A stretch of 64,000 nt of DNA, taken from assembly GCA_017652705.1 (NCBI GenBank), contig JAGCAM010000085.1, forward strand, positions 585 through 64,584, in the 5' to 3' direction. The translations under genes and the position numbers were made by a program. Under the pieces are notes generated by a model that was not told where the DNA came from, ran no database searches, and worked only from the letters and a program-made list of their open reading frames with translations. Below are positions 1 to 64,000 of the stretch, piece by piece. How positions within the stretch are numbered: the stretch's first letter is position 1; each line of letters opens with the position of its first letter. The stretch comes from Kiritimatiellia bacterium. Lineage in GTDB: Bacteria; Verrucomicrobiota; Kiritimatiellia; RFP12; UBA1067.

Positions 1-1433
1 GCGATCTCGCCCAGCCGGGCGTCGGGCAGACCGATGACCGCGACATCCTTCACCGCCGCGTTCGTGCGCAGAAAATCTTCGATCTGCACCGGATAGATGT
101 TTTCTCCGCCCGTGATGATCACGTCCTTCGCGCGATCGACGAGATAGATGAAACCGTCTCGTTCTTCGGCCATGTCGCCGGTCAGCAGCCACCCCGGTTC
201 CTTTTTGATTTCCGCAGTCGCCTTGGGGTTGCGGTAGTATTCTTTCATCACGCCCGGGCCTTTGAGCGCGAGTTCGCCGACTTGACCGGGCTTGACCGGC
301 GTAACCCCGTCGGAGCCGACGATCTTCGTCTCCCAGCCGTAGCCGGCGACGCCGATCGCCCCGACGTGATCGATGTTCTCCACCCCGAGGTGCACCGCCC
401 CCGGGCCGGTCGATTCGCTCAAGCCGTAGTTGGTGTCGTAATCGTGATGCGGAAAAACCTTCTTCCAGCGCTTCACCAGCGAAGGCGGCACCGGCTGCGC
501 CCCGATGTGCATAAGCCGCCACTGGCCAAGTTCGTAGTCGGAGAGCTTTATGTCGCCGCGGTCGATCGCGTCGAGAATGTCCTGCGCCCACGGCACCAGC
601 AGCCACACGATCGTGCATCGTTCCTCCGACACGGTGCGGATTATCCACTCCGGCTTGACGCCCTTCAGCAGCACAGCCCTGCCGCCGACGAGAAACGAGC
701 CGAACCAGTGCATCTTCGCGCCCGTGTGGTAAAGCGGCGGGATGCAGAGGAACGTGTCGTCCTTCGTCTGGCCGTGGTGCGCCTGCTCCACCAGACAGCT
801 GTGCAGCAGACAGCGGTGCTGCAGCACGATCGCTTTCGGAAAACCAGTCGTGCCGCTCGAAAAGTATATCGCCGCCTCGTCCTCCGGCAGCATCACCGTT
901 TCGGGGGACTTCGATATGCAGTACCCGACGAGATTGTGGTAGGATTCGGCGAACACCGGGCAGTCCTCGCCGACGTAGAGCCTCGCCTTGACGTTCGAGA
1001 TGCAGTCCGCGATCTGCTCCACGCGGCCGATGAACTCGGGTCCGAACACGAGCGCCGCGGCGTCGGAAAGACCGAGACAGTACTTGATTTCGTCCGACGT
1101 GTATCTGAAGTTGAGCGGCACCGCCATGCACCCGGCCTTGAGCACGCCGAAGTAAATCGGCAGCCACTCGAGACAGTTCATGAGAAGAATCGCGATTTTA
1201 TCGCCCTTTCTGAAGCCGCGGCTCAGCAGAAAGTTGGCGAAACGGTTCGCTTTCTCGTCGAATTCCCGCCAGGTGAGCTCCGAGCGGAAAGCCCTCGCCG
1301 GCGCCGACTCCACCAATTCCGCCTCGCGCCAGGTTTTCTGGCGGCCTCCGTCGGGGGTGTCGATCTCGACCAGCGCCACGTCTCCGCCCCATTCGCGGGC
1401 GTTGCGCTCAAGTATTTCGGTTATGTTGTTCAT
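1..1433 (-). CDS. AMP-dependent synthetase/ligase (acyl-CoA synthetase family); C-terminal end cut by window edge
   Basis: Absent from the ORF track because it is open at the window edge. My minus-strand translation from ATG (cat at 1431-1433) reads MNNITEILERNA...YFSSGTTGFPKAIV...GDMAEERDGFIYLVDRAKDVIITGGENIYP, giving the AMP-binding SSGTTGxPK box and the adenylate-forming core. Plus-strand ORF 282..1562 is its Arg-rich shadow. Confidence 0.85.
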   Translation of the reverse strand, partial: MNNITEILERNAREWGGDVALVEIDTPDGGRQKTWREAELVESAPARAFRSELTWREFDEKANRFANFLLSRGFRKGDKIAILLMNCLEWLPIYFGVLKAGCMAVPLNFRYTSDEIKYCLGLSDAAALVFGPEFIGRVEQIADCISNVKARLYVGEDCPVFAESYHNLVGYCISKSPETVMLPEDEAAIYFSSGTTGFPKAIVLQHRCLLHSCLVEQAHHGQTKDDTFLCIPPLYHTGAKMHWFGSFLVGGRAVLLKGVKPEWIIRTVSEERCTIVWLLVPWAQDILDAIDRGDIKLSDYELGQWRLMHIGAQPVPPSLVKRWKKVFPHHDYDTNYGLSESTGPGAVHLGVENIDHVGAIGVAGYGWETKIVGSDGVTPVKPGQVGELALKGPGVMKEYYRNPKATAEIKKEPGWLLTGDMAEERDGFIYLVDRAKDVIITGGENIYPVQIEDFLRTNAAVKDVAVIGLPDARLGEI

Positions 1434-1435
1434 GC

Positions 1436-2263
1436 TCAAAATTCCGCCTGCGTCCATTTGAGATCTGCCAGCGCGTTCTTCGCCTCCTGCGCGACCCGCG
1501 GATCGGCCGCGTTCTTCATCGGCTCGCATTTGTCGATCACGTCTTTGACGAGTTTCTCGTAACGGCGGCGCTTGACCGTTTCCTTCGGACCGAACCGCGG
1601 CGGATCCTTCGCGCGTTTCGCGAATTCGACCAGATCGGCGACTTTTCTGACATCCGGCACGGCGGCGAGCTTCGTCACCCTGTCTTTGTAAGCCTTCGCT
1701 TCTTTCGGGTACTGCTTGGCGAAGTCTTTCATGCGCAGAAAGGCCCTGCACGGCAGATGGTCGAGCTCGTAGTCGAGAAAGCGCTTCCACTGGGCGAGGT
1801 TTTTAGGCGCTTCCGCATCGGTCAGCGCGGTGACGACCGCCCTGGTGGCGCTGCGGTCGTTGAGACCGAGATAGACAAGTCGGCCTGTTTCATCGACCAC
1901 GTAAAGGAACGGAAGTTCGGCGGAGACCGGTTCGTTGGTGGAGATCCCCGCTTCCCGGTAGACCGGGAAAGTCACGCCGGCGGCGATTTTTCTCGCCTCG
2001 TCGCCGACGGTCCCGACGTGACCGCCGAGCACGACGAACTGCTTGGTTTTAAAGCCGCGCCAGACCTCTTCGAGACGGCTCATCATCGCGCCGCCGCCTT
2101 CGTTGGCGGACCATTTGCACACGAGCACGACTTTGCCCTGCAGATAGCCCGCACTCGCCATGCGGCCGCCGAGATGGTGGTCGCGGTCAACGTTACGCCA
2201 TTCCGCGGCGTGCGAAAATGTCGCGACGGCGGCGGCGGCCAGAAAAAGCTGAAATTTTCCCAT
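1436..2263 (-). CDS. secreted thioredoxin-fold (TlpA/ResA-like) protein lacking the CxxC site, with helical C-terminal domain
   Basis: Signal peptide MGKFQLFLAAAAVATFSHA. GKVVLVCKWSANEGGGAM...FVVLGGHV...VTFPVY...PFLYVVDETGRLVYLG follows the TlpA-like pattern, but WSANEGGG replaces WxxWCxPC. Confidence 0.6.
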   Translation of the reverse strand: MGKFQLFLAAAAVATFSHAAEWRNVDRDHHLGGRMASAGYLQGKVVLVCKWSANEGGGAMMSRLEEVWRGFKTKQFVVLGGHVGTVGDEARKIAAGVTFPVYREAGISTNEPVSAELPFLYVVDETGRLVYLGLNDRSATRAVVTALTDAEAPKNLAQWKRFLDYELDHLPCRAFLRMKDFAKQYPKEAKAYKDRVTKLAAVPDVRKVADLVEFAKRAKDPPRFGPKETVKRRRYEKLVKDVIDKCEPMKNAADPRVAQEAKNALADLKWTQAEF

Positions 2264-2294
2264 ACCGTAATTATACCAAAAACGGCGTCGGTTT

Positions 2295-3083
2295 TCAGCG
2301 CGCGCCCTTCTCGGCCAGACGCGCGAGTTCCTCCCGGGCGGCCGCCATGTCGGCGAGAAATTCCTTCGACGCGTGAAGCCTGGCGTACGCCGCGGCGGCG
2401 GCGAGACGGCCCGCTTCTACGTCGCTCCGCCAGTGGTAGCCGGCGATGATGCGGCTCTCCCCGTATTCATGGCCGAACTTCAGCACCGCGTTCTGAACCC
2501 TTGGGTTAAGCTCCGCCATCAGCAGCGCCATGCACCAGCCGCGGAAAGCGTGTCCGCTGGGGTACGACCCGTTATCCCGCAGCAGCTCCTCGCTGTCCGG
2601 CAGCAGAGAACTTTCGCCGTAATAAACGTACGGGCGCTTGCGCATGTACGCGTCCTTCGGCTTGTGGGTGGCGCGCCGCACGGTCATCAGCCCCCGGGTC
2701 AGCACCCGGTGCATCGCGGGGGTTTTCCCGGGCGTGATCTCCATGCCGAACGGAACCTCGAACCGTTTCAGGAGATCTTTCGCCGTGAACACCGCGTTTG
2801 ACGCAGCCAGCCGCCCGCGCGCCGTGTCGCGCTGGGTTCTGCCCCAGATGTATTCGGCGTGGTCGCCGACGAACCGGTGCGAACTCCAGCCCGGGGGCGG
2901 CGGCAGAAAAACCGTCGCGTCCGGCAAAGCGTCCACGTCGAAATAAACCGGTGCGTCCTGATCCGATTCGTAGGCGTCGTCGGTTTTCTGCGACGGCCCC
3001 GCCGCCGCGGCCGGCGCCAGCGCGATCAACCATGCCGCCGCCATTGCGGCTGACACTGCGTTTTTTAGTCCCGTGTCTTTCAT
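2295..3083 (-). CDS. class A nonspecific acid phosphatase (PAP2 superfamily), secreted
   Basis: Motifs KRPYVYY, YPSGHA and SRIIAGYHWRSD match KX6RP / PSGH / SRX5HX3D. Start taken at internal MKDTGLKN (cat 3081-3083), which has a signal peptide. That start overlaps the upstream stop by 4 nt (ATGA). Confidence 0.85.
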   Translation of the reverse strand: MKDTGLKNAVSAAMAAAWLIALAPAAAAGPSQKTDDAYESDQDAPVYFDVDALPDATVFLPPPPGWSSHRFVGDHAEYIWGRTQRDTARGRLAASNAVFTAKDLLKRFEVPFGMEITPGKTPAMHRVLTRGLMTVRRATHKPKDAYMRKRPYVYYGESSLLPDSEELLRDNGSYPSGHAFRGWCMALLMAELNPRVQNAVLKFGHEYGESRIIAGYHWRSDVEAGRLAAAAAYARLHASKEFLADMAAAREELARLAEKGAR

Positions 3084-4186
3084 TGTTCGTTGTCCTCCGC
3101 TTCTGAAGCTTCTGAATCCGCAGCCGGCAGGGTAAGCGTGAATACGCAGCCTTTCGGCCGGTTGGGGCGCACAGTCACGTCGCCGCCCATCGCCCTGGCG
3201 AAGTCGCGCGCCGTGCACAGTCCGATGCCGAAACCGCCCTTGCCGCTCTGGAGCGCGGTCTTTGCGCGGTAGTAGCGGTCGAACGCCCTGCGCATCTGCA
3301 CCGGGGTCATTCCGCCGCCTTCGTCGGCGAACGACACCGACGCCGCGGCGCCGTCAGAAAACGCCGCGACCCTGACCGCGCCGTACGGCGCGGCGTACTT
3401 AAGCGCGTTGCCGAAAAGGTTCCAGAGTATCTGCATGGTCATCACCTCGTCGGCGAAGACATACGCGGCCGGGGTGTTGAAATCCACCGCTCCGCCGTAC
3501 GAATCCTCATAATCGGCGGCGAACAGCCGGTAGGCTTCGCGGCACGCCGCGGACAGGTCGAACCGGACCGGTTGCGGCGGGCGCCGCCTGCCGCCGCGGC
3601 GGAGAAAATCCTTGATGTTGTTCACGATCAGCAGCATTCTTTCGTTCAGGCGCTTCGCCTCCGCGTCGTCCCGGCCGATCATCAGCCGCATGCCCACCAG
3701 CGGGGTCGTCAGGTCGTGCGCCGTCGCCGCCAGAAAATCGTCGCGCTCCCTCACGAAGCGCAGAAACCACAGCGAAGCCAGCGCCGAGAGCCAAGCCAGC
3801 GCCGCCGCTATCACCGCCGAACCGGCATACACGACCGGCGCGTAAGGAAATGGCTTCAGCGCCGCCGTTTCCACGGCCCGGCACTCCTTGTCCCCCGTCG
3901 AAACCCACACCGTCGCACGTTCGCCCTCCACCGCGTATCCCCAGGGCACTCCGCCGATCTTGCCTCGTTGCACCCATCCCTTTTTCTTCGATCCGGCGTA
4001 TCCGGCGGCCTCCGGCTTTTCCATCAGTTCTTCGGCGCGTTCGCGGTATTCCCGGCCGATGCGCACGACTTCGCCGTGCGCCGCGCGCGGCGTCCAGCCG
4101 ACGACGAACCATCCCCCGGCGACGGTTATCAGCAGCGCCGGCAGGCAGATCAGGGCAACGTAAAAAAATTTGAGCCGGCCCTTCAT
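3080..4186 (-). CDS. sensor histidine kinase (2 TM, periplasmic loop, HisKA + HATPase_c)
   Basis: H-box FLAATAHDLTTPL, N-box NLFGNALKYA, G1 DEGGGM, G2 GGFGIGL. Start at MKGRLKFFYV (cat 4184-4186) overlaps the stop of the upstream gene (ATGA). Confidence 0.85.
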   Translation of the reverse strand: MKGRLKFFYVALICLPALLITVAGGWFVVGWTPRAAHGEVVRIGREYRERAEELMEKPEAAGYAGSKKKGWVQRGKIGGVPWGYAVEGERATVWVSTGDKECRAVETAALKPFPYAPVVYAGSAVIAAALAWLSALASLWFLRFVRERDDFLAATAHDLTTPLVGMRLMIGRDDAEAKRLNERMLLIVNNIKDFLRRGGRRRPPQPVRFDLSAACREAYRLFAADYEDSYGGAVDFNTPAAYVFADEVMTMQILWNLFGNALKYAAPYGAVRVAAFSDGAAASVSFADEGGGMTPVQMRRAFDRYYRAKTALQSGKGGFGIGLCTARDFARAMGGDVTVRPNRPKGCVFTLTLPAADSEASEAEDNEQ

Positions 4187-6765
4187 CTCGGCATGCAAAG
4201 CGTCACCGGTCCGACCAGCCCCGCCTCGGCGAAAGGCGCGTCCGCCCCGGGCCCGCATATCGTCCACGTCGCCCGGTCGGCTTCCGGCTTGCCCGCGTCG
4301 ACGACCAGCTGGTTGTAGATGGTCGAAGTGACGGAGACTTCAACGACGTTTCTGCCGCGCCTGAGCAGCCTGGTCACGTCGCAGCCGAACGGTTTGCACC
4401 ACAGTTTCGCCGCGACCGTTCCGTTGACCTTGACTGTCGCCCAGTGGCAGACCCTGCCGAGATCAAGCGTCGCCGGCGAAACCTCGTCAAGGTCGAACTC
4501 AATGTCGTAAATCCGCTCCGTCGCCCCGATCGGATAGTCCTCCCTCGGTTTCGCCGCGAGCGCGGTCACGCGTGGCGGCTTTGCGCGCACCCGCGATTTC
4601 GGATCGCACGGCTTGGTCTCGCCGCTCACCGGGTCGAGCGACGTCCACGCCCCGCCCCGGCCGACGAGAAACTGCGATCTGCCGTCGAGTTCCGAAATGA
4701 AGAAAACGTCTTCGTCGCCGTCGCGCCGCTGGTACCACCACAGGTCTTTGCCGGTGCGCCCGATCGACTCGAGCGGCGACGGCCAGTCTGGTTTGAACGG
4801 CCCGCGGATGATCCGCGCGCCCTTCTTTTCGAGTTCGTCCAGCCTGGCCTTCGTCTCCGGCAGCAGAAAAGTTCCCGAAGGCAGCCACAACACGCGGTAG
4901 CTCATTCCGTCGGGGAACACTATGCGCCCGCCCCGCACGTCGGCGCGCGTCATCAGCGCGTCGTTGTTGAGATAGTCGTATTTGTAGCGGTTCTCGAAAA
5001 GATCGCCGCGCTCGCCCGGCTTGTGGTTAAAGTCGTCGCCCAGATACCGGAGAATGTCCACGACCGGCTTGCCGCGCTCGAGCTGCCGGCCGCACCGCTC
5101 GAGATAGGCGGTGAAGCACGGCATGTACTTCCACCACGGCTGGAGCCGCAGGAACGGCGTGCCGATGGCGTTGCCGAAACTGCTGCCCGGCGGTTTGCCG
5201 CCGACGACCGGGTTGTGCGTGAACGTATGGAAAACTATGTGGGTCAGCCCCCGCGCGAAGTGGCGGTTGGCGTTCTCCTTGAGCTCCTGCATCGACTCGT
5301 TGAAAGTGAGCTTGAAACTGGTGAACGATTCTGCGGTGACGCGTTTCTTGCCGTAGATGTGCGCCGCCGAAACGCACGGGCGAATCGGTTTGAAGTCATG
5401 AGACCCTACGAATCCTTCGTCGTTGCGGAACGGGCTCCAGAACTCGCACATCGGTTCGTCGGCGTACTTCCAGTACCGCAGGATGTCGCCGTTGATGACG
5501 TCGCCGAAAGCCGTTTCAAACTGGATGGTCATTCCGTTGCGGTGCGCGATGTCGGCCATCGCCCCGTAATAGTTGTCTTCGATAAGCCGCGAGCAGGTGC
5601 GCCGCCAGTCGAGCAGAAAGCGTTCCGTCGCGGCGGGGCTCACGAGAATGTAGCCGAAAAGAGCCGGCAGCCATTCTCGCAGTTCGTAGCCGTTCAGCCG
5701 CTTGAACTCAGACTCCATCTTCCAGGTCCAGCTCTGCACCGAACACTCCCAGCTGTCCACCGTCACCCCCTTCAGCATGCCGCCCTTGAGCGGACCGGCG
5801 GCGAGCTTGCCTATGTAGCCGCTCCAGTTGGCTTCGCAGCCGCGGCGGTCCATCTTGTCGCATTCCCAGCCAGTCGCTTCGCCGGGGGCCGGGCCGTTGA
5901 CGCGTTTGGCGTTGACGTGGCCGAAGACAAGGGTCTTTTTCAAATCGAAGTTCACCGGCGTGTCGTCGCGGGTCATCCTGAATTCGCGCAGCCCCAGCGC
6001 GGCCTTCGACTCCCAGTCGTCGAGAATGCCGGTCTGCCGCCCGAAAACCACCTTGACCTCCCTGGCGTCGCAGTGCCGGCTGTGCACTTCCGCGCGCAGC
6101 TTGTGCATCACCGGGTTTAAGCGCCGCGGCAGCACGAAAGTCATGCCGGCGGAGTCCTGCCACGCCCCCTGCGGACACCTCCGGCGGAAAACCTCCTTCC
6201 CGTCCTCGTAGATCAGCAGTTCCGCGTCGGGTTCATACGCCCAGTGGTGGCATATCTGCTGCGGATTCGGAAACGTCACAGAGCAGACCTGCTCGACCAG
6301 GGTTTCGCCGACCGGAAATGTCACCGCGCCGATTTCGCGGTAGTCGTCGTCCTTGTCCCACTTGGGTTCCTTGCCCGGCTCGAAGCACACGAGCTTGCGC
6401 ATCGCCCTTTCGACCGGCACCCACGGGCCCCCGCTCATCGACCAGCCAGGGCAGTTCTGCATCTTGAACGCGATGCCCCGCTTCGCGCACTCGCCCGCCA
6501 GAAACGCGACGAGGTCCTCCCACTTTTCGCTGAGGCACGGCATGGACTCTTTGACGCCCGGCCAGAGCGTTCCGCCCTTCCAGCCGCCGTGGAAGAAATG
6601 GACGCCGCCGATGCCGGCCTCCTTGATCGCGTCGAGATCCGCCACGATTCCTTCTTTGGAGGCGTTGCCGCCGATGAAATGAAACCATGCCTCGGGGGAG
6701 TATTCCGAAGCGGCGGCGGCCGCCGAACACGCGGCGAACGCCGCGGCGACTATCGTCTTTTTCAT
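4183..6765 (-). CDS. secreted glycoside hydrolase, GH106-like (alpha-L-rhamnosidase-type family)
   Basis: Signal peptide MKKTIVAAAFAACSAAAAA. The N-terminal AWFHFIGGNASKEGIVADLDAIKEAGIGGV matches the family signature as I recall it. GAGGG lies 6 nt before ATG 6765; an alternative start is 6777. Family assignment is from memory, not a search. Confidence 0.7.
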   Translation of the reverse strand: MKKTIVAAAFAACSAAAAASEYSPEAWFHFIGGNASKEGIVADLDAIKEAGIGGVHFFHGGWKGGTLWPGVKESMPCLSEKWEDLVAFLAGECAKRGIAFKMQNCPGWSMSGGPWVPVERAMRKLVCFEPGKEPKWDKDDDYREIGAVTFPVGETLVEQVCSVTFPNPQQICHHWAYEPDAELLIYEDGKEVFRRRCPQGAWQDSAGMTFVLPRRLNPVMHKLRAEVHSRHCDAREVKVVFGRQTGILDDWESKAALGLREFRMTRDDTPVNFDLKKTLVFGHVNAKRVNGPAPGEATGWECDKMDRRGCEANWSGYIGKLAAGPLKGGMLKGVTVDSWECSVQSWTWKMESEFKRLNGYELREWLPALFGYILVSPAATERFLLDWRRTCSRLIEDNYYGAMADIAHRNGMTIQFETAFGDVINGDILRYWKYADEPMCEFWSPFRNDEGFVGSHDFKPIRPCVSAAHIYGKKRVTAESFTSFKLTFNESMQELKENANRHFARGLTHIVFHTFTHNPVVGGKPPGSSFGNAIGTPFLRLQPWWKYMPCFTAYLERCGRQLERGKPVVDILRYLGDDFNHKPGERGDLFENRYKYDYLNNDALMTRADVRGGRIVFPDGMSYRVLWLPSGTFLLPETKARLDELEKKGARIIRGPFKPDWPSPLESIGRTGKDLWWYQRRDGDEDVFFISELDGRSQFLVGRGGAWTSLDPVSGETKPCDPKSRVRAKPPRVTALAAKPREDYPIGATERIYDIEFDLDEVSPATLDLGRVCHWATVKVNGTVAAKLWCKPFGCDVTRLLRRGRNVVEVSVTSTIYNQLVVDAGKPEADRATWTICGPGADAPFAEAGLVGPVTLCMPR

Positions 6766-6785
6766 TTCAACCCTCATGTTCCTGA

Positions 6786-7733
6786 TTACAGGCCCAACAG
6801 TTCTTTCGCCCGTTCGATTTCACCGGATATGTCGATCTTGCGCGAACCGTCGACATAACCGCCGCGCCGCAGGTTGACGAGAAAGCGCCGGTACTTGCTC
6901 GGGCCCGGCTTCAGGTTGTCGAGCGCGACCACCTCCGCCGCGCCGCAGGTGCAGGCCTCAGAAAGCATTCCGGTCGAGTCGGCGGTCACGTAAAGCCTCT
7001 TCGCCAATTTCACGAAAGCGGGCACTGGGTTGAACCTGTCCCGCGAATAGATCAGGCTGTAGTCCCACGAGAAATCTTCGACGACGCGTTCGGCGGCCGG
7101 CGGCGTGCGGCGGCTGGTCGTCACCCAGTGCTCGCAGTCAGTCGTTTCGGCGAAAACGCGCGCCAACTCCGCCTTCAGCCAGCCCGGTTCGAGCGCCGCG
7201 CACTTGTTCGGCCCGCCGACGACCACGGCCACCGCCGGCCGCGCGGACGGTGCGTGCCTCGCCGTGAACGCAGCAGCCCCGGCCTCGTAAAACGCCGGAT
7301 CCACCGCCACGAGATTCGCCGGCGTCTCGACGATGTTGCCGCGCCGCGGCGGATTGTCGAACGACGGGGCGAGAATGCAGTCGAACGACGCGAGGTCGTA
7401 CCCCCGCGGATGCAGAACGACGCCGCATTTGACCCCCAGCCGCTTCGCCAACGTCTTCGCCGCGTAAAAAGTTCCGCTGCCCGTCCCGAGCACCGCCGCC
7501 GGTTTGAAGCCCGCAGGCGGCCGTCCCGCGCCGGAAAACGTCCCGGGCGCGAATTCCCACAACGCCTCCGACCGAACCCCCAGCCGGTCGAAGCAATATG
7601 AAAGAGCCTTGTGGAATTTCGACTTGAACCGCACCGCGGCGATTTCGCAGCCGCGGCCGAGCGCGCCGGCGAAAGCCCTGGACTGGTTTTCATGACCGGC
7701 TTTGCCGTCCGTCAGAATCAGCACTTTGGTCAT
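6786..7733 (-). CDS. ELM1/GtrOC1-family (DUF1022) putative glycosyltransferase-like protein
   Basis: MTKVLILTDGKAGHENQSRAFA...VVGGPNK...TTSRRTP...VTADSTGMLSEA resembles the ELM1-family pattern. The upstream 133 codons of ORF 6786..8135 are Arg-rich and non-coding-like. Confidence 0.6.
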   Translation of the reverse strand: MTKVLILTDGKAGHENQSRAFAGALGRGCEIAAVRFKSKFHKALSYCFDRLGVRSEALWEFAPGTFSGAGRPPAGFKPAAVLGTGSGTFYAAKTLAKRLGVKCGVVLHPRGYDLASFDCILAPSFDNPPRRGNIVETPANLVAVDPAFYEAGAAAFTARHAPSARPAVAVVVGGPNKCAALEPGWLKAELARVFAETTDCEHWVTTSRRTPPAAERVVEDFSWDYSLIYSRDRFNPVPAFVKLAKRLYVTADSTGMLSEACTCGAAEVVALDNLKPGPSKYRRFLVNLRRGGYVDGSRKIDISGEIERAKELLGL

Positions 7734-7750
7734 CGCGCGCCGCCCCCCAG

Positions 7751-8776
7751 TCATCCCGTCACCGGCGGGATGCGCACCGTTTTGCGGCACGCGCTTTTCA
7801 GCAGTTCCTTCACCGCGGCGCGCATCTGGCGCTTCGCTTCGCCCATCGACGCCTTGATCGTGCAGCCCGCCGCCTTCACGTGGCCGCCGCCGCCGAACCG
7901 GGCGGCGAGCACCGTCGCGTCCCAGCCGCCGCGGGTGCGTATCGAGCAGCGCGTCTCTTTGGTGCGGTCGGGTATCTGGTAGAAAAACAGCGCGATTTCG
8001 TTCCGCGCTACGGAACGCGGTATCTCGATCACGTCCTCCGCGTCGGCTTTGGTGCCGCGCACCGACCTGAAGTCGTCGCGGGTGAGCGTCACCTCCGCCA
8101 CGCGCCGGTTCTTCCAGATGTGCAGCGAACGCCACGCCAGCCGTTTCAGCTCAACCGCCTTCCGCGGGAAAGTCCCGTAAAGAATGTCGTTGATCAGCGA
8201 GGTGCGCACGCCGCATTTAAGCAGGTCGCCGGCCGCCAGCATCGTGCCCGGGCCGGTCGAATCGTACGCGAAACGCCCCGAATCGGTCACGATCGCCACC
8301 CACAGCGCCTCGGCGACGGCGCGGTCTATCTCCCATTCGTTCCACTTCGCGAAACGCCAGACGATTTCACCCGCCGACGACGCCTCCGGGTCGACGATCG
8401 ACACGTCCGCGAAAGATCCGTCGTTGGTCACGTGGTGGTCGATGCAGATTTTCGGCAGCTTCTCCGCCGCGAGCCGCACTTCCGGCGGCATGCGGTCGAA
8501 CGACGCGCAGTCGACCGCGATGAACAGATCGAACCGGCGCTGCCGCCTCAGCCTGCGCACCGGCACGATGTCGCCCGCCCCTTCAAGAAAACCGGGCTTG
8601 CCGAGTGCGTTCAGATCGGCCGTCGCCGCCGCTTCGTGGCCCGCGTTCGCAAGCAGCCGCGCGAGGGCGATCATGGAGCCGAGCGAATCGCCGTCTGGGC
8701 TGACGTGCCCGGATACGAGAATACGCTTGGCGCCCGCTATCAGCTGTTTCGCCGCTGCGTAATTCTCGCGGTTCAC
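7751..8776 (-). CDS. nrnA: DHH/DHHA1 phosphoesterase, NrnA-type oligoribonuclease/pAp phosphatase
   Basis: ILVSGHVSPDGDSLGS, IDHH and GGGH motifs. GTG start at 8776 overlaps the secDF stop (GTGA); no ATG lies near the conserved N-terminus. Confidence 0.8.
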   Translation of the reverse strand: MNRENYAAAKQLIAGAKRILVSGHVSPDGDSLGSMIALARLLANAGHEAAATADLNALGKPGFLEGAGDIVPVRRLRRQRRFDLFIAVDCASFDRMPPEVRLAAEKLPKICIDHHVTNDGSFADVSIVDPEASSAGEIVWRFAKWNEWEIDRAVAEALWVAIVTDSGRFAYDSTGPGTMLAAGDLLKCGVRTSLINDILYGTFPRKAVELKRLAWRSLHIWKNRRVAEVTLTRDDFRSVRGTKADAEDVIEIPRSVARNEIALFFYQIPDRTKETRCSIRTRGGWDATVLAARFGGGGHVKAAGCTIKASMGEAKRQMRAAVKELLKSACRKTVRIPPVTG

Positions 8777-11340
8777 TGCCGTTTCTTTTCTTCGGTCTCG
8801 AACTCGGGCCGCTTGCCCTTGTACCACCAGAACATGATCGGCGTCGCGATGAAGACCGACGAGAACGTGCCCGACACCACGCCGATCAGCATGATCAGCG
8901 CGAAGTCGAATATCGAACCGTCGCCGAACGCGAACAGCGCCAGCACCGCGAAGAAGGTCGTCACCGACGTGATCACCGTGCGCGAAAGGCACGCGTTGAC
9001 CGCCGCGTTGCAGAGATCGTAGAACGTCAGCCGCTTGTCGTGGCGCAGCATCTCGCGGATCCGGTCGAACACAACGACGGTGTCGTTGACCGAGTAGCCG
9101 ATGATCGTCAGCAGCGCCGTGATCACGATGAGCGACACCTGCCTGCCGCAGAGCGAAAACAGCCCCAGCGACATGAGCGCGTCGTGCGCCAGCGCCACGA
9201 TCGCCCCCAGCCCGAAACCGAACTGGAACCGGAACCCGACGTACGCGAGAATCGCCACGAGCGAGAACAGCACCGCGTACGTGCCCGACCGCTTCAGGTC
9301 CGCGCCTACCATCGAGCCGACCTCCTCGACCGACGCCGAGGTGAACCCCGCCTCGGGGAACTTATCCTGCAGCAGTTTCGTCACGTGCGCGCCGACGTCC
9401 TTGTCTTTCAGCGCCGAGCCCTTCTTCGTCTCGGCGGTCTCGCCGGTCTTCACCAGCAGCGTCGAATCGCCGACACCCTCCTGATACTGGATGACCGCCG
9501 CGTTGTCGAAGCCGTCCAGCGCCTTGCGGATGTCGGTCATCGCGGGTTTCGCGTCCTGCTTGAAGTTGTAGACGATCGAGGTGCCGCCCGTCAGGTCGAC
9601 CGAAAGCACCGACGCGCGGTTGTTCACGAACCGCACCGCGAAAACCGCGAGCGACAGCGCGATGACCGCGAACGACCAGCCGACGGTGTACTTCGTGGCC
9701 TTCATGAAGTCGTACTTCGGATTCTTGAAGACCTGCATCATCTTGAAGGGTTTCGCGCGCCCGGGGTCGACGCAGTGGTCGAAGACGAGCCGCGTCACCA
9801 CCACCGCGGTGAACATCGAAATCACGACGCCCGCCGTCAGCATGATCGCGAAGCCGCGCACCGGCCCGGTGCCCACGATGAAAAGGATGACGCCGGTTAT
9901 GATCGTCGTCAGGTTGGAGTCGAAAATCGCCGTGAACGCGCGCCCGTAGCCGTTGTACACCGCCTCGCCGGCCGTCCTGCCGGCGGCGAACTCTTCGCGG
10001 ATGCGCTCGAAAATCAGCACGTTCGCGTCCACCGCCATGCCGAGCGACAGCACGAGACCCGCGATGCCGGGCATCGTCAGCACCGGCAGTTGCATCGAGC
10101 CCCCGCCGCCCATCGAAGGATCGTGCGCGAAAACCCCCAGGAAGTTCGCCACGAACACGAGCGCCGTCGGCAGCAGCGCGATGTCGAGAAACAGCGCGAT
10201 GTCCGCCACGAGACCGGAACGCCAGTAATAAATGAACATGAACACCGCGATGAGGGCGAACCCGAGAACCGCCGCCGTCTTGCCCGCCGCGATCGCGTCT
10301 TCGCCGACCGTCGGCGCCACCGAAGTCTCCGCGAGAACCTTCATCGGCGCCGGCAGCGCGCCCGCGTTCAGCTCGTCTGCCAGCTTCTTGGCGCTTCTCG
10401 CGTCGAAGCGCCCCGTAATCTGGCCGGACGTGCCGATTTCGCTCTGGATGACCGGCGCGGATATGAGCTGGTCGTCGAGGATGATCGCCAGCTGGCGGCC
10501 GCGGTCGCTCGGGTTTTTGGGCCCGTGCGCCTTGTAGTTGCGCGTGAGCGTCGAAAACTTGCGCCCGCCCTCGGCCGACATCCTGAAACCGATCGAAAGA
10601 CCGCCCGACGTCTGGTCGCGCTCGACCATCGCCGAAACGAGATCTTCGCCCGTCACGCGCGGCTCCGTCGAACGCGCCACGAAATTCGGCGAATACGTGC
10701 CGTCCCCGTTGTCTTCAAGCATGAAACTGTAACGGGCGTCGGGCGTCTCGAACCGCGCCAGCCTCGCCGCGTACCCCTTGTTGGTGGACACATCCGCCCA
10801 GTTCTCCGCCCGCGCGTAGCCGTTGCCGCTCTTCTTGTAGCCCTCCGGCGCGATTTCCTTCGACAGCAGCTTCGCCACAAGCTGGTCGTTCTTCGGGTGC
10901 GTCAGCCGGAATTCAAGAAACGCCGCGTGCTGCAGCGACGCCTTAGCCTCCTTGCGCGTGCGCTCGTCGGCGCCGGGCAGCTGCACCAGCAGCCGGTGCC
11001 CCTTGCCCTTCATCCCCTGGATCACCGGCTCGTTGGTGCCCATCGCGTCGACACGCCGCCGGATAACCTGGATGATGCGGTCGTCGCAGCCCGCGAGAGT
11101 CTCCTCCATCTTCTTCTCGACCGCCCCGACCGTGTTGGTCAGACCGGGATTCGACGCGATTATCGACTCGCGCAGCTTATCTTCGTCCACCCCGAGGGTG
11201 AACGACGTGCCGCCGTTCAAATCCAGCCCAAGACGGATCTTCTCCGACGGCGGATTGCACACGTAGAATGATATGACGGCGATGAGCGCCAGAACCAACC
11301 ATTTCCACAAATTGTTGCGGCCAACAGAATCTTTAGACAT
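8773..11340 (-). CDS. secDF: protein translocase subunit SecDF (fused)
   Basis: 855 aa with two 6-TM blocks and a large periplasmic domain. SecD- and SecF-like TM motifs are present (LDLNGGTSF, GIAGLVLSLGMAVDANVLIFERIREE, YSVNDTVVVFDRIRE). Confidence 0.95.
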   Translation of the reverse strand: MSKDSVGRNNLWKWLVLALIAVISFYVCNPPSEKIRLGLDLNGGTSFTLGVDEDKLRESIIASNPGLTNTVGAVEKKMEETLAGCDDRIIQVIRRRVDAMGTNEPVIQGMKGKGHRLLVQLPGADERTRKEAKASLQHAAFLEFRLTHPKNDQLVAKLLSKEIAPEGYKKSGNGYARAENWADVSTNKGYAARLARFETPDARYSFMLEDNGDGTYSPNFVARSTEPRVTGEDLVSAMVERDQTSGGLSIGFRMSAEGGRKFSTLTRNYKAHGPKNPSDRGRQLAIILDDQLISAPVIQSEIGTSGQITGRFDARSAKKLADELNAGALPAPMKVLAETSVAPTVGEDAIAAGKTAAVLGFALIAVFMFIYYWRSGLVADIALFLDIALLPTALVFVANFLGVFAHDPSMGGGGSMQLPVLTMPGIAGLVLSLGMAVDANVLIFERIREEFAAGRTAGEAVYNGYGRAFTAIFDSNLTTIITGVILFIVGTGPVRGFAIMLTAGVVISMFTAVVVTRLVFDHCVDPGRAKPFKMMQVFKNPKYDFMKATKYTVGWSFAVIALSLAVFAVRFVNNRASVLSVDLTGGTSIVYNFKQDAKPAMTDIRKALDGFDNAAVIQYQEGVGDSTLLVKTGETAETKKGSALKDKDVGAHVTKLLQDKFPEAGFTSASVEEVGSMVGADLKRSGTYAVLFSLVAILAYVGFRFQFGFGLGAIVALAHDALMSLGLFSLCGRQVSLIVITALLTIIGYSVNDTVVVFDRIREMLRHDKRLTFYDLCNAAVNACLSRTVITSVTTFFAVLALFAFGDGSIFDFALIMLIGVVSGTFSSVFIATPIMFWWYKGKRPEFETEEKKRQ

Positions 11341-11373
11341 TTTTGCTTTTTTCCTCTTTTGACGTGTTTGGGA

Positions 11374-11382
11374 ATTATATCA
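11374..11382 (-). promoter_or_regulatory. extended -10 box TGATATAAT upstream of secDF
   Basis: The minus strand reads TTGATT-N18-(TGA)TATAAT about 30 nt before the secDF ATG. It belongs to the recurrent aATATGATATAAT box family. Confidence 0.5.
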
Positions 11383-11583
11383 TATTGCTATTCGGTAAAT
11401 CAAGGGGTCGCCGCTGTAAGCCATGTCGCATCCGACGGCGGATTGGCGCGAGGAACATCCGCGTCTGCCGCAGCGGCGGGAATCGCCGCGGCGCACATGA
11501 TGCGTGTGGCAACGATGACGGGTAATTCCAGTTTCATAAATCTCTCGGGCAGCATGCCATTTTCACCGCGTTTCGCCAGACGT

Positions 11584-12693
11584 TCAGCGGGATTCGCCCG
11601 ACTCGGAGAGTTTTTCCGCGCGGGCGAGCACTTTTTTCGCGATGTCGAGCCGGCCGATTTTCTTCAGGCAGACCCCGAAATTGTGCACCGCCGACGCGTC
11701 TCGCGGGTTTATCAGCACCATCGTCTCGTAGCACTTCATCGCCTGCAGCACCTTGCCCAGGGCCAGAAAACCCTTCGCGTTGCGCTCCAGTCTTTCTATG
11801 CGCTCCAGCAGGAAAAGGTCATCGGGGTTGCGCAGCGCCGCGCGATGCCACTTCTCGGTCGCTTTTTCCTCCCCTTTTCTGTCCTTCGCCGCCGCCGCGT
11901 CCATCGCACCCTCCACCACCAGCCGACGCACGATCTGCATCGACCGTATTTCGTCCGTCATCATCTTGGCGATGTCGGCGTCGGTGCCTTCGGTCGAAAT
12001 CCAGTCGAGACGCGGAATCTCCTTCGTCAGAAAGTGTTCGGGCCGCACCCGGTCGGGGCGTTTGCGGTTGATGAAGGCGGGCATCACCTCCTCGATCGTT
12101 CCGGCGTAGGCGGCGAACAGCCCCGGCAGCGTGCCGCACCGCATTTCGCCGATCTGCTCGAACGCCTCCTCCCTGGAGAAGAGTTCCGCCATGTCGTCGA
12201 GTTTCAGCCGCCGGAATTCGCGGCTTCCCGTCGCCAGCCACTGGTTTTCGCCGGCCATCCAGAAGTGAACCTGGGGCAGGTCGAACCTGAGCAGCCGGTC
12301 ATAGAACTCGCCGGCTGTGAGGTTGCGCGCGTCGATGAACCAGGCGATGACGCCCTTCTCCGCGAGCATCGCCGAAAATTCCTTCAACTCCTCCGGTGTG
12401 ACGGCGTCGCAGGCGACGACGATGAGATCGAATTTCCCGGCGCCGCCTGGTTCGGTGAACGCCGCGACGCCGGCGTTTTCGAATATCCCGCGGCATTTCA
12501 CCGCCGCGCCGCCCACGAGCAGCGCCCGCGCCGCGCCGGGGTTCTCCAGCATCGCCAGATAGCAGCGGTTGATTATCACCGGTCTGAAGGTGTATTCCTC
12601 CTGCGGTGCGCCGTCGCCGCCGCTTTTCGAGCATCCGACCGCCGCCAGCAGCGCCGCCGCGACAATCCAACGGCTGCTTTTCAGTCCGTTCAT
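11584..12693 (-). CDS. lipoprotein with C-terminal TPR repeats
   Basis: Lipobox LAAVGC follows the signal peptide. The C-terminal ALGKVLQAMKCYETMVLINPRDASAVHNFGVCLKKIGRLDIAKKVLARA is TPR-like. The N-terminal half vaguely resembles a Rossmann/spermidine-synthase-like fold, which is unverified. Confidence 0.7.
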   Translation of the reverse strand: MNGLKSSRWIVAAALLAAVGCSKSGGDGAPQEEYTFRPVIINRCYLAMLENPGAARALLVGGAAVKCRGIFENAGVAAFTEPGGAGKFDLIVVACDAVTPEELKEFSAMLAEKGVIAWFIDARNLTAGEFYDRLLRFDLPQVHFWMAGENQWLATGSREFRRLKLDDMAELFSREEAFEQIGEMRCGTLPGLFAAYAGTIEEVMPAFINRKRPDRVRPEHFLTKEIPRLDWISTEGTDADIAKMMTDEIRSMQIVRRLVVEGAMDAAAAKDRKGEEKATEKWHRAALRNPDDLFLLERIERLERNAKGFLALGKVLQAMKCYETMVLINPRDASAVHNFGVCLKKIGRLDIAKKVLARAEKLSESGESR

Positions 12694-12819
12694 TCCGCCA
12701 CCTGTCTATGTTAGGCAACTACAGTGTTTTTGCGTTGCAACACAACCACCCTTTTCTTGCTCATGTCCGAACCCGCGGCAAAGCGGACCTCCCGCGTCAC
12801 CGTAGGAACGGTTTAGGAA

Positions 12820-12828
12820 ATACTACCA
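12820..12828 (-). promoter_or_regulatory. candidate extended -10 (TGGTAGTAT) for the TPR lipoprotein gene
   Basis: The minus strand reads TTTGGTAGTATTTCC about 125 nt upstream of ATG 12693. Pattern match only. Confidence 0.3.
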
Positions 12829-13066
12829 AATCCTTCGGCATATTGCAACCTACCCGGGCCCGGCGCAGAGATTCCAAATCATCTTCCCGTCCCTACAGCC
12901 AGGAGCCCTTGCCGCGGCGAGAGGCAGCGACGCGGCGCATGGCCGAAATCGGGGTGATGATCTTCGCCTCGAGGACGAACCTCAATTCCCGGTTGCCGCC
13001 GCGTTTGCCGCTATTCGCCGGCAAAGGCGCCCTGCAGGTGGCGGACAGCGCCGCGCATAGTCCGCC

Positions 13067-14176
13067 CTACAGCCGCGACTTGAAATCATCGTAGCCGAAG
13101 CGTTTTAAGACCTTTACTGATCCCAGGCGAGTTCGGAGCGCGATGGACGGCAGCGGCATGCCGTTGAATGTGTTGTTCTTCACCATCGTGTAGATCGCCA
13201 TGTCCTCGAAGACGAGTTCGTCCCCGACCTTGAGCTGACGCGCGAACGAATAGTCTCCGATTACGTCCCCCGCGAGGCAGGTCGGTCCACCAAGCCGGTA
13301 GGTGTACTTCTTCTCGCCCGGCTGGCCCGATCCCCTGAGCGGCGGACGGTACGGCATTTCGATAACATCCGGCATGTGGCACTCCGCCGATGCATCGAGA
13401 ATCGCAATCGGCATTCCGTAGTCGACGATCTCCCGCACCGTCGTCACCAGCGTCCCCGCATTTAGCGCAATCGCCTCGCCGGGCTCGAGATACACCTCAA
13501 GGTTGGGATGACGCCGACGGAAGTCCTTTAGCGTCTTCACCAGCAATTTGACGTCGTATCCCTTGCGGGTGATGTGGTGTCCGCCCCCGAAGTTCACCCA
13601 CTTCATCTGCGGCAGGAACTCGCCGAACTTCGCCTCGAACACTTCGAGCGTCCGCGCCAGCACGTCCGCACCCTGCTCGCACATGGTGTGGAAATGCAAT
13701 CCCTCCACGCCGCGCAAGTCGTCCGCCTTGAGGAATTCCCGCGGCACTCCCAACCGGGAGCCAGGCGCACACGGATTGTAGATGTCGTGCTCGATCTCGC
13801 TGTAGCCGGGATTCACCCGCAGTCCGAGGCTCGCCTTGCCACGGCAGACGCGCCGCGCAAGCGCGAGCTGCGGCAGCGAATTGAGGACGATGTGATCCGA
13901 ATACTTGAGGACTTCCCGCAGTTCCGACACCGTAAAGGCCGGATTGAACACATGGTTCTCCCGACCTGGCATCTCCTCCGCCGCGAGCCGCGCCTCGTAG
14001 ACGCCGCTGGCGGTGGTGCCGTCAAGGTGCTTGGCGACAAGCGGATAGGTCGCGTAGCACGAAAACGCCTTCTGCGCAAGGAGAATCTTCACCCCCGCGC
14101 GGCTGCGCACCGAGGCGAGCAGCTCGAGGTTGCGCCCGAGCAACGCCTCGTCGATCACGTAGTACGGGGTCTTCAC
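13067..14176 (-). CDS. nspC: carboxynorspermidine/carboxyspermidine decarboxylase
   Basis: VKTPYYVIDEALL...HFHTMCEQ...NFGGGHHIT...GGPTCLAGDVIGDY has typical CANSDC (alanine racemase-fold PLP decarboxylase) features. GTG start 14176 overlaps the upstream stop (GTGA). Confidence 0.9.
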   Translation of the reverse strand: MKTPYYVIDEALLGRNLELLASVRSRAGVKILLAQKAFSCYATYPLVAKHLDGTTASGVYEARLAAEEMPGRENHVFNPAFTVSELREVLKYSDHIVLNSLPQLALARRVCRGKASLGLRVNPGYSEIEHDIYNPCAPGSRLGVPREFLKADDLRGVEGLHFHTMCEQGADVLARTLEVFEAKFGEFLPQMKWVNFGGGHHITRKGYDVKLLVKTLKDFRRRHPNLEVYLEPGEAIALNAGTLVTTVREIVDYGMPIAILDASAECHMPDVIEMPYRPPLRGSGQPGEKKYTYRLGGPTCLAGDVIGDYSFARQLKVGDELVFEDMAIYTMVKNNTFNGMPLPSIALRTRLGSVKVLKRFGYDDFKSRL

Positions 14177-15516
14177 GGAACCTTCACCGGATCGAAGTTT
14201 TCCTTCCAGGGGAGTCCGCGGCGCTTCAGTTCCGCCATGAACGGATCGGGATCGAACTCCTCGCAGGTGTGGACGCCCTTCGCCGTCCACTTTCCGTCGA
14301 GGAACATCTTCGCGCCAATCATCGCGGGGACGCCGGTCGTGTAGCTGATCGCCTGCGAGCCGACTTCGCGGTAGCACTTCTGGTGGTCGCATACGTTGTA
14401 CACGTAGTAGTCCACCGTCTTTCCGTCCTTCTTGCCGTGGAAGATGCAGCCTATGTTCGTCTTGCCCTTGGTGCGCGGACCGAGCGACGCGGGATCGGGC
14501 AGCAGCGTCTTGAGGAATTCGATGGGGACGATCTTGTGCCCCTGGAAGTCGACGGGGTCGATACGCGTGAGCCCCACGTTCTCAAGGCACTTGAGGTGCG
14601 TGAGATAGCTCTGACCAAAGGTCATGAAGAAGCGGATGCGCTTGATGCCCTTCAAGTTGCAGCCGAGCGACTCGAGCTCCTCGTGATGGAGCAGGTACAT
14701 GTCCTTCTTGCCGACCTTGTCGAACACGTATTCGCGCTTGATGGCCATCGGGTCCGTCTCCACCCACCAGCCCTTGTCGAACGCTTTTTTGTATTTGACC
14801 TTCACGCCGTGGGCGTCCTTCGACTTCTTCCCCTTCTCGCTCGTCCAATACGAGCCCTTCGCGGCGACTTCGCGGAGGTTGATCTCGGGGTTGAAGTTCG
14901 TGGCGAAGGGATAGCCGTGGTCCCCGCCGTTACAGTCGAGGATGTCCAGCGTCTCAATGGTGTCGAAGTAGTGCTTCTGCGCGTAGGCGGAGAACACCTG
15001 GGTGACGCCGGGGTCGAATCCGCAGCCGAGGATCGCGGTGAGCCCTGCCTGCTCGAACTTCTTGCGGTACGCCCACTGCCACGAATACTCGAAGTGCGCC
15101 TCGTCCGGCGGCTCGTAATTCGCGGTGTCGAGGTAGCTTACGCCGGCCTCGAGGCAGGCGTCCATGATCGCGAGGTCCTGATAGGGCAGCGCGATGTTCA
15201 TCACCAGGTCAGGCTTGAACTTGCGGATGAGCGCCACGAGGCGCGGCGTATCCATCGCGTCGATCTGGGCGGTCGAAACACGGGTTGAGATGTTGCGGGG
15301 TTGAGATGTTGAGATACGTGTCGAGGCGTTGAGATGCTGAGAAATCGAGTTGGGGGAGTACCACGGGCGGGACATGATGTCCTTGCGGATGGCCTTGCAC
15401 TTTGATTCAGTGCGCGAGGCGATCAGCAGGTGCCCGAAGGTCTCCGGGTCCTGGCACATCTTCGCGGCGGCGACGCCGGCGACACCGCCGGCACCGATGA
15501 GGAGCACTCTGCTCAT
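14173..15516 (-). CDS. carboxynorspermidine/carboxyspermidine dehydrogenase (saccharopine dehydrogenase family), carrying a repeat-derived in-frame insert
   Basis: MSRVLLIGAGGVAGV Rossmann start, then YLDTANYEPPDEAHFEYSWQWAYRKKF, GCGFDPGVT and ISYTTGVPA. The SPNSISQHLNASTRISTSQPRNISTRVST segment is encoded by the CTCAAC repeat. Confidence 0.9.
   Translation of the reverse strand: MSRVLLIGAGGVAGVAAAKMCQDPETFGHLLIASRTESKCKAIRKDIMSRPWYSPNSISQHLNASTRISTSQPRNISTRVSTAQIDAMDTPRLVALIRKFKPDLVMNIALPYQDLAIMDACLEAGVSYLDTANYEPPDEAHFEYSWQWAYRKKFEQAGLTAILGCGFDPGVTQVFSAYAQKHYFDTIETLDILDCNGGDHGYPFATNFNPEINLREVAAKGSYWTSEKGKKSKDAHGVKVKYKKAFDKGWWVETDPMAIKREYVFDKVGKKDMYLLHHEELESLGCNLKGIKRIRFFMTFGQSYLTHLKCLENVGLTRIDPVDFQGHKIVPIEFLKTLLPDPASLGPRTKGKTNIGCIFHGKKDGKTVDYYVYNVCDHQKCYREVGSQAISYTTGVPAMIGAKMFLDGKWTAKGVHTCEEFDPDPFMAELKRRGLPWKENFDPVKVP
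15281..15357. repeat. GTTGAGATG short-repeat cluster (sense CTCAAC arm) inside the dehydrogenase CDS
   Basis: The plus strand reads GGGTTGAGATGTTGCGGGGTTGAGATGTTGAGATACGTGTCGAGGCGTTGAGATGCTGAGAAATCGAGTTGGGGG. Confidence 0.85.
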
Positions 15517-15539
15517 GGGCGTGAATCCTTTCTTTTGTT

Positions 15540-15588
15540 GTTGACAACGACCTGAATTCCGTACTCCACCCGGAGCAGTTCAAAGGCG
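15540..15588 (-). promoter_or_regulatory. conserved 5' leader element, copy A (upstream of the dehydrogenase gene)
   Basis: Sense CGCCTTTGAACTGCTCCGGGTGGAGTACGGAATTCAGGTCGTTGTCAAC begins a few nt after the TATAAT box. It is near-identical to copy B at 19916-19966. Confidence 0.55.
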
Positions 15589-15593
15589 AGTGT

Positions 15594-15602
15594 ATTATAT
15601 CA
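15594..15602 (-). promoter_or_regulatory. extended -10 box TGATATAAT for the dehydrogenase-nspC unit
   Basis: The minus strand reads AATTTGATATAATACAC about 80 nt upstream of ATG 15516. Confidence 0.5.
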
Positions 15603-15694
15603 AATTCTCGTCCCGCTCATCTGGGAACTCTGACGTTTCGCGTAATCTCGAAGGCGGGATTCTGCTGCCGTGTCATGCCTCGGCGACGGCGTTA

Positions 15695-16246
15695 TCATCG
15701 CGCCAGCTTCACTTTCAATATCCAGCCGCCGCCGCCGGGCTTGCGGCCGGCCGGGTCGGGATGCGTCCAGTGGACAACACCGCCGCGCTCGTTGTCGATG
15801 TACTCGCCTCTGAAGATCACCTCGTCGCCCTGCTTCACGTCTTTGAGCCGCTCCCACTTGTCGATATTGTTGGCGATGAGAACCGTGCGTCCGGCCGGAT
15901 CGGCGACCAGGAGACGCTGGTGGCGCGGCGGATTGATGTCGTCCGGCAGCACCTTCTTGACAGTTCCCCGGCCCTCGATCCAGCTGCGGTTCTTAAAATC
16001 AGCGAAGAAGCACGGATCGGGAATCGTTGCCGTAATCTTCCTCACCCCGCGAACCACGGTGTTCGTTCTCGTTACCGGCGGCGTTCCCCGCACCGGTCTC
16101 CGGCCCGACAACCTCGCCGACGCGTCTTCACGTCCGCGCGCTTCCGTCGGATAGCCGTTGCGAAAGCTCCAATGATGCGTCACCGCGCCAATGCCCATCA
16201 CCAGCGCGAAAGCCGCCCACGCAAAAATCCAGGTCTTCGTTTTCAT
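15695..16246 (-). CDS. DUF3465-family membrane-anchored protein
   Basis: An N-terminal TM helix, then GTVKKVLPDD...HQRLLV...VLIANNID...GDEVIFRGEYIDNERGGVVHWTH. This matches the DUF3465 pattern as I recall it. Confidence 0.7.
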   Translation of the reverse strand: MKTKTWIFAWAAFALVMGIGAVTHHWSFRNGYPTEARGREDASARLSGRRPVRGTPPVTRTNTVVRGVRKITATIPDPCFFADFKNRSWIEGRGTVKKVLPDDINPPRHQRLLVADPAGRTVLIANNIDKWERLKDVKQGDEVIFRGEYIDNERGGVVHWTHPDPAGRKPGGGGWILKVKLAR

Positions 16247-16253
16247 GCCGTCT

Positions 16254-16262
16254 ATTATAGCA
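16254..16262 (-). promoter_or_regulatory. extended -10 box TGCTATAAT only 7 nt before the DUF3465 ATG (possible leaderless transcript)
   Basis: The minus strand reads TGAATTGACACGAACTGTGCTATAATAGACGGCATG within the 30-nt speB/DUF3465 gap. Confidence 0.35.
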
Positions 16263-16276
16263 CAGTTCGTGTCAAT

Positions 16277-17236
16277 TCATGCGGGCACCGATTTATCGCA
16301 CTGATCATTCTGAGGAAACCAACGTCCCGCCGCACCGGACAGGGCAAGGAGGCACTCGCGGAGGAACTTGCAGGCGAGGGCCGTGGAACGTCCCGATGGA
16401 TCGAGCGAGGGATTGAGTTCCACATTGTCGAGCGCGACCACATGGAAACGCGTGAGAATGTCCGTGATCGCGCAACGCAGTTCGTCGTAGTGCAGTCCGC
16501 CCGCCTCCTGGGTGCCCGTGCCCGGGAAGTCTGCGGGATCGAGCACGTCGAGGTCGATGGTGAGATAGACGGGGGTTGAGACGCTGAGCCGCTGAGGGGT
16601 TGAGACATCGCAACAACTCAACTTCTCAGCACTGTTCCAACTCAACTTCTCAACACCTTTACAAGTAAACTTCTCGGCAATCACATGCCCCGCCTTCATG
16701 AAGGCGAACTCTTCGCGGGTGCCGGAGCGGATTCCGAACTGGAAGATACGGCCGTCGCCGAGGAGGTCATAGCATCGCCGCATGACGGTGGCGTGCGAAA
16801 GCGTCTCGCCGAGGTATTCCTCTCGGAGGTCGGCGTGGGCGTCGAAGTGGATGATGCGCAGGCCGGGGAACCGCTTGAACGCGGCGCGGACCGCCCCGAG
16901 GGTGACGAGGTGCTCGCCGCCGAGCATGAACGGAATCTTGCCGTCGTCCAGTATCTCGCCTGCACGCGTCTCAATGGCCTCGAGCTGTCTCGCCGGAGAG
17001 CCGAACGGAAACTCCAAGTCTCCTGAATCGTAGAACGGGAAGTCTTCGAGGTCACGGTCTTGATACGGCGAGTACGTCTCGATGCCGTAGCTCTCGGCAC
17101 GAATCGCCGCAGGGCCGAACCGCGTTCCAGGACGGTAAGACGTCGTGGCATCCGCCCCCGCGCCGAACAGCACGACCTTCGCCCGATCATAGTCGTACGT
17201 CGCCCCGATAAAAACATTCCTGTTCGCTTTTTCCAT
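16277..17236 (-). CDS. speB: agmatinase-family ureohydrolase (agmatinase or aminopropylagmatine ureohydrolase) with palindromic repeat insert
   Basis: GGEHLVT, HFDAHADL and LTIDLDVLDPADFPGTGTQEAGG are arginase-fold Mn-binding motifs. ATG 17236 has AGGAG 5 nt upstream; an alternative GTG is at 17242. Confidence 0.9.
   Translation of the reverse strand: MEKANRNVFIGATYDYDRAKVVLFGAGADATTSYRPGTRFGPAAIRAESYGIETYSPYQDRDLEDFPFYDSGDLEFPFGSPARQLEAIETRAGEILDDGKIPFMLGGEHLVTLGAVRAAFKRFPGLRIIHFDAHADLREEYLGETLSHATVMRRCYDLLGDGRIFQFGIRSGTREEFAFMKAGHVIAEKFTCKGVEKLSWNSAEKLSCCDVSTPQRLSVSTPVYLTIDLDVLDPADFPGTGTQEAGGLHYDELRCAITDILTRFHVVALDNVELNPSLDPSGRSTALACKFLRECLLALSGAAGRWFPQNDQCDKSVPA
16570..16677. repeat. imperfect palindromic GTTGAG/CTCAAC element inserted in frame in speB
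   Basis: The plus strand reads GGGGGTTGAGACGCTGAGCCGCTGAGGGGTTGAGAC-atcgcaaca-ACTCAACTTCTCAGCACTGTTCCAACTCAACTTCTCAACACC. It encodes about 35 extra residues (AEKFTCKGVEKLSWNSAEKLSCCDVSTPQRLSVSTP) just before the conserved VYLTIDLDVLDP. Confidence 0.8.
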
Positions 17237-17239
17237 TTT

Positions 17240-17271
17240 CACTCCTCAGCCACTCAACGCCTCAACCTCTC
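17240..17271. repeat. CTCAAC repeat arm in the speE-speB spacer (sense GTTGAG; supplies the speB SD)
   Basis: Sense strand reads TGA-gatgacGAGAGGTTGAGGCGTTGAGTGGCTGAGGAGTGaaaATG. Confidence 0.8.
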
Positions 17272-17277
17272 GTCATC

Positions 17278-18141
17278 TCACTTGGTCTCCTCTTCCCTGA
17301 GGATGTCAAGCACGTAGTTGGGCAGGGCGAAGGCGCCGCGGTGGAGGGCGGTGTTGTAGTAGCGCGTGGTAATGCGCAGCTTGTTCCAACGCGCCTCGTC
17401 AAGGTTGCCGATGGGATGGTACTTCTTTGAGGCGAAGCCGAAGAGCCAGTGCCCCGAAGGATAGCTGGGGATGTGACACTGGTAGACGGTGGAGACGGGG
17501 AACTCCACCGCGATATGGCGGTGGGCATCGCGCACGGAACGCTGGTGCGCCGCGTAGAACGGCGACTCGTGCTGGTTGATGAGGATGCCGTCGTCGCGCA
17601 GCGCCTTGTAGCAGGTGCCGTAGAACTCGCGGGTGAAGAAGCCTTCGGCGGGTCCGTAGGGATCGGACGAGTCGACGATGATGAGGTCGTACTCGGCTTT
17701 CTTGCCGCGCACGTATCTGAGGCCCTCCTCGAACCACACCTTCACCCGCCTGTCCTTGAGCTTCGAGGACGTGAACGGCAGAAACTTCTTCGCCAGCAGC
17801 ACAACGTGCTTGTCCACCTCCACAAGGTCGATGGACTCTATGGCGCGGTACTTGACGAGTTCGCGCACCGTGCCGCCGTCGCCGCCGCCGATCACCAGCA
17901 CGTTCTTGACCCGCGGGTGCACGGCCATCGGCACGTGGGTGATCATCTCGTGGTAGATGAATTCGTCCTTTTCGGTGATCATCAGTCCGCCATCCAGAAC
18001 CAGCACGCGGCCGTAGGCGGGCGTGTCGAAGATGTCAATCTGCTGTACAGGGCTTTTTCTGGAAACGAGCTGCTCGCTCACCTTCATTGAGAAGCGCACG
18101 TCGCGCGTATGTTCGTCGGTGTACCAGAGTTCGGTTTGCAT
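17278..18141 (-). CDS. speE: spermidine synthase / aminopropyltransferase
   Basis: VLVIGGGDGGTVREL, DLIIVDSSDPYGPAEGFFT and YPSGHW motifs; 287 aa. Confidence 0.92.
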   Translation of the reverse strand: MQTELWYTDEHTRDVRFSMKVSEQLVSRKSPVQQIDIFDTPAYGRVLVLDGGLMITEKDEFIYHEMITHVPMAVHPRVKNVLVIGGGDGGTVRELVKYRAIESIDLVEVDKHVVLLAKKFLPFTSSKLKDRRVKVWFEEGLRYVRGKKAEYDLIIVDSSDPYGPAEGFFTREFYGTCYKALRDDGILINQHESPFYAAHQRSVRDAHRHIAVEFPVSTVYQCHIPSYPSGHWLFGFASKKYHPIGNLDEARWNKLRITTRYYNTALHRGAFALPNYVLDILREEETK

Positions 18142-18189
18142 GGGAGGTTGAGTGGTTGAGTTGTTGAGCGGTTGAGGGGTTGAGGGGGG
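18142..18189. repeat. five tandem GTTGAG units (sense CTCAAC arm) between the 4-helix-bundle ORF and speE
   Basis: The plus strand reads GGGAGGTTGAGTGGTTGAGTTGTTGAGCGGTTGAGGGGTTGAGGGGGG. It exactly fills the gap between the speE ATG and the TAA of the small ORF. Confidence 0.9.
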
Positions 18190-18390
18190 TTACACTTTTT
18201 TCTGGCGGAACGGTTCGCCGGAAAGTGATTGCATGAGGCGAAAGAGCTTAACCTGCACACGTTCAAGATCGCCATATATAGCACCAAAGTCCGACGAAAA
18301 CAAGCGAGCAGCGGTCAAGGCGTAGATCTTTTTAACTATCGCCCGTCCGTCCTTCCATATCTCAATATCTTCAAACTTTCTGAATGCCAT
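18190..18390 (-). CDS. four-helix-bundle protein (23S rRNA intervening-sequence protein / Avd-like family), shortened 66-aa copy
   Basis: MAFRKFEDIEIWKDGRAIVKKIYALTA resembles the family N-terminal helix (F.DL.VW..A..L...IY). Family members as I recall are about 115-125 aa, so this copy looks internally deleted. GC is about 46% by my count against GC-rich neighbours. SD GAGGAGA is upstream. Confidence 0.5.
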   Translation of the reverse strand: MAFRKFEDIEIWKDGRAIVKKIYALTAARLFSSDFGAIYGDLERVQVKLFRLMQSLSGEPFRQKKV

Positions 18391-18413
18391 TTCTCTCCTC
18401 AACTTCTCAACGC
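18391..18413. repeat. CTCAAC repeat arm (sense GTTGAG) between the speA stop and the 4-helix-bundle ORF
   Basis: Sense strand reads TAG-GCGTTGAGAAGTTGAGGAGAGAA-ATG. It is an inverted repeat of 18142-18189. Confidence 0.85.
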
Positions 18414-19895
18414 CTACGCAAGCACATTGATGTATTCGAGCGACATGTCCTCGGTGCCGGTCATGAAGCAACCCTTCTCCTTCGCGAAGAGAATGTGCGC
18501 CAGCACGTCCGGGGTAATCCGTTCGCCGGGGGCGACGATCGGGATGCCGGGCGGGTAGCTCATCACGAACTCGCCGGCGATCTGTCCCGTGGACTCCCGC
18601 ATCGCCACGCGGCGCTTTTTCGCGTAGAACGCCTCCTGCGGGGGCATGGCGATGACGGGGTCAATGTACTCGTGGTCGAAGAGCCCGGCGGGGCTCTTCT
18701 CGCGCTGGCGCTTGATCTCCTCGAGGGCGGAGATAAGGCGCTCGACGTCCATCATCCGGTCGCCGTTGGAGATGATTGCGAGCAGGTTGCCGATGTCGCC
18801 GAACTCGATCTGGATGCCGTAGTCGTCGCGGAGGTAGTCGTAGACCTCGATGCCGGCGAGCCCGATGTCGCGGGTGTGGACGGAGAGCTTCGTGCGGTCG
18901 AAGGCGAAGACGGTGTCGCCGTTGACGAGCTCGGGGCCGAACGCGTGGTACCCGCCGAGCTCGTTGATTTCGTCGCGCGCGTAGTCCGCGAAGTCCATCG
19001 TCTGCTGGTACATCTGCTTCCCCCGGAAGAACAGATTGCGGCGCGCGATGTCCAGCGACGAAAGCAGCAGGTAGGAGGCGGAGGTCGACTGTGTGAGGGT
19101 GATGACCTGGCGGACGTAGTCCGGATTCACCGGGCGGCGCGTGAGCAGGACCGAGCTCTGCGTTAGCGAGCCGCCGGTCTTGTGGATGGACGCCGCGGAC
19201 ATGTCGCACCCGGCGGCCATCGCGGAGACCGGGAGCTCGCCGTGGAAATAGAAGTGGGTGCCGTGCGCCTCGTCCGCCAGCACCGTCATACCCGCCTCGT
19301 GGGCGATTTTGACAATCTCCACGAGGTTGGAGCAGATGCCGTAGTAGGTGGGGTTGTTGACCAGGACCGCCCTGGCGGACGGATGCTCGGCGACTGCCTT
19401 GCGGACGTCGGCGACGCTCATTCCGAGCGGGATGCCGAGCTTCCGGTTGATGCCGGGGTTGATGTACACCGGAACCGCCCCGCTGACGACCAGCGCGTTG
19501 ATGGCGCTGCGGTGGACGTTGCGCGGCATGATTATCTCGTCGCCGCTCTTGACGGTGGCCATGATCATCGCCTGCACCGCCGAGGTGGTGCCGTTGACCA
19601 TGAAGAACGCGTCGTCGGAACCGAACGCCTCCGCCGTCAGCTCCTGCGCCTCGCGGATGACGGACACCGGATGCCCGAGGTTGTCGAGGGGTTTCATGGA
19701 GTTTACGTCCATCGCCATGGCCCGTGCGCCGAGATACTCGGTAAGCTCGGGATTCCCCCGACCGCCCTTGTGGGCGGGGACGTCGAAATGCGCGAGGCGG
19801 TTGATGCGCTGCGCATCAAGAGCCTCCGCCAGCGGCACGCGCCGCTGGCGCGCCGATACCTCGTTTTCCGCTTTCGCGGATACAGAACGTGCCAT
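18414..19895 (-). CDS. speA: PLP-dependent arginine decarboxylase (Orn/Lys/Arg decarboxylase family, Bacillus SpeA-type)
   Basis: 493 aa; FMVNGTTSAVQAMI, ADEAHG and SIHKTGGSLTQSS (PLP lysine region). The operon context with speB favours arginine as substrate. Confidence 0.85.
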   Translation of the reverse strand: MARSVSAKAENEVSARQRRVPLAEALDAQRINRLAHFDVPAHKGGRGNPELTEYLGARAMAMDVNSMKPLDNLGHPVSVIREAQELTAEAFGSDDAFFMVNGTTSAVQAMIMATVKSGDEIIMPRNVHRSAINALVVSGAVPVYINPGINRKLGIPLGMSVADVRKAVAEHPSARAVLVNNPTYYGICSNLVEIVKIAHEAGMTVLADEAHGTHFYFHGELPVSAMAAGCDMSAASIHKTGGSLTQSSVLLTRRPVNPDYVRQVITLTQSTSASYLLLSSLDIARRNLFFRGKQMYQQTMDFADYARDEINELGGYHAFGPELVNGDTVFAFDRTKLSVHTRDIGLAGIEVYDYLRDDYGIQIEFGDIGNLLAIISNGDRMMDVERLISALEEIKRQREKSPAGLFDHEYIDPVIAMPPQEAFYAKKRRVAMRESTGQIAGEFVMSYPPGIPIVAPGERITPDVLAHILFAKEKGCFMTGTEDMSLEYINVLA

Positions 19896-19915
19896 TCAAT
19901 CAACCCGTTGAGTAA

Positions 19916-19966
19916 GTTAACAACAGCCCGAATTCCATACTCCCCAGAGGAGCAGTTCAAGGGTCG
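19916..19966 (-). promoter_or_regulatory. conserved 5' leader element, copy B (upstream of speA)
   Basis: Sense CGACCCTTGAACTGCTCCTCTGGGGAGTATGGAATTCGGGCTGTTGTTAAC directly follows the -10-like box. It is a paralogue of 15540-15588. Confidence 0.55.
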
Positions 19967-19970
19967 CGTA

Positions 19971-19979
19971 AGAATATCA
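19971..19979 (-). promoter_or_regulatory. candidate -10 region TGATATTCT for speA
   Basis: The minus strand reads TTGTCA-N18-TATTCT, aligned with the TGATATAAT family. Confidence 0.4.
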
Positions 19980-20031
19980 TAATCAGCCGTCTCTTGACAA
20001 GGGGGTAATTTTATTTGCCGCGTAGTTTTCA

Positions 20032-20073
20032 TTGCGGAAGTAAACGAACCAGATCGTGCATTCACTTCCGCAA
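20032..20073. repeat. 10-bp perfect inverted repeat TTGCGGAAGT...ACTTCCGCAA (22-nt spacer)
   Basis: Read directly at 20032-20041 and 20064-20073. Confidence 0.8.
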
Positions 20074-20102
20074 ACCACCGATGATTTGGAATCTGGCACC
20101 CC

Positions 20103-20139
20103 GCCACCCTTATCCCGGATTTTCCGGGATAAGGGTGGC
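20103..20139. repeat. perfect 17-bp stem / 3-nt loop hairpin
   Basis: GCCACCCTTATCCCGGA-ttt-TCCGGGATAAGGGTGGC. No flanking T/A run on either strand, so it is not a classical terminator. Confidence 0.9.
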
Positions 20140-20271
20140 ACAAAGCGTACGGCAGCCCGTGGCGGCCGCCGCGTTCCGCGAATACCATTTTTGCCGCGCT
20201 GTGTGGGAATCTGCGCGGCGGAGGTGATCCACAAGTGCACGGGGACGTTCCTATGCAACTATAGCGGCAAA

Positions 20272-20326
20272 GGGGTACCCCAAAATCGAAAAGTGGGTAC
20301 CCCAAAATCGAAAAGTGGGTACCCCC
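20272..20326. repeat. 2.5 copies of a 22-bp direct repeat, each carrying the palindrome GGGTACCC
   Basis: GGGGTACCCCAAAATCGAAAAGT / GGGTACCCCAAAATCGAAAAGT / GGGTACCCCC. Palindrome centres are 22 bp apart. Confidence 0.9.
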
Positions 20327-20677
20327 GCGAGCGGCTAAAGCCATGCGAGTGTTCTCACGCCTCTATTCTGCCCGCCCGCAACAAATTCGCCCTTCGCGTT
20401 CACCAGCTAGCGACTGCCGTCAATCAGGCCATATCTCCACGCATACACCCGATTTTTGACGGCATTTCCTGCTGAACCTCTGAGCGGCCAGGGAGCGCGA
20501 AGCTTCGGGCGCAGCGGCAGCGGAGCCTTCTTTGCAGGCCATCGGAGTTGACTTCGGGGCTGGGCGTGGACGGGTGTGCCCGTTATGCGCCACGACGGCC
20601 TGGCTGGCACGGAAATCGGCGTCGAAAATATTTTTCGGCCAATGTTTACAGGGGGATGGCGCACTTTCGGGGTAAAC

Positions 20678-20730
20678 TATCCCGTAAAAATCGGGATAAG
20701 CGTGGGCGGCCGCCGGGGTGGCGGCCGGCC
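20678..20730. repeat. degenerate second copy of the TATCCCG...CGGGATAAG hairpin plus a GGCGGCCGCC-type GC palindrome
   Basis: TATCCCG-taaaaat-CGGGATAAGCGTGGGCGGCCGCCGGGGTGGCGGCCGGCC. Compare with 20111-20175. Confidence 0.6.
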
Positions 20731-20738
20731 GAAAATAA

Positions 20739-20747
20739 TGATACAAT
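20739..20747 (+). promoter_or_regulatory. extended -10 box TGATACAAT for the PIG-L gene
   Basis: AATAATGATACAATACAC lies 29 nt before ATG 20776; SD AAAGGAG is at 20761-20767. Confidence 0.5.
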
Positions 20748-20775
20748 ACACAGAAAGAAAAAAGGAGTCCAGACA

Positions 20776-21759
20776 ATGAACATCAATCGCAGGAATTTTC
20801 TCGGGGCGGGGGCGGTGGCCGCCGCCTCAACCCTTGTCGGCGGCAAGGCTTCCGCCGGCAGCACGGTGGCCGCGACGAAACGCCGCAGGTTCGTGGGGTC
20901 GTGCCCCGGAGTGATCAACACGATCGGGCGCAGGCCTGGGCCGACGCGCATCATGGTGATCGGGGCGCACCCGGACGACGCGGACATCATCTGCGGCTGT
21001 TTTTCGCTCAAGCTGATCGAGAAGGGCTACAAGGTGAAGTTCGTCTCCATCACCGACGGGCGCATGGGGCATCAGCGGCTCACGCCCGACGAAACCGCGC
21101 GGACGCGGCGCGCCGAGACGCTCGAGGCGGCGAAGCGGTTCGGTCTCGACGGCTACGACATCTACGGCGCGCCAGACTGCGGGCTCATACCGACCTACGA
21201 ATGGCGTTGCCGGGTGGCGGCGGAAATACGCAAGTACGAGCCCGACTACATCATCACCCACCGCACCTGCGACTACCACGCAGACCACCGGGCGACAGGC
21301 ACGCTGGTGATGGACGCCGGTTACCTGCTCGGGGTGCCGCACTGGGTTCCGGAAGCGCCGGCGCAGCGGCGGCGCCCCGTCATATTCTACATGTCCGACG
21401 CGTTCACGGTGCCGAAGGAGATGCGGGCGGACGTTTTGATCGACGCGGGGCCGTATCTCGACCGGTGGTGCGAAGGGCTTGACGCCCAGGTTTCGCAGTT
21501 CTACGACTGGCTGCCGTGGGACATGGGCCGCGAAGACGAGGTGAGGGCGCTCGGCGACCGCAAGGACATCCCCCGGCGCAACGCCTATCTGAAGAAATAC
21601 TGGAGCGGGCGCAAGCGCCGCGACGCGGTGCGTTACGCCGACGCCTGGCGGGAGCAGTATCCCGGCAAGCCGGTGCCTGAGTTCGTGGAGGCGTACGAAG
21701 TATCGGAGTACGGGCGCGCGCCCAACGACGAGGACTTCCGCATTCTGATCGGTGAGTGA
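20776..21759 (+). CDS. PIG-L/LmbE-family N-acetylglucosaminyl deacetylase with TAT signal
   Basis: Twin-arginine MNINRRNFLGAGAVAAAS. IGAHPDDADI and HADH are LmbE zinc-site motifs. Confidence 0.85.
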   Translation: MNINRRNFLGAGAVAAASTLVGGKASAGSTVAATKRRRFVGSCPGVINTIGRRPGPTRIMVIGAHPDDADIICGCFSLKLIEKGYKVKFVSITDGRMGHQRLTPDETARTRRAETLEAAKRFGLDGYDIYGAPDCGLIPTYEWRCRVAAEIRKYEPDYIITHRTCDYHADHRATGTLVMDAGYLLGVPHWVPEAPAQRRRPVIFYMSDAFTVPKEMRADVLIDAGPYLDRWCEGLDAQVSQFYDWLPWDMGREDEVRALGDRKDIPRRNAYLKKYWSGRKRRDAVRYADAWREQYPGKPVPEFVEAYEVSEYGRAPNDEDFRILIGE

Positions 21760-21835
21760 CTCAGGCATAAAGGGGCCGGCCGCGTTGATCGCGGCCGCGC
21801 TTTCGCTCTTCATTCTCCGGGCGGAGGTGTTCGAG

Positions 21836-24163
21836 ATGAAGGCGCGGCCGACGATGACGCCGGTTGAATTGAATCTCGGCGACGTGTGCCGTTTCACGCT
21901 GGCAGGCGGAGGGGTGCGCACCGTCGAATACGCCGGCGGGGAATCGTCGATACTCGAAGTGCCGGCGACGGAGGGGTTGATCGCGACTTTCACGATGCGG
22001 CTCAAAGTCGACGGGGTGGAGATACCGTTCCGCCGGTATCTCGCGACGCAGGAGTCGTTTTACGAGCCGGCTGTGGTGGACGGGCTGAGGATATTCCCCG
22101 ATTCGACGCTCGAATATCTCACCAATGCGGTGCCGATGCGGTACCCGTCGTCCGGGGCGATGCGGCATCATCCCTGGAAAGACTGCCGCGTCGTGCTGCA
22201 GGACGCGACGCTGAAGCTGTGCCCGGAGCGGCTGCACCCGTGGTTCGACGACGGGCGGTGGAAGAAACTGTTCATACCGATCGGCGACTGCTACCACGGC
22301 GGCGACTGCTGGCTGGGCCCGTTCGCCTACGGGCAGGCGCACGGCGGGCTGGACATACGGATGAAGCAGGGGTCGCTGCTCTACGCGCCGTTCGCGATGG
22401 ACGACCAGTGGATGGCGCTTTACGCGAAGAAGGGGCGCGGCGGCAATTCACGGTGGCGCGGGGTGCGGCGCTGGAGCGACGGCACGCTGTGGTCGGTGAA
22501 CACCAGCCACGTGATCGACCCGGTGGTGGCGGAGCGCACGGCGGTGACGAACGGCCAGGCGTACTGCACGGCGGCGGGCACCGCCACCGGTGAATACGAC
22601 CACACCCATTTCGAACTTCACATCTGCCGCGACCCGAATTGCGAGATGCCGGAATGGGACGCCGGCTGGGGCGAATGCGCGGAAGTGAAGAACGACTGCC
22701 CGCGCGGGCAGCCGGAATTCTACAATCTCGACCCGTGGACGCTGTTCTGGCAGACGTTCGTGCAGTTGCGCGACGAGCGGGGGCTGCCGGCGGCGGAGAT
22801 CGCGCCGTTCGGCCCGGCGAAGACGGGCGAACGCGTGAGGTTCCGTTCGGCGCGGGCGGTGCCGGAGGGCCGCTTCGCGGTGTGGACGTTCAACGACGGT
22901 ACGATGCACGTCGGGGGCGAGGCGGAGCACGTTTTCGCGACGGCGGGGGTCTACACGGTGACGCTGGTGGTTAGCGACGGGCGCGGCGAGCGCGCGCGGG
23001 ACGTCGCGCTCATAACGGTTTCGGGGGAGCCGGCCGCGGGGCCGCTGCCGGGCGCGGCGGCCGACGACGTGTCTTTCGTCGAACTCAGGCCCGGCGATCT
23101 GCCGGCCTGGGGCGAACTGGTTAGGTTCGACCCGCATTCCGTGGGGCGCGAGTCGGAACTGCGGTTTTTCGACCGCGCCGGCGGCGGGCGCCTCGAACCC
23201 ACGGAGGTGAAGCGGGAGGCACTGCCCGGCGGCGTGGTGCGCGTCGTTTACGCGGCGGCCGGCGGCGGAGAGACGGTCGAGGCGCTGGTGAGAAAAAGAC
23301 CTGGCAACCCCGGCAGAATGCGCGACGCGGAGTTCATCCTTGCCATCGGCGACGCGGACGGTTATTTCCACACGCCGTGCTTCTGGGTGCAGCATCATTT
23401 CGACTGCAAGCGCCGCTGGTACGAGACGAACGGCGCCCGGCGCGAGCGCGGGCAGTTCGTGCGCTTTCAGCCGCGGCTGCGGGCGGGCAGGTGGCGGATT
23501 GAGGAGACATTCTACGCGACCCACGCGCCGGGGGCCTCCTACGTCGCGAAGGTGAGGGCGAAAGACGGGGAACACCGCGTCAGGGTGTCGCCGCTGAAAA
23601 ACAGGCTCATCGGCGAATACGACTTCGATGAAAGCGAGGGGTGGGTGCAGATCGACGCCGAAGACTCGACGGGGCCGGTTTACGTGGGCGCGCTCAAGTT
23701 CACGCCGGTCAAACTGCTGCCGCCGCGGTACATAACGGCGGAGCGCGAGAAGGAACTGCGGGCGGAGAGGGAATCGCTGATCGGGGAGATACGGCGCCTC
23801 GCGAAGACTGCCGAGTTCACGCCGCTGTCGCCGCCGCGGCCGAAGGACTGGCTGCCGGCGGTGCGCGCCGTCGGGAACCTCCAGATCGGCGGTTCGACCG
23901 CGCAGATTCTGTTTCAGCAGCTTACCGAAACCGCGGAACAGTGGCGCACCCTGCCGGGAGGAACCGAGGAATGGCGGGAGTTCTCGGGCTGGCTGTACAC
24001 GCGGTGCTGGCATCTCGGCCTGAAAACGCGGTGGGACGCGATTCTCAAAAAACCGACGTCGCCTGACGCCGCGCCGCTTTCGCCGCTCGGCGCGCGGATG
24101 AAAGACCTCGCCGGGCGCCTGGCCGCGGCGACCGACGAACTGCAGGGGGTTTCTCAGCGATGA
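21836..24163 (+). CDS. large protein with M23 (LytM-type) peptidase-like motifs, a PKD domain and an uncharacterised C-terminal half
   Basis: AHGGLDI (HxxxD) and DHTHFELH (HxH). A PKD-like segment reads WTFNDGTMHVGGEAEHVFATAGVYTVTLVVSDGRG. ATG 21836 has GGAGGTG 8 nt upstream. No obvious signal peptide. Confidence 0.65.
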   Translation: MKARPTMTPVELNLGDVCRFTLAGGGVRTVEYAGGESSILEVPATEGLIATFTMRLKVDGVEIPFRRYLATQESFYEPAVVDGLRIFPDSTLEYLTNAVPMRYPSSGAMRHHPWKDCRVVLQDATLKLCPERLHPWFDDGRWKKLFIPIGDCYHGGDCWLGPFAYGQAHGGLDIRMKQGSLLYAPFAMDDQWMALYAKKGRGGNSRWRGVRRWSDGTLWSVNTSHVIDPVVAERTAVTNGQAYCTAAGTATGEYDHTHFELHICRDPNCEMPEWDAGWGECAEVKNDCPRGQPEFYNLDPWTLFWQTFVQLRDERGLPAAEIAPFGPAKTGERVRFRSARAVPEGRFAVWTFNDGTMHVGGEAEHVFATAGVYTVTLVVSDGRGERARDVALITVSGEPAAGPLPGAAADDVSFVELRPGDLPAWGELVRFDPHSVGRESELRFFDRAGGGRLEPTEVKREALPGGVVRVVYAAAGGGETVEALVRKRPGNPGRMRDAEFILAIGDADGYFHTPCFWVQHHFDCKRRWYETNGARRERGQFVRFQPRLRAGRWRIEETFYATHAPGASYVAKVRAKDGEHRVRVSPLKNRLIGEYDFDESEGWVQIDAEDSTGPVYVGALKFTPVKLLPPRYITAEREKELRAERESLIGEIRRLAKTAEFTPLSPPRPKDWLPAVRAVGNLQIGGSTAQILFQQLTETAEQWRTLPGGTEEWREFSGWLYTRCWHLGLKTRWDAILKKPTSPDAAPLSPLGARMKDLAGRLAAATDELQGVSQR

Positions 24164-24188
24164 AAAAAAACACTTCAAGGAGGATGAA

Positions 24189-25637
24189 ATGCACGTAAAA
24201 ACTAGGATGGCGGCCGCCGCGGCGGCGTTGACGGTGGCGGGGCTGTGCGCCGCCGCCGAAAAGAAGACCGCAGAAAAGAAGATGGACAAGGACGCCATCA
24301 TCAACGGAACCCACGGCTACATACCAGACAACTACATCCCACCAGCCGAACCGGAGGTTCGCGAGAAACTCGAGTGGTTCCGGGATCAGAAGCTCGGGCT
24401 GATGATGCACTGGGGGATGTATTCGCAGACCGGCGACGTCGAAAGCTGGGGCCTCTGCGACAAGGAGAAGGAATGGTCGCGCCAGCGGGTGGACTGGACC
24501 GAAGACGGAGAGTTCTACAAGCGCCAGTACTGGGGGCTCAACCGTTCGTTCAACCCCATCCGTTTCCGCCCCGAAGTGTGGGCGGACATCGCGGCGAAGA
24601 ACGGTTTCAGGTATCTGATATTCACCACCAAGCATCACGACGGGTTCTGCATGTTCGACTCGAAGTATTCGGACTACAAGGTGACCGCGCCGGAATGCCC
24701 GTTCTCGTCGAATCCGAACGCCAACATCGTCAAACGGGTGTTCGACGAATTCCGGGCGAAGGGTCTGGCGATCGCCGCGTACTTCTCGAAGCCGGACTGG
24801 CACCACACCGACTACTGGGAGAACCACGGGCTCGGCTACGAAAACACGCGCATGCCGAGCTACGACGTCAGCAAGAACCCGGCGAAGTGGGGGCGTTTCA
24901 CCGAATTCGTGCGCAACCAGATACTCGAACTGGTGGGCGACTACGGGCCGGTCGACATAATCTGGCTTGACGGCGGTCAGGTGCAGCGCAACTGCGGGCT
25001 GGACATCGGCATAGAAAAGATCATCGCCGACGCGCGCAAGATCAGGCCCGGTCTCATCGCGGTGGACCGCACCGCCGGCGGCACGTGCGAGAACGTGATC
25101 ACGCCGGAGCAGACGGTGCCCCCGCAGCCGCTGGCGGTGCCGTGGGAGAGCTGCGTGACGATGGGCGGCGGTTTCTCCTACCGCTACGACGACATCTTCA
25201 AGTCGCCGCGCGAGCTCGTGCATCTGCTGATGGACATCGTGGCGAAGGGCGGCAATCTCGCCCTGAACGTGGCGCCCGGGCCGGACGGCCGCCTGCCGCG
25301 CGGGGCGGTCGAGCGCATGAACGCGATGGGCGAATGGCTGAAGAAGAATGGCGAGGCGGTTTACGGCACCCGCACCGCGCCGCCCTACCGCGTCGGGGAA
25401 TGGGCGTTCACCGGCAAAGGCGGCGCCGTGTACGCCACCCGCCTGTGGAACGAGCGGCAGTACTGCGTGAGGCGTTCGCACTGCCCGGTGGAGAACGCGG
25501 AGAAAGTCAAAAAGATCGTGCACGTCGCCACCGGGCGGGAACTCGACTTCAAGGTCGAGGGCGGCAAGGCCGTGTTCGTGATGCCGGCCGACATCCAGCC
25601 CGATCCGTACGCGGATTCCTTCAAGTTCGTTTTCTGA
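24189..25637 (+). CDS. alpha-L-fucosidase, GH29, secreted
   Basis: Signal peptide; GLMMHWGMYS, TTKHHDGFCMFDS and DIIWLDGG motifs. Confidence 0.9.
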   Translation: MHVKTRMAAAAAALTVAGLCAAAEKKTAEKKMDKDAIINGTHGYIPDNYIPPAEPEVREKLEWFRDQKLGLMMHWGMYSQTGDVESWGLCDKEKEWSRQRVDWTEDGEFYKRQYWGLNRSFNPIRFRPEVWADIAAKNGFRYLIFTTKHHDGFCMFDSKYSDYKVTAPECPFSSNPNANIVKRVFDEFRAKGLAIAAYFSKPDWHHTDYWENHGLGYENTRMPSYDVSKNPAKWGRFTEFVRNQILELVGDYGPVDIIWLDGGQVQRNCGLDIGIEKIIADARKIRPGLIAVDRTAGGTCENVITPEQTVPPQPLAVPWESCVTMGGGFSYRYDDIFKSPRELVHLLMDIVAKGGNLALNVAPGPDGRLPRGAVERMNAMGEWLKKNGEAVYGTRTAPPYRVGEWAFTGKGGAVYATRLWNERQYCVRRSHCPVENAEKVKKIVHVATGRELDFKVEGGKAVFVMPADIQPDPYADSFKFVF

Positions 25638-25673
25638 CGGACCGGTTCAGTGACTTGCAATGAGACAAGAGAA

Positions 25674-27584
25674 ATGAAATTCCTGACTGTGATGGCGGCT
25701 GCCGCGTTGGCGGCCGCGGCGGACGGCGCGGAGATGAAGGTCCGGGCGGTGCAGCTCGATCTCGCGCGGCAGATGGAGACGGTTCCGTTCGTGAAGCGGT
25801 ACCTTTCATTCGCCAAGGAGAGCGGTTTCAACACCGTGCAGCTCTACCTCGAAGGGCGGATCCGCACCAAGTCCTTCCCCTGGCGCGCGGCGTCGGAGAC
25901 GTACACGCCGGAGCAGATGAAGGAGATCGTGGCGGAGGCGCAGCGCGTCGGGATCGATCTGATACCGGTGGTTTCCGTGCTGGGGCACGCCGAGAATTTC
26001 GTCAACTGCCCCGAGCTTTCTGAGTTCTGCGAAGAGACGCGCGCCGGGCGCGGACGTTTCTCCGTCGAGACGAAGAAGCACACGTTCTGCCATTCGTTGC
26101 CTGGCACGAGGGCGTTCCTTGAAAAGTACATCGCCGAACTGCTGGAGATATTCCCGGGGAAGAACTTCCACGTCGGGCTCGACGAGTCGTTCAACACGGG
26201 GTTCTGCCCCGAATGCGCGGCGAAGATGAAGACGATCGGACTAGGCGGGCTTTATTTCGAAGTGATCGACTGGGCGCGTGATTTTCTGGCGAAGAGGGGC
26301 CGGCGGATGTGGATGTGGGGGGACTTTTTCGAATACTTTCCGGAGAAGGCGCCGGATCTGCCGCGCGACGTGGTGATCTGCGACTGGGGGTACGAGTCAG
26401 ACGTGTCCCGGAACCGCGGGCAGCGGGGGTGCTTCGGCGACCGGTTCCGGAACGACTGGGTGCGCACTTTCCGTTCGCTGGGGGTCGAGACGATCGCATG
26501 TCCGGGGCACGTCACGCGGGCGATGACGAGGTTCTGCGATTACGCGGACACGGCGGGCGCGTCCGGTTGCCTCGTTTCGCTGTGGGAGATGTCCACCTTC
26601 TTCCACGGCAGGGTGTTCATCGTCGCGAGGGCGGCGGGGAAGCGCTGGAGCAAGGGTATTGACACGCTCGGTTTCGACGAGGCGAAGGCGGTTGCGGTCG
26701 CGGAGTTGTGCCCGACGCTGAACGGCACCGAACGGATGGCGGTGCTGACGCTGGCCGGTTACAGCAAGGGCGGCGTGGCGCGGAATCTGGCGGTCGCCAC
26801 CCTGATGCCGCGCATCAAAGGGGAGGTAAGCCCCGATCCGTTCTGCGAAGAGGCGATCGTGGACGATCTCGTGACGAGCGCTCGCATCGGCGCGGTGTCG
26901 GAGGCGCTCGCGGCGGCGGAGTACGCCGAAAGCGGGCTTTACCGCAGGCCGGCGGCGATACGCTCGGCGAAGGCGAAGGTCAGGGCTCTGCAGTCCGAAA
27001 TCGAGGCGCTTCGAAAGCGGCGCGCCGCTCAGGAACAGGCCTGGCGGCCCGGCTGCCGCCCGAACGAACTGCTCAAGCCGCTGGACTTGCTGGCGAAGCG
27101 CTCCGCTAAACTGCTCGCGGTCGAAGAGAAGGAGGCGGCCGACGACGAGTGGCAGCTTGAAATCGACCTCTCCCTGCCCGACTACCACGGGCTGCCGAAC
27201 TGGACGGTCGAAGGGCTTTTCGACGGGAAATGGCGCAAGCTGTGCGACGGGGCATGGAAGCCCGAGTCGGCGGAGTGGTGTTATTTCGGGCGCGAGGTGA
27301 AGTTCACGGCGGAGAAGGCTCCGTCGGCGCTGAGGGTGTCGTACCACGGCTACAACGACGGCGGCGTCACCTATCTCGCGGTTGCCAACCGCAGGGCCGG
27401 TCGGTTCGTGCCGGCGGCTGTTTCGTCCGTCAATGGCAGGGTCCGCGACGTGTGCAACATGCTGGAGGACACGGTGGACGCGGCGTGGTTCGGCAATCCG
27501 GACTGCCGGTCGTACATGCTCGACCCGACCGGGGCCGACGAAGTGTCGTCGGCGGTGGTCACCCTCAAACCGGAATTTCCGTGA
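25674..27584 (+). CDS. GH20-like (beta-N-acetylhexosaminidase-type TIM barrel) secreted protein with long C-terminal extension
   Basis: Signal peptide MKFLTVMAAAALAAAADG. VRAVQLDLARQ, IPVVSVLGHAE and HVGLDES resemble the GH20 catalytic-domain pattern. Confidence 0.65.
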   Translation: MKFLTVMAAAALAAAADGAEMKVRAVQLDLARQMETVPFVKRYLSFAKESGFNTVQLYLEGRIRTKSFPWRAASETYTPEQMKEIVAEAQRVGIDLIPVVSVLGHAENFVNCPELSEFCEETRAGRGRFSVETKKHTFCHSLPGTRAFLEKYIAELLEIFPGKNFHVGLDESFNTGFCPECAAKMKTIGLGGLYFEVIDWARDFLAKRGRRMWMWGDFFEYFPEKAPDLPRDVVICDWGYESDVSRNRGQRGCFGDRFRNDWVRTFRSLGVETIACPGHVTRAMTRFCDYADTAGASGCLVSLWEMSTFFHGRVFIVARAAGKRWSKGIDTLGFDEAKAVAVAELCPTLNGTERMAVLTLAGYSKGGVARNLAVATLMPRIKGEVSPDPFCEEAIVDDLVTSARIGAVSEALAAAEYAESGLYRRPAAIRSAKAKVRALQSEIEALRKRRAAQEQAWRPGCRPNELLKPLDLLAKRSAKLLAVEEKEAADDEWQLEIDLSLPDYHGLPNWTVEGLFDGKWRKLCDGAWKPESAEWCYFGREVKFTAEKAPSALRVSYHGYNDGGVTYLAVANRRAGRFVPAAVSSVNGRVRDVCNMLEDTVDAAWFGNPDCRSYMLDPTGADEVSSAVVTLKPEFP

Positions 27585-27600
27585 AAACGCACCTTCCCGT

Positions 27601-27629
27601 TTGACTATTTCGCGCAAAAAGGGTAAAAT
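27601..27629 (+). promoter_or_regulatory. sigma70-like promoter TTGACT-N17-TAAAAT for the MFS-galK unit
   Basis: Read directly. SD AAGGAGG is at 27648-27654 and ATG at 27661. Confidence 0.55.
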
Positions 27630-27660
27630 AAACCACAAAGACCTGTAAAGGAGGTATCTG

Positions 27661-28995
27661 ATGTCAGAACAGCAAAAGCAGGGCGGCAGCTGGGTCGCCA
27701 TAGTGACGATGATGTTCATTTACGGCATGATTTCGTTCGTGACGAATCTCGCCGCGCCGATGGGCAATGTCTGGAAGTACCAGCCGGGCATCGAAGGCTC
27801 GAACATGCTGGGCATGATGGGCAACATGATGAACTTTCTCGCCTATCTGTTCATGGGGATACCGGCGGGGAAGATGCTCACCAAGTGCGGCTACAAGAAG
27901 ACGGCGATGATCGGCATCGCGACCGGTTTCGTCGGGGTGGCCGTTCAGTTCATCTCCGGCAAGGTGCCCGGCACGGCGGAAAGCGCGGTAGTGCCATTCT
28001 GCGTCTATCTGCTGGGCGCGTTCGTGTGCGGTTTCGCGGTGTGCATGCTGAACATGGTGGTGAACCCGATGCTCAACCTGCTCGGCGGCGGCGGCAACCG
28101 CGGCAACCAGCTCAACATGATCGGGACTACTTTCAACTCGCTCGCCGGCACGGCGACGCCGATTCTGGTTGGCGCGCTCATCGGGCAGGTGACGAAAGAC
28201 ACGGCCGTCGCCGACGTCAACCTCGTGCTCTACATCGCGATGGCGGTTTTCGCCGCGGCGTTCGTGATTCTCTCTTTCATCCCCATCGAGAACCCCGCCG
28301 AGGGCTCGACGACGGAGGACATACCGGTTTTCGCGCCGCTGAAGTTCCGCCACTGCCTGCTCGGCGTCATCGGCATTTTCATGTACGTCGGCATCGAGAT
28401 CGGCATCCCGGCGACGATGAACCTGTGGCTCGCGGCGAAGGACGGCCCGCTGATGACGAGCGCGGATCCGGAGGTGGTGAAGAACGCCGCGACGATCGCG
28501 GGCATGGTCGCGGGCACGTACTGGTTCCTCATGCTTGTCGGGCGCACGATCGGCGCGTTCATCGGCGGCAAGATTTCGTCCCGGGCGCTCATGACGTTCA
28601 CCACTGCGGCCGCCGTGCTGCTCATTGTCGTCGGCACGCAGACGACCGAAGTGGCGAGCTCGATGCCGGTGTTCACCGGCAAGACCTTCGTGATGGCGAA
28701 GGTTCCGCTGACGGGCGTTCTCTTCGCGCTGTGCGGTCTCATGACGTCGATCATGTGGCCGTCGACGTTCAATCTCGCCACCGAGAAGCTCGGCAAGTAC
28801 ACCGCGGCGGCGTCGGGGCTTTTCATGGTGATGGTGGTCGGCGGCGGCGTGCTGCCGCTCGTGCAGAACTACATCGCCGACCAGGCCGGTTACATGATTT
28901 CCTACGCGATACCGGTCGCGGCGCTCGTGTACCTGTTCGTCTATTCGGCGTTTCTCTCGAAGCCGCCGAAGAACATCGACGAGCTGGTGAGATAA
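27661..28995 (+). CDS. MFS sugar transporter (glucose/galactose or fucose permease family)
   Basis: 444 aa with about 12 TM helices. The FucP/GluP-like N-terminus reads IVTMMFIYGMISFVTNLAAP. Confidence 0.85.
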   Translation: MSEQQKQGGSWVAIVTMMFIYGMISFVTNLAAPMGNVWKYQPGIEGSNMLGMMGNMMNFLAYLFMGIPAGKMLTKCGYKKTAMIGIATGFVGVAVQFISGKVPGTAESAVVPFCVYLLGAFVCGFAVCMLNMVVNPMLNLLGGGGNRGNQLNMIGTTFNSLAGTATPILVGALIGQVTKDTAVADVNLVLYIAMAVFAAAFVILSFIPIENPAEGSTTEDIPVFAPLKFRHCLLGVIGIFMYVGIEIGIPATMNLWLAAKDGPLMTSADPEVVKNAATIAGMVAGTYWFLMLVGRTIGAFIGGKISSRALMTFTTAAAVLLIVVGTQTTEVASSMPVFTGKTFVMAKVPLTGVLFALCGLMTSIMWPSTFNLATEKLGKYTAAASGLFMVMVVGGGVLPLVQNYIADQAGYMISYAIPVAALVYLFVYSAFLSKPPKNIDELVR

Positions 28996-29029
28996 GGTGC
29001 GCTCGGCGCCGTTGAAAGAAGGTGACATC

Positions 29030-30205
29030 ATGTTAAATCAGGAGATTTACGACAGGGTGACGGCCGGGTTCGCGGCGAAGTTCGGCGGCAAGCCGGCATT
29101 CGTCGCCTACGCGCCGGGGCGCATCGAGGTTCTGGGCAATCACACCGATTACAACGAAGGGTACGTTTTTTCGGCGGCGATCGACAAGGGGACGTTTTTC
29201 GCCGCGTCGCCGTCCGGCGACGGCAAGATTTCGCTCGTCTCCGCCGATCTGGGCGAAACGTACGAATGCGATGTTGCGTCCGTCGCGCCGGTCAAGGAGG
29301 GTGCGACCTGGGCGAACTACGTGATCGGCACCTTCAACTGGCTTTTCGGCGGCGACGTTTCCGCCGCGGGCGGCGGCTTCAAGGCGGTGTTCGGCGGCAA
29401 CATTCCGCTCGGCGCCGGGCTGTCGTCCTCCGCGGCACTGGAAATGGCGACGGCGCTCGCGCTCTGCGCCGTTTACGGAATCGAGAAAGACCGCACGACG
29501 CTCGCCAAGATCGGCCAGAAGGCGGAGCACACTTTCGCCGGCTGCCCGTGCGGGCTTCTCGACCAGGCCTCGTCGATGTACGGCGCCGAGGGTGCGCTCG
29601 TGAAGAGCGATTTCCGCACGAACGAGTTCGAGACCGTGGCGATGGGCGATTCCGCCGCGTTCATGATGGTCAAGTCCAACGCCAAGCACGCGCTCGTCGA
29701 CGGCGCCTACGCGTCGCGGCGCAAGGCCTGCGAAGACGCGGCGAAATATTTCGCCGGCGTGCTGAGAAAGCCGGTTACGCATCTGCGCGACGTCACGATG
29801 GCCGAATGGGTTCTTTACCGCGGCGGCCTCGACGAGACCACGGCGAAGCGCGCGGTGCATCCGATCGGCGAGGACGAACGCGTTCTGCAGGGTGCGGCGC
29901 TGCTCGCCAAAGGCGACTTGAGGGGCTTCGGGGCGCTGATGTACGATTCGCACGAGTCGAGCCGCCGCTGGTTCGAGAACTCCTGCGAAGAGCTCGACGC
30001 GATAGTCGACGCCGCGAAGAAGATCCCCGCGGTTTACGGCGCGCGGCTTTCAGGCGGGGGGTTCGGCGGCAGCTGCTGTCTGCTCGTGGAACCGGCCGCG
30101 GCCGGCGAAATCGCGGAGAAAATCACCGCCGAATACAGGGCCGCGTTCGGGGACGAACCGGTTTGCCAGTTGATAAGGCCGTCGGGCGGCGCCCGTCTCG
30201 TCTGA
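29030..30205 (+). CDS. galK: galactokinase
   Basis: APGRIEVLGNHTDYNEGYV and GGNIPLGAGLSSSAALE are GHMP kinase signatures. Confidence 0.92.
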   Translation: MLNQEIYDRVTAGFAAKFGGKPAFVAYAPGRIEVLGNHTDYNEGYVFSAAIDKGTFFAASPSGDGKISLVSADLGETYECDVASVAPVKEGATWANYVIGTFNWLFGGDVSAAGGGFKAVFGGNIPLGAGLSSSAALEMATALALCAVYGIEKDRTTLAKIGQKAEHTFAGCPCGLLDQASSMYGAEGALVKSDFRTNEFETVAMGDSAAFMMVKSNAKHALVDGAYASRRKACEDAAKYFAGVLRKPVTHLRDVTMAEWVLYRGGLDETTAKRAVHPIGEDERVLQGAALLAKGDLRGFGALMYDSHESSRRWFENSCEELDAIVDAAKKIPAVYGARLSGGGFGGSCCLLVEPAAAGEIAEKITAEYRAAFGDEPVCQLIRPSGGARLV

Positions 30206-30227
30206 TGTTTACCGGGGGTACGCTGCA

Positions 30228-31349
30228 ATGAAAATCATTCCTCTGACGCTTCTCGCGCTCGCGCCGATTGCGGGCTTCGCCGACGAACTGGACATGTTGT
30301 TGGCCCCGGTGACGAACGACATGCAGGTCAAGACCTTCACCACGCTGCCGTTCTGCCGCCGCATTGAAGGCCGCGCCGCCGTCTGCAAGCCGGGCGGAGA
30401 GTGGATCGAGGCCGAAGAGGGCAGGTTTTATCCGTTCGGCACCTCGTTCCGCGCCGGCAAGGGCAGCTCCATGACCGTGGCCTTCGGCCCGGTTTCGACG
30501 GTGAAAATCGCCGACGGCGACGAGTTCGCGACCCGGGTTCAGAAGTTGGGCCTCCCCTCGCGCACCGTCGTTCTGGTGCGCGGCACGCTGGAGGTCAAGC
30601 TGCCCGACAACCTGCCGGAAGGTTCGTTTTTCGTGACCGCGCCGAGTTTCACCGTCAAAAACCAGACCGGCGCGGTGGTCACCAACCTTGCCGACTTCAC
30701 CATCAAGAACCCGGCCGGCGAGTCGCGCATTTCGTATGTGGACATGGGAGACGGCGACTCGGCGACGATACGCTGCGTCACCGGGGCGCTGAGCGTCGAG
30801 GGCAGGCACTTCGACATACCCGTGATGCACTCGGCCGACGAGCTGGTCATACGCACATCGCGCGACCATCTTTTCACGTCGCTCTCCGGCACCAGCGGCG
30901 ATTACGTGGTGAACGTCGATCAGGGGCTGCAGCTGAAGCCGGAGTTCAGCGACGACGGCCGCCAGCGCGACGTCGTGGTCAAAGGCAACCTTGAATGGCA
31001 CCTCACCCCCTGCACGAAAATCGTCATCAGCCGTTCGGTGCCCGCCATCGGCGAGCGCATGAGCGTGCACACCATGGCTTTCGACGCGGCTGGCGAACGC
31101 AAGAGCGAGTGCTGTTTCTCCGAAGGCCGCGCCGAAGTGAACACCGGCGAAATCGTGCCGAAGAGCAAAGTGGACAGCGAAGAGCTGGCCAAAAAAGCCG
31201 CCGAGGCGACTGAAACCACAGAGGCCGCCCCGAAAGACGCCGCGGCCGAGGGTGACGCCGCTGGCGGTGATTCCGCGGAGGAGGGGAAGACGGACGGCGG
31301 GGAAACCACGGCGGACGGAGCCAAGGACGAAGCGGAATCTTCGCAGTGA
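30228..31349 (+). CDS. secreted hypothetical protein with acidic low-complexity C-terminal tail
   Basis: Signal peptide MKIIPLTLLALAPIAGFA. Strong GC3 bias. The tail is rich in E/A/T/D/G. Confidence 0.6.
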   Translation: MKIIPLTLLALAPIAGFADELDMLLAPVTNDMQVKTFTTLPFCRRIEGRAAVCKPGGEWIEAEEGRFYPFGTSFRAGKGSSMTVAFGPVSTVKIADGDEFATRVQKLGLPSRTVVLVRGTLEVKLPDNLPEGSFFVTAPSFTVKNQTGAVVTNLADFTIKNPAGESRISYVDMGDGDSATIRCVTGALSVEGRHFDIPVMHSADELVIRTSRDHLFTSLSGTSGDYVVNVDQGLQLKPEFSDDGRQRDVVVKGNLEWHLTPCTKIVISRSVPAIGERMSVHTMAFDAAGERKSECCFSEGRAEVNTGEIVPKSKVDSEELAKKAAEATETTEAAPKDAAAEGDAAGGDSAEEGKTDGGETTADGAKDEAESSQ

Positions 31350-31420
31350 TGTGGGGGAAGCAATCAGCATAACAACAACAGCAACAAAAAATAAAATCCG
31401 GTCAACGGCAATCAACAAAA

Positions 31421-33073
31421 ATGGTCATTCATCAATTCAACAAACTGATCCGCAACAAGTGGGTGTGGGGCGTGTTCGCGGTACTGGTGTCCGCCGCGTT
31501 CTGCTTTGACGACGTTTTCACCTCCCGCGGCGGCGCGGAGGACCGCCGCTCCTCCGGCGGCGCCGGTTCGCTCGGCGGCGAGCCCGTCGACGCCGACGAA
31601 TTCAACGACATCGCCGAAGACGTGCGCGGCTTCGGCCAGCGGCGCGACTGGCGGCGCAGCTCCTGGGAGGTCAACCGCGAAGCCTGGGAGAATTACGCGG
31701 CGATCAAGACCGCCGAAAAGGACGGGATTGAAGCGACGGATTCCGAAGTGCAGGCGATGATCCGGTCCGACCCGTCGTTCCACAAGAACGGCGCGTTCAG
31801 TTTCGCCGCCTACGAGCAGCTTCTCCGCCAGAACGGTTTCACCCCGCAGCGTTTTGAAGAATATCTCAAACGCACGACCACTCTGAGGCGCGTGAGTCAA
31901 TCGGTTCTCGGCGGCGCGGCGTGGGTTTCGACCATGGAACTCGACCAGGCGGTGGCCGACATGACCGACACCTTCACCGTCAAGGTCGCGACCTTCGCGC
32001 AGGACGGCAAGGCGGCCGCCGCGGTAAAGGTTGACGACGCGGCGGTCAAGAAATGGTACGAAGAGCATAAAAAGTCGCTGGAACTGCCCGAACGCGTCAG
32101 GATACGCTACGTGCGGTTCAACGCCGCCGCGTCGAACGTGCTCGCCCGCATGACCGTCACCGAAGACGAGATGAAAGACCGCTACGACGTCACCGTCGAC
32201 AAGTACACTTCGACGGACACCAACGGCGTCGAGAAAGTCAAGAAGTTCGAAGAAGTCAAGGCGGAGATCGAGAAAGACCTGCGTTTGATCGCGGCGGTGC
32301 AGTATTTCGAGACGAATCTGAACCAGCGCGTTTATTCAGACAACGCCTCGACCGGAGGGGTTTCCCGTCTCGACGAGATCGCCAAGGCCGACGGGCTCAA
32401 AGTTGAGACGAGCGACTGGTTTTCGGTTGACGGCGGTTTTCAGGAGGGCTTCATGAAGCCCCCGTCGCAGATTCTGCCGGGTGCGAACGGTTTCACCGAA
32501 GCGGTGGCCGAGCTTGATTCCTCCAGTGAAGACCTGCGTTACGGCGTCGTGTCCTCCGACCGCTTCGTGTGGCTCATCGAAAAGGCCGAAACAAGCGCAC
32601 GCCACGTGCCGACGTTCGAGGAGGCGAAGGAGGCGGTGCGCCCGCGCGCGCTGCGCGACGCCAGGGCCGATGCCTTCAAGGCGGTCGTCGAGGCCGTACG
32701 CGCGAAGGGCGCCGACGCGGTCCGGGCGGTAAAAGGCGTAACCACCAACATCGTGTTTTCGGTCTCGGACATCCGCGGAACGTCGTCGTTCGACAACCAG
32801 ATGGCCGTCGTGCGGGCGGCGACGAAGCTCAAGAAGGGCGAAGTGTCCGAGTTCACCCTCGTTTCGCCGGGCCGCGCGATTCTCGTCGTCTGCGAAGACA
32901 GGGCTCCCGGCGACGCCGCGAAGGCGATGGTGCTGCGTTCGCAGGTGCGGGACGAACTCGCGATGCTGCAGCTCCGCCAGATTCCCGATTCGTGGAAGAA
33001 ATGGAATCTTGACCGCATCGGGTTCACGACCACCGACGCGTCGTCGGTCGAAGTGGTGAAAGAGGAAGAATGA
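31421..33073 (+). CDS. PpiD/SurA-like periplasmic chaperone (membrane-anchored)
   Basis: N-terminal anchor NKWVWGVFAVLVSAAF, then a SurA-N-like helical region. No clear parvulin catalytic motif seen. Confidence 0.65.
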   Translation: MVIHQFNKLIRNKWVWGVFAVLVSAAFCFDDVFTSRGGAEDRRSSGGAGSLGGEPVDADEFNDIAEDVRGFGQRRDWRRSSWEVNREAWENYAAIKTAEKDGIEATDSEVQAMIRSDPSFHKNGAFSFAAYEQLLRQNGFTPQRFEEYLKRTTTLRRVSQSVLGGAAWVSTMELDQAVADMTDTFTVKVATFAQDGKAAAAVKVDDAAVKKWYEEHKKSLELPERVRIRYVRFNAAASNVLARMTVTEDEMKDRYDVTVDKYTSTDTNGVEKVKKFEEVKAEIEKDLRLIAAVQYFETNLNQRVYSDNASTGGVSRLDEIAKADGLKVETSDWFSVDGGFQEGFMKPPSQILPGANGFTEAVAELDSSSEDLRYGVVSSDRFVWLIEKAETSARHVPTFEEAKEAVRPRALRDARADAFKAVVEAVRAKGADAVRAVKGVTTNIVFSVSDIRGTSSFDNQMAVVRAATKLKKGEVSEFTLVSPGRAILVVCEDRAPGDAAKAMVLRSQVRDELAMLQLRQIPDSWKKWNLDRIGFTTTDASSVEVVKEEE

Positions 33074-33501
33074 CCGTCCGCTTCAGGAAGATCCACCCAG
33101 CCGCCGCGCTGCCGGCGTACGCCCACGACGGCGATGCGGGCATGGATCTCCGCAGCGTGGAGGACATAGCGGTCGCGCCCGGAGCCCGAGCGCTGGTGCG
33201 CACCGGTCTGGTGATGATGCTGCCGCCGGGATACGAAGGCCAGGTGCGGCCGCGTTCCGGGCTCGCCCTCAGACACGGCGTCACCGTTCTCAATTCGCCC
33301 GGCACGGTTGACGCCGGCTATCGCGGCGAGGTCGGGGTCATACTCGCCAATTTCGGCGACGCCGAATTTTCCGTGCGCAGGGGGGACCGCATCGCCCAGC
33401 TCGTGATCGCCCCCGTTCTGCGGGCTGGCATCGAAGAGGTGGAGGCTGTGGACGACACCGACCGCGGAGAGGGCGGTTTCGGTTCCACCGGCAGGTCATG
33501 A
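33070..33501 (+). CDS. dut: dUTP diphosphatase
   Basis: AGMDL, RSGLA, GTVDAGYRGE and RIAQLV motifs. ATGA overlap with the upstream stop. Confidence 0.95.
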   Translation: MTVRFRKIHPAAALPAYAHDGDAGMDLRSVEDIAVAPGARALVRTGLVMMLPPGYEGQVRPRSGLALRHGVTVLNSPGTVDAGYRGEVGVILANFGDAEFSVRRGDRIAQLVIAPVLRAGIEEVEAVDDTDRGEGGFGSTGRS

Positions 33502-34043
33502 AGCTCAGGATTTTCAAATACGGCGAGAGGGTTCTCCGCGAGAAGGCGGAACCGGTGGCGGCGGTTGACGACACGCTGCGGCGGCTGGCGGGCGACATGC
33601 TCGAGACCATGCGAGACGCGAAGGGGGTCGGGCTCGCCGCGCAGCAGGTCGGCCGGAAGGAGCGGTTGTGCGTGATTGACGTGCCCGAAGGCTGCGACGA
33701 TGGGGCGGACATGATGTTCAACGCGCCGATCGCTATGCCGCTGGTGATGTTCAATCCGGAAATCATCGCGAGGGAAGGCAGCCGCCGTGAAAAGGAAGGG
33801 TGTCTGAGTTTTCCCAACATCGGCGGCACGCTCACCCGCGCGGTGCAGGTAACGTGCAGGTTCATCGATCTGGAGAACCGTCCGCAGACGATAACGGCGA
33901 GGGGGTTTCTTGCCAGAGCCGTCCAGCACGAAGTCGATCACCTCGACGGGGTTCTTTACATCGACCGGATGTCGGCGGTTGAAAGGCTCGCCTGCTCCGG
34001 CAAGCTGAAGAAGCTCGCCCGCAACAACGGCGGCGTCCGCTGA
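33498..34043 (+). CDS. def: peptide deformylase
   Basis: GVGLAAQQVG, EGCLSFP and HEVDHLDG. Confidence 0.95.
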   Translation: MKLRIFKYGERVLREKAEPVAAVDDTLRRLAGDMLETMRDAKGVGLAAQQVGRKERLCVIDVPEGCDDGADMMFNAPIAMPLVMFNPEIIAREGSRREKEGCLSFPNIGGTLTRAVQVTCRFIDLENRPQTITARGFLARAVQHEVDHLDGVLYIDRMSAVERLACSGKLKKLARNNGGVR

Positions 34044-34124
34044 TCCGCCGTCCGCCGGAAAAATGGCAAAATCACATGTCGTCGGGTTGGTTTTCCGGCG
34101 ATGGAAAAAGAAAGGAAGCATGGG

Positions 34125-35609
34125 ATGAATAGATTCGTTTTCGCCGCTGTTGCTGCTGCGGCAGCGTTCACCGCGTTTCCGGAAGAAGTTGTCGTTTCAA
34201 CCTTCGACGCCCCCTGGCGGGCGTCCGCGTTCGTCCGCGCCGCCCCGGCCGGAGCTGCTGCGCTTTCGATCAATCCGGACAAAACCGACCAGTCGGTAAC
34301 CGGTTTCGGCTGCGCCATGAGCGAACTGAGCTGGGGTGCGCTCTCGACCCTCCCCGCCGATGGACGCAAGGCGGTTCTCGACGAAATCTTCTCCCCCGGC
34401 GGCGGCAATTTCACCGTCATCAGAACGCCGATCGGCTCCAGCGATTTCGCCTACGCATACTATTCCTACGACGACCACCCCGGCGATTTCGCGATGGAGA
34501 AATTCTCCGTCGAACGCGACGAAAAACATCTCATACCGCTGATCCGCGAAATCCAGAAACGCGTGCCGGCCGGCGTTCTCAAAATCTGGGCTTCGCCTTG
34601 GACGCCTCCCGCCTGGATGAAGGTCAACGGCAAATACGCGTCGCGTCCGTACCATTCGTGGTATCACGACGAATTGCGCGCCAAGGGACTCGACCCGGAG
34701 CACCCCGACGGTTTCTACACCGGCAACGGGCTGGAGGAATCCGACCGCATGTACGAAGGCGAGGATGCTTTCAAGGCAGACGACCGCCATCTTGCGGCGT
34801 ACGCGAAATACTTCCGCAAATACGTTGACGCCTACAGGGAGCGGGGAATACCGCTGTGGATGGTGATGCCGCAGAACGAACCGAATTCGTCGATGGTGTA
34901 TTCGAGCTGCACATGGCGGTACGCGACGATCGCGCGCTTCATAGGCGAGCATCTCGGGCCGGCGCTCGACGGCAGCGGCACCGAGATATTTCTCGGCACG
35001 ATCGAGCGCGGCGACCTGCACATGATGAGCGCGGCGATGGCGGACGGCCCGGCGAGGAAGTACATCCGCGGGGCGGGCTTTCAGTGGGGCGGCGTCGACG
35101 CGGTCGAGGCGGCCCACCGGCGCTATCCGAAGATGTTTCTCGTGCAGACCGAGCAGGAGTGCGGTTCCGGCCGGAACGACTACGCGGAGGCGCGCCACTG
35201 CTGGAACTTGGCGAAGCGTTATTTCAGGGGCGGGGTTTCGGTTTACGAATACTGGAATCTGGCGCTGCTCGACCGCCAGATAAGCCCCTGGGGGTGGCAG
35301 CAGAATTCGCTCGTGACCGTCGACCGCAGGACTCGCACGGCGAAGTTGAACGCCGAATATTACGGCATGAAACATCTTTCGCACTTCATCGTGCGCGGAT
35401 CGAAGCGGCTGGTGACGGAAGGCTATGACGACTCGCTCGCGTTCGTGCGACCCGACGGCTCATTTGTGGCGGTTCTTGGCAACGACGAGGCGCAACCCAA
35501 GACGGTGGTGGTCGCCGCCGGCGGCGCCCGGCGCGCGCTGGAGCTGCCGCCGAAATCGCTGACGACTGCGATGTGGCGGGAATCTAAGCGTACGGGGGAT
35601 GAAAGATGA
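34125..35609 (+). CDS. GH30 glycoside hydrolase (glucosylceramidase-like), secreted
   Basis: QSVTGFGCAMSE, IRTPIGSSDF and WASPWTPPAWMK. AGGAAG precedes ATG 34125; an alternative ATG is at 34101. Confidence 0.85.
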   Translation: MNRFVFAAVAAAAAFTAFPEEVVVSTFDAPWRASAFVRAAPAGAAALSINPDKTDQSVTGFGCAMSELSWGALSTLPADGRKAVLDEIFSPGGGNFTVIRTPIGSSDFAYAYYSYDDHPGDFAMEKFSVERDEKHLIPLIREIQKRVPAGVLKIWASPWTPPAWMKVNGKYASRPYHSWYHDELRAKGLDPEHPDGFYTGNGLEESDRMYEGEDAFKADDRHLAAYAKYFRKYVDAYRERGIPLWMVMPQNEPNSSMVYSSCTWRYATIARFIGEHLGPALDGSGTEIFLGTIERGDLHMMSAAMADGPARKYIRGAGFQWGGVDAVEAAHRRYPKMFLVQTEQECGSGRNDYAEARHCWNLAKRYFRGGVSVYEYWNLALLDRQISPWGWQQNSLVTVDRRTRTAKLNAEYYGMKHLSHFIVRGSKRLVTEGYDDSLAFVRPDGSFVAVLGNDEAQPKTVVVAAGGARRALELPPKSLTTAMWRESKRTGDER

Positions 35610-35767
35610 AGCGAACGCCTGTCTTGATCGTGCCGGCCAGTCTTGGCCACATCTTCTACGACCGCTCCGCCGTCGGCGTGAAGCGCTTCGATCTCGACGT
35701 TTCGCCCGAAGCGTGTTCACTCTCCGGCCATCACCCGGTAATCGCCGACTTCGACATTCTCCGGTGA
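35606..35767 (+). CDS. 53-aa small ORF (unknown function, or N-terminal piece of the following methyltransferase)
   Basis: Below the ORF-track cutoff. MKRTPVLIVPASLGHIFYDRSAVGVKRFDLDVSPEACSLSGHHPVIADFDILR has strong GC3 bias, whereas the track frame (35599) is Arg-rich junk here. ATGA overlap with the GH30 stop and GTGA overlap with the next start. Confidence 0.35.
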   Translation: MKRTPVLIVPASLGHIFYDRSAVGVKRFDLDVSPEACSLSGHHPVIADFDILR

Positions 35768-36663
35768 AGACTCTTCTCGTAGGTTACAAGGCGGCCGATC
35801 TGACGCCGGAACTGCTCGCAGGCGACCCCGTCTGCCACGTCCTCGACGTCTACCACCGCCACGCCATCGAGAAGGTGCACCACGCCAGGGCGGTATGCTC
35901 CGCGCACCTGCCGGATGGTCCGTGGGATCTGGTGCGTTTCCGGACGGGGCCGAAGCTGATGAGCGGAGAACTCGCGCTCGACCTGCTGCAGGAGTGCCAC
36001 CGGGTGTGCGCGCGGGTGGAGGTCGATTTCGTCGGGCGCGAACGCGACCGCAACGATCTGCTGGCGAAAATCACCGGCGATCCGGACCGCGTGCGCAGCT
36101 TCAGGGCGGAATGGCCGGCGAGCGTGCCGGGCGGTCCGCCACTCATGTTCACGAGCTATCCGGGCTGCTTCTGCCACCGCCGCCTCGACCCGGGCGGTCT
36201 CGCCCTCGCCGAAGTCGCCGCCCGCGAACTTGCGGCGCAAGGCGCAGAGTGCAATCTACTGGACATGGGGTGCGGCTGCGGTCTCGTCGGTTTTTTGATA
36301 GCGAGCGTCGTCGTGGGGGCTCGTCTCACGCTCGTCGATTCGCACGCGCGGGCGGTGGAGGCCGCGCGCGAGAACGCCGCGAAGTTCGGGGTTGACGCGG
36401 AAGTCATACTTGCCGACTGCGGCACGCCGCCGCGCATGGACGGTTCGTTCGACGTCTTTGTCGGCAATCCGCCGTATTACAGCGACTACCGCATCGCCGA
36501 CGTCTTTCTGGAAACCGCGAAAAGGGCGCTCAAGCCGGGGGGGGCATGCTACACGGTCGTCAAGAACGCGGCGGGGCTGAAGCCGGTGCAGGAGCGTTAT
36601 TTCAGGCAGGCGGAAGTCATCGCCCGCCGCGGATATTCGGTGCTGAAATCAGTGAAGGAGTGA
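35764..36663 (+). CDS. class I SAM-dependent methyltransferase (RsmC/RlmG-like small-domain type)
   Basis: LLDMGCGCGLVG (motif I) and FVGNPPYY (NPPY, N-methylase type). GTG 35764 proposed as the start. Confidence 0.75.
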   Translation: MKTLLVGYKAADLTPELLAGDPVCHVLDVYHRHAIEKVHHARAVCSAHLPDGPWDLVRFRTGPKLMSGELALDLLQECHRVCARVEVDFVGRERDRNDLLAKITGDPDRVRSFRAEWPASVPGGPPLMFTSYPGCFCHRRLDPGGLALAEVAARELAAQGAECNLLDMGCGCGLVGFLIASVVVGARLTLVDSHARAVEAARENAAKFGVDAEVILADCGTPPRMDGSFDVFVGNPPYYSDYRIADVFLETAKRALKPGGACYTVVKNAAGLKPVQERYFRQAEVIARRGYSVLKSVKE

Positions 36664-36666
36664 AAA

Positions 36667-37401
36667 ATGCCAACCGCCAATCAGCTGCGCTGGAAAGTCA
36701 TCGACCTTTTCGGCATACCCGTATACCTTGACATCACTTTTCTCGTGCTGATGCTGCTCTTTGTCAACGGGGGGTCGTCTTTCAGCGCCGGACTCGCCGA
36801 GGCGATGATACTCGCGGTGTCGATCGTGCTGCACGAACTCGGCCATTCGCTCACGGGCCGCGCGTTCGGCTGCGAGACGAGCCACATCACGCTGTCGTTC
36901 ATCGGCGGGTGCGCCTCCATGACTTCGATGCCGCGTCGCGGCTGGGAGGAGTTCACCGTGGCGATCACGGGGCCGCTCGTCAGTTTCGCGCTGTGCGGCG
37001 CGGGGTATGCGTTGCTCCGATTCCTGCCGATCGAGAACCACTTTCTCGCGCACATGCTCGTCTATCTGTTCTGGCTCAACCTCGTGCTTGGGGCGTTCAA
37101 CCTGCTGCCGGGGTTCCCGATGGACGGCGGCCGCATATTCCGCAGCGTGATGATGCTTTTTCTGTCGCGTCCGAAGGCCACGCTGGTGGCGATGTGGGTG
37201 GGGCGGGCGTTCGCTGTTCTGCTGGGACTGAGCGGCGTCTACGCGTTTGTGAACGGCGGCAGCTGGGCGGTCGTCAAGATGTTCATCGCGTGGACGATCT
37301 GGCGAGACGGATACCGTGAATACCAGCTTGCGCTGATGGAAGCTTCATGGACTTGCCAGGATTTCCGGGCGAAGGTTTCTCCGCCGCCGTACGAGCGGTG
37401 A
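36667..37401 (+). CDS. M50 site-2 protease family zinc metalloprotease
   Basis: HELGHS and NLLPGFPMDGGR motifs; multi-TM. Confidence 0.85.
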   Translation: MPTANQLRWKVIDLFGIPVYLDITFLVLMLLFVNGGSSFSAGLAEAMILAVSIVLHELGHSLTGRAFGCETSHITLSFIGGCASMTSMPRRGWEEFTVAITGPLVSFALCGAGYALLRFLPIENHFLAHMLVYLFWLNLVLGAFNLLPGFPMDGGRIFRSVMMLFLSRPKATLVAMWVGRAFAVLLGLSGVYAFVNGGSWAVVKMFIAWTIWRDGYREYQLALMEASWTCQDFRAKVSPPPYER

Positions 37402-37412
37402 CGCGTCAAATA

Positions 37413-37421
37413 TGATACAAT
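37413..37421 (+). promoter_or_regulatory. extended -10 box TGATACAAT
   Basis: AAATATGATACAATAAAC lies 17 nt before ATG 37438. Confidence 0.45.
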
Positions 37422-37437
37422 AAACGGGATCGGTGCG

Positions 37438-39273
37438 ATGACTAAACTCGACGAGAAGTGGGTGTTCACCAGAGAGACGGTCGGAACCGGCCGTCTGTCG
37501 GTGGTCATGCCGTTCTACAGACTCGCGGGTGCCGCCGGCGCCAATCTGCGGGAGGTGGCGGAACTGTTCGAAAGCCGCGGCGTCGAGACCGAGCTGGTGC
37601 CGGTGGACGACGGCAGCGGCGACGGAACCGACGGCGTTCTCGGCAGTCTTTCCTTCGACGGCTTCAGGCATGTCACGGTGCGGCCGGTCATCTGCCGCCG
37701 CAACGGCGGCAAAGGAGCGGCGCTGCGCGCCGGTTTCGAGGCCTCCACCGGGCGTTACGTGATGCTGCTTGACGGCGATCTCGACATCAACCCGAAGCAG
37801 ACCCCGTATTTCTTCGAAGAAATGGTCAAGAACGGGGCCGACATAGTAGTCGGCTCGAAGCGCCACCCCCGGTCGGCGGTGCAGTACCCGTGGCACCGGC
37901 GCATCATGAGCGCATGCTATTTCACGCTCGTCAAGTGGCTGGCGGGGCTGCCGATAACCGACACCCAGACCGGCATGAAACTCTTCAAGCGCGAGGTGCT
38001 CGGCCCCGCGCTGGACCGCATGCTGGTCAAGACCTACGCCTTCGATCTCGAACTGCTGTCCATCGCCGCGAGCCGCGGCGCGAAAATCGCCGAGGCTCCG
38101 GTGGTGATCAAATTCGGCGGCAAGTTCGGCGCGCTCAAGCCGCGCACGGTGTGGCAGATGGCCAAGGACACGCTGGCGGTTTTCTACCGGCTGCGCATTC
38201 TCAAATACTACGCGAAATGCCTTGTGCCGGCGAAGCTCGACCACCAGCCGCTCGTGTCGATCGTGATCGCCTGCCCCAGGCGCAGCTGGATGCTCGACGA
38301 GTGCCTTGAAGCGGTGAAGGCCCAGAGCTACGAGAAATGGGAGGCGATCGTGCTGCCGGACGGCGCGGAGGAGGGCGACGCCGACGGGCGCGTGCGCTTC
38401 ATCGAGACGGGCAAGGTGCGCCCCGCCGAAAAGCGCAATACCGGCATCCGCGAGGCGAAGGGTGAAATCATCGCGTTCATCGACGACGACGCCTACCCGG
38501 ACGCTCACTGGCTCGAGTACGCGGTCAAGTATTTCGGCGAGCGAGACATCGGCGCCGTCGGCGGGCCGGGCGTGACTCCGCCGGGCGACAAAAGCCTCGC
38601 GCGCATCGGCGGGCGGGTGTACGACAACTGGCTCGTCTCCGGCAACTACCACTACCGCTACCGCGCCGGCGGCGTCAGGATGGACGTCGACGACTACCCC
38701 AGCTGCAACCTTTTCGTGCGCAAAGACCTGCTGGACAAGATAGGCGGCTACCGCACCGATTTCTGGCCGGGCGAGGACACTCTGCTGTGCAAAGACATCG
38801 TCGACAACTGGAAGCGCATCATCTACGACCCCTGGGTGGTCGTCTACCACCACCGCCGTCCTCTTTTCCTGCCGCATCTCCGGCAGCTCGGCCGTTACGC
38901 CTTCCACCGCGGCTACTTCTGCAAGCGTTTCCCCTCGAACTCGCTGCGGCTGAGTTATTTCGTGCCGACGCTTTTCGACATCTATCTTTTCGTGCTCGCC
39001 GTGGTGGGGGCGCTCAACCTCACCGGCGTCGATTTTCTGCGCGTCACGTTCCACCGCTGGGGCGGCTACCTGCCGTTCTGGATATATCTCGCGCTGGTGA
39101 CGGTCACCACGTTCAGCCTCAAACCACACTACTGGGTGCTGACGGCGCTCGGCGTCGTCGCCAGCCACGTTTGGTACGGCGTCCGCTTCATCCAGGGGCT
39201 CTGCGCGAAGAAGGCCCCCTGCGAATACATCGGAAAGGACCATGCCCATGGAGAAGGCGTTAATCTGGTTTAG
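37438..39273 (+). CDS. membrane glycosyltransferase with two GT2 domains
   Basis: First GT2: LSVVMPFY...VDDGSGDGT...LLDGDLD. Second GT2: VSIVIACP...FIDDDAYP. C-terminal TM helices follow. The 679-aa minus ORF 37345..39384 is its shadow. Confidence 0.85.
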   Translation: MTKLDEKWVFTRETVGTGRLSVVMPFYRLAGAAGANLREVAELFESRGVETELVPVDDGSGDGTDGVLGSLSFDGFRHVTVRPVICRRNGGKGAALRAGFEASTGRYVMLLDGDLDINPKQTPYFFEEMVKNGADIVVGSKRHPRSAVQYPWHRRIMSACYFTLVKWLAGLPITDTQTGMKLFKREVLGPALDRMLVKTYAFDLELLSIAASRGAKIAEAPVVIKFGGKFGALKPRTVWQMAKDTLAVFYRLRILKYYAKCLVPAKLDHQPLVSIVIACPRRSWMLDECLEAVKAQSYEKWEAIVLPDGAEEGDADGRVRFIETGKVRPAEKRNTGIREAKGEIIAFIDDDAYPDAHWLEYAVKYFGERDIGAVGGPGVTPPGDKSLARIGGRVYDNWLVSGNYHYRYRAGGVRMDVDDYPSCNLFVRKDLLDKIGGYRTDFWPGEDTLLCKDIVDNWKRIIYDPWVVVYHHRRPLFLPHLRQLGRYAFHRGYFCKRFPSNSLRLSYFVPTLFDIYLFVLAVVGALNLTGVDFLRVTFHRWGGYLPFWIYLALVTVTTFSLKPHYWVLTALGVVASHVWYGVRFIQGLCAKKAPCEYIGKDHAHGEGVNLV

Positions 39274-39841
39274 CTGGACAGCCGCCGCGTACCTGATCGG
39301 TTCAATCCCGTTCGGATACCTGATCGGGCGGATGCGCGGCGTCGACGTGCGCACGGTCGGCTCGAAGAACATCGGCGCGACCAACGTCTACCGCACGGTC
39401 GGAAAGAAGTGGGGGGCTCTCGCGTTCTTCTGCGATTTTCTGAAAGGGTTCGCCCCGACATGCTCGTCAGCGGCGTTCGCCGGGCCTGAGACCGGTCTTC
39501 CGGTCGCGGTCGGTCTCGCCTGCGTCATCGGGCACACGCTCACCGTCTTCATGAAATTCCGGGGCGGCAAGGGGGTCGCCACCGCGTTCGGCATGATGGT
39601 GGCGCTCGCGCCGGCGCCGACGCTCATCGCCTTCGCCGTTTTCGCCGTCACCGTGTGGCTTTCGCACTACATCTCGCTCGGTTCGATGCTGGCGGCGGCG
39701 ACGCTCGCCGCGCTGGTGTGGGTGTTTCCGGCGGGCACCCCGCTGCGGGTCGTCGCCGCGTTCATCGCGGCGTTCGTCATCTTCAAGCACAAATCCAACA
39801 TCGGGCGGCTCGTGAAAGGCACCGAAAACAAGATTTACTGA
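39242..39841 (+). CDS. plsY: glycerol-3-phosphate acyltransferase PlsY
   Basis: YLIGSIPFGYLIGR, GSKNIGATNV and FRGGKGVAT. Confidence 0.92.
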   Translation: MPMEKALIWFSWTAAAYLIGSIPFGYLIGRMRGVDVRTVGSKNIGATNVYRTVGKKWGALAFFCDFLKGFAPTCSSAAFAGPETGLPVAVGLACVIGHTLTVFMKFRGGKGVATAFGMMVALAPAPTLIAFAVFAVTVWLSHYISLGSMLAAATLAALVWVFPAGTPLRVVAAFIAAFVIFKHKSNIGRLVKGTENKIY

Positions 39842-39854
39842 ACAAAGGCCAGAC

Positions 39855-41561
39855 ATGAAGAAGAAGCAGAGAATCAGAATAACCGACACGTCGCTGCGGG
39901 ACGCGCACCAGTCGCTTTGGGCGACGCGCATGCGCACCGACGACATCCTGAAAATCGCCGAGACGATCGACTCGGCGGGCTATTACTCGCTCGAGTGCTG
40001 GGGCGGGGCGACGTTCGACGTCTGCATGCGCTTTCTCAGGGAGAATCCCTGGGAACGACTGCGCCGGATAAAAAAAGTCTGCCGGAAGACCCCGCTGCAG
40101 ATGCTGCTGCGGGGGCAGAACCTCCTCGGCTACAAGCACTACCCCGACGACGTCGTCGAACGGTTCGTCGCGCTCGCGTGCGAGAACGGCATGGACATCT
40201 TCCGGGTTTTCGACGCGCTCAACGACCCTCGCAACCTCGAGCAGGCGATACGCTGCGTCAAGAAGTACGGCGGCCACGCGCAGGGCACGATCTGCTACAC
40301 GACGTCGCCGGTTCACACCGTCGCGAACTACGTCAGGCTCGCCAAGGCGCAGGCGTCGATGGGCGTCGACACTCTCGCCATCAAGGACATGGCGGGCATC
40401 CTCACGCCCGGCGCGGCGCGGGAACTGGTCTCCGCCCTGCGCAAGGCGCTGCCCGAAATGCCGATTCAGGTGCACTCGCACATGACGAGCGGCATGGCCG
40501 CGGCGATGTACATGGCGGCCGTCGAGTCTGGCGCCGGCTGCGTCGACTGCGCGATTTCGACGCTGAGTTCCTTTTCGTCGCAGCCGCCGACCGAGTCGGT
40601 CGTTTCGATTCTCGAATCGGAGGGGTTCGACTGCGGTCTCGACCGCGATGCGCTCGCCAGGATCAACGACTATTTCAAGACGCTGAAGGAGAAACGCCAG
40701 CCCGTCTCCTCGGCGAGGGTGGAGCCGGTCGACGCCGGGGTGCTCGTGCACGCCATTCCCGGCGGCATGATTTCCAATCTAAGATCGCAGCTCGCCGGGC
40801 AGGACGCTCTCGGCCGCCTGCCGGAAGTGCTGTCGGAACTGCCGCGCACGCGCGCCGACATGGGGTATCCGCCGCTTGTCACGCCGACCTCCCAGATAGT
40901 GGGGGTGCAGAGCGTCCTGAACGTCCTGTCGGGCAGGCGATATTCGATGGTGACCGACGAAACCAGGCGTTATGCGGCGGGTTACTACGGCCGCACCCCG
41001 GCTCCGATCGAGCCGAAGCTCCGCAAGAAACTCTGCGGCAGGCTGAAACCCATCGACTGCCGGCCGGCCGATCTGCTCAAGCCCGGGCTTGTCGCCGCGG
41101 CGGCGGAACTGCCGCCCGACACGATCAAGGCCGAAGAGGACATCCTCTCCTACGCGCTGTTCCCTGAAGTCGCGCTCGGCTATTTCAAGTGGCGCAACGC
41201 CGACCCGCAAAACCGCGAGCCGGTGCCGGCCGACGTCGAGGAGGCGAAGAAAACCGCCTCCGAAGCGACGGCGAAAGAGTCGGAAATCCTGGTGGAAGGC
41301 AACGCCGCCCCCGTCCCGCCGGCCGCCGGGGGCACTCCGGTGACCGCGCCTCTGAACGGCACGTTCTACCGCTGCGACGCGCCCGGCAAACCGCGCCTCG
41401 CCGAGGACGGAGCCGTGGTCAAGGCCGGCCAGCCGGTGTGCGTCGTCGAAGCGATGAAACTTTTCAATCCCATCAAGGCGTCCGCCGCCGGCCGGATAAC
41501 TTTTCTCGTCGAACACGGCAGAAGCGTTACCAAGGGGCAGGTCGTCGCCACGATAAAATAA
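39855..41561 (+). CDS. oxaloacetate decarboxylase alpha subunit / pyruvate carboxylase subunit B-type carboxyltransferase with C-terminal biotinyl domain
   Basis: ITDTSLRDAHQSL and ECWGGATFD (HMGL-like carboxyltransferase). C-terminal VVEAMKLFNPI is the biotin attachment motif. Confidence 0.9.
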   Translation: MKKKQRIRITDTSLRDAHQSLWATRMRTDDILKIAETIDSAGYYSLECWGGATFDVCMRFLRENPWERLRRIKKVCRKTPLQMLLRGQNLLGYKHYPDDVVERFVALACENGMDIFRVFDALNDPRNLEQAIRCVKKYGGHAQGTICYTTSPVHTVANYVRLAKAQASMGVDTLAIKDMAGILTPGAARELVSALRKALPEMPIQVHSHMTSGMAAAMYMAAVESGAGCVDCAISTLSSFSSQPPTESVVSILESEGFDCGLDRDALARINDYFKTLKEKRQPVSSARVEPVDAGVLVHAIPGGMISNLRSQLAGQDALGRLPEVLSELPRTRADMGYPPLVTPTSQIVGVQSVLNVLSGRRYSMVTDETRRYAAGYYGRTPAPIEPKLRKKLCGRLKPIDCRPADLLKPGLVAAAAELPPDTIKAEEDILSYALFPEVALGYFKWRNADPQNREPVPADVEEAKKTASEATAKESEILVEGNAAPVPPAAGGTPVTAPLNGTFYRCDAPGKPRLAEDGAVVKAGQPVCVVEAMKLFNPIKASAAGRITFLVEHGRSVTKGQVVATIK

Positions 41562-41570
41562 CCGAAAATA

Positions 41571-41579
41571 TGATATAAT
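41571..41579 (+). promoter_or_regulatory. extended -10 box TGATATAAT in front of tRNA-Arg
   Basis: AAAATATGATATAATATTCC ends 16 nt before the tRNA 5' end. Confidence 0.55.
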
Positions 41580-41594
41580 ATTCCTTCCAAACCG

Positions 41595-41671
41595 GGGCCT
41601 GTAGCTCATCTGGACAGAGCAACTGCCTTCTAAGCAGTGGGTAGTGGGTTCGAGTCCCGCCAGGCCCGCCA
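41595..41671 (+). tRNA. tRNA-Arg (anticodon UCU), CCA encoded
   Basis: Hand-folded. Acceptor GGGCCTG/CAGGCCC, D stem GCTC/GAGC, anticodon stem ACTGC/GCAGT with loop CTTCTAA, T arm GTGGG-TTCGAGT-CCCGC, discriminator G, CCA; 77 nt. Confidence 0.93.
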
Positions 41672-41724
41672 GTCAAACGGACGGCGGATTGCACGGTTGC
41701 AAGTTACGAACTAAAGGTAGACCT

Positions 41725-44451
41725 ATGATGGAGAAGCAGTACAACGCGAAAGCGGCGGAGGCCAAGTGGTATCCGCTGTGGGAGAAAAACGGGTGTTTCC
41801 ACCGGGAACCCGGCGAAGGAACGCCGTATTCGGTGGTGATACCGCCTCCGAACGTCACAGGCATACTTCACATGGGTCACGCGCTCAACCAGACGATTCA
41901 GGACATTCTGGTGAGGTGGCGGCGCATGCAGGGCCGCAACACCCTCTGGCTGCCCGGCACCGACCACGCCGGCATCGCAACCCAGAATGTGGTTGAAAAG
42001 GCGCTGAAGAAGGATGGCAAGCGCCGGCAGGATCTGGGCCGCGAGGCGTTCGTCGAGCGCGTGTGGGAGTGGAAGCGCCGGTACGGCGGCACCATCGTGC
42101 ACCAGCAGCGCATGCTCGGCAATTCCACTGACTGGCGACGGGAGCGCTTCACTTTAGACGAGGGCTGTTCCAGAGCGGTCACCAAAGTATTCAAGCAGCT
42201 GTTCGACGAAGGCCTTGTCTACAAGGGCAACTACATCGTCAACTGGTGCCCCCGCTGCGGCACCGCGCTCGCCAACGACGAAGTGGAGCACGAGCCGAAC
42301 CACGGCCATTTCTGGTATGTTAAATATCCGGTGGTGGGCAGCTCCGCGGGGCAGTCCGGCGAACCTTACCGCGACTACGTGATGGTCGCGACGACGCGCC
42401 CCGAAACCCTGCCGGGCGACACTGCGGTGGCGGTTAACCCGAAAGACGACCGTTACGCGCATCTGGTCGGCAAGACGGTGATACTGCCGCTGACCGGCCG
42501 CGAGATACCGGTGGTCAGCGACGATTACGTCGACCGCGAATTCGGCACCGGCATCGTGAAAATCACCCCGGCGCACGACCCCAACGACTTCCTCGTCGGC
42601 AAGCGCCACGGCCTCGAGGAGATCAACATCATGACCGGCGACGCGCGGATGAACGCGCTCGCCGGGGCGAAGTACGAGGGCATGGACCGCTGGACGTGCC
42701 GCGATGCGATCGTCGCCGATCTCGAAGCCGGCGGCTATCTCGATCACGTTGAAGACATCGACAACCAGGTCGGCCACTGCTACCGCTGCCACGAGGTGGT
42801 CGAGAGCCGCCTCTCCAAACAGTGGTTCGTCCGGATGAAACCGCTGGCGGAACCCGCCGTCGCAGCCGTTAAATCCGGCGAGGTGCGCTTCGTGCCCGAC
42901 CGCTGGTCGAAGATATACTACAACTGGATGGAGAACATCCAGGACTGGTGCATATCGCGGCAGCTGTGGTGGGGCCACCGGATACCGGCGTGGTACCTCG
43001 CTTCTCAGGAAAGCGGAGCGGCGGCCGGCGAGGAACGCGTCTTCGTCGCCGAAACGGCGCAGGAAGCCCTCGGGCAGGCGAAGAAGGCGACCGGCAACGA
43101 CGGTCTCACGCTCGCCGACCTCGTGCAGGATCCCGACGTCCTCGACACTTGGTTCTCGAGTTGGCTGTGGCCGTTTTCCACGCTCGGCTGGCCGGAGAAG
43201 ACAGACGATCTGGCCTTCTACTACCCGACCACCGATCTCGTGACCGCCCAGGACATCATTTTCTTCTGGGTCGCGAGGATGATGATGGCGGGCATCCATT
43301 TCATGGGTAAGCCGCCGTTCGCGAACATCGTCATCCACGGCATCGTACGCGATGCGCAGGGGCGGAAAATGTCGAAGTCGCTCGGCAATTCGCTCGATCC
43401 GCTGGAAATAATTTCGATGTACTCCGCCGACGCGCTGCGCTTCTCGCTCGCGCTGATAACTTCGCTTGAATGCGACACGAAGGTGGACAAGTCGAAATTC
43501 GAGATCGGCCGCAATTTCGCGACGAAAATCTGGAACGCGGCGAAATTCATCGAAATGCAGACCGCCGCCGGCGTGACGCCCGCCGCGCTCGGCGATCTCT
43601 CCGCCGCGGCGCTCTCGACCGACGACCGCCACATGCTGCTCGCGTGCGACAAGGCGTGCCGCAGAATCGGCGAAATGCTCGAAAACTACAGGATACAGGA
43701 CGCCGCGCTCGCGGTTTACGATTTCTTCTGGACTCAGATCTGCGACTGGTATGTCGAGTACGTAAAAGATTCCCCCGACAAGTCCGTGTCGCTCGCCGTG
43801 CTGCGCGACGTTTTCGACAAGGCGCTGCGGCTGCTGCATCCGTTCATGCCGTTCGTCACCGAGGAGGTGGCGCACCAGCTGCGCCTGGTCGGCGAAAACG
43901 ACACCATCATGCTGCGGAGTTTCCCGACCGGGTACTCCCCCGAAGAAGCCGCGAAGTGGGGCCTCACCGAAGGTCTTTACGAGTTCGTCAACGCCAAGCG
44001 CGAAGCGGTCACGGCGCTGAGGGCGCTGCGCGCGGAATACAAAGTGCCGCCGTCGGCGCGGGTGGACGTGACGATCGCGGCGGCGCCGGCGGGAATTCCC
44101 GATTCCCCGTCCCCCGAGGGCGAGATACCCTCCATGAAGCGGGCGATGCGGGCTGAGTCGGTCAAACTCGTCGCGGCCGGCGCCGACTTGCCGATGCCGT
44201 CGAAAATAACCAGGTTCGGCACGGTGTATCTTTCGCTCGAAGGGCTCGTCGACAAGGCGGCGGAGGCGAAGCGCATCGCCGGCGAAATCGCCAGAATCGC
44301 GGGCTTCATCAAAGCGGCGGAGGCGAAACTGGCGAACCGGGCTTTCGTCGACCATGCGCCGCCGGCGGTGGTCGACGAAGCGCGGCGCAAACTGAACGAG
44401 AACCGCGAGAAGACGGTGCAGCTTGAAAAGCTCGCCAGACTTTTCGCGTGA
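41725..44451 (+). CDS. valS: valine--tRNA ligase
   Basis: PPPNVTGILHMGHA (HIGH) and KMSKSLGN (KMSKS), with a coiled-coil C-terminus. The track start 41644 lies inside the tRNA, so ATG 41725 (MMEKQYN) is used. Confidence 0.97.
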   Translation: MMEKQYNAKAAEAKWYPLWEKNGCFHREPGEGTPYSVVIPPPNVTGILHMGHALNQTIQDILVRWRRMQGRNTLWLPGTDHAGIATQNVVEKALKKDGKRRQDLGREAFVERVWEWKRRYGGTIVHQQRMLGNSTDWRRERFTLDEGCSRAVTKVFKQLFDEGLVYKGNYIVNWCPRCGTALANDEVEHEPNHGHFWYVKYPVVGSSAGQSGEPYRDYVMVATTRPETLPGDTAVAVNPKDDRYAHLVGKTVILPLTGREIPVVSDDYVDREFGTGIVKITPAHDPNDFLVGKRHGLEEINIMTGDARMNALAGAKYEGMDRWTCRDAIVADLEAGGYLDHVEDIDNQVGHCYRCHEVVESRLSKQWFVRMKPLAEPAVAAVKSGEVRFVPDRWSKIYYNWMENIQDWCISRQLWWGHRIPAWYLASQESGAAAGEERVFVAETAQEALGQAKKATGNDGLTLADLVQDPDVLDTWFSSWLWPFSTLGWPEKTDDLAFYYPTTDLVTAQDIIFFWVARMMMAGIHFMGKPPFANIVIHGIVRDAQGRKMSKSLGNSLDPLEIISMYSADALRFSLALITSLECDTKVDKSKFEIGRNFATKIWNAAKFIEMQTAAGVTPAALGDLSAAALSTDDRHMLLACDKACRRIGEMLENYRIQDAALAVYDFFWTQICDWYVEYVKDSPDKSVSLAVLRDVFDKALRLLHPFMPFVTEEVAHQLRLVGENDTIMLRSFPTGYSPEEAAKWGLTEGLYEFVNAKREAVTALRALRAEYKVPPSARVDVTIAAAPAGIPDSPSPEGEIPSMKRAMRAESVKLVAAGADLPMPSKITRFGTVYLSLEGLVDKAAEAKRIAGEIARIAGFIKAAEAKLANRAFVDHAPPAVVDEARRKLNENREKTVQLEKLARLFA

Positions 44452-44464
44452 GGGGGCGGCGGGC

Positions 44465-44980
44465 GTGCGCGTGCTTTTTCTGAGTGACATCCACGGAGTG
44501 CCGTCGGCGCTGGAGGCCGCGCTCGCAGCCGGCGATGCGCTCGGCTTCGACCGCATCGCGCTGCTCGGCGATCTGCTTTATCACGGTCCGCGCAACGGCG
44601 TGCCGGATTTCTACGACCCCGTCAAAGTCGCGCGGATGCTCAACGCCCGCAAAGATTCAATCGTGGCCGTGCGCGGCAACTGCGACGCCGAGGTCGACCA
44701 GATGATGTTCGAGTTTCCCATGATGGGCGATTACACGCTGCTGGACGCCGGCGCCGAGACGTTCTTTCTGACCCACGGGCATCTTTGGAACGAACACCGT
44801 CTGCCGCCGGCCGGCGTCGGCACGGTGCTGGCGCACGGCCACACCCACGTCCCCGGGCTGAAGAAACTCGAATGCGGGTTGACAGTCTTCAACCCCGGCT
44901 CGGTGTCGCTGCCGAAAGGCGGCAGCGGCCGTTCTTTCGGGTATTTCGACGGAGACTCGCTGAGGATCTGCGAAATATGA
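44465..44980 (+). CDS. YfcE/MJ0936-family metallophosphoesterase
   Basis: VLFLSDIHG, GDLLYHGPRN, RGNCD and GHTH motifs. GTG start follows GAGGGGG. Confidence 0.8.
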   Translation: MRVLFLSDIHGVPSALEAALAAGDALGFDRIALLGDLLYHGPRNGVPDFYDPVKVARMLNARKDSIVAVRGNCDAEVDQMMFEFPMMGDYTLLDAGAETFFLTHGHLWNEHRLPPAGVGTVLAHGHTHVPGLKKLECGLTVFNPGSVSLPKGGSGRSFGYFDGDSLRICEI

Positions 44981-45696
44981 CGGCAAGGGGCGTATACCGG
45001 TTCAAGGTTAGATCGTACGAATGCGGCGCGGACGGTCTCGCCACGCTGCCGACCGTCTGCAACTATCTGCAGGAGGCCGCGAGCCTGCACGCCGAGCATC
45101 TCGGGTTCTCCAAGTCCGATTTCGACGCGGCGGGGGGCAACGTCTCCTGGGTGCTGACGCGGCTGGCGGTGAAGATCAAACGTTATCCGGCATGGGAGGA
45201 GGAGGTGTCGGTCGAGACGTTTCCGCGCGGCGGCGTGAAACTGGTTGCGTGGCGCGACTTCGAGGTCAAAGACTCCTCCGGCGCGGTTGTCGCCGCGGCG
45301 TCGAGCGAGTGGATGATCATCAATCTCGCCACGCGTAAAATCGCGCAGGTGCCCGATGCGGTGGCGGCGTGCTGTGACCCGGCCAACGAACCCGTGCTGG
45401 GTGATGCGCCGTTCAGCCGCCTCAAATTCCGCGGCGAAGCGCTCGGTTCGTCGCGTTTTACCGCGCTCAAAGGGCACATCGATCTCAACGGCCACGTGAA
45501 CAACGTCCATTACATAGAATGGATGCTTGAACCGTGCGAGGACACGCGGCCCGCCGAGATGGAGGTGGTGTTCAGGTCGGAAACTTTCGCCGGCGAGGAG
45601 GTGCTCGTCGAAACCGCGCGCGACGACGGCTTCATCTACCACCGTGTGTTTTCCGCGGACGGCAAGGACCACATAGTCGCGAGGACGAAAAGATGA
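44977..45696 (+). CDS. acyl-ACP thioesterase
   Basis: Double hotdog pattern: YRFKVRSYECGADG...NYLQEAA...SWVLTRL...DLNGHVNNVHYIEW. ATGA overlap with the upstream stop. Confidence 0.85.
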   Translation: MTARGVYRFKVRSYECGADGLATLPTVCNYLQEAASLHAEHLGFSKSDFDAAGGNVSWVLTRLAVKIKRYPAWEEEVSVETFPRGGVKLVAWRDFEVKDSSGAVVAAASSEWMIINLATRKIAQVPDAVAACCDPANEPVLGDAPFSRLKFRGEALGSSRFTALKGHIDLNGHVNNVHYIEWMLEPCEDTRPAEMEVVFRSETFAGEEVLVETARDDGFIYHRVFSADGKDHIVARTKR

Positions 45697-46580
45697 AAAG
45701 AATACTGCTGTTTCTGATAACGAACATCGCGGTGATGTTCATGCTCTCGATGGTCGTCAACCTGGTGTTCATGCTGACCGGCACCACGCTGGAACAGGTG
45801 TTCGGCCCGCAGTGGTCGCATCTGGTGGTGTGGGCCGCCGTTTACGGCATGGGCGGCGCGATCGTTTCGCTGCTGCTTTCGAAGCCGCTCGCCAAGATGT
45901 CGTGCGGAGCGAAGACAGTCGACGGCAGCGAAGGCGAGGCGGAACGCTGGCTGGTCGACACCGTGGCGGATCTCGCCGGCCGCGCTGGGGTGAAGACGCC
46001 GGAGGTGGCGATCTACCGTGGCGCGGCCAACGCTTTTGCGACGGGTGCCTTCAAGAATTCCGCTCTCGTCGCGGTCTCCACCGACATCATGGGGCAGATG
46101 TCGAAGGAGGAGCTGCGCGCCGTGCTGGGGCATGAAATAAGCCACGTGGCGAACGGCGACATGGTCACGCTGACGCTTATCCAGGGTGTGCTGAACGCTT
46201 TCGTGATCGTGGTTTCTCGCGTGCTGGCGTCCGTGTTGTCCGGCTCCGGCAAGGGCGGCGGCCGGCGCGGCGGCGCGGCCTACTACCCGCTCGTCATGGT
46301 TCTGCAGCTCGTGCTGGGCCTGCTCGCGTCGCTCGTCGTGCTTTGGTTCTCGCGCCGGCGGGAATACGCCGCCGACGCCGGCTCGGCGAAGCTGCTGGGC
46401 ACTCCCTCGTCGATGATCGCCGCGCTGCGCCGCCTCGGCAACCTCCGGCCCGGCGTCCTGCCCGATTCCATCAAGGCGATGGGCATCGCCGGCGGTAGCA
46501 GGACTTCAGTGTGGGCGACCCACCCGTCGCTCGAAGACCGCATCGCGGCGCTCTCCGCCCTCAACAACAACTGGCGGTGA
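45693..46580 (+). CDS. htpX: M48 protease HtpX
   Basis: [11 protein letters not shown] zinc motif and 4 TM helices. ATGA overlap with the upstream stop. Confidence 0.93.
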
Positions 46581-46581
46581 C

Positions 46582-47025
46582 GTGAAAGCGTGGGTGCAGC
46601 GAGTCGACGAGGCGTCGGTCACGGTCGGCGGCGAGACGGTCGCCGCGATCGGCCGTGGACTCCTCGTTCTCCTCGGCGTGACTCACGGCGACACCGGAAA
46701 ATCCGCCGACGAGATCGCCTGCCGCATCGTCAACCTGCGCATCTTCGACGACGAGAACGGCAAAACCAATCTCTCGATCGAAGACGTCGGCGGCTCCGTG
46801 ATCGTCGTTTCGCAGTTCACGCTCTACGCCGACACCTCCCACGGCCGCCGCCCGGGTTTCTCCGCCGCGGCGCGGCCGGAACTCGCCGAACCTCTCTACC
46901 GGCGCACCGTAGCCGCACTCCGTTCGGCGCTCGGCGCGGACCGCGTAGGCACCGGGCGCTTCGGGGCTGACATGAAAGTGCGGCTCGTGAACGACGGGCC
47001 GTTTTCGCTGGAGCTAACCGCGTGA
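46582..47025 (+). CDS. dtd: D-aminoacyl-tRNA deacylase
   Basis: QRV...GLLVLLGV...[10 protein letters not shown]...GRRP...NDGP motifs. GTG start. Confidence 0.93.
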
Positions 47026-47387
47026 AACTCGAACTGCACGGTCTCGAAGCCTGCTGCATCATCGGCGACACCCCCGAAGAGCGCGGGGTGGAACAGCGGC
47101 TGCTGGTCGACATGACGCTTGACATCGACGACTGCGCCGCGGTCTCCGACGATCTTTCCGACACGGTCGACTACGCCGCGCTCGCGCACGCCGCAAGAAC
47201 CGCGCTCGCCGCGGCGAAATGCAGATTGATCGAACGCGCTGCGAAGACCGTCTTCGACGCGTGCGCCGCCGACCCGCGCGTGAAGGCGGCGGAAGTCAGA
47301 GTCACGAAGTCCGGGCGCGTGCCGGGGTTGTCGTCAGCCGCCGCGGTGTACGCGGGGCGGACGCGCGGCGGGAGGGAAGGAGCGTAG
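47022..47387 (+). CDS. folB: dihydroneopterin aldolase-family protein
   Basis: [27 protein letters not shown]...[12 protein letters not shown]...IERAA fits the FolB pattern. GTGA overlap with the dtd stop. Confidence 0.7.
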
Positions 47388-47390
47388 CGG

Positions 47391-48179
47391 ATGGGCTGGA
47401 AGGGCATCGCCATCGGCGGATACATCGGGAGCATTTTCGGCGGCCCCCTCGGTTCGATTCTCGGCGCCGCCCTCGGCCACAAGGTCGAAAGCATGGCGTT
47501 CGGCGGCGACAATCGCAGACCCGGTTACGCCGAAATGCCCCCTGGCGGCAGGTCGATGATTTTCTGCGCGTCCGTCGCCGCTATGATGGCGAAACTCGCC
47601 AAGGCGGACGGCGCGGTCACGCGGGACGAAATCGACGGCGTAGAGGAGGCCTTCAGGCGACTCGGCTTCACCCCGTCGGCGCGGCGTTACGCCGTCAATG
47701 TCTTCCGTAAAGCGAAGGACGACTCGCACTCCATCTACGAATACGCCCGTGAATTCGCCGGCGCTGTCTCTTCCGTCGAAGTGCGAGAACTGTTCTACGA
47801 AATACTGTGGGATATAGCCTGCGTCGACGGCGCCGTAAGCGAGGAGGAGCTGGTGATACTGCAGCGTATTCCGCGGTCGCTCGGCATCCGCCCCGGACTC
47901 TTCGACTATTTCTTCGTGCGTCGAATCGGTTCGCGGCGCGCCGGCGCGCCTCCGCCACCGCCGAGGGATCCGCTCGCCGACGCTTATGCCATGCTCGGCG
48001 CGAAACCATCGGACGGCGCCGATACGCTCAGGCGCAAATACCGCGAACTCGCCAAACGCAACCACCCCGACGCGCTGCGCGCGCAGGGCCTGCCGGACGA
48101 GATGGTGGGCAAGGCCACCGAGAGAATGAGCCGGATCAATTCCGCCTGGGCGGCGATAAAGGAGGCGCGAAACATCTGA
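47391..48179 (+). CDS. djlA: DjlA-type co-chaperone (TM + TerB-like + C-terminal J domain)
   Basis: The Gly-rich N-terminal helix is followed by MAKLAKADGAVTRDEI (TerB-like). The J domain reads AYAMLGAKPSDGADTLRRKYRELAKRNHPD. Confidence 0.8.
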   Translation: MGWKGIAIGGYIGSIFGGPLGSILGAALGHKVESMAFGGDNRRPGYAEMPPGGRSMIFCASVAAMMAKLAKADGAVTRDEIDGVEEAFRRLGFTPSARRYAVNVFRKAKDDSHSIYEYAREFAGAVSSVEVRELFYEILWDIACVDGAVSEEELVILQRIPRSLGIRPGLFDYFFVRRIGSRRAGAPPPPPRDPLADAYAMLGAKPSDGADTLRRKYRELAKRNHPDALRAQGLPDEMVGKATERMSRINSAWAAIKEARNI

Positions 48180-48180
48180 C

Positions 48181-48903
48181 ATGGAAAAACTGATTGAAGC
48201 GCTGAAAAAAGCGAAATGCGCAGGGTGCCTCACCGGCGCGGGCGTCTCCACCCTGTGCGGCATACCGGATTTCCGCGGACCGCAGGGGTTGTACAAGCAG
48301 CCCGACGCCGAGCGGATATTCGACATCGACTGGTTCGACCGCGACCCTTCGATTTACTACCGCGGCTGCGCCGAACTCGTGTACGGTCTCGACCGGTTCA
48401 AACCCGGGCCGGTCCACTTCGCGCTCAAACGGCTCGAAGACGCCGGCCGTCTCGCAGGCGTCGCGACTCAGAACATCGACATGCTGCACCAGAAGGCCGG
48501 CTCCTCCAACGTCTACGAAGTGCACGGTTCGCCACTGCACCACCGCTGCCGCCGCTGCGGAGACGTGAAAACCTTCGCCGAGATTCTCGAACTGCGCGGG
48601 AAAAACGAAATTCCGAGATGCTCCTGCGGCGGAGTTTACAAGCCCGACATCACCTTTTTCGGCGAGGCGCTGCCCGAAGCGGCGTTCGCGGCCGCCCAGA
48701 CGCTGGCGGCCAAGAGCGACGTCTTTCTGGTGCTCGGGACTTCGCTAACCGTCTACCCGGCGGCGGGGTTGCCGCGGTTGACGCTTCAGACCGGCGGCAG
48801 GGTGTTCATCGTGAACGCCCAGCCGACGCCGCTCGACGAATACGCCGCCGGCGTCTACCGCGATCTCGCCGAATTCGCCGCCGCCGTTCAAAACGCCTTT
48901 TGA
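48181..48903 (+). CDS. cobB: NAD-dependent protein deacylase (Sir2 family)
   Basis: GAGVSTLCGIPDFRGPQGLY, TQNIDMLH and a CxxC...CxC zinc ribbon. Confidence 0.9.
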   Translation: MEKLIEALKKAKCAGCLTGAGVSTLCGIPDFRGPQGLYKQPDAERIFDIDWFDRDPSIYYRGCAELVYGLDRFKPGPVHFALKRLEDAGRLAGVATQNIDMLHQKAGSSNVYEVHGSPLHHRCRRCGDVKTFAEILELRGKNEIPRCSCGGVYKPDITFFGEALPEAAFAAAQTLAAKSDVFLVLGTSLTVYPAAGLPRLTLQTGGRVFIVNAQPTPLDEYAAGVYRDLAEFAAAVQNAF

Positions 48904-48937
48904 CCGGTACACCGGCACAACCCGCCCCGCAAGCCAT

Positions 48938-48985
48938 TTCCGCCGCGTGGTCTTGACCGGGCGGCGGAAGTTTTGATATCATTTT
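48938..48985 (+). terminator. possible intrinsic terminator after cobB, overlapping the next promoter
   Basis: TTCCGCCGC-14 nt-GCGGCGGAA followed by GTTTTGATATCATTTTT. The loop is long, so it is only moderately convincing. Confidence 0.35.
48953..48982 (+). promoter_or_regulatory. promoter TTGACC-N18-(TGA)TATCAT
   Basis: Read directly, about 40 nt upstream of ATG 49024. Confidence 0.45.
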
Positions 48986-49023
48986 TCCGATGGCATCTAA
49001 ACGCGAAGCGGGGAAAGTAAACG

Positions 49024-49538
49024 ATGTTCACTAACTGGAAAAAAACCGCGGCGGCGGCCTTTGCCGCGGCCGCCGTGTCTACGGCGCAGCGCGCCGACGC
49101 GCTCATGGAAGTGTCGTTCATGACGGCGACGACGGTCGGGAAGGGCCCGAAAATCGACGGCTCGATCGATGACGCCTGCTGGGGGAAGGCCCAGGCCAAC
49201 GACACCTGCTTCGAATACTGGACTCAGACGCCGAGCAGAGTTCCGCTCAAGACGGAGTGCCACATCGTCTACGACGACCGCGGCATCTACACCGGCGTTC
49301 GCAACTACGAAAGCCAGGTCGGCAAACTCCGCCACGACATAACCAGAAACGACATCCCCTCGCCTGGACGGACGACAGCGCCGAACTCTACTACGACCCC
49401 AAGGCGAACGTGGTCGGTTACTGCAAATTCGTCGTCAGTTGCAACGGCTGCCGCACCACCGCCTGGCGCATGGACAGCGCGAACACGAACGGCATAAGGC
49501 TCCGCAAGTTCGGCGGCATACTCCTGTTCGTCAAGTGA
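49024..49538 (+). pseudogene. frameshifted/truncated carbohydrate-binding (CBM9/DOMON-like) secreted protein
   Basis: Frame 1 gives a signal peptide plus IDGSIDDACWGKA...YDDRGIYTGV. After the C4 run at 49356-49359 the family-like sequence continues in another frame (LAWTDDSAELYYDPKANVVGYCKFVVSCNG). One extra C would join them. Confidence 0.45.
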
Positions 49539-49600
49539 ACGGTGCGGCGGCCGGATGCCAGTAAATGTGAAGTCCGAAGGAAAAAAGGAGAGAAAAAGCC

Positions 49601-51154
49601 ATGCAGACAACTACAGTTCCGCGTGAAATCCGCTGCCGTTTTGGCGAGTGGAAAGCCGCATCGTTGAAGCCGGGGCGGAAATTGCCGCTCCGCAAGGGGA
49701 AGTTGTTCTGCGTCGCGGCCGTCCTTTCGCTGACGGTTGCCGGCGCCGGCGTTGACACCCGTCGCGAGACGACTGTTGACGCCATGATGAGCGAACGACA
49801 GAAAGCCTTGCTCGGCATGGTCGAGAAGCATGCGAATAACGTCCTTGACGCCGAGCGGTGGCTGTGGGCGCATCCGCAGACTGGCTTCACCGAGTGGCAG
49901 GCTCACGAATATCTCACGAACCGTTTCGCGGCGCTGGGCTACAGCCTGACTTGCGCCGGTAATATCCCGGGCTTCTACGCCGACCTGGACACCGGTCGTC
50001 CGGGGCCGAAGGTATGCTTCATCGGCGAACTGGACGCACTTGACATTCCGGGTCACCCGGAGGCGGTGAACGGCATCGCCCATCTCTGCGGACACCATGC
50101 GCAGTGCGCGGCGCTTATCGGTGTCGCGGCGGCGTTGAAGGAACCCGGTGCGCTCGACGGGATGAGCGGTTCGATCCGCCTGATGCTCGTGCCCTCGGAG
50201 GAGTTGGTGCAGGTGTCTTTCCGCGATAAATTGCGGGAGGAGGGGACGATCCGCTACTTCGGCGGCAAACCCGAGTTCATGCACAGGGGGTTTTTCGACG
50301 GAGTGGGGCTTGTGATGAACGTGCATCAAGGCGGGCCGGCACGCGCCGACGGCGTGGTCTTCGACGCCATCATCAGCTGCAACGGCTGCCTCACGAAGAG
50401 ATGCGTGTTCAAGGGGAGAACCGCGCATGCCGCGGCCTGTCCGCACGACGGCGTCAATGCGCAGTATGCCGCCACGCTGGCGTTGCAGGCCTGCAACGCT
50501 CTGCGGGAGACATTCCGCGACCGGGAGAACGTGCGCTGGCATCCGGTTCTGCGCGGCGCCGACTGCGCCGTGAACAACATCCCCGACAGACTGGTTCTGG
50601 AGAGCTACGTCCGCGGCAATTCGATGGAGGCGATCAAACGCGAGAACAGAAAGATCAACCGCGCCATCGCCGGGGCGGCCCTCGCGATGGGGGCGCGAGT
50701 CGAAATTCACGACCGGCCCGGCTACGCCCCCGGACATTTCGACAGGAACCTCATGCGCGTGGCCGAGCAGGCCTGCGCCGAGATGGTCGGGCCCAGGAAG
50801 GTTTCGTTCAACTATACAGGCCACGGCTCGGGCTCGACCGACATGAGCGACCTTGCCTGCGTCATGCCCTGCGCATGGTTCAACGTCAACGGCGGCTTCA
50901 CCGGCTGCGGACACCGCGTGGACTACAGGGTGGTCGATCCGTACCGCCTGTGCGTCGATTCCGCCAAGGCGCAGCTTCTGGTCATTGACGCGCTTCTGAA
51001 GAATTCCGCCGCGGCGGCCAAGGGGGTCATCGCCAAGTTCAAACCCCTCTACCCGTCGATCAAGGCGTATCTCAAGGCCGCGGACGAGTTCTTCCTCGAC
51101 TGCGAGGCCGTCCAGTACGACAAGGACGGAAACGCCACCGTGACCCTGCAATGA
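49601..51154 (+). CDS. M20-family amidohydrolase/peptidase
   Basis: HPQTGFTEWQAHEYL, FIGELDALD and HLCGHHA. AAGGAGA lies 8 nt before ATG 49601. The conserved domain starts near ATG 49784, which is an alternative start. Confidence 0.8.
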   Translation: MQTTTVPREIRCRFGEWKAASLKPGRKLPLRKGKLFCVAAVLSLTVAGAGVDTRRETTVDAMMSERQKALLGMVEKHANNVLDAERWLWAHPQTGFTEWQAHEYLTNRFAALGYSLTCAGNIPGFYADLDTGRPGPKVCFIGELDALDIPGHPEAVNGIAHLCGHHAQCAALIGVAAALKEPGALDGMSGSIRLMLVPSEELVQVSFRDKLREEGTIRYFGGKPEFMHRGFFDGVGLVMNVHQGGPARADGVVFDAIISCNGCLTKRCVFKGRTAHAAACPHDGVNAQYAATLALQACNALRETFRDRENVRWHPVLRGADCAVNNIPDRLVLESYVRGNSMEAIKRENRKINRAIAGAALAMGARVEIHDRPGYAPGHFDRNLMRVAEQACAEMVGPRKVSFNYTGHGSGSTDMSDLACVMPCAWFNVNGGFTGCGHRVDYRVVDPYRLCVDSAKAQLLVIDALLKNSAAAAKGVIAKFKPLYPSIKAYLKAADEFFLDCEAVQYDKDGNATVTLQ

Positions 51155-52608
51155 AACGCCCGCCGAGAGCCGGCGGCCTGAAAGGAGTGAATCCAGTGAA
51201 GAACAAAGACGCGAAAGATAACCGGTCCGTGAAAAAAAACGCGGCCTTTTTCTGTCTCGCGGCGGCGCTTGCCGCCGGAACCGCCGCCGCGGCGAAAAGA
51301 CCAGTGCCGGAATATCTTAAAAAGGCCGTGGTCTATCAGGTGGTGCTGCGCAACTTCACCCGCGACGGAAACTTCAAGGCCGCGACCGCCATGCTCGACC
51401 ACGTGCGTTCCGCCGGCGTCGACGTCGTTTACCTCGCGCCCTTCGTCGAGATGGACCGCGACATGGATCCCGCCGGCTGGAGCCCGCGGCAGATCAGGAG
51501 CGGTTTCGGCTCACCGAAAAACTCCTACCGAATCTCCGACTACGACAAAATCGATCCGGAATACGGCGGCGACGCAGACTTCAAGGTCTTCAACGACCGC
51601 GCACACGCTCTCGGCATGAAGGTGTTCATGGACCTCGTATATCTGCACTGCGGGCCCAACAACGTGATCAAAGACAAATTCCCGGACGCGTTCCAGCGCG
51701 ACGAGAAGGGCGAAGTGCGCATGACCTACTGGCGTTTCCCCTACGTCAATTTCAAATCCAAACCGGTGCGACGGTATCTCATCGACTCGATGAAACACTG
51801 GATGCGCCTCGGCTGCGACGGTTTCCGCTGCGATGTCGGCGACGCGGTGCCGCTCGATTTCTGGGTGGAGGCGGTAGGGGAATGCCGCAAGATCGACCCG
51901 CAGCTGGTGATGATCAACGAGGGCACCAACCCGGAATGGCTGGAGAAGGCGTTCGACGCGTGCTATGCGTGGCCGTGGAGTTTCACCCTGCGCATGGCGC
52001 TCAACCCAAAAGGCATCCAGTACGGCAAAATGAAGCCCACGCTGCCGGAGCGGATGGACGAAGTGCGCGCCTACGAAGCGAAACTGCCGGCCGATTCGCT
52101 GATGTTCGCCTTTCTCGACAACCACGACACCGCCACCGACGACTGGGAGAACCGGTTCGACCGCGTGCAGCCGGTCGAAGCAGGCAACGCCGCGTTCGTG
52201 CTGACCTTTCTCCGCCGCGGACTCCCCCTCGTTTTCAACGGCAATGAAATAGCCGACAACGCCAATAATTCATTCTTCGCGCCGGTGGAGCATCCCGCGC
52301 GCGCCTACAAGACGGTCGACTGGGCGCGCGCACTGCAGCCGGCCGGCCGTGCGCGACTCGAACTCATCCGCAAACTTTCCAAGATGCGCCACGAAGACGC
52401 AATCTGGAGCGAAGGGACGATGGAGTGGGTCAAAGACGGCGAAGCCAAAGGGGTGATCGCCTTCATCCGCGCGCTCGACACGCGCAGAATGCTCGTGGCT
52501 GCGAACCTCACTGGAGAATCCGTGACCATTGACGGACTCGGAGCCTTCAAACCTTATGAATACGTCATCAGGGAAGCCCCCCCCAGGACAGGCAATTCCC
52601 GTAAATGA
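51151..52608 (+). CDS. GH13 alpha-amylase-family enzyme, secreted
   Basis: VYLAPF, DYDKIDPEYGG, GCDGFRCDVGD (catalytic nucleophile region) and FLDNHD. Confidence 0.85.
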   Translation: MKRPPRAGGLKGVNPVKNKDAKDNRSVKKNAAFFCLAAALAAGTAAAAKRPVPEYLKKAVVYQVVLRNFTRDGNFKAATAMLDHVRSAGVDVVYLAPFVEMDRDMDPAGWSPRQIRSGFGSPKNSYRISDYDKIDPEYGGDADFKVFNDRAHALGMKVFMDLVYLHCGPNNVIKDKFPDAFQRDEKGEVRMTYWRFPYVNFKSKPVRRYLIDSMKHWMRLGCDGFRCDVGDAVPLDFWVEAVGECRKIDPQLVMINEGTNPEWLEKAFDACYAWPWSFTLRMALNPKGIQYGKMKPTLPERMDEVRAYEAKLPADSLMFAFLDNHDTATDDWENRFDRVQPVEAGNAAFVLTFLRRGLPLVFNGNEIADNANNSFFAPVEHPARAYKTVDWARALQPAGRARLELIRKLSKMRHEDAIWSEGTMEWVKDGEAKGVIAFIRALDTRRMLVAANLTGESVTIDGLGAFKPYEYVIREAPPRTGNSRK

Positions 52609-52668
52609 GCGCGGCGAAGATACGAAGGCGGCCGTCGTTCCGGGCGCTTTGACATACTCTTTGCCGCG

Positions 52669-54003
52669 ATGGAGCGAGTAATGAACATCAACAAGACAAA
52701 CCCGGCGACGCTGAAGATAACCGACATGCGCTTCGCCGACATTGACGGCGCGCCGAAGCGCTGCACGCTGGTGAAACTTTTCACCAACCAGGGTCTCGTC
52801 GGCTACGGCGAAGTGCGGGACGCGAGTTCGCGCACCTACGCCGCGATGCTCAAAAGCCGCATTCTCGGCGAAAACCCCTGCAACGTCGAAAAGATTTTCC
52901 GCCGCATAAAACAGTTCGGCGGCGATTCCCGGCAGGCGGGCGGGGTCTGCGCGGTGGAGGTCGCCTGCTGGGATCTGTGCGGCAAGGCGTGGGGCCTGCC
53001 CGTATGGCAACTGCTCGGCGGCCGGTGGCGCGACCGCGTGCGCTGCTACTGCGACACAGATTCCGAAGGCGGCGGACGCGACATGGGCGCGGCGCTCAAG
53101 GCCAGAATGGCCGCGGGTTTCACTTTTCTGAAGATGGATCTCGGCGTCGAACTGCTGATGGACGTGAAGGGCGCGCTCGTCGCGCCGCTAGGCTACCTCG
53201 CCTACATGAAAAAAATGAAACACGTGGTGAAGACACCCCACGGTTCGATCGATCCCCGCGCTATGCGCGGCGAAGCGTACGATCTGTTCAACACATCCCA
53301 CGGCTTCACCGGGCTGCACATCACCGAGAAGGGGCTCGACATTCTCGAAAAATACACGGCCGACGTACGCGCGGAAATCGGCTGGGAAGTTCCCCTCGCG
53401 ATCGACCATCTCGGGCACATCCCCTACGAAGACTGCGTGGCGCTGCTGCGGCGGCTCGAGAAGTACCACCTCTCCTGGGCGGAGGATCCTCTGCCGTGGC
53501 GCAACGTCGAACAGTACCGCCAGCTCCACGCGGCGACGACCACGCCGCTCGGCACCGGCGAAGACGTTTACCTGAAGGAGTCTTTCCGTCCGCTCCTCGA
53601 ATCGCGCGCGCTCGCGGTCGTGCACCCCGACGTGCTGACGGCCGGCGGCTGTCTTGAAACTAAGAAAGTCGGCGACATGGCGGAGGAATGCGGGGTGCAG
53701 ATGAACCTGCACATGGCCGAAAGCCCCGTCGCGTGTCTCGCCGCCGTGCACGTCGCCGCCGCCACCCGCAACTTCATGGCGCTTGAACTGCATTCCGTGG
53801 ACGTGCCGTGGTGGGGCGATCTCGTCGAACCGGCCCTCGTCTGCAAAAACGGCTTCATCGAAGTGCCGGTGACACCCGGCCTCGGCATCGGGCGCCTGAA
53901 CGAACGTCTCGTGAAAAAACACGCCTGCGCCGACTTCCCGCCGCCGTGGAACTCCACAAAAGAATGGAACCGCGAATGGGCCAACGACCGGAGATGGAGC
54001 TGA
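52669..54003 (+). CDS. enolase-superfamily sugar-acid dehydratase (mandelate racemase/muconate lactonizing family)
   Basis: LVKLFTNQGLVGYGEV, AVEVACWDLCGKAWGLPVWQLLGG, LAIDHLGH and WAEDP. Confidence 0.85.
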   Translation: MERVMNINKTNPATLKITDMRFADIDGAPKRCTLVKLFTNQGLVGYGEVRDASSRTYAAMLKSRILGENPCNVEKIFRRIKQFGGDSRQAGGVCAVEVACWDLCGKAWGLPVWQLLGGRWRDRVRCYCDTDSEGGGRDMGAALKARMAAGFTFLKMDLGVELLMDVKGALVAPLGYLAYMKKMKHVVKTPHGSIDPRAMRGEAYDLFNTSHGFTGLHITEKGLDILEKYTADVRAEIGWEVPLAIDHLGHIPYEDCVALLRRLEKYHLSWAEDPLPWRNVEQYRQLHAATTTPLGTGEDVYLKESFRPLLESRALAVVHPDVLTAGGCLETKKVGDMAEECGVQMNLHMAESPVACLAAVHVAAATRNFMALELHSVDVPWWGDLVEPALVCKNGFIEVPVTPGLGIGRLNERLVKKHACADFPPPWNSTKEWNREWANDRRWS

Positions 54004-55268
54004 TGAAGCCGCCGGCCGACCGTTACAAATGGTTCGCGCTCGCGATTCTCTGGGTGGCGTTCTTTCTCCAGCAGGGTTCGCGGCAGATATTTTCCGCCAC
54101 GCTGCCCGCTATACAGAACGCTTTCGGCGCGACGCGGGCCGATCTCGGTCTGGTGGCGACGGTCTTCACTTTCGTTTACGGCGTGTGCGTGCCGTTCGCC
54201 GGCCTGGCGAGCGACATGCTGCGGCGCAAATGGATGGTCGTCGCCGGGGTGCTGGTCTTTTCGGCGGGCGTGTTCTGCTCCGGCTTCGCCGCCGGCGTCG
54301 GCCTGCTCATTCTTTTCTACGGTGTCGTGAACGGTCTCGGTCAGACTTTCTACTATCCGGCTTCGACCTCGCTCGTTTCGCAGCTCCACGCCGAAACCCG
54401 CGCGACCGCGCTCGGCATTCTCCAGTTCGGCCTCTACGCCGGCATCATCCTCTGCTCGTGGGCGAGCGGGTTTTTCGCCGACCTCGGGCCGGGCGGCTGG
54501 AAAACCCCGTTCTTCATCTTCGGCGGCGTGGGCGTCGCGTGGGCGTTCGCTTGCATGGTGTTTCTCGCCGACACCCCGCCGGCGGCGGCACCGGACGGAG
54601 CGTCCGGGCGAGCGACGCCGCGCGAAGCGCTGAAAGCGATCGTCGCCAATCCGGTGGCGCTGCTGCTCGCGGCGGCGTTCGGCATGCATGTCTACGTCGA
54701 CGTCGGCTATAAAACATGGATGCCAGACTTCCTGTTCAAAACGTTCGCCGCCGACGGCATAACCAGGGCGAACGCCGCGCTCAACGCCGTTCTCTGGCAC
54801 TATCTCGGCGCGTTCGCTGGCGTCGCCGCCGGCAGCCGTTTCGCCGACCGCAGCGTCAAAAACCGCCCGTCGGCGCGCCATGAGACGTGCGCTTTCGGCA
54901 TGCTCTTCGCCGCCCTGTTCATCCTCGCCACCGCCCTCGCGCCGTCGCTCGGCCCCGGCCGCGGCGCTTTCGCCGCGTGCTGCGCCGCGTCCGCGCTGTT
55001 CGGACTTTTCCGCGGCTTTTTCGATTCCAACCTTTTCGCCGCGCTTTTCGACGCGGTGGCTCCGCGCTACCACGCGTCGGCGACCGGGCTCATTCTCTGC
55101 GCGGCGTTCGTGGTCGGTTCGTCGTCCGGTTACGTGCTGGGTCTCATCAAGACTCCCGCCGCAGGGCTCGCCTCACTTGCCCCGGTGTATTTCGCCGGCG
55201 GACTCGTGCTGCTCGTCTCGCGCCGCGCGGTGAACAGGGTGAAATTCACGGAACACACGCCATGCTGA
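54003..55268 (+). CDS. MFS transporter (sugar-acid/anion type)
   Basis: MKPPADRYKWFALAILWVAFFLQQGSRQ and GLASDMLRRKW, with 12 predicted TM helices. Alternative ATG at 53994. The 501-aa minus ORF 53568..55073 is a shadow. Confidence 0.85.
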   Translation: MKPPADRYKWFALAILWVAFFLQQGSRQIFSATLPAIQNAFGATRADLGLVATVFTFVYGVCVPFAGLASDMLRRKWMVVAGVLVFSAGVFCSGFAAGVGLLILFYGVVNGLGQTFYYPASTSLVSQLHAETRATALGILQFGLYAGIILCSWASGFFADLGPGGWKTPFFIFGGVGVAWAFACMVFLADTPPAAAPDGASGRATPREALKAIVANPVALLLAAAFGMHVYVDVGYKTWMPDFLFKTFAADGITRANAALNAVLWHYLGAFAGVAAGSRFADRSVKNRPSARHETCAFGMLFAALFILATALAPSLGPGRGAFAACCAASALFGLFRGFFDSNLFAALFDAVAPRYHASATGLILCAAFVVGSSSGYVLGLIKTPAAGLASLAPVYFAGGLVLLVSRRAVNRVKFTEHTPC

Positions 55269-56011
55269 AAGAGAAATTCAACCTAACGGGCCGCAACGCC
55301 CTCGTAACCGGCTCGGCGCGCGGCATCGGCCGCGCCATTGCCGTCGCTTTCGCCGAATACGGCGCCCACCTGACGGTGCATGGATCTAAAGAATCCGCCC
55401 CGCTTGAAGAGGCTCTCGCTCTCGTCAGAGCCTTCGACCCCGCCGCGGAGAAGTGGGTGGCCGACCTGCGCGACCCCGCCGCCGTCGAAACCCTGCCGAA
55501 AGACGTCGACATTCTTGTGTGCAACGCCTCGGTGCAGTCCAACCTCAAATGGTGGGATGTGCCGCGCGAAACGGTGCTCGAACAGATGCAGGTCAATTTC
55601 AATTCCACCCTCAGGATGTTCCAGCTCGCCTTCCCGCGCATGAAGGAGCGCCGGTGGGGTAGGCTCATCACCGTCGGCAGCGTTCAGGAGCGCCGCCCCC
55701 ATCCGGAAATGCCGGTCTACGCCGCATCCAAAAGCGCGCAGGAGAATCTCGTGAGAAACATCGCGCGGCAGGCGGCGGCAGACGGCGTCACCGTGAACAA
55801 CATCTGTCCGGGCGTGTTCTTCACCGACCGCAACAAGGCCGCGCTCGGCGACCCGGTGTACGGCCGGCGCGTGACGGACGCGATTCCGGTGCACTGTTAC
55901 GCGATGCCCGAAGACGCCGCAGGCGCGGCGGTGCTGCTCGCTTCCGACGCCGGCCGCTACATCACCGGCGCGACCATTCTCATCGACGGCGGACTTTCCC
56001 TGCCCGGCTGA
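55262..56011 (+). CDS. SDR-family oxidoreductase
   Basis: VTGSARGIGRAIA, NAS and YAASKSA. The start overlaps the MFS stop (ATGCTGA). Confidence 0.9.
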   Translation: MLKEKFNLTGRNALVTGSARGIGRAIAVAFAEYGAHLTVHGSKESAPLEEALALVRAFDPAAEKWVADLRDPAAVETLPKDVDILVCNASVQSNLKWWDVPRETVLEQMQVNFNSTLRMFQLAFPRMKERRWGRLITVGSVQERRPHPEMPVYAASKSAQENLVRNIARQAAADGVTVNNICPGVFFTDRNKAALGDPVYGRRVTDAIPVHCYAMPEDAAGAAVLLASDAGRYITGATILIDGGLSLPG

Positions 56012-56017
56012 AAAATC

Positions 56018-56671
56018 ATGGAAATATTCAATTACCGTTTCAAGGATGAAGCGCTCCTGCGCGAGGCGCTCACCACGCCTGAGAGGCGGATGGACGAACC
56101 CGGCGCCGCCGACAACCAGCGGCTCGAGTTTCTCGGCGACGCGGTGCTCGGCCTGCTCAGCGCGGAACTGCTGTTCGGTGAGTTTCCTTCGGAGCGCGAA
56201 GGTTCGCTGACCGTCCGCCGCGCGCACATTGTTTCGTCGGCGGCGCTCTGCGAAGCGGCGGACCGGGCCGGTCTCGGAGGACTGCTGATCCGGAACCGCG
56301 GCGCGAAAAAACTGCCTAAGGATTCAAAGATTCTGGCCGACGCGGTGGAGGCGGTGCTCGGGGCTGCCTACGTGGACGGCGGTCTCGAAGCGGCGCGTAC
56401 GGTGTTTGAAGCGACCGGCGTCGCCGCCAACGCGCTTGGCGGGGAGTGGAGCGGCAATCCGAAGGGTGAGCTGCAGGTGCGCACTCAGGCGATGAACCCG
56501 CCGCGGCTGCCGGCCTATGAAATCGTCAGTATCGCCGGTGTGGCGCACAAGCCGGTCTTCACGGTGAGAGTCGAGGTCGAAGGGGCGGGCTCCGCCGTTG
56601 CTTCCGCCGGCAGTCGCCACGGCGCAGAATCCGCCGCCGCCGCCGAACTGCTGAAAAAGGCCTTTCGGTAG
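56018..56671 (+). CDS. rnc: ribonuclease III
   Basis: NQRLEFLGDAVLG signature, DAVEAVLGA, and a C-terminal dsRBD. Confidence 0.93.
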   Translation: MEIFNYRFKDEALLREALTTPERRMDEPGAADNQRLEFLGDAVLGLLSAELLFGEFPSEREGSLTVRRAHIVSSAALCEAADRAGLGGLLIRNRGAKKLPKDSKILADAVEAVLGAAYVDGGLEAARTVFEATGVAANALGGEWSGNPKGELQVRTQAMNPPRLPAYEIVSIAGVAHKPVFTVRVEVEGAGSAVASAGSRHGAESAAAAELLKKAFR

Positions 56672-57030
56672 GTGGACGGCATTGGTATGGCGCATATCCC
56701 GGTTCGTCAATGCCCTCAACACGCTTACCCCGATTTTTAACGGGCCTCCCGTGAGGCAATAGCGTCGGGCGGGGCGAACCTCCGCCCCGACCGCTGCGCA
56801 GCATGAAAAAGGCGGCATTACCCCTCCATTTTCTGCTATGCTGGCAGTGCTAAACCAGACCCTGAAAACCGGCCCGGGCCGGCGCTTTTCCGTCCGAGAA
56901 TCCGTCATTGAAGAAAGTCCCTGCCAGTTTTTGATCTCCCTGAAAATATTTTCTAATGTTTACAGGGAGATGGCACGATTCCCGGAAAATTTTCCAGGAG
57001 CCCCCCCCCTTGCGTGTTTCGGAGAGAATA

Positions 57031-57039
57031 TGATATAAT
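57031..57039 (+). promoter_or_regulatory. extended -10 box TGATATAAT in front of tRNA-Ala
   Basis: GAGAATATGATATAATACAC ends 20 nt before the tRNA 5' end. Confidence 0.55.
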
Positions 57040-57058
57040 ACACGCAATACCGGCAAAT

Positions 57059-57134
57059 GGGGAAGTAGCTCAGTTGGTAGAGCATCACGTTCGCAACGTG
57101 GGGGTCGAGAGTTCGAATCTCTTCTTCTCCACCA
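57059..57134 (+). tRNA. tRNA-Ala (anticodon CGC), CCA encoded
   Basis: Hand-folded. Acceptor GGGGAAG/CTTCTCC with the G3:U70 alanine identity pair, anticodon loop TTCGCAA, T loop TTCGAAT; 76 nt. Minus ORF 56850..57173 overlaps it and is spurious. Confidence 0.95.
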
Positions 57135-57160
57135 TTTAACGGAACAGAAGAGAGACAACG

Positions 57161-57544
57161 GTGATTTGTCCATTCAGGGAGTCAATGATGAAGGGGTCAC
57201 TGATGAAAAGTTCGTCAAATTATCGCGTCTCATTGCAGTTTCTCCTTATGGCTAACGTGGTTGATTATACGAAGATTGAAGTTTATGGTGAATGGACATT
57301 GTTCGGGGCGGTGACCGGCATTGCTTCGGGGCGGTTTGCGCTGATCGGCTCGCAATACCTGACGGGGTATCCAACGTTTGCCGCCACCTCTGTTGCACAC
57401 AATTTTTCCCGCAAGTTCGCCAACAAAACCGTCGTCTCCGTCGGGGGCGGGACGGAGCCGGCCGAGTTGGAGATTGATGACGGGGGTTTTCTCGACATAA
57501 ACGGCGGAAACATCCTCGTGGACTCTGCGGGTGGTGAAAAATGA
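57161..57544 (+). CDS. hypothetical small protein, possibly a truncated beta-strand-repeat (autotransporter-like) gene remnant
   Basis: Lower-GC segment right after tRNA-Ala. The C-terminal VGGGTEPAELEIDDGGFLDINGGNILVDSAGG resembles passenger-type repeats. The start is ambiguous (GTG 57161, or ATGs at 57185/57203). Confidence 0.3.
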   Translation: MICPFRESMMKGSLMKSSSNYRVSLQFLLMANVVDYTKIEVYGEWTLFGAVTGIASGRFALIGSQYLTGYPTFAATSVAHNFSRKFANKTVVSVGGGTEPAELEIDDGGFLDINGGNILVDSAGGEK

Positions 57545-57629
57545 AGACGAAACTTGTCAAGTTCGTTTGCGCGGGTTCGGCGCCGTCAGCGCCAGTCAAT
57601 TTCATGCGAATCAATGAGAGAGGTGAAAA

Positions 57630-58967
57630 ATGAAAGCATCAAGAAGAGAATTCCTGAAGGCGTCGGCGGCGTTCGGCGCGTTCAACGTCATTCCCGCGCG
57701 GGTGCTGCGGGGCGAGACCGCGCCTTCCAACCAGCTGACGCGCGCGATCATCGGCTATGGCGGCATCGCCAGAGGCGGCAACCACATGAACGACGCGAAT
57801 GGCGCCTATGCGCGCGTCGTCGCCGTCTGCGATCCCGACGCGCTTCACGTCAAGGACGGGCTCGATGCCGCCGTCAAGAGAGGCTATGGCAGGATAAAGG
57901 GGTGCAGGGACTTCCGCGAACTTATCGCCGACAGTTCAATCGACGTCGTCCATATCTGCACGCCGCCGCACTGGCACGGTTGCATGAGCGCGATGGCCGC
58001 GAATGCCGGCAAGGACATCTGGTGCGAAAAACCGATGACGCGCACTGTCGGCGAAGGCAAACGCGTGATGGAGCTCGTCAAGAAGAACAAGCGGATGTTC
58101 CGCCTCAACACCTGGTTCCGCTTCCAGGGCAACTATTATGGCTTCGGCACTACGGTGAAGCCGATCCGCCAGATCGTCGAGAACGGCCTTTTGGGCAAGG
58201 GGCCGGTGCGCTGCGTTTTCGGCGCGGGTCAGGGCTTCGACTGGAAGTTCTTCTGGTCGGGCAGGGTCAATCTTGATCCGGAGCCGGTCCCCACCACGTT
58301 TGACTGGGATCTTTGGCTCGGCCCTGCGCCGTGGAAACCATACAATTCGCACCGCACGCACCACACGTTCCGCGGCTACTGGGATTATGACGCGGGAGGT
58401 CTTGGCGACATGGCTCAGCACTATCTCGACCCGTTGCAGTACCTCCTCTGCAAGGACGAGACGAGTCCGGTGAAGATCGACTACATCGGTCCAAAGCAGC
58501 ATCCGGACGTGGTAGGGCGCTTCGACCGCATCACGTTGACGTACGACGACGGCACGGAGGTGATCCTCGACGGCAACGGGACGCTGAAGGAAGAGCCTCT
58601 GCTTCGCGGTTCCAACGGACTCTGCGTCTACAAGAAGGGCGACGGCAGCTCGACGCTCCGGCTCAAGGACGAAAACGGCTGGTGGGACGACAACAAGGTC
58701 GTCGCCAAACTGAAGGAACTTCCCGAGCCGGCCGCCCAGCAGACCGACTTCGCGGATTCGATCCGCATGCGCCGCCGTTTCTGCCTGAACGAGGAGACGG
58801 GCTTCCGCTCCTGCACGATGTTCAACCTGGCTATCGTCGCCGAGCGTCTCGGGCGCGGCTTCGAGTTCGATCCCGTGACCCTGCACGCCAGGGACGACGT
58901 CGCGGCAGAGCGCTTCCTCTACCAGTCGATGCGCGAACCATGGGCCGGCGAGTTCATGAAGGGCTGA
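57630..58967 (+). CDS. Gfo/Idh/MocA-family oxidoreductase with TAT signal
   Basis: MKASRREFLKASAAFGAF twin-arginine signal; IIGYGGIARGG Rossmann start; EKPM motif. Confidence 0.9.
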   Translation: MKASRREFLKASAAFGAFNVIPARVLRGETAPSNQLTRAIIGYGGIARGGNHMNDANGAYARVVAVCDPDALHVKDGLDAAVKRGYGRIKGCRDFRELIADSSIDVVHICTPPHWHGCMSAMAANAGKDIWCEKPMTRTVGEGKRVMELVKKNKRMFRLNTWFRFQGNYYGFGTTVKPIRQIVENGLLGKGPVRCVFGAGQGFDWKFFWSGRVNLDPEPVPTTFDWDLWLGPAPWKPYNSHRTHHTFRGYWDYDAGGLGDMAQHYLDPLQYLLCKDETSPVKIDYIGPKQHPDVVGRFDRITLTYDDGTEVILDGNGTLKEEPLLRGSNGLCVYKKGDGSSTLRLKDENGWWDDNKVVAKLKELPEPAAQQTDFADSIRMRRRFCLNEETGFRSCTMFNLAIVAERLGRGFEFDPVTLHARDDVAAERFLYQSMREPWAGEFMKG

Positions 58968-58983
58968 AATCAAAGAAAGGCGA

Positions 58984-60045
58984 ATGCAGGTGAAGAATCG
59001 CATTGTGGCGCTGGTTCTGACTGCGGCGGCTGCGGCTTTTGCCGAACAGAACATCGTGCGCGAACAGGTCTGCGGAAAGACGAAGCCGGCCTCCGAGTTG
59101 CGGACTGTCCGTCCCGACCGGAAGCCACCGTTTCGTTTTACCGTCTTAAACTGCGAGTGCGTCAACCAGGCGCCGGGGCAGTGCGTGGTCATCGAGACGC
59201 CGGAGGGCAAGGTGTTCGCCTTCGACACGGCCAACGGCAATATCGGCGACGAGAAGAACCCGGCCTGCCGCTCGAACGGCAAAGACATCCTTGTGCCGTT
59301 TCTCAAGAAGCGCGGCTATGATCATTTGGACGGTCTTATCATCAGCCACGCCCACATCGACCATTTCGGCGGGTTCAACTGGCTCAAGTACAACTGGCCC
59401 GTTTCGCGCCTGTGGGATAACGGCTTCATGATGCCGGGGATGGATCCGAAGGACTACCGCGGCGAACTCGGCGCCTACGCGCGCCTGCGCGACGAGTTCT
59501 CCGCTGAGAACCCGGGCGCCTATCAGGTTGTCCATGCGGGCATGAAGCTCGACTGGGGCAAGGATGTCGACGTCGAGGTCATCTGGCCGCCGAAGGGGGG
59601 GGTCGCCATCCTGAAGGACCGCGCGAATCCCAAGGAGGACACGCCTGTCCACCATCTTGTGAACGCCAGCTCGATCGCCGTGCGGATCACCTACGGGGAA
59701 GTCTCGTTTTTCATCGCCGGCGACATTCAGGAGGACTATTTCGAGCGGAGCATGGCCAGGCAGGTGCCGCCGGAGAAGTTGAAGTGCGACGTGTGCGTTC
59801 TGCCGGCGCACGGCATCCACACGACGAAGTTAGAGGCGTCGCTCACGCGTCCGAAACTCGCCCTGATCGGCATCGGCAACCGCACTTACATGTACGAGAC
59901 GCCGAAGGTGGCGCGGCGCATTTACGAGGCGGTCGGTTCGAAGGTCTACGTCTCGAACGAAGTCGGCGACATCACGGTGACGACCGACGGCAAGAGCCTT
60001 GACGTCTCGACCAACGGTCGGTTGTATCCGAAGCTCACAAAATAG
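58984..60045 (+). CDS. secreted MBL-fold metallo-hydrolase
   Basis: Signal peptide; LIISHAHIDHFGG (HxHxDH). Confidence 0.85.
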   Translation: MQVKNRIVALVLTAAAAAFAEQNIVREQVCGKTKPASELRTVRPDRKPPFRFTVLNCECVNQAPGQCVVIETPEGKVFAFDTANGNIGDEKNPACRSNGKDILVPFLKKRGYDHLDGLIISHAHIDHFGGFNWLKYNWPVSRLWDNGFMMPGMDPKDYRGELGAYARLRDEFSAENPGAYQVVHAGMKLDWGKDVDVEVIWPPKGGVAILKDRANPKEDTPVHHLVNASSIAVRITYGEVSFFIAGDIQEDYFERSMARQVPPEKLKCDVCVLPAHGIHTTKLEASLTRPKLALIGIGNRTYMYETPKVARRIYEAVGSKVYVSNEVGDITVTTDGKSLDVSTNGRLYPKLTK

Positions 60046-60114
60046 CCGTCTGATGTCATGGGCGTGAAACCGGGAATGTCCGCCAGCATGCGTCGGGAAA
60101 ATCGCCGGAAAATA

Positions 60115-60123
60115 TGATATAAT
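60115..60123 (+). promoter_or_regulatory. extended -10 box TGATATAAT for glgA
   Basis: GGAAAATATGATATAATGTAC lies 40 nt before ATG 60163. Confidence 0.5.
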
Positions 60124-60162
60124 GTACGGCGTTGGAATAATGAAACAAGGTAGAAAGAGGAA

Positions 60163-61689
60163 ATGGCGAGCAAGGAAAAACCGAGAAACCCGCGGATTCT
60201 CATCGTAACTCCGGAAATCACCTATCTGCCCGAAGGCATGGGGAATCTGGCTGGCAAGATGTCGGCCAAGGCCGGCGGCATGGCCGACGTGTCGGCGTCG
60301 CTTGTCCAGGCGCTCCACCGTCTCGGAGCCGACGTGCACGTCGCCCTGCCGCATTACCGCCGGATGTTCCACGTCGAAACCGCCCGGCTCGTCGCCGACG
60401 AACTGCGCAAATACAAAAGCCATCTGCCCGACGAACGCATACATCTCGCCGAAGACCGCTGCTTCTACTATCGAGACACCGTTTATTCCGAAGGCGAAGG
60501 CAACGTTAAACTCGCTCTCGCTTTCCAGCGCGAAGTCATCAACAACATCATACCGTTCGTTCAGCCGGATCTCATCCACTGCAACGACTGGATGACCGGT
60601 CTCATCCCCGCCGCCGCGCGCCGCGAAGGGATACCCTGCCTTTTCACCGTGCACAACATCCACACCCACAAGCTGACTCTCGCGCAGGTTGAGGACGCCG
60701 GCATCGACGCCGCCGAGTTCTGGATGAACCTTTACTACGGCTACCCGCCCAGAAACTACGAAGAAAGCCGCAACTGCAACCAGATCGACTTGCAGGCCTC
60801 CGGCGTGTTCGGCGCCCACTTCATCAACACCGTTTCGCCGACCTTCCTGCGCGAAATCGTCAACGGCTGGCACTCCTTCATACCTGATTCCATCCGCAGC
60901 GAAATACGCAACAAATACAACGCCGGCTGCGCCGAGGGCATACTCAACGCCCCGGACTCCTCCGACAACCCGGCGACGGACGAAAAGATACCGTTCCGCT
61001 ACGGACCGGCCGACCACGTCGCCGGCAAACGCCGCAACAAAGTCGAGTTCCAGCGCGCCCTCGGGCTTGAAGAAAACCCCGACGCGCCGCTGTTCTTCTG
61101 GCCGAGCCGCCTCGATCCGGCACAGAAGGGGCCGCAGCTGCTTACCGACATCACTTACCGTTTTCTGGACAAGTATTACGGGCGCGGCGCCCAGATCGCA
61201 GTCGTCGCCAACGGGCCGTTCCAGCGCCCGTTCCGCGACATCCGCGATTTCCACTCGATCGGCCGGCGTCTCGCCGTGCACGATTTCGACGCGCGGCTTT
61301 CGCAGCTCGGCTTCGCCGCCAGCGATTTCACCCTCATGCCTTCGCTCTTCGAACCGTGCGGGCTGCCCCAGATGCAGGCGCCGATCTACGGCTCGCTCGC
61401 CGTAGCCCACAACACCGGCGGGCTTCACGACACCGTCGAACAGCTCGACTGGAACGGTTCGGCCGGCAACGGGTTCATCTTCGACACCTACGACTCAAAC
61501 GGCCTGTTCTGGGCGATGGACCGCGCCATGGAGTTCTACGCCGCCCCGCCCGGAGTGCGCGAGCGCGAGACAGGCCGCATAATGAAGGAATCCCTCAGCC
61601 GCTTCAACCACGACGCGTGTGCGAAGGAATACATAAAACTCTACGAAAAAATGCTCGACCGCCAGCTGGTCAAACGGGAGATTTCATGA
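60163..61689 (+). CDS. glgA: glycogen/starch synthase (GT5)
   Basis: ILIVTPEI...KAGGMADVSASL at the N-terminus, HCNDWMTG and PSLFEPCGL. Confidence 0.88.
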   Translation: MASKEKPRNPRILIVTPEITYLPEGMGNLAGKMSAKAGGMADVSASLVQALHRLGADVHVALPHYRRMFHVETARLVADELRKYKSHLPDERIHLAEDRCFYYRDTVYSEGEGNVKLALAFQREVINNIIPFVQPDLIHCNDWMTGLIPAAARREGIPCLFTVHNIHTHKLTLAQVEDAGIDAAEFWMNLYYGYPPRNYEESRNCNQIDLQASGVFGAHFINTVSPTFLREIVNGWHSFIPDSIRSEIRNKYNAGCAEGILNAPDSSDNPATDEKIPFRYGPADHVAGKRRNKVEFQRALGLEENPDAPLFFWPSRLDPAQKGPQLLTDITYRFLDKYYGRGAQIAVVANGPFQRPFRDIRDFHSIGRRLAVHDFDARLSQLGFAASDFTLMPSLFEPCGLPQMQAPIYGSLAVAHNTGGLHDTVEQLDWNGSAGNGFIFDTYDSNGLFWAMDRAMEFYAAPPGVRERETGRIMKESLSRFNHDACAKEYIKLYEKMLDRQLVKREIS

Positions 61690-62009
61690 ATCCGGAACAA
61701 CTCGCCAGTCAGCTCGCCCGCACTCTCGAAGACGCCAAGGCGGAGAATGTTCGCGTTTACGACGTCCGCGGCAAGTCGGGGCTGACCGATTTCTTCGTCG
61801 TCGCCACCGGCGCGGCGGCGCCTCATTTGAAAGCGCTCGTCAGACTGCTGCCTAAGGCGTACCGACTCTCCGGCGCGCCGGAATCGGGCTGGATCGTCGC
61901 CGACTACTTCGACGTCGTCGTGCATGTTTTTTCGGCCGAAGCGCGCGCCTACTACGCCCTTGAAAAACTGTGGATGGGGGATTCAGCCGCGGGAGAAAAA
62001 GCATCATGA
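61686..62009 (+). CDS. rsfS: ribosome silencing factor RsfS
   Basis: VYDVRGKSGLTDFFVVATG...WIVADYFDVVVHVF...YYALEKLW. ATGA overlap with the glgA stop. Confidence 0.85.
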   Translation: MNPEQLASQLARTLEDAKAENVRVYDVRGKSGLTDFFVVATGAAAPHLKALVRLLPKAYRLSGAPESGWIVADYFDVVVHVFSAEARAYYALEKLWMGDSAAGEKAS

Positions 62010-62887
62010 AAAAAATCGTGAACCTGCTCGTTTTAGTTTCCGCCGAGCTCGCCGCATTCGTCTGCGCCGCGGGCAATGTCGTTCTGCGCTCGCAGACCGC
62101 AATCTGCGAAATCGCGCCGGAAGACGGCGCCAGAATCGTCTCCTGGCGCGTGAACGGCAGGGAGCTGCTCTGGAACCCGTCGACGCCGGCGCCGAAAGAC
62201 GGCAAGTGGCGGCACGGGGGCGTGCCCCTGGTCTGGCCGTGGGTGGCCGACGAATGGCCGGCCGACGTTGAAAAATCGCCCCACGGCGTCGCCTGGAAGC
62301 ATCCGTTCAAGGTTGAGTCGCGCCGCACCTCCGAGATAAGCGACGAAATCACCATGTCCTTCTCGGCATACGCTCTGCGGGCGGAATACACCGTCACGCT
62401 CTCCGACCGGCTGTCCTTCCGCTTCAAGACGAAAAACACCGGCGACAAGCCCCGCCGGTACGCGATGTCGCTGCACCCGTATTTCAGGCTGCAGGAGCGC
62501 GACCGCACCGTGATCAAGGGTTTCGACGCCCTGCGCTACCGCGACATGCGTGCGGGTTTCGTCACCAACGGCGTCTGGAAGGGTGACGTGAAAGTCGTCT
62601 CCTGGCTCGACCACGAGTTCTACCGCGGCACCGCGCCGATGAAGGCCGAGTTCAACGACGGCGACTGCCGCATCACGGTTTCGTCGGCGGACTCCGCCGC
62701 ATACGTCGTCTGGAATCCGGGCGACCAATGGCCGGTCGAGGGCACCGAAATGTACGGCGGGCTCGAGAAGGGCGCCTGGCGGCACATTCTCAGCGTCGAA
62801 CCGAGTTCGGCCGATCTCAAAGACGCCGTTCCGCTGCGCCCCGGCGAAGAGCGCACCCTCACCGCGGAGTTCGTCTGCCGTGAATGA
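62006..62887 (+). CDS. aldose 1-epimerase-family protein (hexose-6-phosphate mutarotase-like), secreted
   Basis: Signal peptide; RHGGVPLVWPW, HGVAW and HPYFRL motifs. ATGA overlap with the rsfS stop. Confidence 0.8.
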   Translation: MKKIVNLLVLVSAELAAFVCAAGNVVLRSQTAICEIAPEDGARIVSWRVNGRELLWNPSTPAPKDGKWRHGGVPLVWPWVADEWPADVEKSPHGVAWKHPFKVESRRTSEISDEITMSFSAYALRAEYTVTLSDRLSFRFKTKNTGDKPRRYAMSLHPYFRLQERDRTVIKGFDALRYRDMRAGFVTNGVWKGDVKVVSWLDHEFYRGTAPMKAEFNDGDCRITVSSADSAAYVVWNPGDQWPVEGTEMYGGLEKGAWRHILSVEPSSADLKDAVPLRPGEERTLTAEFVCRE

Positions 62888-63536
62888 CGCGCCCGGCGAT
62901 CACATACTGAGAGTCGCCGACATAACCAGACCGCTGGAGTTCGACACCGCCCGCCCTCTGGAGGTGGAGGTCGGCTGCGGCAAAGGCAGGTTTCTGACGG
63001 CGCGCGCTAAGGCTAATCCGGACTGCGATTTTCTCGGCATCGAGCGCATGCTGGGGCGGGTGCGGCTGTTCGACGGCAAATGCCGCCGGGGCGGCATCGA
63101 CAACGCTAAGGTGTTGCGGCTCGAAGCGCTGTACACTTTTCACTATCTGCTGCCGGCGCACGGCGTACGCACGGTTTACGTGTTTTTTCCGGATCCGTGG
63201 CCGAAGCGCAAGCACCGTTCGCACCGGCTGTTCGGGCCGCTGTTTCTCAACGCCCTGTGGAAGCGGCTGGAAATCGGCGGCAAGATTGAGTTCGCGACCG
63301 ACCACGAAGAGTATTTCGGCGTGGTGAAGGATTGTTTCGCCGCCGACGGCAGGTTTGAAGAAGTAGCACCGATGGAACGCCCCAGGGAGTTGTGGACCGA
63401 ATTCGAGACGCTGTTCCGCGGACAGGGGCTGGCCGTGCACTCCGCCGCGTGGCGGTCGCTGCCCGCCAGCGACGAACCGCTCGCCCCGCTCACGGTTCCG
63501 CCAGAGGCGGAACCCCGCCAGATCGCCGGCCGATGA
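62880..63536 (+). CDS. trmB: tRNA (guanine46-N7)-methyltransferase
   Basis: EVGCGKGRFL, FPDPWPKRKHRSHRL and FATDHEEY. GTG start overlaps the upstream stop. Confidence 0.9.
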   Translation: MNDAPGDHILRVADITRPLEFDTARPLEVEVGCGKGRFLTARAKANPDCDFLGIERMLGRVRLFDGKCRRGGIDNAKVLRLEALYTFHYLLPAHGVRTVYVFFPDPWPKRKHRSHRLFGPLFLNALWKRLEIGGKIEFATDHEEYFGVVKDCFAADGRFEEVAPMERPRELWTEFETLFRGQGLAVHSAAWRSLPASDEPLAPLTVPPEAEPRQIAGR

Positions 63537-63578
63537 CCCGACGCGGCTTTAGGCGACATTGCGGAATCGGGCGGGATT

Positions 63579-63587
63579 TGGTAGAAT
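63579..63587 (+). promoter_or_regulatory. extended -10 box TGGTAGAAT
   Basis: GGATTTGGTAGAATAACG lies about 125 nt before ATG 63711. Confidence 0.4.
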
Positions 63588-63710
63588 AACGTACATGAAT
63601 CGCAAGACTTGTTCTAATAAATCACGCCCGGCGCGACGGAACTCGGGGGCGGACGCCGGATGCGGTGACACCGAATCCCGCGAGCATGTTCATGAAAGGA
63701 CGGTTGCCTG

Positions 63711-64000
63711 ATGAAAGATCTTAAAGAAGCCTACAAAACCATCGAAGCGGATCATTTTCCTCCGCGCATGGAGATTTCGTTCATAGACGGCGACAGACGC
63801 GACACCCTTTCCTACGAAAAGGTCACCTGGAACATTGCCGGCGAGGAAAAAGGCCTTCGCTACGGCGAGAACCCGGGTCAGGAGGCCGCGCTCTACCGTC
63901 TGGTGAACGGCAATCTCGCGCTCGGCGATGTCGAGATGCTTCAGCCGGGGCGCTACCTCGCGTCACTGCCCGAGCTGCTCCAGAGCGGCAAACACCCCGG
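63711..64000 (+). CDS. AICAR formyltransferase-type PurH-like protein (N-terminal part; continues past window)
   Basis: My translation reads MKDLKEAYKTIEADHFPPRMEISF...GLRYGENPGQEAALYRLV. The LRYGENPxQ motif is typical of AICARFT domains. Confidence 0.7.
   Translation, partial: MKDLKEAYKTIEADHFPPRMEISFIDGDRRDTLSYEKVTWNIAGEEKGLRYGENPGQEAALYRLVNGNLALGDVEMLQPGRYLASLPELLQSGKHP

Follow-up and report, generated by a model that had tools for sequence, protein, structure and literature searches.

GTTGAG/CTCAAC repeat clusters in a Kiritimatiellia polyamine locus: putative arms of a hairpin-array element of the long-unit tandem repeat and intervening-sequence kind

Short repeats built on GTTGAG and its complement CTCAAC occur between the polyamine genes of a Kiritimatiellia bacterium and inside two of the enzymes encoded there. 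The preferred reading, with a probability of roughly 0.55, is that these clusters are the arms of a DNA-level hairpin-array element of the STRR/LSSR (long-unit tandem array) and IVS (intervening sequence) kind, which requires no dedicated function in the operon. Such an element would consist of a run of G-rich units of 7–9 nt, followed by a C-rich run of their reverse complement; this order makes a hairpin possible on either strand. Hairpins of this type are widespread among bacterial phyla, and some of them hold a PF05635 gene in the loop. PF05635 is the family of the 23S rRNA intervening-sequence protein, a four-helix bundle related to Avd. The speA–speE site would be one decayed cassette (G-arm, deleted PF05635 gene, C-arm), and derivatives lacking an ORF would be situated at the speE–speB junction and, as in-frame inserts, where loops of agmatinase and a dehydrogenase permit them. 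The features concerned, all located in the 64,000-nt stretch of DNA that was analysed (the window), are the following.

19900–19912, minus strand: TCAAC-GG-GTTGA mini-palindrome just before the speA ATG, in a conserved 5′ leader
18391–18413, minus strand: cassette G-arm, read in the transcript as GCGTTGAGAAGTTGAGGAGAGAAA, between the speA stop (18414–18416) and the ATG of ORF66 (18390–18388)
18190–18390, minus strand: ORF66, an internally deleted PF05635 gene (phmmer and alignment)
18142–18189, minus strand: cassette C-arm, with CTCAAC five times at a period of 8 nt in transcript sense
17240–17271, minus strand: solitary G-type array, two GTTGAG and GCTGAGGAG, downstream of the speE stop and ahead of the speB start
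16571–16656, minus strand: hairpin without an ORF, a G-arm followed by a C-arm, forming an in-frame insert in agmatinase (speB) around residues 198–221
15281–15357, minus strand: solitary C-type array of about seven units, CTCAAC and variants, in frame in the dehydrogenase

Repeat clusters in the window

Counted on both strands, the hexamer occurs 43 times in the 64 kb, compared with 27.4 expected from shuffles. Nineteen of these 43 fall within 15284–19912, a segment that makes up 7% of the window and in which about 1.9 would be expected from the density elsewhere (Poisson P ≈ 2e-13). All same-strand pairs of units no more than 24 nt apart lie within the polyamine locus, the sole further close GTTGAG pair in the window being 39 nt apart (28072/28111). 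TRF finds 8-nt arrays at 15284–15315, 16577–16596 and 18146–18184 and nowhere else in the window, with period 8, copy numbers of 4.0, 2.5 and 4.9 and a unit spacing of 8 nt. Every cluster listed in the earlier note was found in its place, and its impression that the other ~59 kb hold nothing comparable is borne out: six clusters of a single unit occupy 4.6 kb, and the remaining 59 kb contain none. Three clusters are situated at gene junctions and three inside ORFs. An assembly artefact was ruled out: an ENA scaffold catalogued separately (L001), which may derive from the same sample, contains the 4.8-kb locus without any difference, and a different sample (L002, the closest relative) has related arrays.

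The window arrays are long-unit simple sequence repeats (SSRs) in the sense of head-to-tail units of 5–11 nt in at least three copies. On the plus strand, the arms run G15284 [G16575 C16617] C17253, then G18147 C18398, and display the convergent pairing of STRR-type arrays (G-rich on the plus strand, then G-rich on the minus strand). The balanced nesting of arms noticed earlier does exist, as an instance of a general rule: the G-arm leads. In a scan of species-representative genomes, which found GTTGAG arrays on at least 120 contigs from many phyla, paired arrays had the G-arm followed by the C-arm in 30 cases and the reverse in none.

The mini-palindrome before speA is present, but it consists of single units in a conserved leader, with ATAAAC..GTTGA as the counterpart in L002; judged by its sequence, it is probably not a member of the repeat family in which it had been included. 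When TTATCCCGG palindromes upstream of speA were checked as dispersed sites, they were not enriched. The conserved speA leader itself, which is separate from the arrays, is a candidate regulator. Extended −10 promoters are predicted for the DUF3465 gene and for the dehydrogenase gene, so that two or more transcription units carry the arms, and not the one polycistronic transcript originally assumed.

The cassette and the translated inserts

The G-arm of the cassette provides the Shine–Dalgarno sequence (GAGGAG) of ORF66. In alignments with PF05635 proteins, ORF66 retains ~35 N-terminal and ~30 C-terminal residues, and ~60 central residues are gone. This link came from exhaustive phmmer searching only, with matches to P0126, P0134 and P0137, proteins that belong to PF05635 at 1e-35; ORF66 itself gave no match when compared directly with Pfam and NCBIfam, and a word-indexed homologue search returned only the self-match. 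ORF66 is missing from L002. The C-arm takes up the whole interval from the ORF66 stop to the speE ATG, and harbours neither G nor a Shine–Dalgarno sequence. The earlier description of a pyrimidine-only arm abutting the speE ATG was correct as to the lacking Shine–Dalgarno sequence; the arm is G-free, yet not pyrimidine-only.

The arms are unequal, with two G units and five C units. Folded for minimum energy, the cassette has both G units paired with two of the C units on the far side of ORF66, a structure no better than that of shuffled sequence (z −0.4). As in IVS-type cassettes, an ORF of the PF05635 family lies within inverted repeats capable of forming a stem; the location in helix 25 or 45 of 23S rRNA is not shared, since the cassette lies between speA and speE, and no rRNA was found in the window. 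MITEs are defined by terminal inverted repeats, a target-site duplication and a related autonomous transposon. Inverted arms are present here, no target duplication is visible at the speA–speE junction in comparison with L002 and L209, and no transposase was identified.

The solitary G-type array between speE and speB provides the Shine–Dalgarno sequence of speB. The claim that G-arms serve both the small ORF and speB in this way is upheld, except that the unit used by speB is GCTGAGGAG and not GTTGAGGAG. This array is kept in L002, where the TGA stop of speE lies inside a unit. The insert in agmatinase encodes GVEKLSWNSAEKLSCCDVSTPQRLSVST, in a loop predicted to be disordered (pLDDT <50, residues 200–214), and its hairpin has an RNA folding energy of −38.2 kcal/mol (z −3.6). 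The C-type array in the dehydrogenase gene (Sacchrp_dh, carboxynorspermidine-dehydrogenase-like) encodes ~25 extra residues in a loop, and its RNA is predicted to be unstructured. As already recognised, CTCAAC is read there in all three phases (...SQHLNASTRISTSQPRNISTRVS...). Both inserts are missing from basal homologues, including basal agmatinases, and vary between lineages at the same loops. A perfect G-array gives TGA in all three frames, and a C-array gives a stop in none. In speB, exactly the units in phase 2, the TGA phase, are mutated (two units, GGAACA and GTTGCG); this loss of stop-creating units indicates that the inserts are translated.

In the preferred hairpin-array reading, arrays would lengthen and shorten by slippage, units would be homogenised and copies would spread mostly over short range. 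Selection would act as a filter only, with inserts persisting in disordered loops and between genes; C-type arrays, stop-free in every frame, would pass, whilst TGA-giving G-type units would pass once mutated. The Shine–Dalgarno sequences and three-frame stops contributed by G-arms, and the G-free leaders contributed by C-arms, would be by-products. A miniature mobile repeat system, as the earlier note had suggested, fits the evidence (many phyla, multi-copy hairpins with conserved cores, PF05635 flanks). For the source genome, of which 64 kb are available, neither a transposase nor an empty site with a target duplication nor identical copies at a distance were found, and mobility is therefore inferred rather than shown.

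Arrays in relatives and in other phyla

Arrays are concentrated in the polyamine genes of five Kiritimatiellia contigs (the window, L002, L003, L209 and L210), and are sparse or absent in the flanks of these genes. The units of the relatives differ from those of the window, yet occupy the same loops and junctions: L209 has six copies of TCTCACCY at the junction preceding speE, one base away from the unit used by the window (CTCACC versus CTCAAC), and L003 has another 8-mer array (GTTTGGGT) at the speE–speB junction. Orthologous arrays of the window and L002 also vary in the number and spelling of their units, and the dehydrogenase array is shorter in L002 and absent in L003. The preference for polyamine genes within Kiritimatiellia is strong and recurrent, and is not predicted by a purely selfish element. 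The confinement to polyamine genes reported earlier is thus real locally and recurs in relatives with other units, but a polyamine-specific motif was rejected, as no polyamine genes are present on any of the at least 120 array contigs listed; homologues of the six locus proteins were likewise found at none of these loci.

An adjacent PF05635 gene is present at just 4 of the 120 GTTGAG-array loci listed. The proposal that PF05635 genes explain all arrays was rejected on these grounds, and because arrays also occupy other intergenic gaps; in PF05635-rich genomes, they occur in 10 of 24 such gaps, with a density of 2.0 per kb compared with 4.0 per kb beside PF05635 genes. The complete layout (gene, GTTGAG array, PF05635 gene, CTCAAC array, gene) is found on a Desulfobacteraceae contig (L119) and a Bacteroidales contig (L058). 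Haliscomenobacter and Saprospiraceae contain at least seven copies of one 51-nt core between GTTGAG/CTCAAC arms.

The flanks of PF05635 genes were surveyed at 80 metagenomic loci (74 genes scored, inverted-flank score of at least 30). Inverted complementary flanks were present for 47 of the 74 genes, compared with 13 in a direct-orientation control and one for shuffled flanks, and each gene surrounded by array hairpins has its own unit. The 5′ arm contains more G than C at 63 loci and less at nine. Among 71 genes, 53 have an array with a period of 6–10 no more than 200 nt upstream, and 45 have one downstream. The cassettes are co-oriented with both neighbours in 27 of 42 cases, with a median upstream gap of 58 nt. 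It may be that pre-existing hairpins simply receive or retain PF05635 genes. Arrays flanking PF05635 genes are undescribed in the full-text literature searched, which is not in itself proof of novelty.

Alternative explanations and known systems

In principle, the clusters could be ordinary long-unit microsatellites that grew in place by slippage from chance seeds, without any element or mobility and with PF05635 genes merely adjacent. Such an origin agrees with the variation in unit number and spelling between the window and L002, with the single-base change in L209, with the frequency of arrays in gaps without a PF05635 gene, and with the treatment of such arrays as SSRs in published work (PMC4692102). 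Slippage alone, however, leaves the 30:0 arm order unexplained, and one unit inverted on both sides of 47 of 74 PF05635 genes, six one-unit clusters beside 59 kb with none, multi-copy cores between identical arms and complete hairpins arising within ORFs also render it rather unlikely. A further alternative sees the arms as RNase III processing stems, as in the 23S rRNA IVS, by which the cassette would be cut from the speA–speE transcript and the stability of the cistrons uncoupled. In its favour, inverted arms enclosing a PF05635 gene match the build of an rRNA IVS, and the predicted pairing across ORF66 is in accordance; but with a cassette fold no better than shuffled, arms of two versus five units, and the fact that stem cleavage inside speB would destroy the message, this is very improbable.

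The recurrence in polyamine genes invites the suggestion that the arrays were co-opted as RNA regulators of polyamine synthesis, with polyamine-stabilised hairpins or arm pairing lowering translation or triggering cleavage, and so providing feedback. This would account for the concentration in five contigs with sparse or empty flanks, for different units in the same loops and junctions, for arms complementary across speE (31 nt at 81%), and for the very stable hairpins inside intact ORFs (−38 to −58 kcal/mol, z −3.2 to −8.8). It is nonetheless quite improbable: the pairing of the speB insert (z −3.6 in the window) is lost in L002 (z +0.3), several inserts are lone, unstructured C-arms, mismatches between arms at PF05635 loci show no excess of G–U over C–A (111 versus 132), the arms are divided among separate transcription units, the arrays are also present in unrelated operons of various phyla, and the separate conserved leader already offers a candidate regulator. 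The lost speB hairpin, the z of the cassette and the lack of G–U bias also led to rejection of a conserved RNA structure. The operon-specific RNA structure proposed earlier is not supported, given the lost speB pairing, the lack of G–U bias, the motif's presence at unrelated loci and the two or more transcription units; no conserved arm pairing was found in relatives. With Rfam, the whole window gave two tRNAs at gathering thresholds and nothing at the arrays or leader, and E-value mode gave only a chance Esr41 match in 15200–20100 (E = 0.077).

A joint reading, unlikely as a whole, would turn convergent array hairpins with a PF05635 gene in the loop into a class of self-propagating cassettes in many phyla, with the protein acting on the units and with polyamine-linked retention. 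Within this scheme, they and the ORF-bearing intervening sequences of 23S rRNA may represent a single kind of element. The G-then-C order would stem from the making of the arms, for example by reiterative G-rich 3′-end extension on both sides of a break or insertion, and the Kiritimatiellia hairpins would be retained as polyamine-stabilised duplexes feeding back on expression. PDB entries for PF05635 (Avd-like) proteins contain five chains each.

Long-unit SSRs include the cyanobacterial STRR heptamers and the GGGAATC arrays of Xanthomonas and Nostoc; in Xanthomonas, the latter occur in 'convergent' pairs (Rehm et al. 2015, PMC4692102). Like these, the window arrays have head-to-tail units of 7–9 nt, often form convergent opposite-strand pairs capable of stem-loop formation, and vary in length between close relatives. 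The known arrays are mostly located just past gene ends, and in the window this applies to the three clusters at gene junctions. They differ in that the unit is an octamer without G-tracts and that half of the clusters are translated inside enzymes; without G-tracts, the G-quadruplex idea stressed for the heptamers does not apply (PMC4692102). The same work does not mention PF05635 genes. In Xanthomonas, one GGGAATC array abuts XCC0516 or overlaps its start; XCC0516 is the PF05635 protein whose structure is PDB 2GSC. The window clusters, which the earlier note could not assign to a described family, can be assigned as octamer members of the long-unit tandem arrays (STRR/LSSR), one copy being an IVS-protein cassette. 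The units lack GTAG, the conserved 5′ motif of REP/BIME.

Intervening sequences with a PF05635 (S23p) ORF occur in the 23S rRNA of Leptospira and Coxiella. Common to these and the cassette is a PF05635 ORF within long-stem inverted repeats, inserted in a host transcript; in the window, the host is an mRNA operon, the arms are tandem octamers and the ORF is internally deleted. Rickettsia palindromic elements (RPE), which are MITE-like repeats, are short in-frame palindromes in ORFs, translated as tolerated extra loops like the inserts described here. They have no sequence relation to the window arrays, whose arms consist of tandem units with a period that is not a multiple of three, and for which no target duplication or parent transposon is known. 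In Borg elements, the repeat units in ORFs are reportedly multiples of three. Judged by their abstract, Borg repeats resemble the window arrays as fast-evolving tandem repeats in and between genes that add disordered protein segments; they are described as direct repeats, and the abstract mentions neither inverted arms nor PF05635 genes (PMC9879509).

For STRR and long-unit SSRs, decades of cataloguing have brought neither a function nor an origin to light. To our knowledge, the many PF05635 'intervening sequence' proteins likewise have no known role outside diversity-generating retroelements. The window locus connects the two, and provides testable rules: the G-arm precedes the C-arm, the PF05635 gene lies in the loop in the orientation of the host operon, and C-arms are open in three frames. 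It also illustrates that repeats of this type can become part of enzymes, in the form of disordered loops, and that one pathway, polyamine synthesis, has been struck repeatedly across a whole clade. Mobility or a regulatory role of the elements, if confirmed, would account for a large class of unexplained bacterial repeats and for many odd low-complexity inserts in predicted proteins.

Repeat clusters at the polyamine locus

GTTGAG and its complement CTCAAC occur in 43 copies in the window, against 27.4 expected. Nineteen of the 43 lie within 15284-19912, where the density outside predicts 1.9 (P=2e-13). All same-strand pairs of units no more than 24 nt apart in the 64-kb window fall within this locus, and TRF, run over the whole window, finds 8-nt arrays there only. 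Six clusters occupy 4.6 kb; the other 59 kb of the window contain none. Both the cluster positions given in the earlier note and its claim of clustering at the polyamine locus are borne out within the window. The 4.8-kb locus has an identical counterpart in L001, an ENA scaffold catalogued separately that may come from the same sample. Homologs of the contig's genes place it in Kiritimatiellia.

Genes of the polyamine locus
18414-19895, minus: speA-like Orn/Lys/Arg decarboxylase
18190-18390, minus: ORF66, a small ORF of 66 codons
17278-18141, minus: spermidine synthase (speE)
16277-17236, minus: agmatinase (speB)
15695-16246, minus: DUF3465 gene
14173-15516, minus: saccharopine-dehydrogenase-family (carboxynorspermidine-dehydrogenase-like) gene
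13067-14176, minus: carboxynorspermidine-decarboxylase-like gene

The arrays (full units GTTGAGNN and CTCAACNN) form G-arms, i.e. runs of GTTGAG-type units, and C-arms of the reverse complement. In transcript sense, a G-arm of two units precedes ORF66, a C-arm of five units lies between ORF66 and speE, and a further G-arm leads to the speB start; a G-arm followed by a C-arm forms a hairpin within speB, and a C-arm lies within the dehydrogenase. The arms are nested, as the '()(())' pattern proposed previously implied, with G-arms preceding C-arms. The G-arms supply GAGGAG directly before ORF66 and speB, in agreement with the Shine-Dalgarno role ascribed to them. Through the C-arm, the speE leader is free of G; since no Shine-Dalgarno sequence precedes speE in the closest relative (L002, another sample; agmatinase 88% identical) or in another Kiritimatiellia contig (L209) either, the window's C-arm removed none. 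The GAGGAG motifs, the G-free leader and the stops that G-arms carry in all frames may be by-products. DUF3465 and the dehydrogenase have separate extended -10 promoters; the arms are therefore spread over more than one RNA, and the single operon RNA envisaged earlier is not upheld.

Queried directly against Pfam and NCBIfam, ORF66 gave zero hits. Exhaustive phmmer led to proteins that are PF05635 (E about 1e-35), the 23S rRNA intervening-sequence protein, a four-helix bundle related to Avd with solved structures 2GSC (XCC0516) and 2RLD. About 35 N-terminal and 30 C-terminal residues are retained in the alignment, and the middle is missing. In L002, speE directly follows speA across a 28-nt gap that has no ORF, only a decayed, C/T-rich stretch of 8-nt periodicity. 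ORF66 and its G-arm would thus have been either inserted in the window lineage or lost in L002.

Several further elements accompany these genes. A shared 5' leader, GAACUGCUCC-N3-4-GGAGUAYGGAAUUCRGG, lies just after the extended -10 promoters of speA and the dehydrogenase:

Copies of the shared leader
19916-19975 and 15540-15600, minus: window
1035-1080 and 5105-5155: L002
About 9925-9965: L209

RNAalifold on five sequences gives a hairpin and an outer 3-bp stem with two compensatory pairs; the leader, which has no match in Rfam, is a candidate for cis-regulation of polyamine genes. Upstream of speA, gene orientation switches at a divergent intergenic region (19980-20720). This region holds a perfect 17-bp palindrome (20103-20139) with a related copy at 20678-20714, and a 22-nt sequence repeated 2.6 times in tandem (20269-20325). 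The sign of the GC skew flips between about 14 and 20 kb, and the palindrome core TTATCCCGG is not enriched in the window. The DUF3465 gene stands between speB and the dehydrogenase in the window and L002, and not in L209 or L003 (a further Kiritimatiellia contig). Upstream of it (16246-16275), TGCTATAAT ends 7 nt before the ATG, a position that suggests a leaderless or near-leaderless transcript. At its C-terminus, the window agmatinase (16277-16340) is extended by about 15 residues (…AAGRWFPQNDQCDKSVPA) that are missing in homologs; the extension overlaps a terminator-like hairpin at 16343-16326.

In-frame inserts and RNA folding

Basal agmatinase homologs read KTLPEL-SFPEGTPVYLT with no insert. 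At this one site, inserts of varying length and sequence occur in the window, in L002 and in several further lineages. The insert DNA comprises G-arms then C-arms in the window, a drifted version of these in L002 and a degenerate C-arm in L003; in the agmatinase gene of L206 (about 1180-1290) it consists of REP-like palindromes of an unrelated kind, GACGGCGAGACGCCGTC and two copies of GCAATGGCGTCCTCGCCATTGC, which yield ...DVAMASSPL... twice in the protein. This loop tolerates several types of hairpin DNA. In the AlphaFold model (pTM 0.81) the window's insert lacks secondary structure, with pLDDT <50 at residues 200-214. The sequence VEKLSWNSAEK falls within the SpeB insert of the window, and ISTSQPR within that of its dehydrogenase.

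The dehydrogenase has a comparable hot spot, PWF-AEKGV-STKITTAQ, whose units differ by lineage. L209 carries 11 x TCTCACCC (SHPLTLSS x3), and L210, another Kiritimatiellia contig, has in the same loop an in-frame GTGGTYC/CACGAAC heptamer hairpin (-41 kcal/mol, z -3.2) translated as RGSWSVVR...HEPRTTNHEPR. The carboxynorspermidine decarboxylase homolog of L209 has four in-frame inserts of the CGAATCGA/TCGATTCG family, including two hairpins (-55 and -58 kcal/mol); the agmatinase loop of L209 also contains this unit, and the gap before speE holds 6 x TCTCACCY.

Arrays in the related contigs
L210, 10151-10227, 11866-11892 and 12298-12339: heptamer arrays in dehydrogenase and decarboxylase, the decarboxylase having two
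L209, 14646-16097, 14362-14391, 10172-10259 and 12846-12892: array-bearing sites

Within three units, a perfect G-array has run into TGA in every frame; a C-array contains no stop in any. This is why the long arrays found within ORFs here are C-type on the sense strand (the dehydrogenases of the window, L002 and L209; the speB insert of L003). In the speB insert the eight-nt register is intact, and exactly the two units in TGA phase are altered, to GGAACA and GTTGCG; the corresponding third unit in L002 is also GTTGCG. This avoidance of stops is direct evidence that the ORF is held open and the insert translated.

RNA structure was one of two readings of the arms offered in the earlier note, and folding does not sustain it. 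In the window, the speB hairpin has a stable fold (-38.2 kcal/mol, z -3.6), unlike the corresponding L002 sequence (z +0.3). The whole cassette (G-arm, ORF66 and C-arm) folds with z -0.4, yet both units of the G-arm pair with units of the C-arm, and the dehydrogenase C-arm is unstructured. Across 74 PF05635 cassettes, arm mismatches of the sense-RNA G-U type (111) show no excess over the C-A type (132), and Rfam gave no match to the arrays at window or locus. There is therefore no evidence for a conserved RNA fold of the arms, whose complementarity looks like a property of the DNA element's construction.

It is odd that arrays within Kiritimatiellia favour polyamine genes. All four arrays in the 15.5 kb of L210 lie within the dehydrogenase and decarboxylase, and 10 kb of flanking housekeeping genes have none; in L209 a dozen or more lie within the operon and four outside it, at two junctions; L003 has one junction array and one decayed insert. 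Insert sites recur across lineages while units differ. The foremost possibility is that arrays were seeded in an ancestor, after which copies spread locally and units turned over; the occurrence of CTCAAC and CTCACC at the same junction fits this. Relaxed constraint, two polyamine routes coexisting in these genomes, is a possible explanation placed behind ancient seeding, and retention for polyamine-dependent control comes last of the three.

PF05635 genes and arrays in other genomes

Two loci from other phyla, L119 (Desulfobacteraceae) and L058 (Bacteroidales), match the window's layout exactly: host gene, GTTGAG array, PF05635 gene, CTCAAC array, host gene. A metagenome scan by PF05635 alignment yielded 80 loci, 74 with usable flanks (gene calls being ORF-based approximations). 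The 150-nt flanks are inverted complements (score 30 or more) in 47 of the 74, against 13 in direct orientation and 1 with shuffled flanks. Every cassette has a unit of its own, mostly a heptamer; the 5' arm is G-rich in 63 versus 9, both neighbours are co-oriented in 27/42, and a median of 58 nt separates the upstream stop from the PF05635 start. The link is non-exclusive: a PF05635 gene adjoins only 4 of 120 GTTGAG loci among the matches listed, and in a small sample of other gaps in the same metagenomic loci, 10/24 contain arrays, at 2.0 per kb versus 4.0 per kb beside PF05635 genes. The safest statement is that PF05635 genes are typically located in the loops of array hairpins, and that ORF-less hairpins and single arms outnumber those bearing PF05635.

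Species-representative genomes, scanned for three consecutive units of GTTGAGNN only, gave at least 120 contigs with arrays; those listed belong to Bacteroidota, Verrucomicrobiota, Planctomycetota, Kiritimatiellota, Desulfobacterota, Acidobacteriota, Gemmatimonadota, Ignavibacteria, Cyanobacteria and a few others. Among the matches listed, none of the 120 encodes a homolog of any of the six locus proteins, so the motif is not specific to polyamine genes. Among the same matches, the arrays often adjoin arrays of different 7-9-nt units, and paired arrays run G then C in 30 cases and the reverse in 0 (P=9e-10), an order identical from either strand. Haliscomenobacter and Saprospiraceae (L009, L061 with three, L087 with two, L088) together have seven or more copies of a single palindromic core of 51 nt (GCTRCCGCGAGCGAYTTAGACAAGGACWTTGTCAAAATCGCTCGCGGYAGC), always between GTTGAG and CTCAAC arrays; both orientations occur, as expected for a dispersed element.

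Arrays may change by slippage, with arms homogenised at the DNA level and copies spreading locally, while selection would act as a filter on copies. Neither target duplication nor a transposase was found at the locus within the 64-kb window. rRNA intervening sequences carrying PF05635 ORFs are already described. So are STRR, long-unit SSRs and convergent heptamers (PMC4692102). Three features appear to be undescribed in the searchable literature: that PF05635 genes lie systematically within array hairpins, that paired arrays of the GTTGAG unit always run G then C (among the matches listed), and that polyamine enzymes have repeatedly been colonised in frame.

GGGAATC heptamers of Xanthomonas and Nostoc have the same 'convergent' arrangement, reported with PF05635 genes unmentioned (Rehm et al., PMC4692102). 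In Xanthomonas campestris, such an array overlaps the start codon of XCC0516, directly after bccP (supplement, PMC4692102), and XCC0516 is the PF05635 protein of PDB 2GSC. Xanthomonas campestris thus offers a culturable organism for examining how arrays and PF05635 genes are connected.

Follow-up and report, generated by a model that had tools for sequence, protein, structure and literature searches.

Why should two separate polyamine transcription units of an uncultured gut bacterium of the Kiritimatiellia begin with the same short sequence? The window analysed here, a stretch of 64,000 nucleotides, carries on its minus strand two copies of one 39–40 nt element: copy A precedes CANSDH-nspC, and copy B precedes a fold-I decarboxylase gene (speA) followed by speE and speB. 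The features concerned, by window position, are:

13067–14176, minus strand: nspC, carboxynorspermidine decarboxylase (TIGR01047, 470 bits, above cut-off; gene calls in locus L001)
14173–15516, minus strand: CANSDH, carboxynorspermidine synthase/dehydrogenase, 447 aa (NCBIfam NF043000, E 2.5e-107)
15514–15530, minus strand: CANSDH Shine–Dalgarno (SD) sequence AAGGA (15530–15526) and ATG (15516–15514), from sequence and fold models
15549–15587, minus strand: element copy A (covariance-model match of 56.8 bits, alignment, pair counts)
15594–15599, minus strand: −10 box TATAAT of the CANSDH-nspC unit, an extended −10 with TG two bases upstream (read from sequence)
15695–16246, minus strand: DUF3465 protein, the last gene before the CANSDH promoter (ORF list; Pfam DUF3465 on the L001 orthologue)
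16277–17242, minus strand: speB, agmatinase (TIGR01230, 238 bits)
17278–18141, minus strand: speE, polyamine aminopropyltransferase (NF002010, 369.7 bits)
18414–19895, minus strand: speA, fold-I Orn/Lys/Arg decarboxylase, 493 aa (NCBIfam and Pfam OKR_DC_1)
19867–19880, minus strand: putative hairpin in speA codons 6–10, UCCGC-GAAA-GCGGA (pair changes across relatives)
19905–19926, minus strand: predicted hairpin CUGUUG/CAACGG directly 3′ of copy B, beside a weak speA SD (constrained folds)
19925–19964, minus strand: element copy B (covariance-model match of 63.3 bits, alignment)
19971–20000, minus strand: speA-unit promoter, TTGTCA (20000–19995), 18 nt spacer and TATTCT (19976–19971) with TG (promoter scan)

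CANSDH homologues are Kiritimatiellae saccharopine-dehydrogenase-family proteins, and the nspC GTG start overlaps the CANSDH stop. Because agmatinase shares its operon, the fold-I decarboxylase is probably an arginine decarboxylase, SpeA of the Bacillus type.

On the minus strand, copy A reads G15587-CCTTTGAAC-TGCTCC-GGGT-GGAGTA-C-G-GAA-TTCAGG-15551 and copy B reads A19964-CCCTTGAAC-TGCTCC-TCTGG-GGAGTA-T-G-GAA-TTCGGG-19927. In each unit the −10 box is followed by 7 nt and then the element, which ends 31–34 nt before the start codon (CANSDH ATG at 15516, speA ATG at 19895). The two copies share a strand and are separated by 4.4 kb. In 100 shuffles a 31-nt pattern covering the element was never matched, and a covariance-model search of the whole window with filters off yielded no third copy, the next best match scoring 11.7 bits. 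A BLAST comparison of the 600 nt surrounding each copy aligned the two halves of the element and nothing else, and the flanks are therefore unrelated. The initial sequence-only reading, which had described a near-identical sequence immediately after the −10 boxes of both polyamine units and unrelated DNA around it, was thus accurate on both counts.

The element is also present in relatives, with 22 true matches in 18 species-level Kiritimatiellia gut and rumen metagenome-assembled genomes (MAGs) and further instances on metagenome contigs. All matches fall in gut MAGs labelled Kiritimatiellia or Verrucomicrobia; true matches score 57–65 bits, with no intermediate scores below. Every match sits 31–45 nt before the start codon of a speA-type or CANSDH gene, and throughout the MAGs, loci and window the element is found only before the speA-speE-speB and CANSDH(-nspC) operons, which belong to one pathway. 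It forms an island of conservation—35 of 40 columns reach 90% identity or more—between promoter spacers and downstream leader sequence that have diverged. Stem sequences are near-invariant, and variation is restricted to the apical loop and to a handful of substitutions that wobble pairing tolerates. In 20 of the 22 relatives a TATAAT-like hexamer precedes the element by 7–9 nt; the distance is 11 nt in L112 and 14 nt in L015. Loop types cluster by operon and not by genome, suggesting that an old duplication has been maintained.

The element is missing from relatives that have 85%–89% identical SpeA and carry the genes fused into other operons, the SpeA homologues compared being the listed proteins, all at least 85% identical. 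The CANSDH homologues L005, L151, and L152 and the SpeA homologues L153–L156 show plain absence and no diverged element; hence, distant copies that could inform covariation were unobtainable. A metagenome scan in which the inner hairpin was left free yielded a single further variant, GGAGCA, and no other form of the inner stem among the matches listed, most of which were chance matches in unrelated coding DNA. A 21-bit covariance-model match in L004 vanished with filters off.

The predicted fold is a hairpin of 13 pairs, comprising a 6-bp outer helix, a GAA bulge, a C-G pair, a one-base Y bulge, and a 6-bp inner stem beneath a free apical loop of 3–5 nt. In copy A, the outer helix would pair 15584–15579 with 15556–15551, C15578 with G15560, and the inner stem 15577–15572 with 15567–15562, leaving the loop GGGU (15571–15568) and the bulges C15561 and GAA (15559–15557). 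In copy B, the corresponding pairings would be 19961–19956 with 19932–19927, C19955 with G19936, and 19954–19949 with 19943–19938, with the loop UCUGG (19948–19944) and the bulges U19937 and GAA (19935–19933). Alignment and pair counts agree with the inner hairpin of differing loops (GGGU versus UCUGG) and with the outer helix that keeps its pairing through wobble-compatible substitutions, both of which had been proposed from the two copies. The palindrome GTTGNNAAC, which had been counted as part of the motif, is lost or altered in relatives and therefore lies outside it.

Across the alignment, 99.6% of stem cells can pair, the loop varies in length (3–5 nt) and sequence, and stem changes are limited to C-G→U·G, G·U→G-C, U-A→U·G, and U·G→C-G, all wobble-compatible. 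Looking for the element in relatives, as proposed at the outset, supplied further instances but not the covariation: none reached significance, no pair in the preferred register changed on both sides, and shuffles equalled the observed score. An alternative pairing register contains one C-G→U-A event. For 19 of 20 sequences, folding is better on the sense strand than on the antisense; the folding energy of the isolated hairpin is unremarkable (z from +0.6 to −1.2, not significant), and within full leaders the hairpin is 5–19 kcal/mol less stable than alternative folds. Structural support for the putative hairpin is accordingly weak. K-turn, pseudoknot, and tRNA/T-box readings were dropped, as the motifs they require are absent from the sequence.

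The element is transcribed. Exact-match rumen metatranscriptome contigs span the leader and terminate inside the element, and in four rumen metatranscriptome runs no contig runs upstream of it; this RNA evidence derives from rumen runs, not from the window's own organism, and the same kind of runs mapped on L013 gave zero coverage. In three other RNA runs, contigs extend past the element on its upstream side, owing to read-through or carried-over DNA, and so a 5′ end at this position is provisional. A start site placing the element at the 5′ end of both mRNAs is indirectly supported.

What, then, does the element do? The answer considered rather probable is that it constitutes a 5′-terminal leader hairpin of two mRNAs, acts as RNA, and places both polyamine operons under common post-transcriptional control. 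Such control would most likely operate at translation initiation and/or through 5′-end-dependent mRNA decay. The hairpin may compete with pairing of its own arms (CUGCUCC and GGAGUAYGGAAUUC) to the SD–AUG region or the first ~45 nt of coding sequence, and the balance would be tipped by an effector tied to polyamine status, be it a directly bound polyamine or a protein that binds RNA. Gene context suggests that the signal may be polyamines or agmatine. No terminator-like site was seen between element and ATG, either in a promoter/terminator scan or on reading the sequence.

Fold models speak to this proposed competition unevenly. Forcing the hairpin raises SD–AUG accessibility in 28 of 30 leaders, and GGAUUC in the CANSDH SD–ATG region is predicted to pair with GAAUUC of the element. 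Complementarity of the element to the ribosome-binding site (RBS) and early coding region (CDS) is modest: the predicted duplexes beat dinucleotide shuffles by 1 sd on average (mean z −1.0), unevenly so, and for 24 of 26 leaders fall among the best third of CDS windows, with z < −1 in just 13 of 30 and weak values for window copy B and L058/L149. Other speA leaders contain predicted SD-bearing hairpins analogous to that beside copy B. The codon 6–10 hairpin of speA takes the form CCUGC-NNNN-GCAGG in relatives, with compensatory double changes in two pairs and 93.8% of cells paired.

A narrower form of the RNA reading is that the element is a new riboswitch class of ~40 nt, a bulged hairpin that binds spermidine, norspermidine, putrescine, or agmatine and then shuts off translation, or triggers decay, of both spermidine-synthesis routes; this is conceivable but on balance doubtful.

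The element might instead work as DNA, with a repressor that spans +1 to roughly +40 on the duplex at both promoters blocking RNA polymerase when polyamines are plentiful. The near-fixed distance from the −10 box, conservation of the stem sequence itself beyond its pairing (near-invariance fits DNA recognition too), palindromic pieces within the element (CTCC/GGAG, GAATTC), and a histidine kinase and OmpR-type regulator just upstream of the CANSDH leader in L004 and L009 are all compatible with such an operator. It is nevertheless unlikely: the variation of the spacer between the halves, from 3 to 5 bp, would rotate half-sites by up to 70 degrees, DNA dyad symmetry is poor (three G·T positions and asymmetric 3-nt and 1-nt insertions), the −10 distance departs from the norm in L112 and L015, and no regulator gene is consistently linked in the loci examined. 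The sequence-only reading had left the choice between RNA and operator open while calling the element a candidate for either; that it is shared, non-duplicative, and placed at the unit starts stands, and RNA is favoured because the loop or spacer varies between 3 and 5 nt and all stem changes are wobble-compatible.

If the element acts as RNA, it need not sense anything. 5′-terminal hairpins are a known mRNA-stabilising device, and a plain stem-loop could shield both mRNAs from 5′-end-dependent RNases, as would suit a helix that starts 0–3 nt from the predicted 5′ end and RNA contigs that terminate inside the element. Shielding would need pairing only, whereas bulges, G·U pairs, and nearly all stem bases are invariant across species despite scrambled untranslated flanks, and the element is limited to exactly two polyamine operons; a purely protective role is thus distinctly unlikely.

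Nor does the element readily serve as the start of a small reading frame. An AUG within GGAGUAUGGAAUUC opens a putative leader peptide (MEFGLL...), whose polyamine-sensitive translation would gate the main ORF. The variable sites of speA leaders (CT[G/A] TT[G/A] TT[C/A] ACT) all fall at third codon positions, the stop is often 4–17 nt before the speA AUG, and polyamine-sensing upstream ORFs (uORFs) are known elsewhere (odc1 motif, PMC8632094). The idea is highly improbable, given that ACG replaces AUG in window copy A, L001, and L112, the reading runs into speA out of frame in L013 and L028, GGAG lies 1 nt before the AUG (too near for a Shine–Dalgarno), the AUG is buried in the predicted hairpin, and CANSDH leaders carry the frame in varying length and sequence. 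That the element is a functionless leftover, whether of a recent duplication or of mobile or repetitive DNA, as its two neighbouring same-strand copies might suggest, is effectively refuted by cross-species conservation: the flanks are unrelated, both copies have conserved orthologues in many species where adjacent non-coding DNA has diverged, and other copies are absent from window and loci.

The preferred reading, shared RNA control, makes the element credible, if still unproven, as a candidate new RNA switch by which polyamine production is coordinated. A leader common to the arginine-decarboxylase and carboxy(nor)spermidine routes would show an uncultured lineage coordinating two polyamine pathways, and the Kiritimatiellia that carry this compact conserved leader are abundant in gut and rumen. 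If the effector is a protein, the element would still define a polyamine regulon and offer a handle for finding the regulator; as a 40-nt RNA, it is directly amenable to in vitro testing.

Among known systems, neither at the gathering score nor with E relaxed to 10 did any Rfam 15 family match 141-nt or 4.8-kb stretches, permissive matches (drum, bxd_7, snoRNA fragments) being noise. The earlier statement that no known riboswitch class fits is thereby upheld, and the element is an undescribed motif. That scan, even of the 141-nt stretches at E up to 10, likewise returned no match to ldcC, which is presumed here to be one of the Rfam 15 families.

Resemblances are nonetheless instructive. The odc1 (uORF-25-1)/speF-type leaders of alphaproteobacteria hide the RBS in RNA structure and combine a pseudoknot with a short uORF of 11 codons, fixed in length and sequence (Brewer et al. 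2021, PMC8632094). The present element likewise lies in the leader of a polyamine decarboxylase gene with a short uORF, but its uORF is variable and sometimes missing, with ACG in place of the start codon in three lineages. Polyamines also bind bulged RNA, as at the oppA bulge (as cited in PMC10853860), and GGA-rich RNAs such as RsmY and RsmZ (PMC13382137). The element has two bulges and, within 12 nt (GGAGUAYGGAA), two GGA motifs, and a spermidine-driven structural change with RNase-mediated decay would give feedback; oppA, RsmY, and RsmZ are not polyamine-biosynthesis leaders and share no sequence family with the element, so the likeness may serve as a lead, not a test.

The ldcC RNA motif is an orphan cis-regulatory candidate, a bulged hairpin with many invariant nucleotides in 5′ untranslated regions (UTRs) of arginine, ornithine, and SAM decarboxylase genes and of potA, for which a role in polyamine homeostasis was proposed; its range is Firmicutes and two Spirochaetes (Weinberg et al. 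2017, PMC5737381), and it remains an orphan. The element is similarly a putative bulged hairpin with many invariant nucleotides before a fold-I decarboxylase, but it occurs in Kiritimatiellia, also heads a CANSDH operon, would lie at the very 5′ end, and shows no evident pseudoknot partner. The spermidine riboswitch, a rare SAM-I variant of Firmicutes with a ~100 nt four-stem-junction aptamer acting by transcription termination, is described as the only polyamine-sensing RNA to have been demonstrated (Salvail et al. 2023, PMC10853860), validated examples being nearly non-existent. Both it and the present element mark the 5′ UTRs of polyamine biosynthesis genes, with negative feedback the expected logic, whereas the latter is a single hairpin of 39–40 nt with neither terminator nor SAM-family match. 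Should it prove to bind polyamines, it would represent a second polyamine riboswitch class and the first outside both Firmicutes and the SAM-I fold.

The element is genuine and conserved, a leader motif not described before and a candidate cis-regulatory 5′ UTR RNA; its phylogenetic range is narrow, its association with particular genes excellent, and its structural statistics weak. The window carries two copies:

15587-15551, minus strand: copy A, G-CCUUUGAA-C-UGCUCC-GGGU-GGAGUA-C-G-GAA-UUCAGG
15599-15594, minus strand: TATAAT, the −10 box of copy A, 7 nt before it
19964-19927, minus strand: copy B, A-CCCUUGAA-C-UGCUCC-UCUGG-GGAGUA-U-G-GAA-UUCGGG

The ATG at 15516, 34 nt downstream of the end of copy A, opens the gene of a carboxynorspermidine synthase/dehydrogenase (CANSDH, 447 aa), with nspC next. 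Copy B begins 7 nt after the TATTCT of a promoter identified by promoter scan (TTGTCA-18-TATTCT), and 31 nt separate its end from the ATG (19895) of speA, which encodes a fold-I Orn/Lys/Arg decarboxylase of 493 aa. This enzyme is followed by speE, the agmatinase gene speB, and a DUF3465 gene, and the presence of an agmatinase in the same operon suggests that it is an arginine decarboxylase. Genes of two routes lie within 13067-19895, the aminopropyltransferase one (speE) and the carboxy(nor)spermidine one (CANSDH/nspC). A pattern spanning the element found no match in 100 shuffles, and a covariance model run over the whole window with filters off scored the two copies at 63.3 and 56.8 bits, the next match reaching 11.7 bits. 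These results confirm the two near-identical leaders that the sequence-only reading had placed at both polyamine units. BLAST of 600 nt around each copy aligned the element alone; the flanks are thus unrelated, as had also been claimed, and the likeness is not that of a local duplication that includes flanking sequence.

By its protein homologues, the window falls among uncultured gut and rumen Kiritimatiellae. The search for further instances in relatives, proposed with the original observation, took the form of a pattern scan in which each GTDB species was represented by one genome. It yielded 22 true matches, distributed over 18 Kiritimatiellia/"Verrucomicrobia" MAGs of cattle, horse, buffalo, and human gut origin. 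Every one of these matches lies 31–45 nt ahead of the start codon of a SpeA-type or CANSDH gene (22/22) and has upstream a TATAAT-like hexamer (22/22), in many cases TGn-extended, at a distance of 7–9 nt in 20 cases, 11 nt in locus L112, and 14 nt in locus L015. A match in a single Terriglobia genome in the same scan lacks the stem and is attributed to chance. Additional copies occur among the matches listed from metagenome and ENA contigs. Covariance-model scores are bimodal (57–65 bits or noise) and no locus holds more than two copies; hence the visible regulon consists of exactly these two operons.

The element is absent from three Kiritimatiellia loci (L005, L151, and L152) with CANSDH 75%–80% identical, and from four in which speA is placed differently. 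In L153 (GCA_045627925.1, 9001-15680), all six genes form one operon, speA-speE-SBP-speB-CANSDH-nspC, in which SBP is a potD-like binding protein, and a TATAAT lies just 18 nt ahead of the ATG. In L154, speA is located 3′ of a helicase gene, and in L155 and L156 it overlaps pta. SpeA of L153, L154, and L155/L156 is 85%–89% identical to that of the window. Relatives with the genes in other operons lack the element, and its presence thus goes with stand-alone promoters, as an accessory leader module; L153 provides a naturally leaderless strain for comparison.

Twenty distinct element sequences align readily, with 35 of 40 columns at least 90% identical, whereas the promoter spacers and the remainder of the leader vary freely among species. 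The exception to this conservation is the apical loop, which varies in length (3, 4, or 5 nt) and freely in sequence: UCG, UUG, UCC, UUGG, or UCUGG on the speA side and GGGU, AGGU, or NNNGU on the CANSDH side. Since loop types sort by operon and not by genome, they indicate a probable old duplication, after which the copies would have been maintained separately, rather than gene conversion.

The best pairing register has 13 pairs. Its outer helix and inner stem, of 6 bp each, are separated by a GAA bulge, a C-G pair, and a single Y bulge, and 99.6% of its cells are paired. The complete list of stem changes is C-G to U·G (L008, L023), G·U to G-C (L058 group), and U-A to U·G together with U·G to C-G (copy A of the window and of L001). 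With an alternative outer register, CCC/GGG, the last two become a single compensatory event, C-G to U-A. Among the 20 sequences both registers fail the shuffle control, so there is no statistical covariation. Nor is the isolated element unusually stable when folded. In 19 of 20 sequences the sense strand gives a better fold than the antisense strand, as is expected of a strand with three G·U pairs.

No RNA run contained the window's own sequence. Transcription was sampled with exact-match contigs from four rumen metatranscriptomes, at an orthologous CANSDH leader:

L075 4724-4762, minus strand: element in the CANSDH leader

Contigs cover the gene and its leader and end at 4702, 4736, 4739, and 4753; none extends upstream, and depth is zero across 4754-5287 in these metatranscriptomes. 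The element is therefore transcribed, and a 5′ end at or near its first base is supported. In three other RNA runs, the element of the L010 speA leader is found at CDS-like depth, with some contigs reaching 15–255 nt upstream through the −10 boxes. This indicates DNA carry-over or read-through, and the start site is thus supported rather than proved. Among the strains in these runs, similarity ends exactly at the 5′ edge of the element, and indels fall in the loop.

The favoured reading, held with moderate confidence, is that the element acts as transcribed RNA and controls both operons post-transcriptionally. Four features speak for RNA: the spacer between the conserved halves varies by as much as 2 bp, the bulges lack symmetry, three G·U positions would be mismatches in a DNA dyad, and orientation to the gene is fixed. 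A stem invariant in sequence and a nearly constant gap to the −10 box would also suit a DNA operator, which is nonetheless improbable. No regulator gene is consistently adjacent in the loci compared: a histidine kinase/OmpR pair lies upstream of the CANSDH leader in L004 and L009, and DUF3465 in the window and L001. In L004 (6813-7870), a short HisKA protein and a response regulator of the OmpR type make up this pair, which separates speB from the CANSDH leader, and L009 is arranged likewise. Less probable still is that the AUG in GGAGUAUGG opens a uORF as the shared function: speA leaders do encode MEFGLL(F/L)T, with all three variable sites at third codon positions, but window A, L001 A, and L112 have ACG in place of this start codon, uORFs on the CANSDH side range from 6 to >25 codons and lack a conserved peptide, two of those in speA leaders enter the main ORF out of frame, and GGAG is 1 nt from the AUG.

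As for how a transcribed RNA might act, no terminator was found 3′ of the element, and transcription attenuation is thus unlikely. When full leaders are folded with 36–45 nt of CDS, the arms are usually predicted to pair with downstream sequence and not with each other. In speA leaders and one group of CANSDH leaders, predicted partners lie in the early CDS (CUGCUCC with GGAGCAG; GAGUAUGG with CCGUAC or UCAUGCUC), and GGAG...GGAAUUC is predicted to pair with the spacer between the Shine-Dalgarno (SD) sequence and the AUG (GGAAUCCACUCC-AUG in L004, GGAUUC in window A). Forcing the hairpin costs 5–19 kcal/mol and raises the unpaired fraction of the SD-AUG region in 28 of 30 leaders. Complementarity of the element to the RBS/CDS falls in the top third of CDS windows in 24 of 26 leaders; relative to dinucleotide shuffles it is better by 1 sd on average, with z < −1 in just 13 of 30, and is weak or none in window copy B and the L058 group. 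The most likely mode would be a switch between the hairpin and RBS/CDS pairing, acting on translation or on 5′-end-dependent decay. Polyamine feedback would be its simplest logic, because the two operons represent two routes to spermidine-type polyamines; that the element itself binds a metabolite, as a riboswitch, is doubtful.

Further structure is found at the start of speA. An SD-containing hairpin is predicted after the element in speA leaders, and a second hairpin lies within the gene:

19867-19880, minus strand: hairpin at speA codons 6–10, UCCGC-GAAA-GCGGA (CCUGC-NNNN-GCAGG in relatives)

The latter contains two compensatory pairs; its tetraloops are variable and the encoded amino acids are not conserved. 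The compensatory pairs are evidence, independent of the element, for selection on RNA structure at the start of the speA mRNA.

Repeats also occur nearby. A perfect 17-bp inverted repeat, GCCACCCTTATCCCGGA/TCCGGGATAAGGGTGGC with a 3-nt spacer (20103-20139), is situated approximately 140 nt upstream of the speA promoter; it is single-copy in the window, has no T-run after it, is not conserved in L001, and could be an operator or the transcript end of a neighbouring gene. A second, imperfect inverted repeat of 18 bp occupies 20032-20073. Within CANSDH (15284-15315, residues about 58–80), GTTGAGAT-like 8-nt repeats encode an 18-aa low-complexity insertion (…SISQHLNASTRISTSQPRNISTRVS…); in relatives, whose proteins are 426–476 aa long, the insertions here and at a second site are shorter or differ. 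Intergenic arrays in L005 (4185-4270 and 11244-11297) are built of 8-nt repeats, GGAATTAT/GGAATTGT/GGGATTAT, which resemble the GGAATT core.

Rfam 15 returned no match to the element at any setting, bearing out the earlier view that it matches no known riboswitch class, and full-text literature searches found no paper on Kiritimatiellia and riboswitches together. The sole validated bacterial spermidine riboswitch is a SAM-I variant of Firmicutes that acts by termination (PMC10853860), and its architecture differs. The odc1 motif of Alphaproteobacteria relies on a uORF of fixed form (PMC8632094), which the element does not have. By description, the nearest analogue is the ldcC motif of Firmicutes (PMC5737381), an orphan hairpin with a bulge that precedes potA and Arg/Orn/SAM decarboxylase genes and for which no follow-up work was found in the literature; the Rfam 15 scan gave no ldcC match and the taxon is another, but style and gene class are the same. 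Passages on the oppA bulge (cited in PMC10853860) and on RsmY/RsmZ (PMC13382137) report spermidine binding to bulged or GGA-rich RNAs, and these are leads because the element possesses two bulges and two GGA motifs.

Follow-up and report, generated by a model that had tools for sequence, protein, structure and literature searches.

Results

The polyamine operon and its agmatinase gene

The window, that is, the whole 64-kb stretch of DNA analysed herein, contains a polyamine operon around the agmatinase gene speB, in which every gene lies on the minus strand:

18414-19895, minus strand: arginine decarboxylase gene
17278-18141, minus strand: spermidine synthase gene (speE)
16277..17242, minus strand: agmatinase gene speB (arginase fold), 321 aa, intact (Pfam PF00491, 3LHL match, AF2 model, catalytic motifs)
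Listed between the agmatinase gene and the carboxynorspermidine-dehydrogenase-like gene, minus strand: DUF3465 gene
14173-15516, minus strand: carboxynorspermidine-dehydrogenase-like gene

The speB product was identified as a member of the arginase/agmatinase family by its match to Pfam Arginase PF00491 (E = 3e-74), which covered 278 of the 280 model positions, and by its binuclear-metal motifs (GGxH, DAHxD, DxDxxDP and the E in VELxP). When the window protein was aligned with 21 Kiritimatiellia-type agmatinase orthologues (69-89% identity), the metal-binding motifs GGEH, HFDAHAD, IDLDVLDP and VELNP all appeared as invariant columns. The source names attached to the closest homologues point to Kiritimatiellia as the group of the organism. 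The best solved relative was the agmatinase 3LHL (E = 3.5e-75), on which an AF2 model of the speB product (mean pLDDT 69) could be superposed with a TM score of 0.86 (normalised to the target) and an rmsd of 2.8 A. With an open reading frame and a complete set of catalytic motifs, speB is intact and very probably not a pseudogene, a possibility also named in a preliminary description of this DNA, which proposed a repeat element inserted in frame in the gene.

Anatomy and folding of the hairpin in speB

Within speB, a 104-base element (16575-16678, sense = minus strand) was found to consist of 13 consecutive 8-nt units in a single unbroken register, nine of them of the GTTGAGNN type (G arm, 16607-16678) and four of the NNCTCAAC type (C arm, 16575-16606):

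16655..16678, minus strand: three weaker G-type units, GCCGAGAA GTTTACTT GTAAAGGT, sharing the register of the G arm
16607..16654, minus strand: G arm proper, six 8-nt units, GTTGAGAA GTTGAGTT GGAACAGT GCTGAGAA GTTGAGTT GTTGCGAT (unit table, TRF, repeat search)
16575..16606, minus strand: C arm, four 8-nt units, GTCTCAAC CCCTCAGC GGCTCAGC GTCTCAAC, in the register of the G arm

The G arm proper is made up of two 24-nt tandem copies (direct repeat, 83%) and encodes VEKLSWNSAEKLSCCD, and the C arm encodes VSTPQRLSVST. As a whole, the element translates as AEKFTCKGVEKLSWNSAEKLSCCDVSTPQRLSVSTPVYLTIDLD, directly preceding VYLTIDLDVLDP. TRF assigned to the G arm a period of 24 nt with 2.8 copies, the underlying period being 8 nt.

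The arms are complementary at 74-86%, and the C arm pairs with the G arm in both the MFE and the centroid folds. About 10 nt separate the arms, and there is no PF05635 ORF between them, so that this copy is cargo-less. The 93-nt sense RNA folded at -38.2 kcal/mol versus -22.1 +/- 3.0 kcal/mol for 200 dinucleotide shuffles (z = -5.3), none of which was as stable, and a 116-nt version of the hairpin gave z = -3.4. The 14-mer GTTGAGAAGTTGAG occurs verbatim both in the G arm (16641-16654) and beside a four-helix-bundle ORF upstream (18398-18411), and with up to two mismatches it has 13 matches in the 64-kb window versus 0.28 expected. The preliminary description, which had given the sequences, coordinates and translation of two imperfectly reverse-complementary arms and had noted the stretch shared with the four-helix-bundle cassette, was thus accurate in these respects, with the refinement of 13 units at 16575-16678. 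Its length of about 105 nt holds for the repeat run (104 bases) and not for the net gain over the commonest orthologue loop, which amounts to 51 nt.

Reading frame and avoidance of stop codons

Since 8 mod 3 = 2, each octamer is in a different codon phase from the one before, all three phases being visited in turn. Read in phase 2, an intact GTTGAG gives xGT-TGA-G, and three perfect G units in series therefore bring TGA into all three frames; the complementary CTCAAC array is stop-free in every frame. Good copies of the unit occupy phases 1 and 3 in speB (GTTGAGAA, GTTGAGTT, GCTGAGAA and GTTGAGTT), and the degenerate units are precisely the three in phase 2 (GTAAAGGT, GGAACAGT and GTTGCGAT), for example GTTGCG, with TGC in place of TGA. 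Judged from the sequence, this decay restricted to phase 2 is the pattern expected under selection for an open frame through the element, and the conservation of the frame suggests that the insert is translated. The 24-nt period reported by TRF has the same basis, because the 8-nt period puts every third unit in the TGA register and every third unit has been destroyed to avoid TGA. Stop avoidance, already suspected from the frame of the insert, is hence real and stronger than had been claimed, the mutated units being exactly those of phase 2.

Comparison with orthologues and the protein model

In the above alignment, the spacing between the FMK and VYLT motifs was 24 aa in most orthologues versus 41 aa in the window protein, which is longer here by a net 17 aa (51 nt); the common loop type of the orthologues is AGHVxTEPFSxKTLxxLSFPEGTP. 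The outer three G-type units (16655..16678) cover conserved host codons, which encode AEKFTCKG here and TEPFSCKT in orthologues, and the nearly invariant EPF has become EKF, as K191 of the window protein is P in more than 90% of the orthologues.

A homologous insert was present in an independent assembly of a close relative, L001 (protein P0002, 88% amino acid identity), and the insert of P0007 was near-identical to that of P0002. The aligned inserts of L001 and the window are 80% identical, versus 85-88% in the flanks, with several indels relative to the window, and the GTTGCG replacement (TGA to TGC) is found in L001 as well. The L001 stretch matching 16655..16678 has no similarity to the G-type units, and it thus appears that in the window lineage the array has spread into three more units over formerly host codons. 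The L001 insert showed little excess folding stability (z = -1.5, versus -5.3 for the window copy), which argues against strong selection on the structure. Comparison of the window with L001 revealed no visible target-site duplication at the borders of the speB insert.

None of the aligned orthologues beyond the immediate clade has the insert peptide, which, together with the loop lengths, identifies the segment as an insert rather than an ancestral loop, the other possibility that had been raised for it. The loop is nevertheless variable by other means. At the equivalent loop, L124 carries two REP-like hairpins, GCAATGGCG-TCCT-CGCCATTGC, and a third hairpin (z = -4.3), all unrelated to the GTTGAG arrays; L125 and L126 have loops longer by 14 aa, in which no excess structure was seen; and speB of L002 may hold a decayed C array.

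In the AF2 model, the insert lies between the helix 194-198 and the strand 224-229, and its residues 202-216 form a low-confidence coil (pLDDT < 50) without secondary structure. Strands of the arginase fold carry the metal ligands at their C-terminal ends, and the insert comes before the N-terminus of a strand; on this topology, the insert loop, which precedes the VYLTIDLD strand, would lie at the sheet edge opposite the metal site and thus on the face away from it.

Further arrays and the PF05635 cassette in the operon

The 64-kb window contains five arrays, all at 15284-18411 and within 3.3 kb of one operon. Besides the hairpin in speB, they comprise the two arms of a cassette 1.7 kb upstream and two solo arrays:

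18398..18411, minus strand: cassette G arm, 2 units, GTTGAGAAGTTGAG, immediately following the stop codon of the arginine decarboxylase gene
18190..18390, minus strand: 66-aa ORF, internally deleted remnant of a PF05635 / TIGR02436 four-helix-bundle protein ('23S rRNA intervening sequence'), from phmmer and a custom HMM
18147..18184, minus strand: cassette C arm, 5 units of CTCAACNN, ending 5 nt before the speE start codon
17245..17266, minus strand: solo G arm, GTTGAGGC GTTGAGTG GCTGAGGA, filling the speE-speB spacer
15284..15341, minus strand: solo C-type array, in frame inside the carboxynorspermidine-dehydrogenase-like gene (14173-15516)

In the sense direction, the cassette runs from the decarboxylase stop through GTTGAGAAGTTGAG-GAGAGAA-ATG, the ORF, TAA, CCCCC and (CTCAACNN) x 5 to CTCCC-ATG of speE, and its G arm leads into an SD-like GAGGAG ahead of the four-helix-bundle ORF. 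The 66-aa ORF gave no match when searched directly against Pfam and NCBIfam, even at E = 10, and only the self-match in a word-based homologue search. A phmmer search against 1.8e9 representatives retrieved proteins of 107-156 aa belonging to PF05635 ('23S rRNA intervening sequence protein'), and a custom HMM built from them matched the ORF with E = 4.8e-11; by this comparison, the ORF looks like helix 1 fused to helix 4 through an internal deletion. (A simple scan for the NIAEG motif was too insensitive to detect four-helix-bundle genes near arrays, and the HMM was used in its place.) The arms of the cassette pair in the MFE fold with an energy like that of shuffles (z = -0.23), probably because just two G units remain. 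At the position of the cassette, L001 has a plain 28-nt spacer and lacks the entire cassette, which is therefore a presence/absence difference between close relatives; no target-site duplication was visible when the filled site was compared with the empty one.

As for the solo arrays, the G arm at 17245..17266 provides the SD-like GAGGAG of speB, and its homologue in L001 provides the speE stop codon. The C-type array at 15284..15341 belongs to a 24-aa in-frame insertion, which is absent in L002 and 12 aa shorter in L001. The clustering of all five arrays in one operon differs from the dispersal of a high-copy MITE, and a function specific to this locus would be compatible with it too.

In the reverse direction, four further PF05635 loci were sampled among the homologues of P0126; they are mutually 60-70% identical and hence not phylogenetically independent. 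In L248, L250 and L251/252/254, a G-rich tandem array reaches the ATG, and within about 12 nt of the stop a complementary C-rich array begins; in L249 the G array is present and the contig ends after one CTCAAC. The periods of the four loci are 7, 9, 7 and 8, the core is GTTGAG (GGTGAG in L251-254), and the unit number varies among the strain contigs L251, L252 and L254. All the sampled cassettes lie within co-oriented operons. The intact cassette of L250 folded at -224 versus -156 +/- 7 kcal/mol for shuffles (z = -10), with the arrays as its closing stem. In L117 (Desulfobacteraceae), a G array, a frameshifted TIGR02436 gene and a C array lie between two oxidoreductase subunit genes. A PF05635 gene between arms is thus present in L117, L248, L250 and L251, and as a remnant in the cassette at 18147-18411.

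Cargo-less hairpins in other genomes

Genomes (one per species) were scanned with the pattern GTTGAGNNGTTGAGNNGTTGAG, which yielded at least 120 loci, and metagenomes with a two-unit pattern, which yielded at least 121 hairpins. Both scans were pattern-based and are biased against coding G arms, and the counts given here apply to the matches listed and do not translate into frequencies. The matches listed in the genome scan came from Bacteroidota, Verrucomicrobiota, Planctomycetota, Desulfobacterota, Acidobacteriota, Gemmatimonadota, Kiritimatiellaeota and other phyla, and in many a G arm was followed, after a short loop, by a C arm; such cargo-less G-to-C hairpins were found, mostly between genes, on contigs of at least five phyla. 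Among the matches listed for the 120 genome loci, the close pairs were G-to-C in 29 cases and C-to-G in none, and the unit spacing was 8 nt in 482 of about 600 cases. The hairpins among the matches listed were situated between tandem genes (13), convergent genes (9) and divergent genes (2), often filling the whole spacer, and several near-identical hairpins occurred at different loci of one Haliscomenobacter MAG. A scan of viral contigs yielded 44 stretches.

Within genes, the matches listed included 27 solo arrays inside long ORFs, whose sense strand was always CTCAAC, an orientation forced by the stop rule described above. None of the 29 hairpins listed in the genome scan lay inside a CDS, a count that is uninformative because the three perfect G units of the pattern close all frames by construction. 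Among the matches listed in the metagenome scan, the frame was open through the element in 5 of 121 hairpins, and about one of the 121 was verified as an in-frame insert. This insert, in a 726-aa RecG, is read in the same frame as that of speB and gives a similar peptide, DVEKLRSSEVESQPLN. Its sequence is GAT GTT GAG AAG TTG AGA AGT TCA GAA GTT GAG TCT CAA CCT CTC AAC, in which the third unit is GTTCAG (TGA to TCA), and the hairpin has z = -4.5.

Searches of Rfam gave only three chance-level matches, and no rRNA, in 14000-20000 of the window; at eight hairpin loci, only sub-threshold matches resembling miRNA precursors overlay the elements, and no family reaches its gathering score. In the literature searched for GTTGAG repeats, PF05635/TIGR02436 and octamer repeats, we found no description of arms made of tandem 7-9-nt units.

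Discussion

Origin of the speB insert

Taken together, we consider it likely that the segment in speB represents a palindromic repeat element in its cargo-less form, the arms of which are octamer arrays of GTTGAGNN (5') and its complement NNCTCAAC (3'). In its full form, the element would consist of a small PF05635 four-helix-bundle gene bracketed by arms that pair into a long closing stem, much like the 23S rRNA intervening sequences with a gene of this family. What appears to be a decaying full form lies 1.7 kb upstream of the speB copy, within the polyamine operon. In its short form, the arms alone would make up the hairpins scattered between genes in several phyla. One such copy would have become fixed in speB, at a loop of variable length among orthologues that leads into the VYLTIDLD strand. 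The PF05635 remnant, the recurrent layout of G array, PF05635 gene and C array, and the cargo-less hairpins elsewhere all support the earlier suggestion of a solo-stem derivative of the cassette. The accompanying term MITE-like is apt with respect to the terminal inverted repeats; in the strict sense, the element could be named a MITE only as a candidate, and no target-site duplication is visible at the sites compared.

The arrays presumably grow and shrink by slippage. That all five lie within 3.3 kb of one operon makes it probable that new copies are formed locally, with neighbouring arrays as the source for template switching or gene conversion. In speB, the copy would be read as GTT-GAG-AAG-TTG with every third G unit (xGT-TGA-G) destroyed or repaired (TGA to TGC), and array length would therefore change in 24-nt steps. 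The absence of the cassette in L001, the variable unit number in L251, L252 and L254, and the near-identical copies in Haliscomenobacter point to mobility or turnover. The insert would be translated as a disordered loop of about 17-27 aa tolerated by the enzyme, as suggested by its pLDDT below 50 in a model whose core resembles 3LHL and by the unrelated hairpins at the same loop of L124. If the hairpin had an effect in the mRNA, for instance through RNase III cleavage or by making ribosomes pause, this would then be a by-product and not the reason for its presence.

The array could instead have originated in place, if host codons had slipped or undergone 24-nt tandem duplication (AEKFTCKG to VEKLSWNS to AEKLSCCD), in which case its likeness to the cassette arms would be due to convergence or later gene conversion. 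The 2.8 tandem 24-nt copies, the outermost of which lies over conserved host codons, and the confinement of every array to one operon are what such an origin would produce. Because the corresponding codons of L001 and the other orthologues are unlike the unit, however, the host-like copy is derived and not ancestral; duplication of host codons moreover leaves the complementary C arm in the matching 8-nt register unexplained, as well as the equivalent G-to-C hairpin with a similar peptide in the unrelated recG gene. We accordingly regard an origin in place as distinctly unlikely and the speB copy as probably derived from the cassette family rather than by host duplication, although some units of the array may have been added in situ, given the overlap of its outer three units with host codons.

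A selected functional module of speB, either the hairpin (as an RNase III/processing site or a translational pause in the polyamine operon) or the peptide (as a loop with a role in the protein), would account for the retention of the insert in two lineages 12% apart at the protein level and for the different hairpin-rich insert in the equivalent loop of L124, and the stems of 23S intervening sequences are indeed RNase III substrates (PMC4990558). Most orthologues, however, have no insert at this position, little of the excess stability is left in the L001 copy (z = -1.5 versus -5.3), which differs by several indels as well, the peptide is predicted to be disordered and no Rfam family matches, all of which makes such a role unlikely. 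An ancestral variable loop, a pseudogene or an assembly artefact is very improbable and largely refuted: loop length does vary across agmatinases (26 aa in 3LHL; 14 additional residues without a hairpin in some Kiritimatiellia), but the peptide is found in none of the aligned orthologues beyond the immediate clade, the ORF is open with its catalytic motifs complete, and the homologous insert in L001 comes from an independent assembly. We thus conclude that the speB insert is an insertion resembling Rickettsia palindromic elements, in a variable, low-confidence loop, which the enzyme apparently tolerates.

Significance

To our knowledge, few clear palindromic repeats are known within essential enzyme genes outside Rickettsia. 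The speB hairpin is a rare case of survival inside a coding sequence for an element whose arms normally flank PF05635 genes in several bacterial phyla, and in-frame copies seem rare. With its TGA register repaired in every third unit, the insert constitutes a record of selection and illustrates how a protein can accommodate a repeat whose perfect form is a stop in every frame. For annotation, the arrays yield spurious peptide segments (VEKL...SQPLN, STPQRL, ISTSQP), which calls for caution in gene callers and aligners, and they also furnish stop codons and SD-like sequences at gene junctions.

The succession of G array, PF05635 gene and C array is a simple and checkable architecture, which may explain the origin of 23S rRNA intervening sequences and of many unexplained 'four helix bundle protein' genes, as well as the frequent location of the latter on very short metagenomic contigs. 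Neither Rfam nor the literature searched yielded a description of the wider pattern of array-flanked PF05635 cassettes with hairpin derivatives. As a tentative and rather doubtful extension, PF05635 genes may travel as a cross-phylum cassette ended by inverted arrays of 7-9-nt GTTGAG-type units, in which the G array serves as an all-frame stop and Shine-Dalgarno pad and the paired arrays form an RNase III-type stem, harmless in rRNA, in operon spacers or, when the ORF is lost, in coding sequences; the inserts in speB, the carboxynorspermidine-dehydrogenase-like gene and recG would be its footprints. If true, this would link a REP-like hairpin family with the 23S intervening sequences and the many orphan 'four helix bundle protein' genes.

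Comparison with known systems

Rickettsia palindromic elements (RPE) were reportedly described by Ogata et al. in 2000. RPE are short palindromic repeats of about 150 bp found in Rickettsia, inserted in frame in unrelated housekeeping genes and also between genes, translated in a manner compatible with fold and function, and characterized by family-specific conserved peptides (PMC10969869). They are the closest analogue of the speB insert in behaviour, as in-frame palindromic inserts, a likeness confined to that behaviour; unlike RPE, the speB copy has arms of tandem 8-nt units (GTTGAGNN), its host belongs to Kiritimatiellia, the arrays occur in several phyla and there is a link to PF05635.

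REP, BIME and REPIN elements are abundant hairpins in spacers between co-oriented or convergent genes, composed of two inverted arms and a loop; each REP arm is one imperfect palindrome, and mobilisation is by RAYT transposases. The GTTGAG hairpins resemble REP/BIME in genomic habit, but each of their arms is a tandem array, and the G arm strictly precedes the C arm (29 to 0 among the matches listed).

In architecture, the closest system is the 23S rRNA intervening sequence of Coxiella and Leptospira, in which an S23p / PF05635 ORF lies inside terminal inverted repeats (28-bp stem in Coxiella); ORF-less versions are known, the sequences are located in helices 9, 25 or 45, excision by RNase III has been shown, and they are regarded as selfish and horizontally acquired (PMC4990558). 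The elements described here are located not in a 23S rRNA helix but in an operon spacer, as the window cassette, and inside a protein-coding sequence, as the arms-only copy in speB.

The nearest inverted tandem octamers in print are the class 1 sites of Geobacter metallireducens, 24 pairs of 4 x GTTGCTYN on opposite strands at variable distance, often between operon genes (e.g. nifD/nifK) and unique to one genome of a species pair, which were proposed to bind an IHF/HU-type global regulator, are frequent targets of the IS110-family ISGme8, and for which no link to PF05635 or coding sequences was reported (PMC2700814). Their core is GTTGCT, as compared with GTTGAG here. The speB insert thus fits into none of these four classes, and shows instead the features by which GTTGAG arrays are defined in this work, namely tandem units of about 8 nt, a G arm 5' of the C arm and a hairpin of a stability beyond that of its shuffles.

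Repeat Arrays Within and Around the Polyamine Operon

The repeats and the gene located in the surroundings of the agmatinase gene (speB) were as follows.
Window 15284-15341, minus strand: C-type octamer array (tandem CTCAAC-type units), in frame within the carboxynorspermidine-dehydrogenase-like gene (14173-15516, minus strand)
Window 15695-16246, and 4503-5039 in L001, the locus of a close relative: DUF3465 gene, between speB and the carboxynorspermidine-dehydrogenase-like gene
Window 17245-17266: solo G array (tandem GTTGAG-type units) filling the junction of speB with the spermidine synthase gene speE
Window 20269-20325: 22-nt tandem repeat AAAGTGGGTACCCCAAAATCGA, 2.6 copies, 97% match

The carboxynorspermidine-dehydrogenase-like gene was the second enzyme gene in the speB operon found to carry an in-frame octamer array. 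This array formed part of a 24-aa insertion, KDIMSRPWYSPNSISQHLNASTRI, which ran on into the repeat-like STSQPRNISTRVS; the insertion was absent from L002, another locus compared, and the L001 version was 12 aa shorter. In L002, moreover, speB and the carboxynorspermidine-dehydrogenase-like gene overlapped directly, whereas the DUF3465 gene separated them in both the window and L001.

At the speE-speB junction, the solo G array provided the Shine-Dalgarno-like GAGGAG of speB, and in L001 speE ended on a TGA that belonged to the homologous array (3465-3478) and lay 3 nt ahead of the speB ATG. The 22-nt repeat, which contains the palindrome GGTACC, was followed approximately 370-430 nt downstream by the start of the arginine decarboxylase gene, and may represent an operator or a promoter-region repeat.

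Inserts and Hairpins in Other Lineages

Palindromic repeats were also located in or beside genes at three other loci.
L124 1195-1281: different in-frame insert at the equivalent of the speB loop, in the Kiritimatiellia-type agmatinase P0017
L197 7896-7940: GTTGAG/CTCAAC hairpin, in frame, in the gene for a RecG helicase (726 aa) from an unrelated metagenomic organism
L020 1510-1586 and 1595-1689: GTTGAG hairpin and signal recognition particle (SRP) RNA gene, 8 nt apart, in a Verrucomicrobiae MAG

In the loop insert of P0017, a REP-like hairpin, GCAATGGCG-TCCT-CGCCATTGC, was present twice, inside a 42-45-nt direct repeat. The agmatinase loop may be a position where palindromic repeats insert recurrently. 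The RecG hairpin encoded DVEKLRSSEVESQPLN, with the unit in the stop register changed to GTTCAG. The SRP RNA gene was assigned to Rfam RF00169 (48.9 bits).

Related Genes and Other Matches of the 66-aa Remnant

The PF05635 genes related to the 66-aa remnant in the window (18190-18390, minus strand) were flanked in L248-L254 by arrays with a period of 7, 8 or 9 and a core of GTTGAG or GGTGAG, whose unit number differed among strains. Most of the related PF05635 proteins in the database were encoded on contigs of just 0.5-1.5 kb, as would be expected if assemblies break at the flanking repeats. Furthermore, three large proteins of 1059-2491 aa (P0122, P0123 and P0125) each matched residues 15-49 of the remnant in 5-6 separate stretches, with a best E-value of 4.5e-37.
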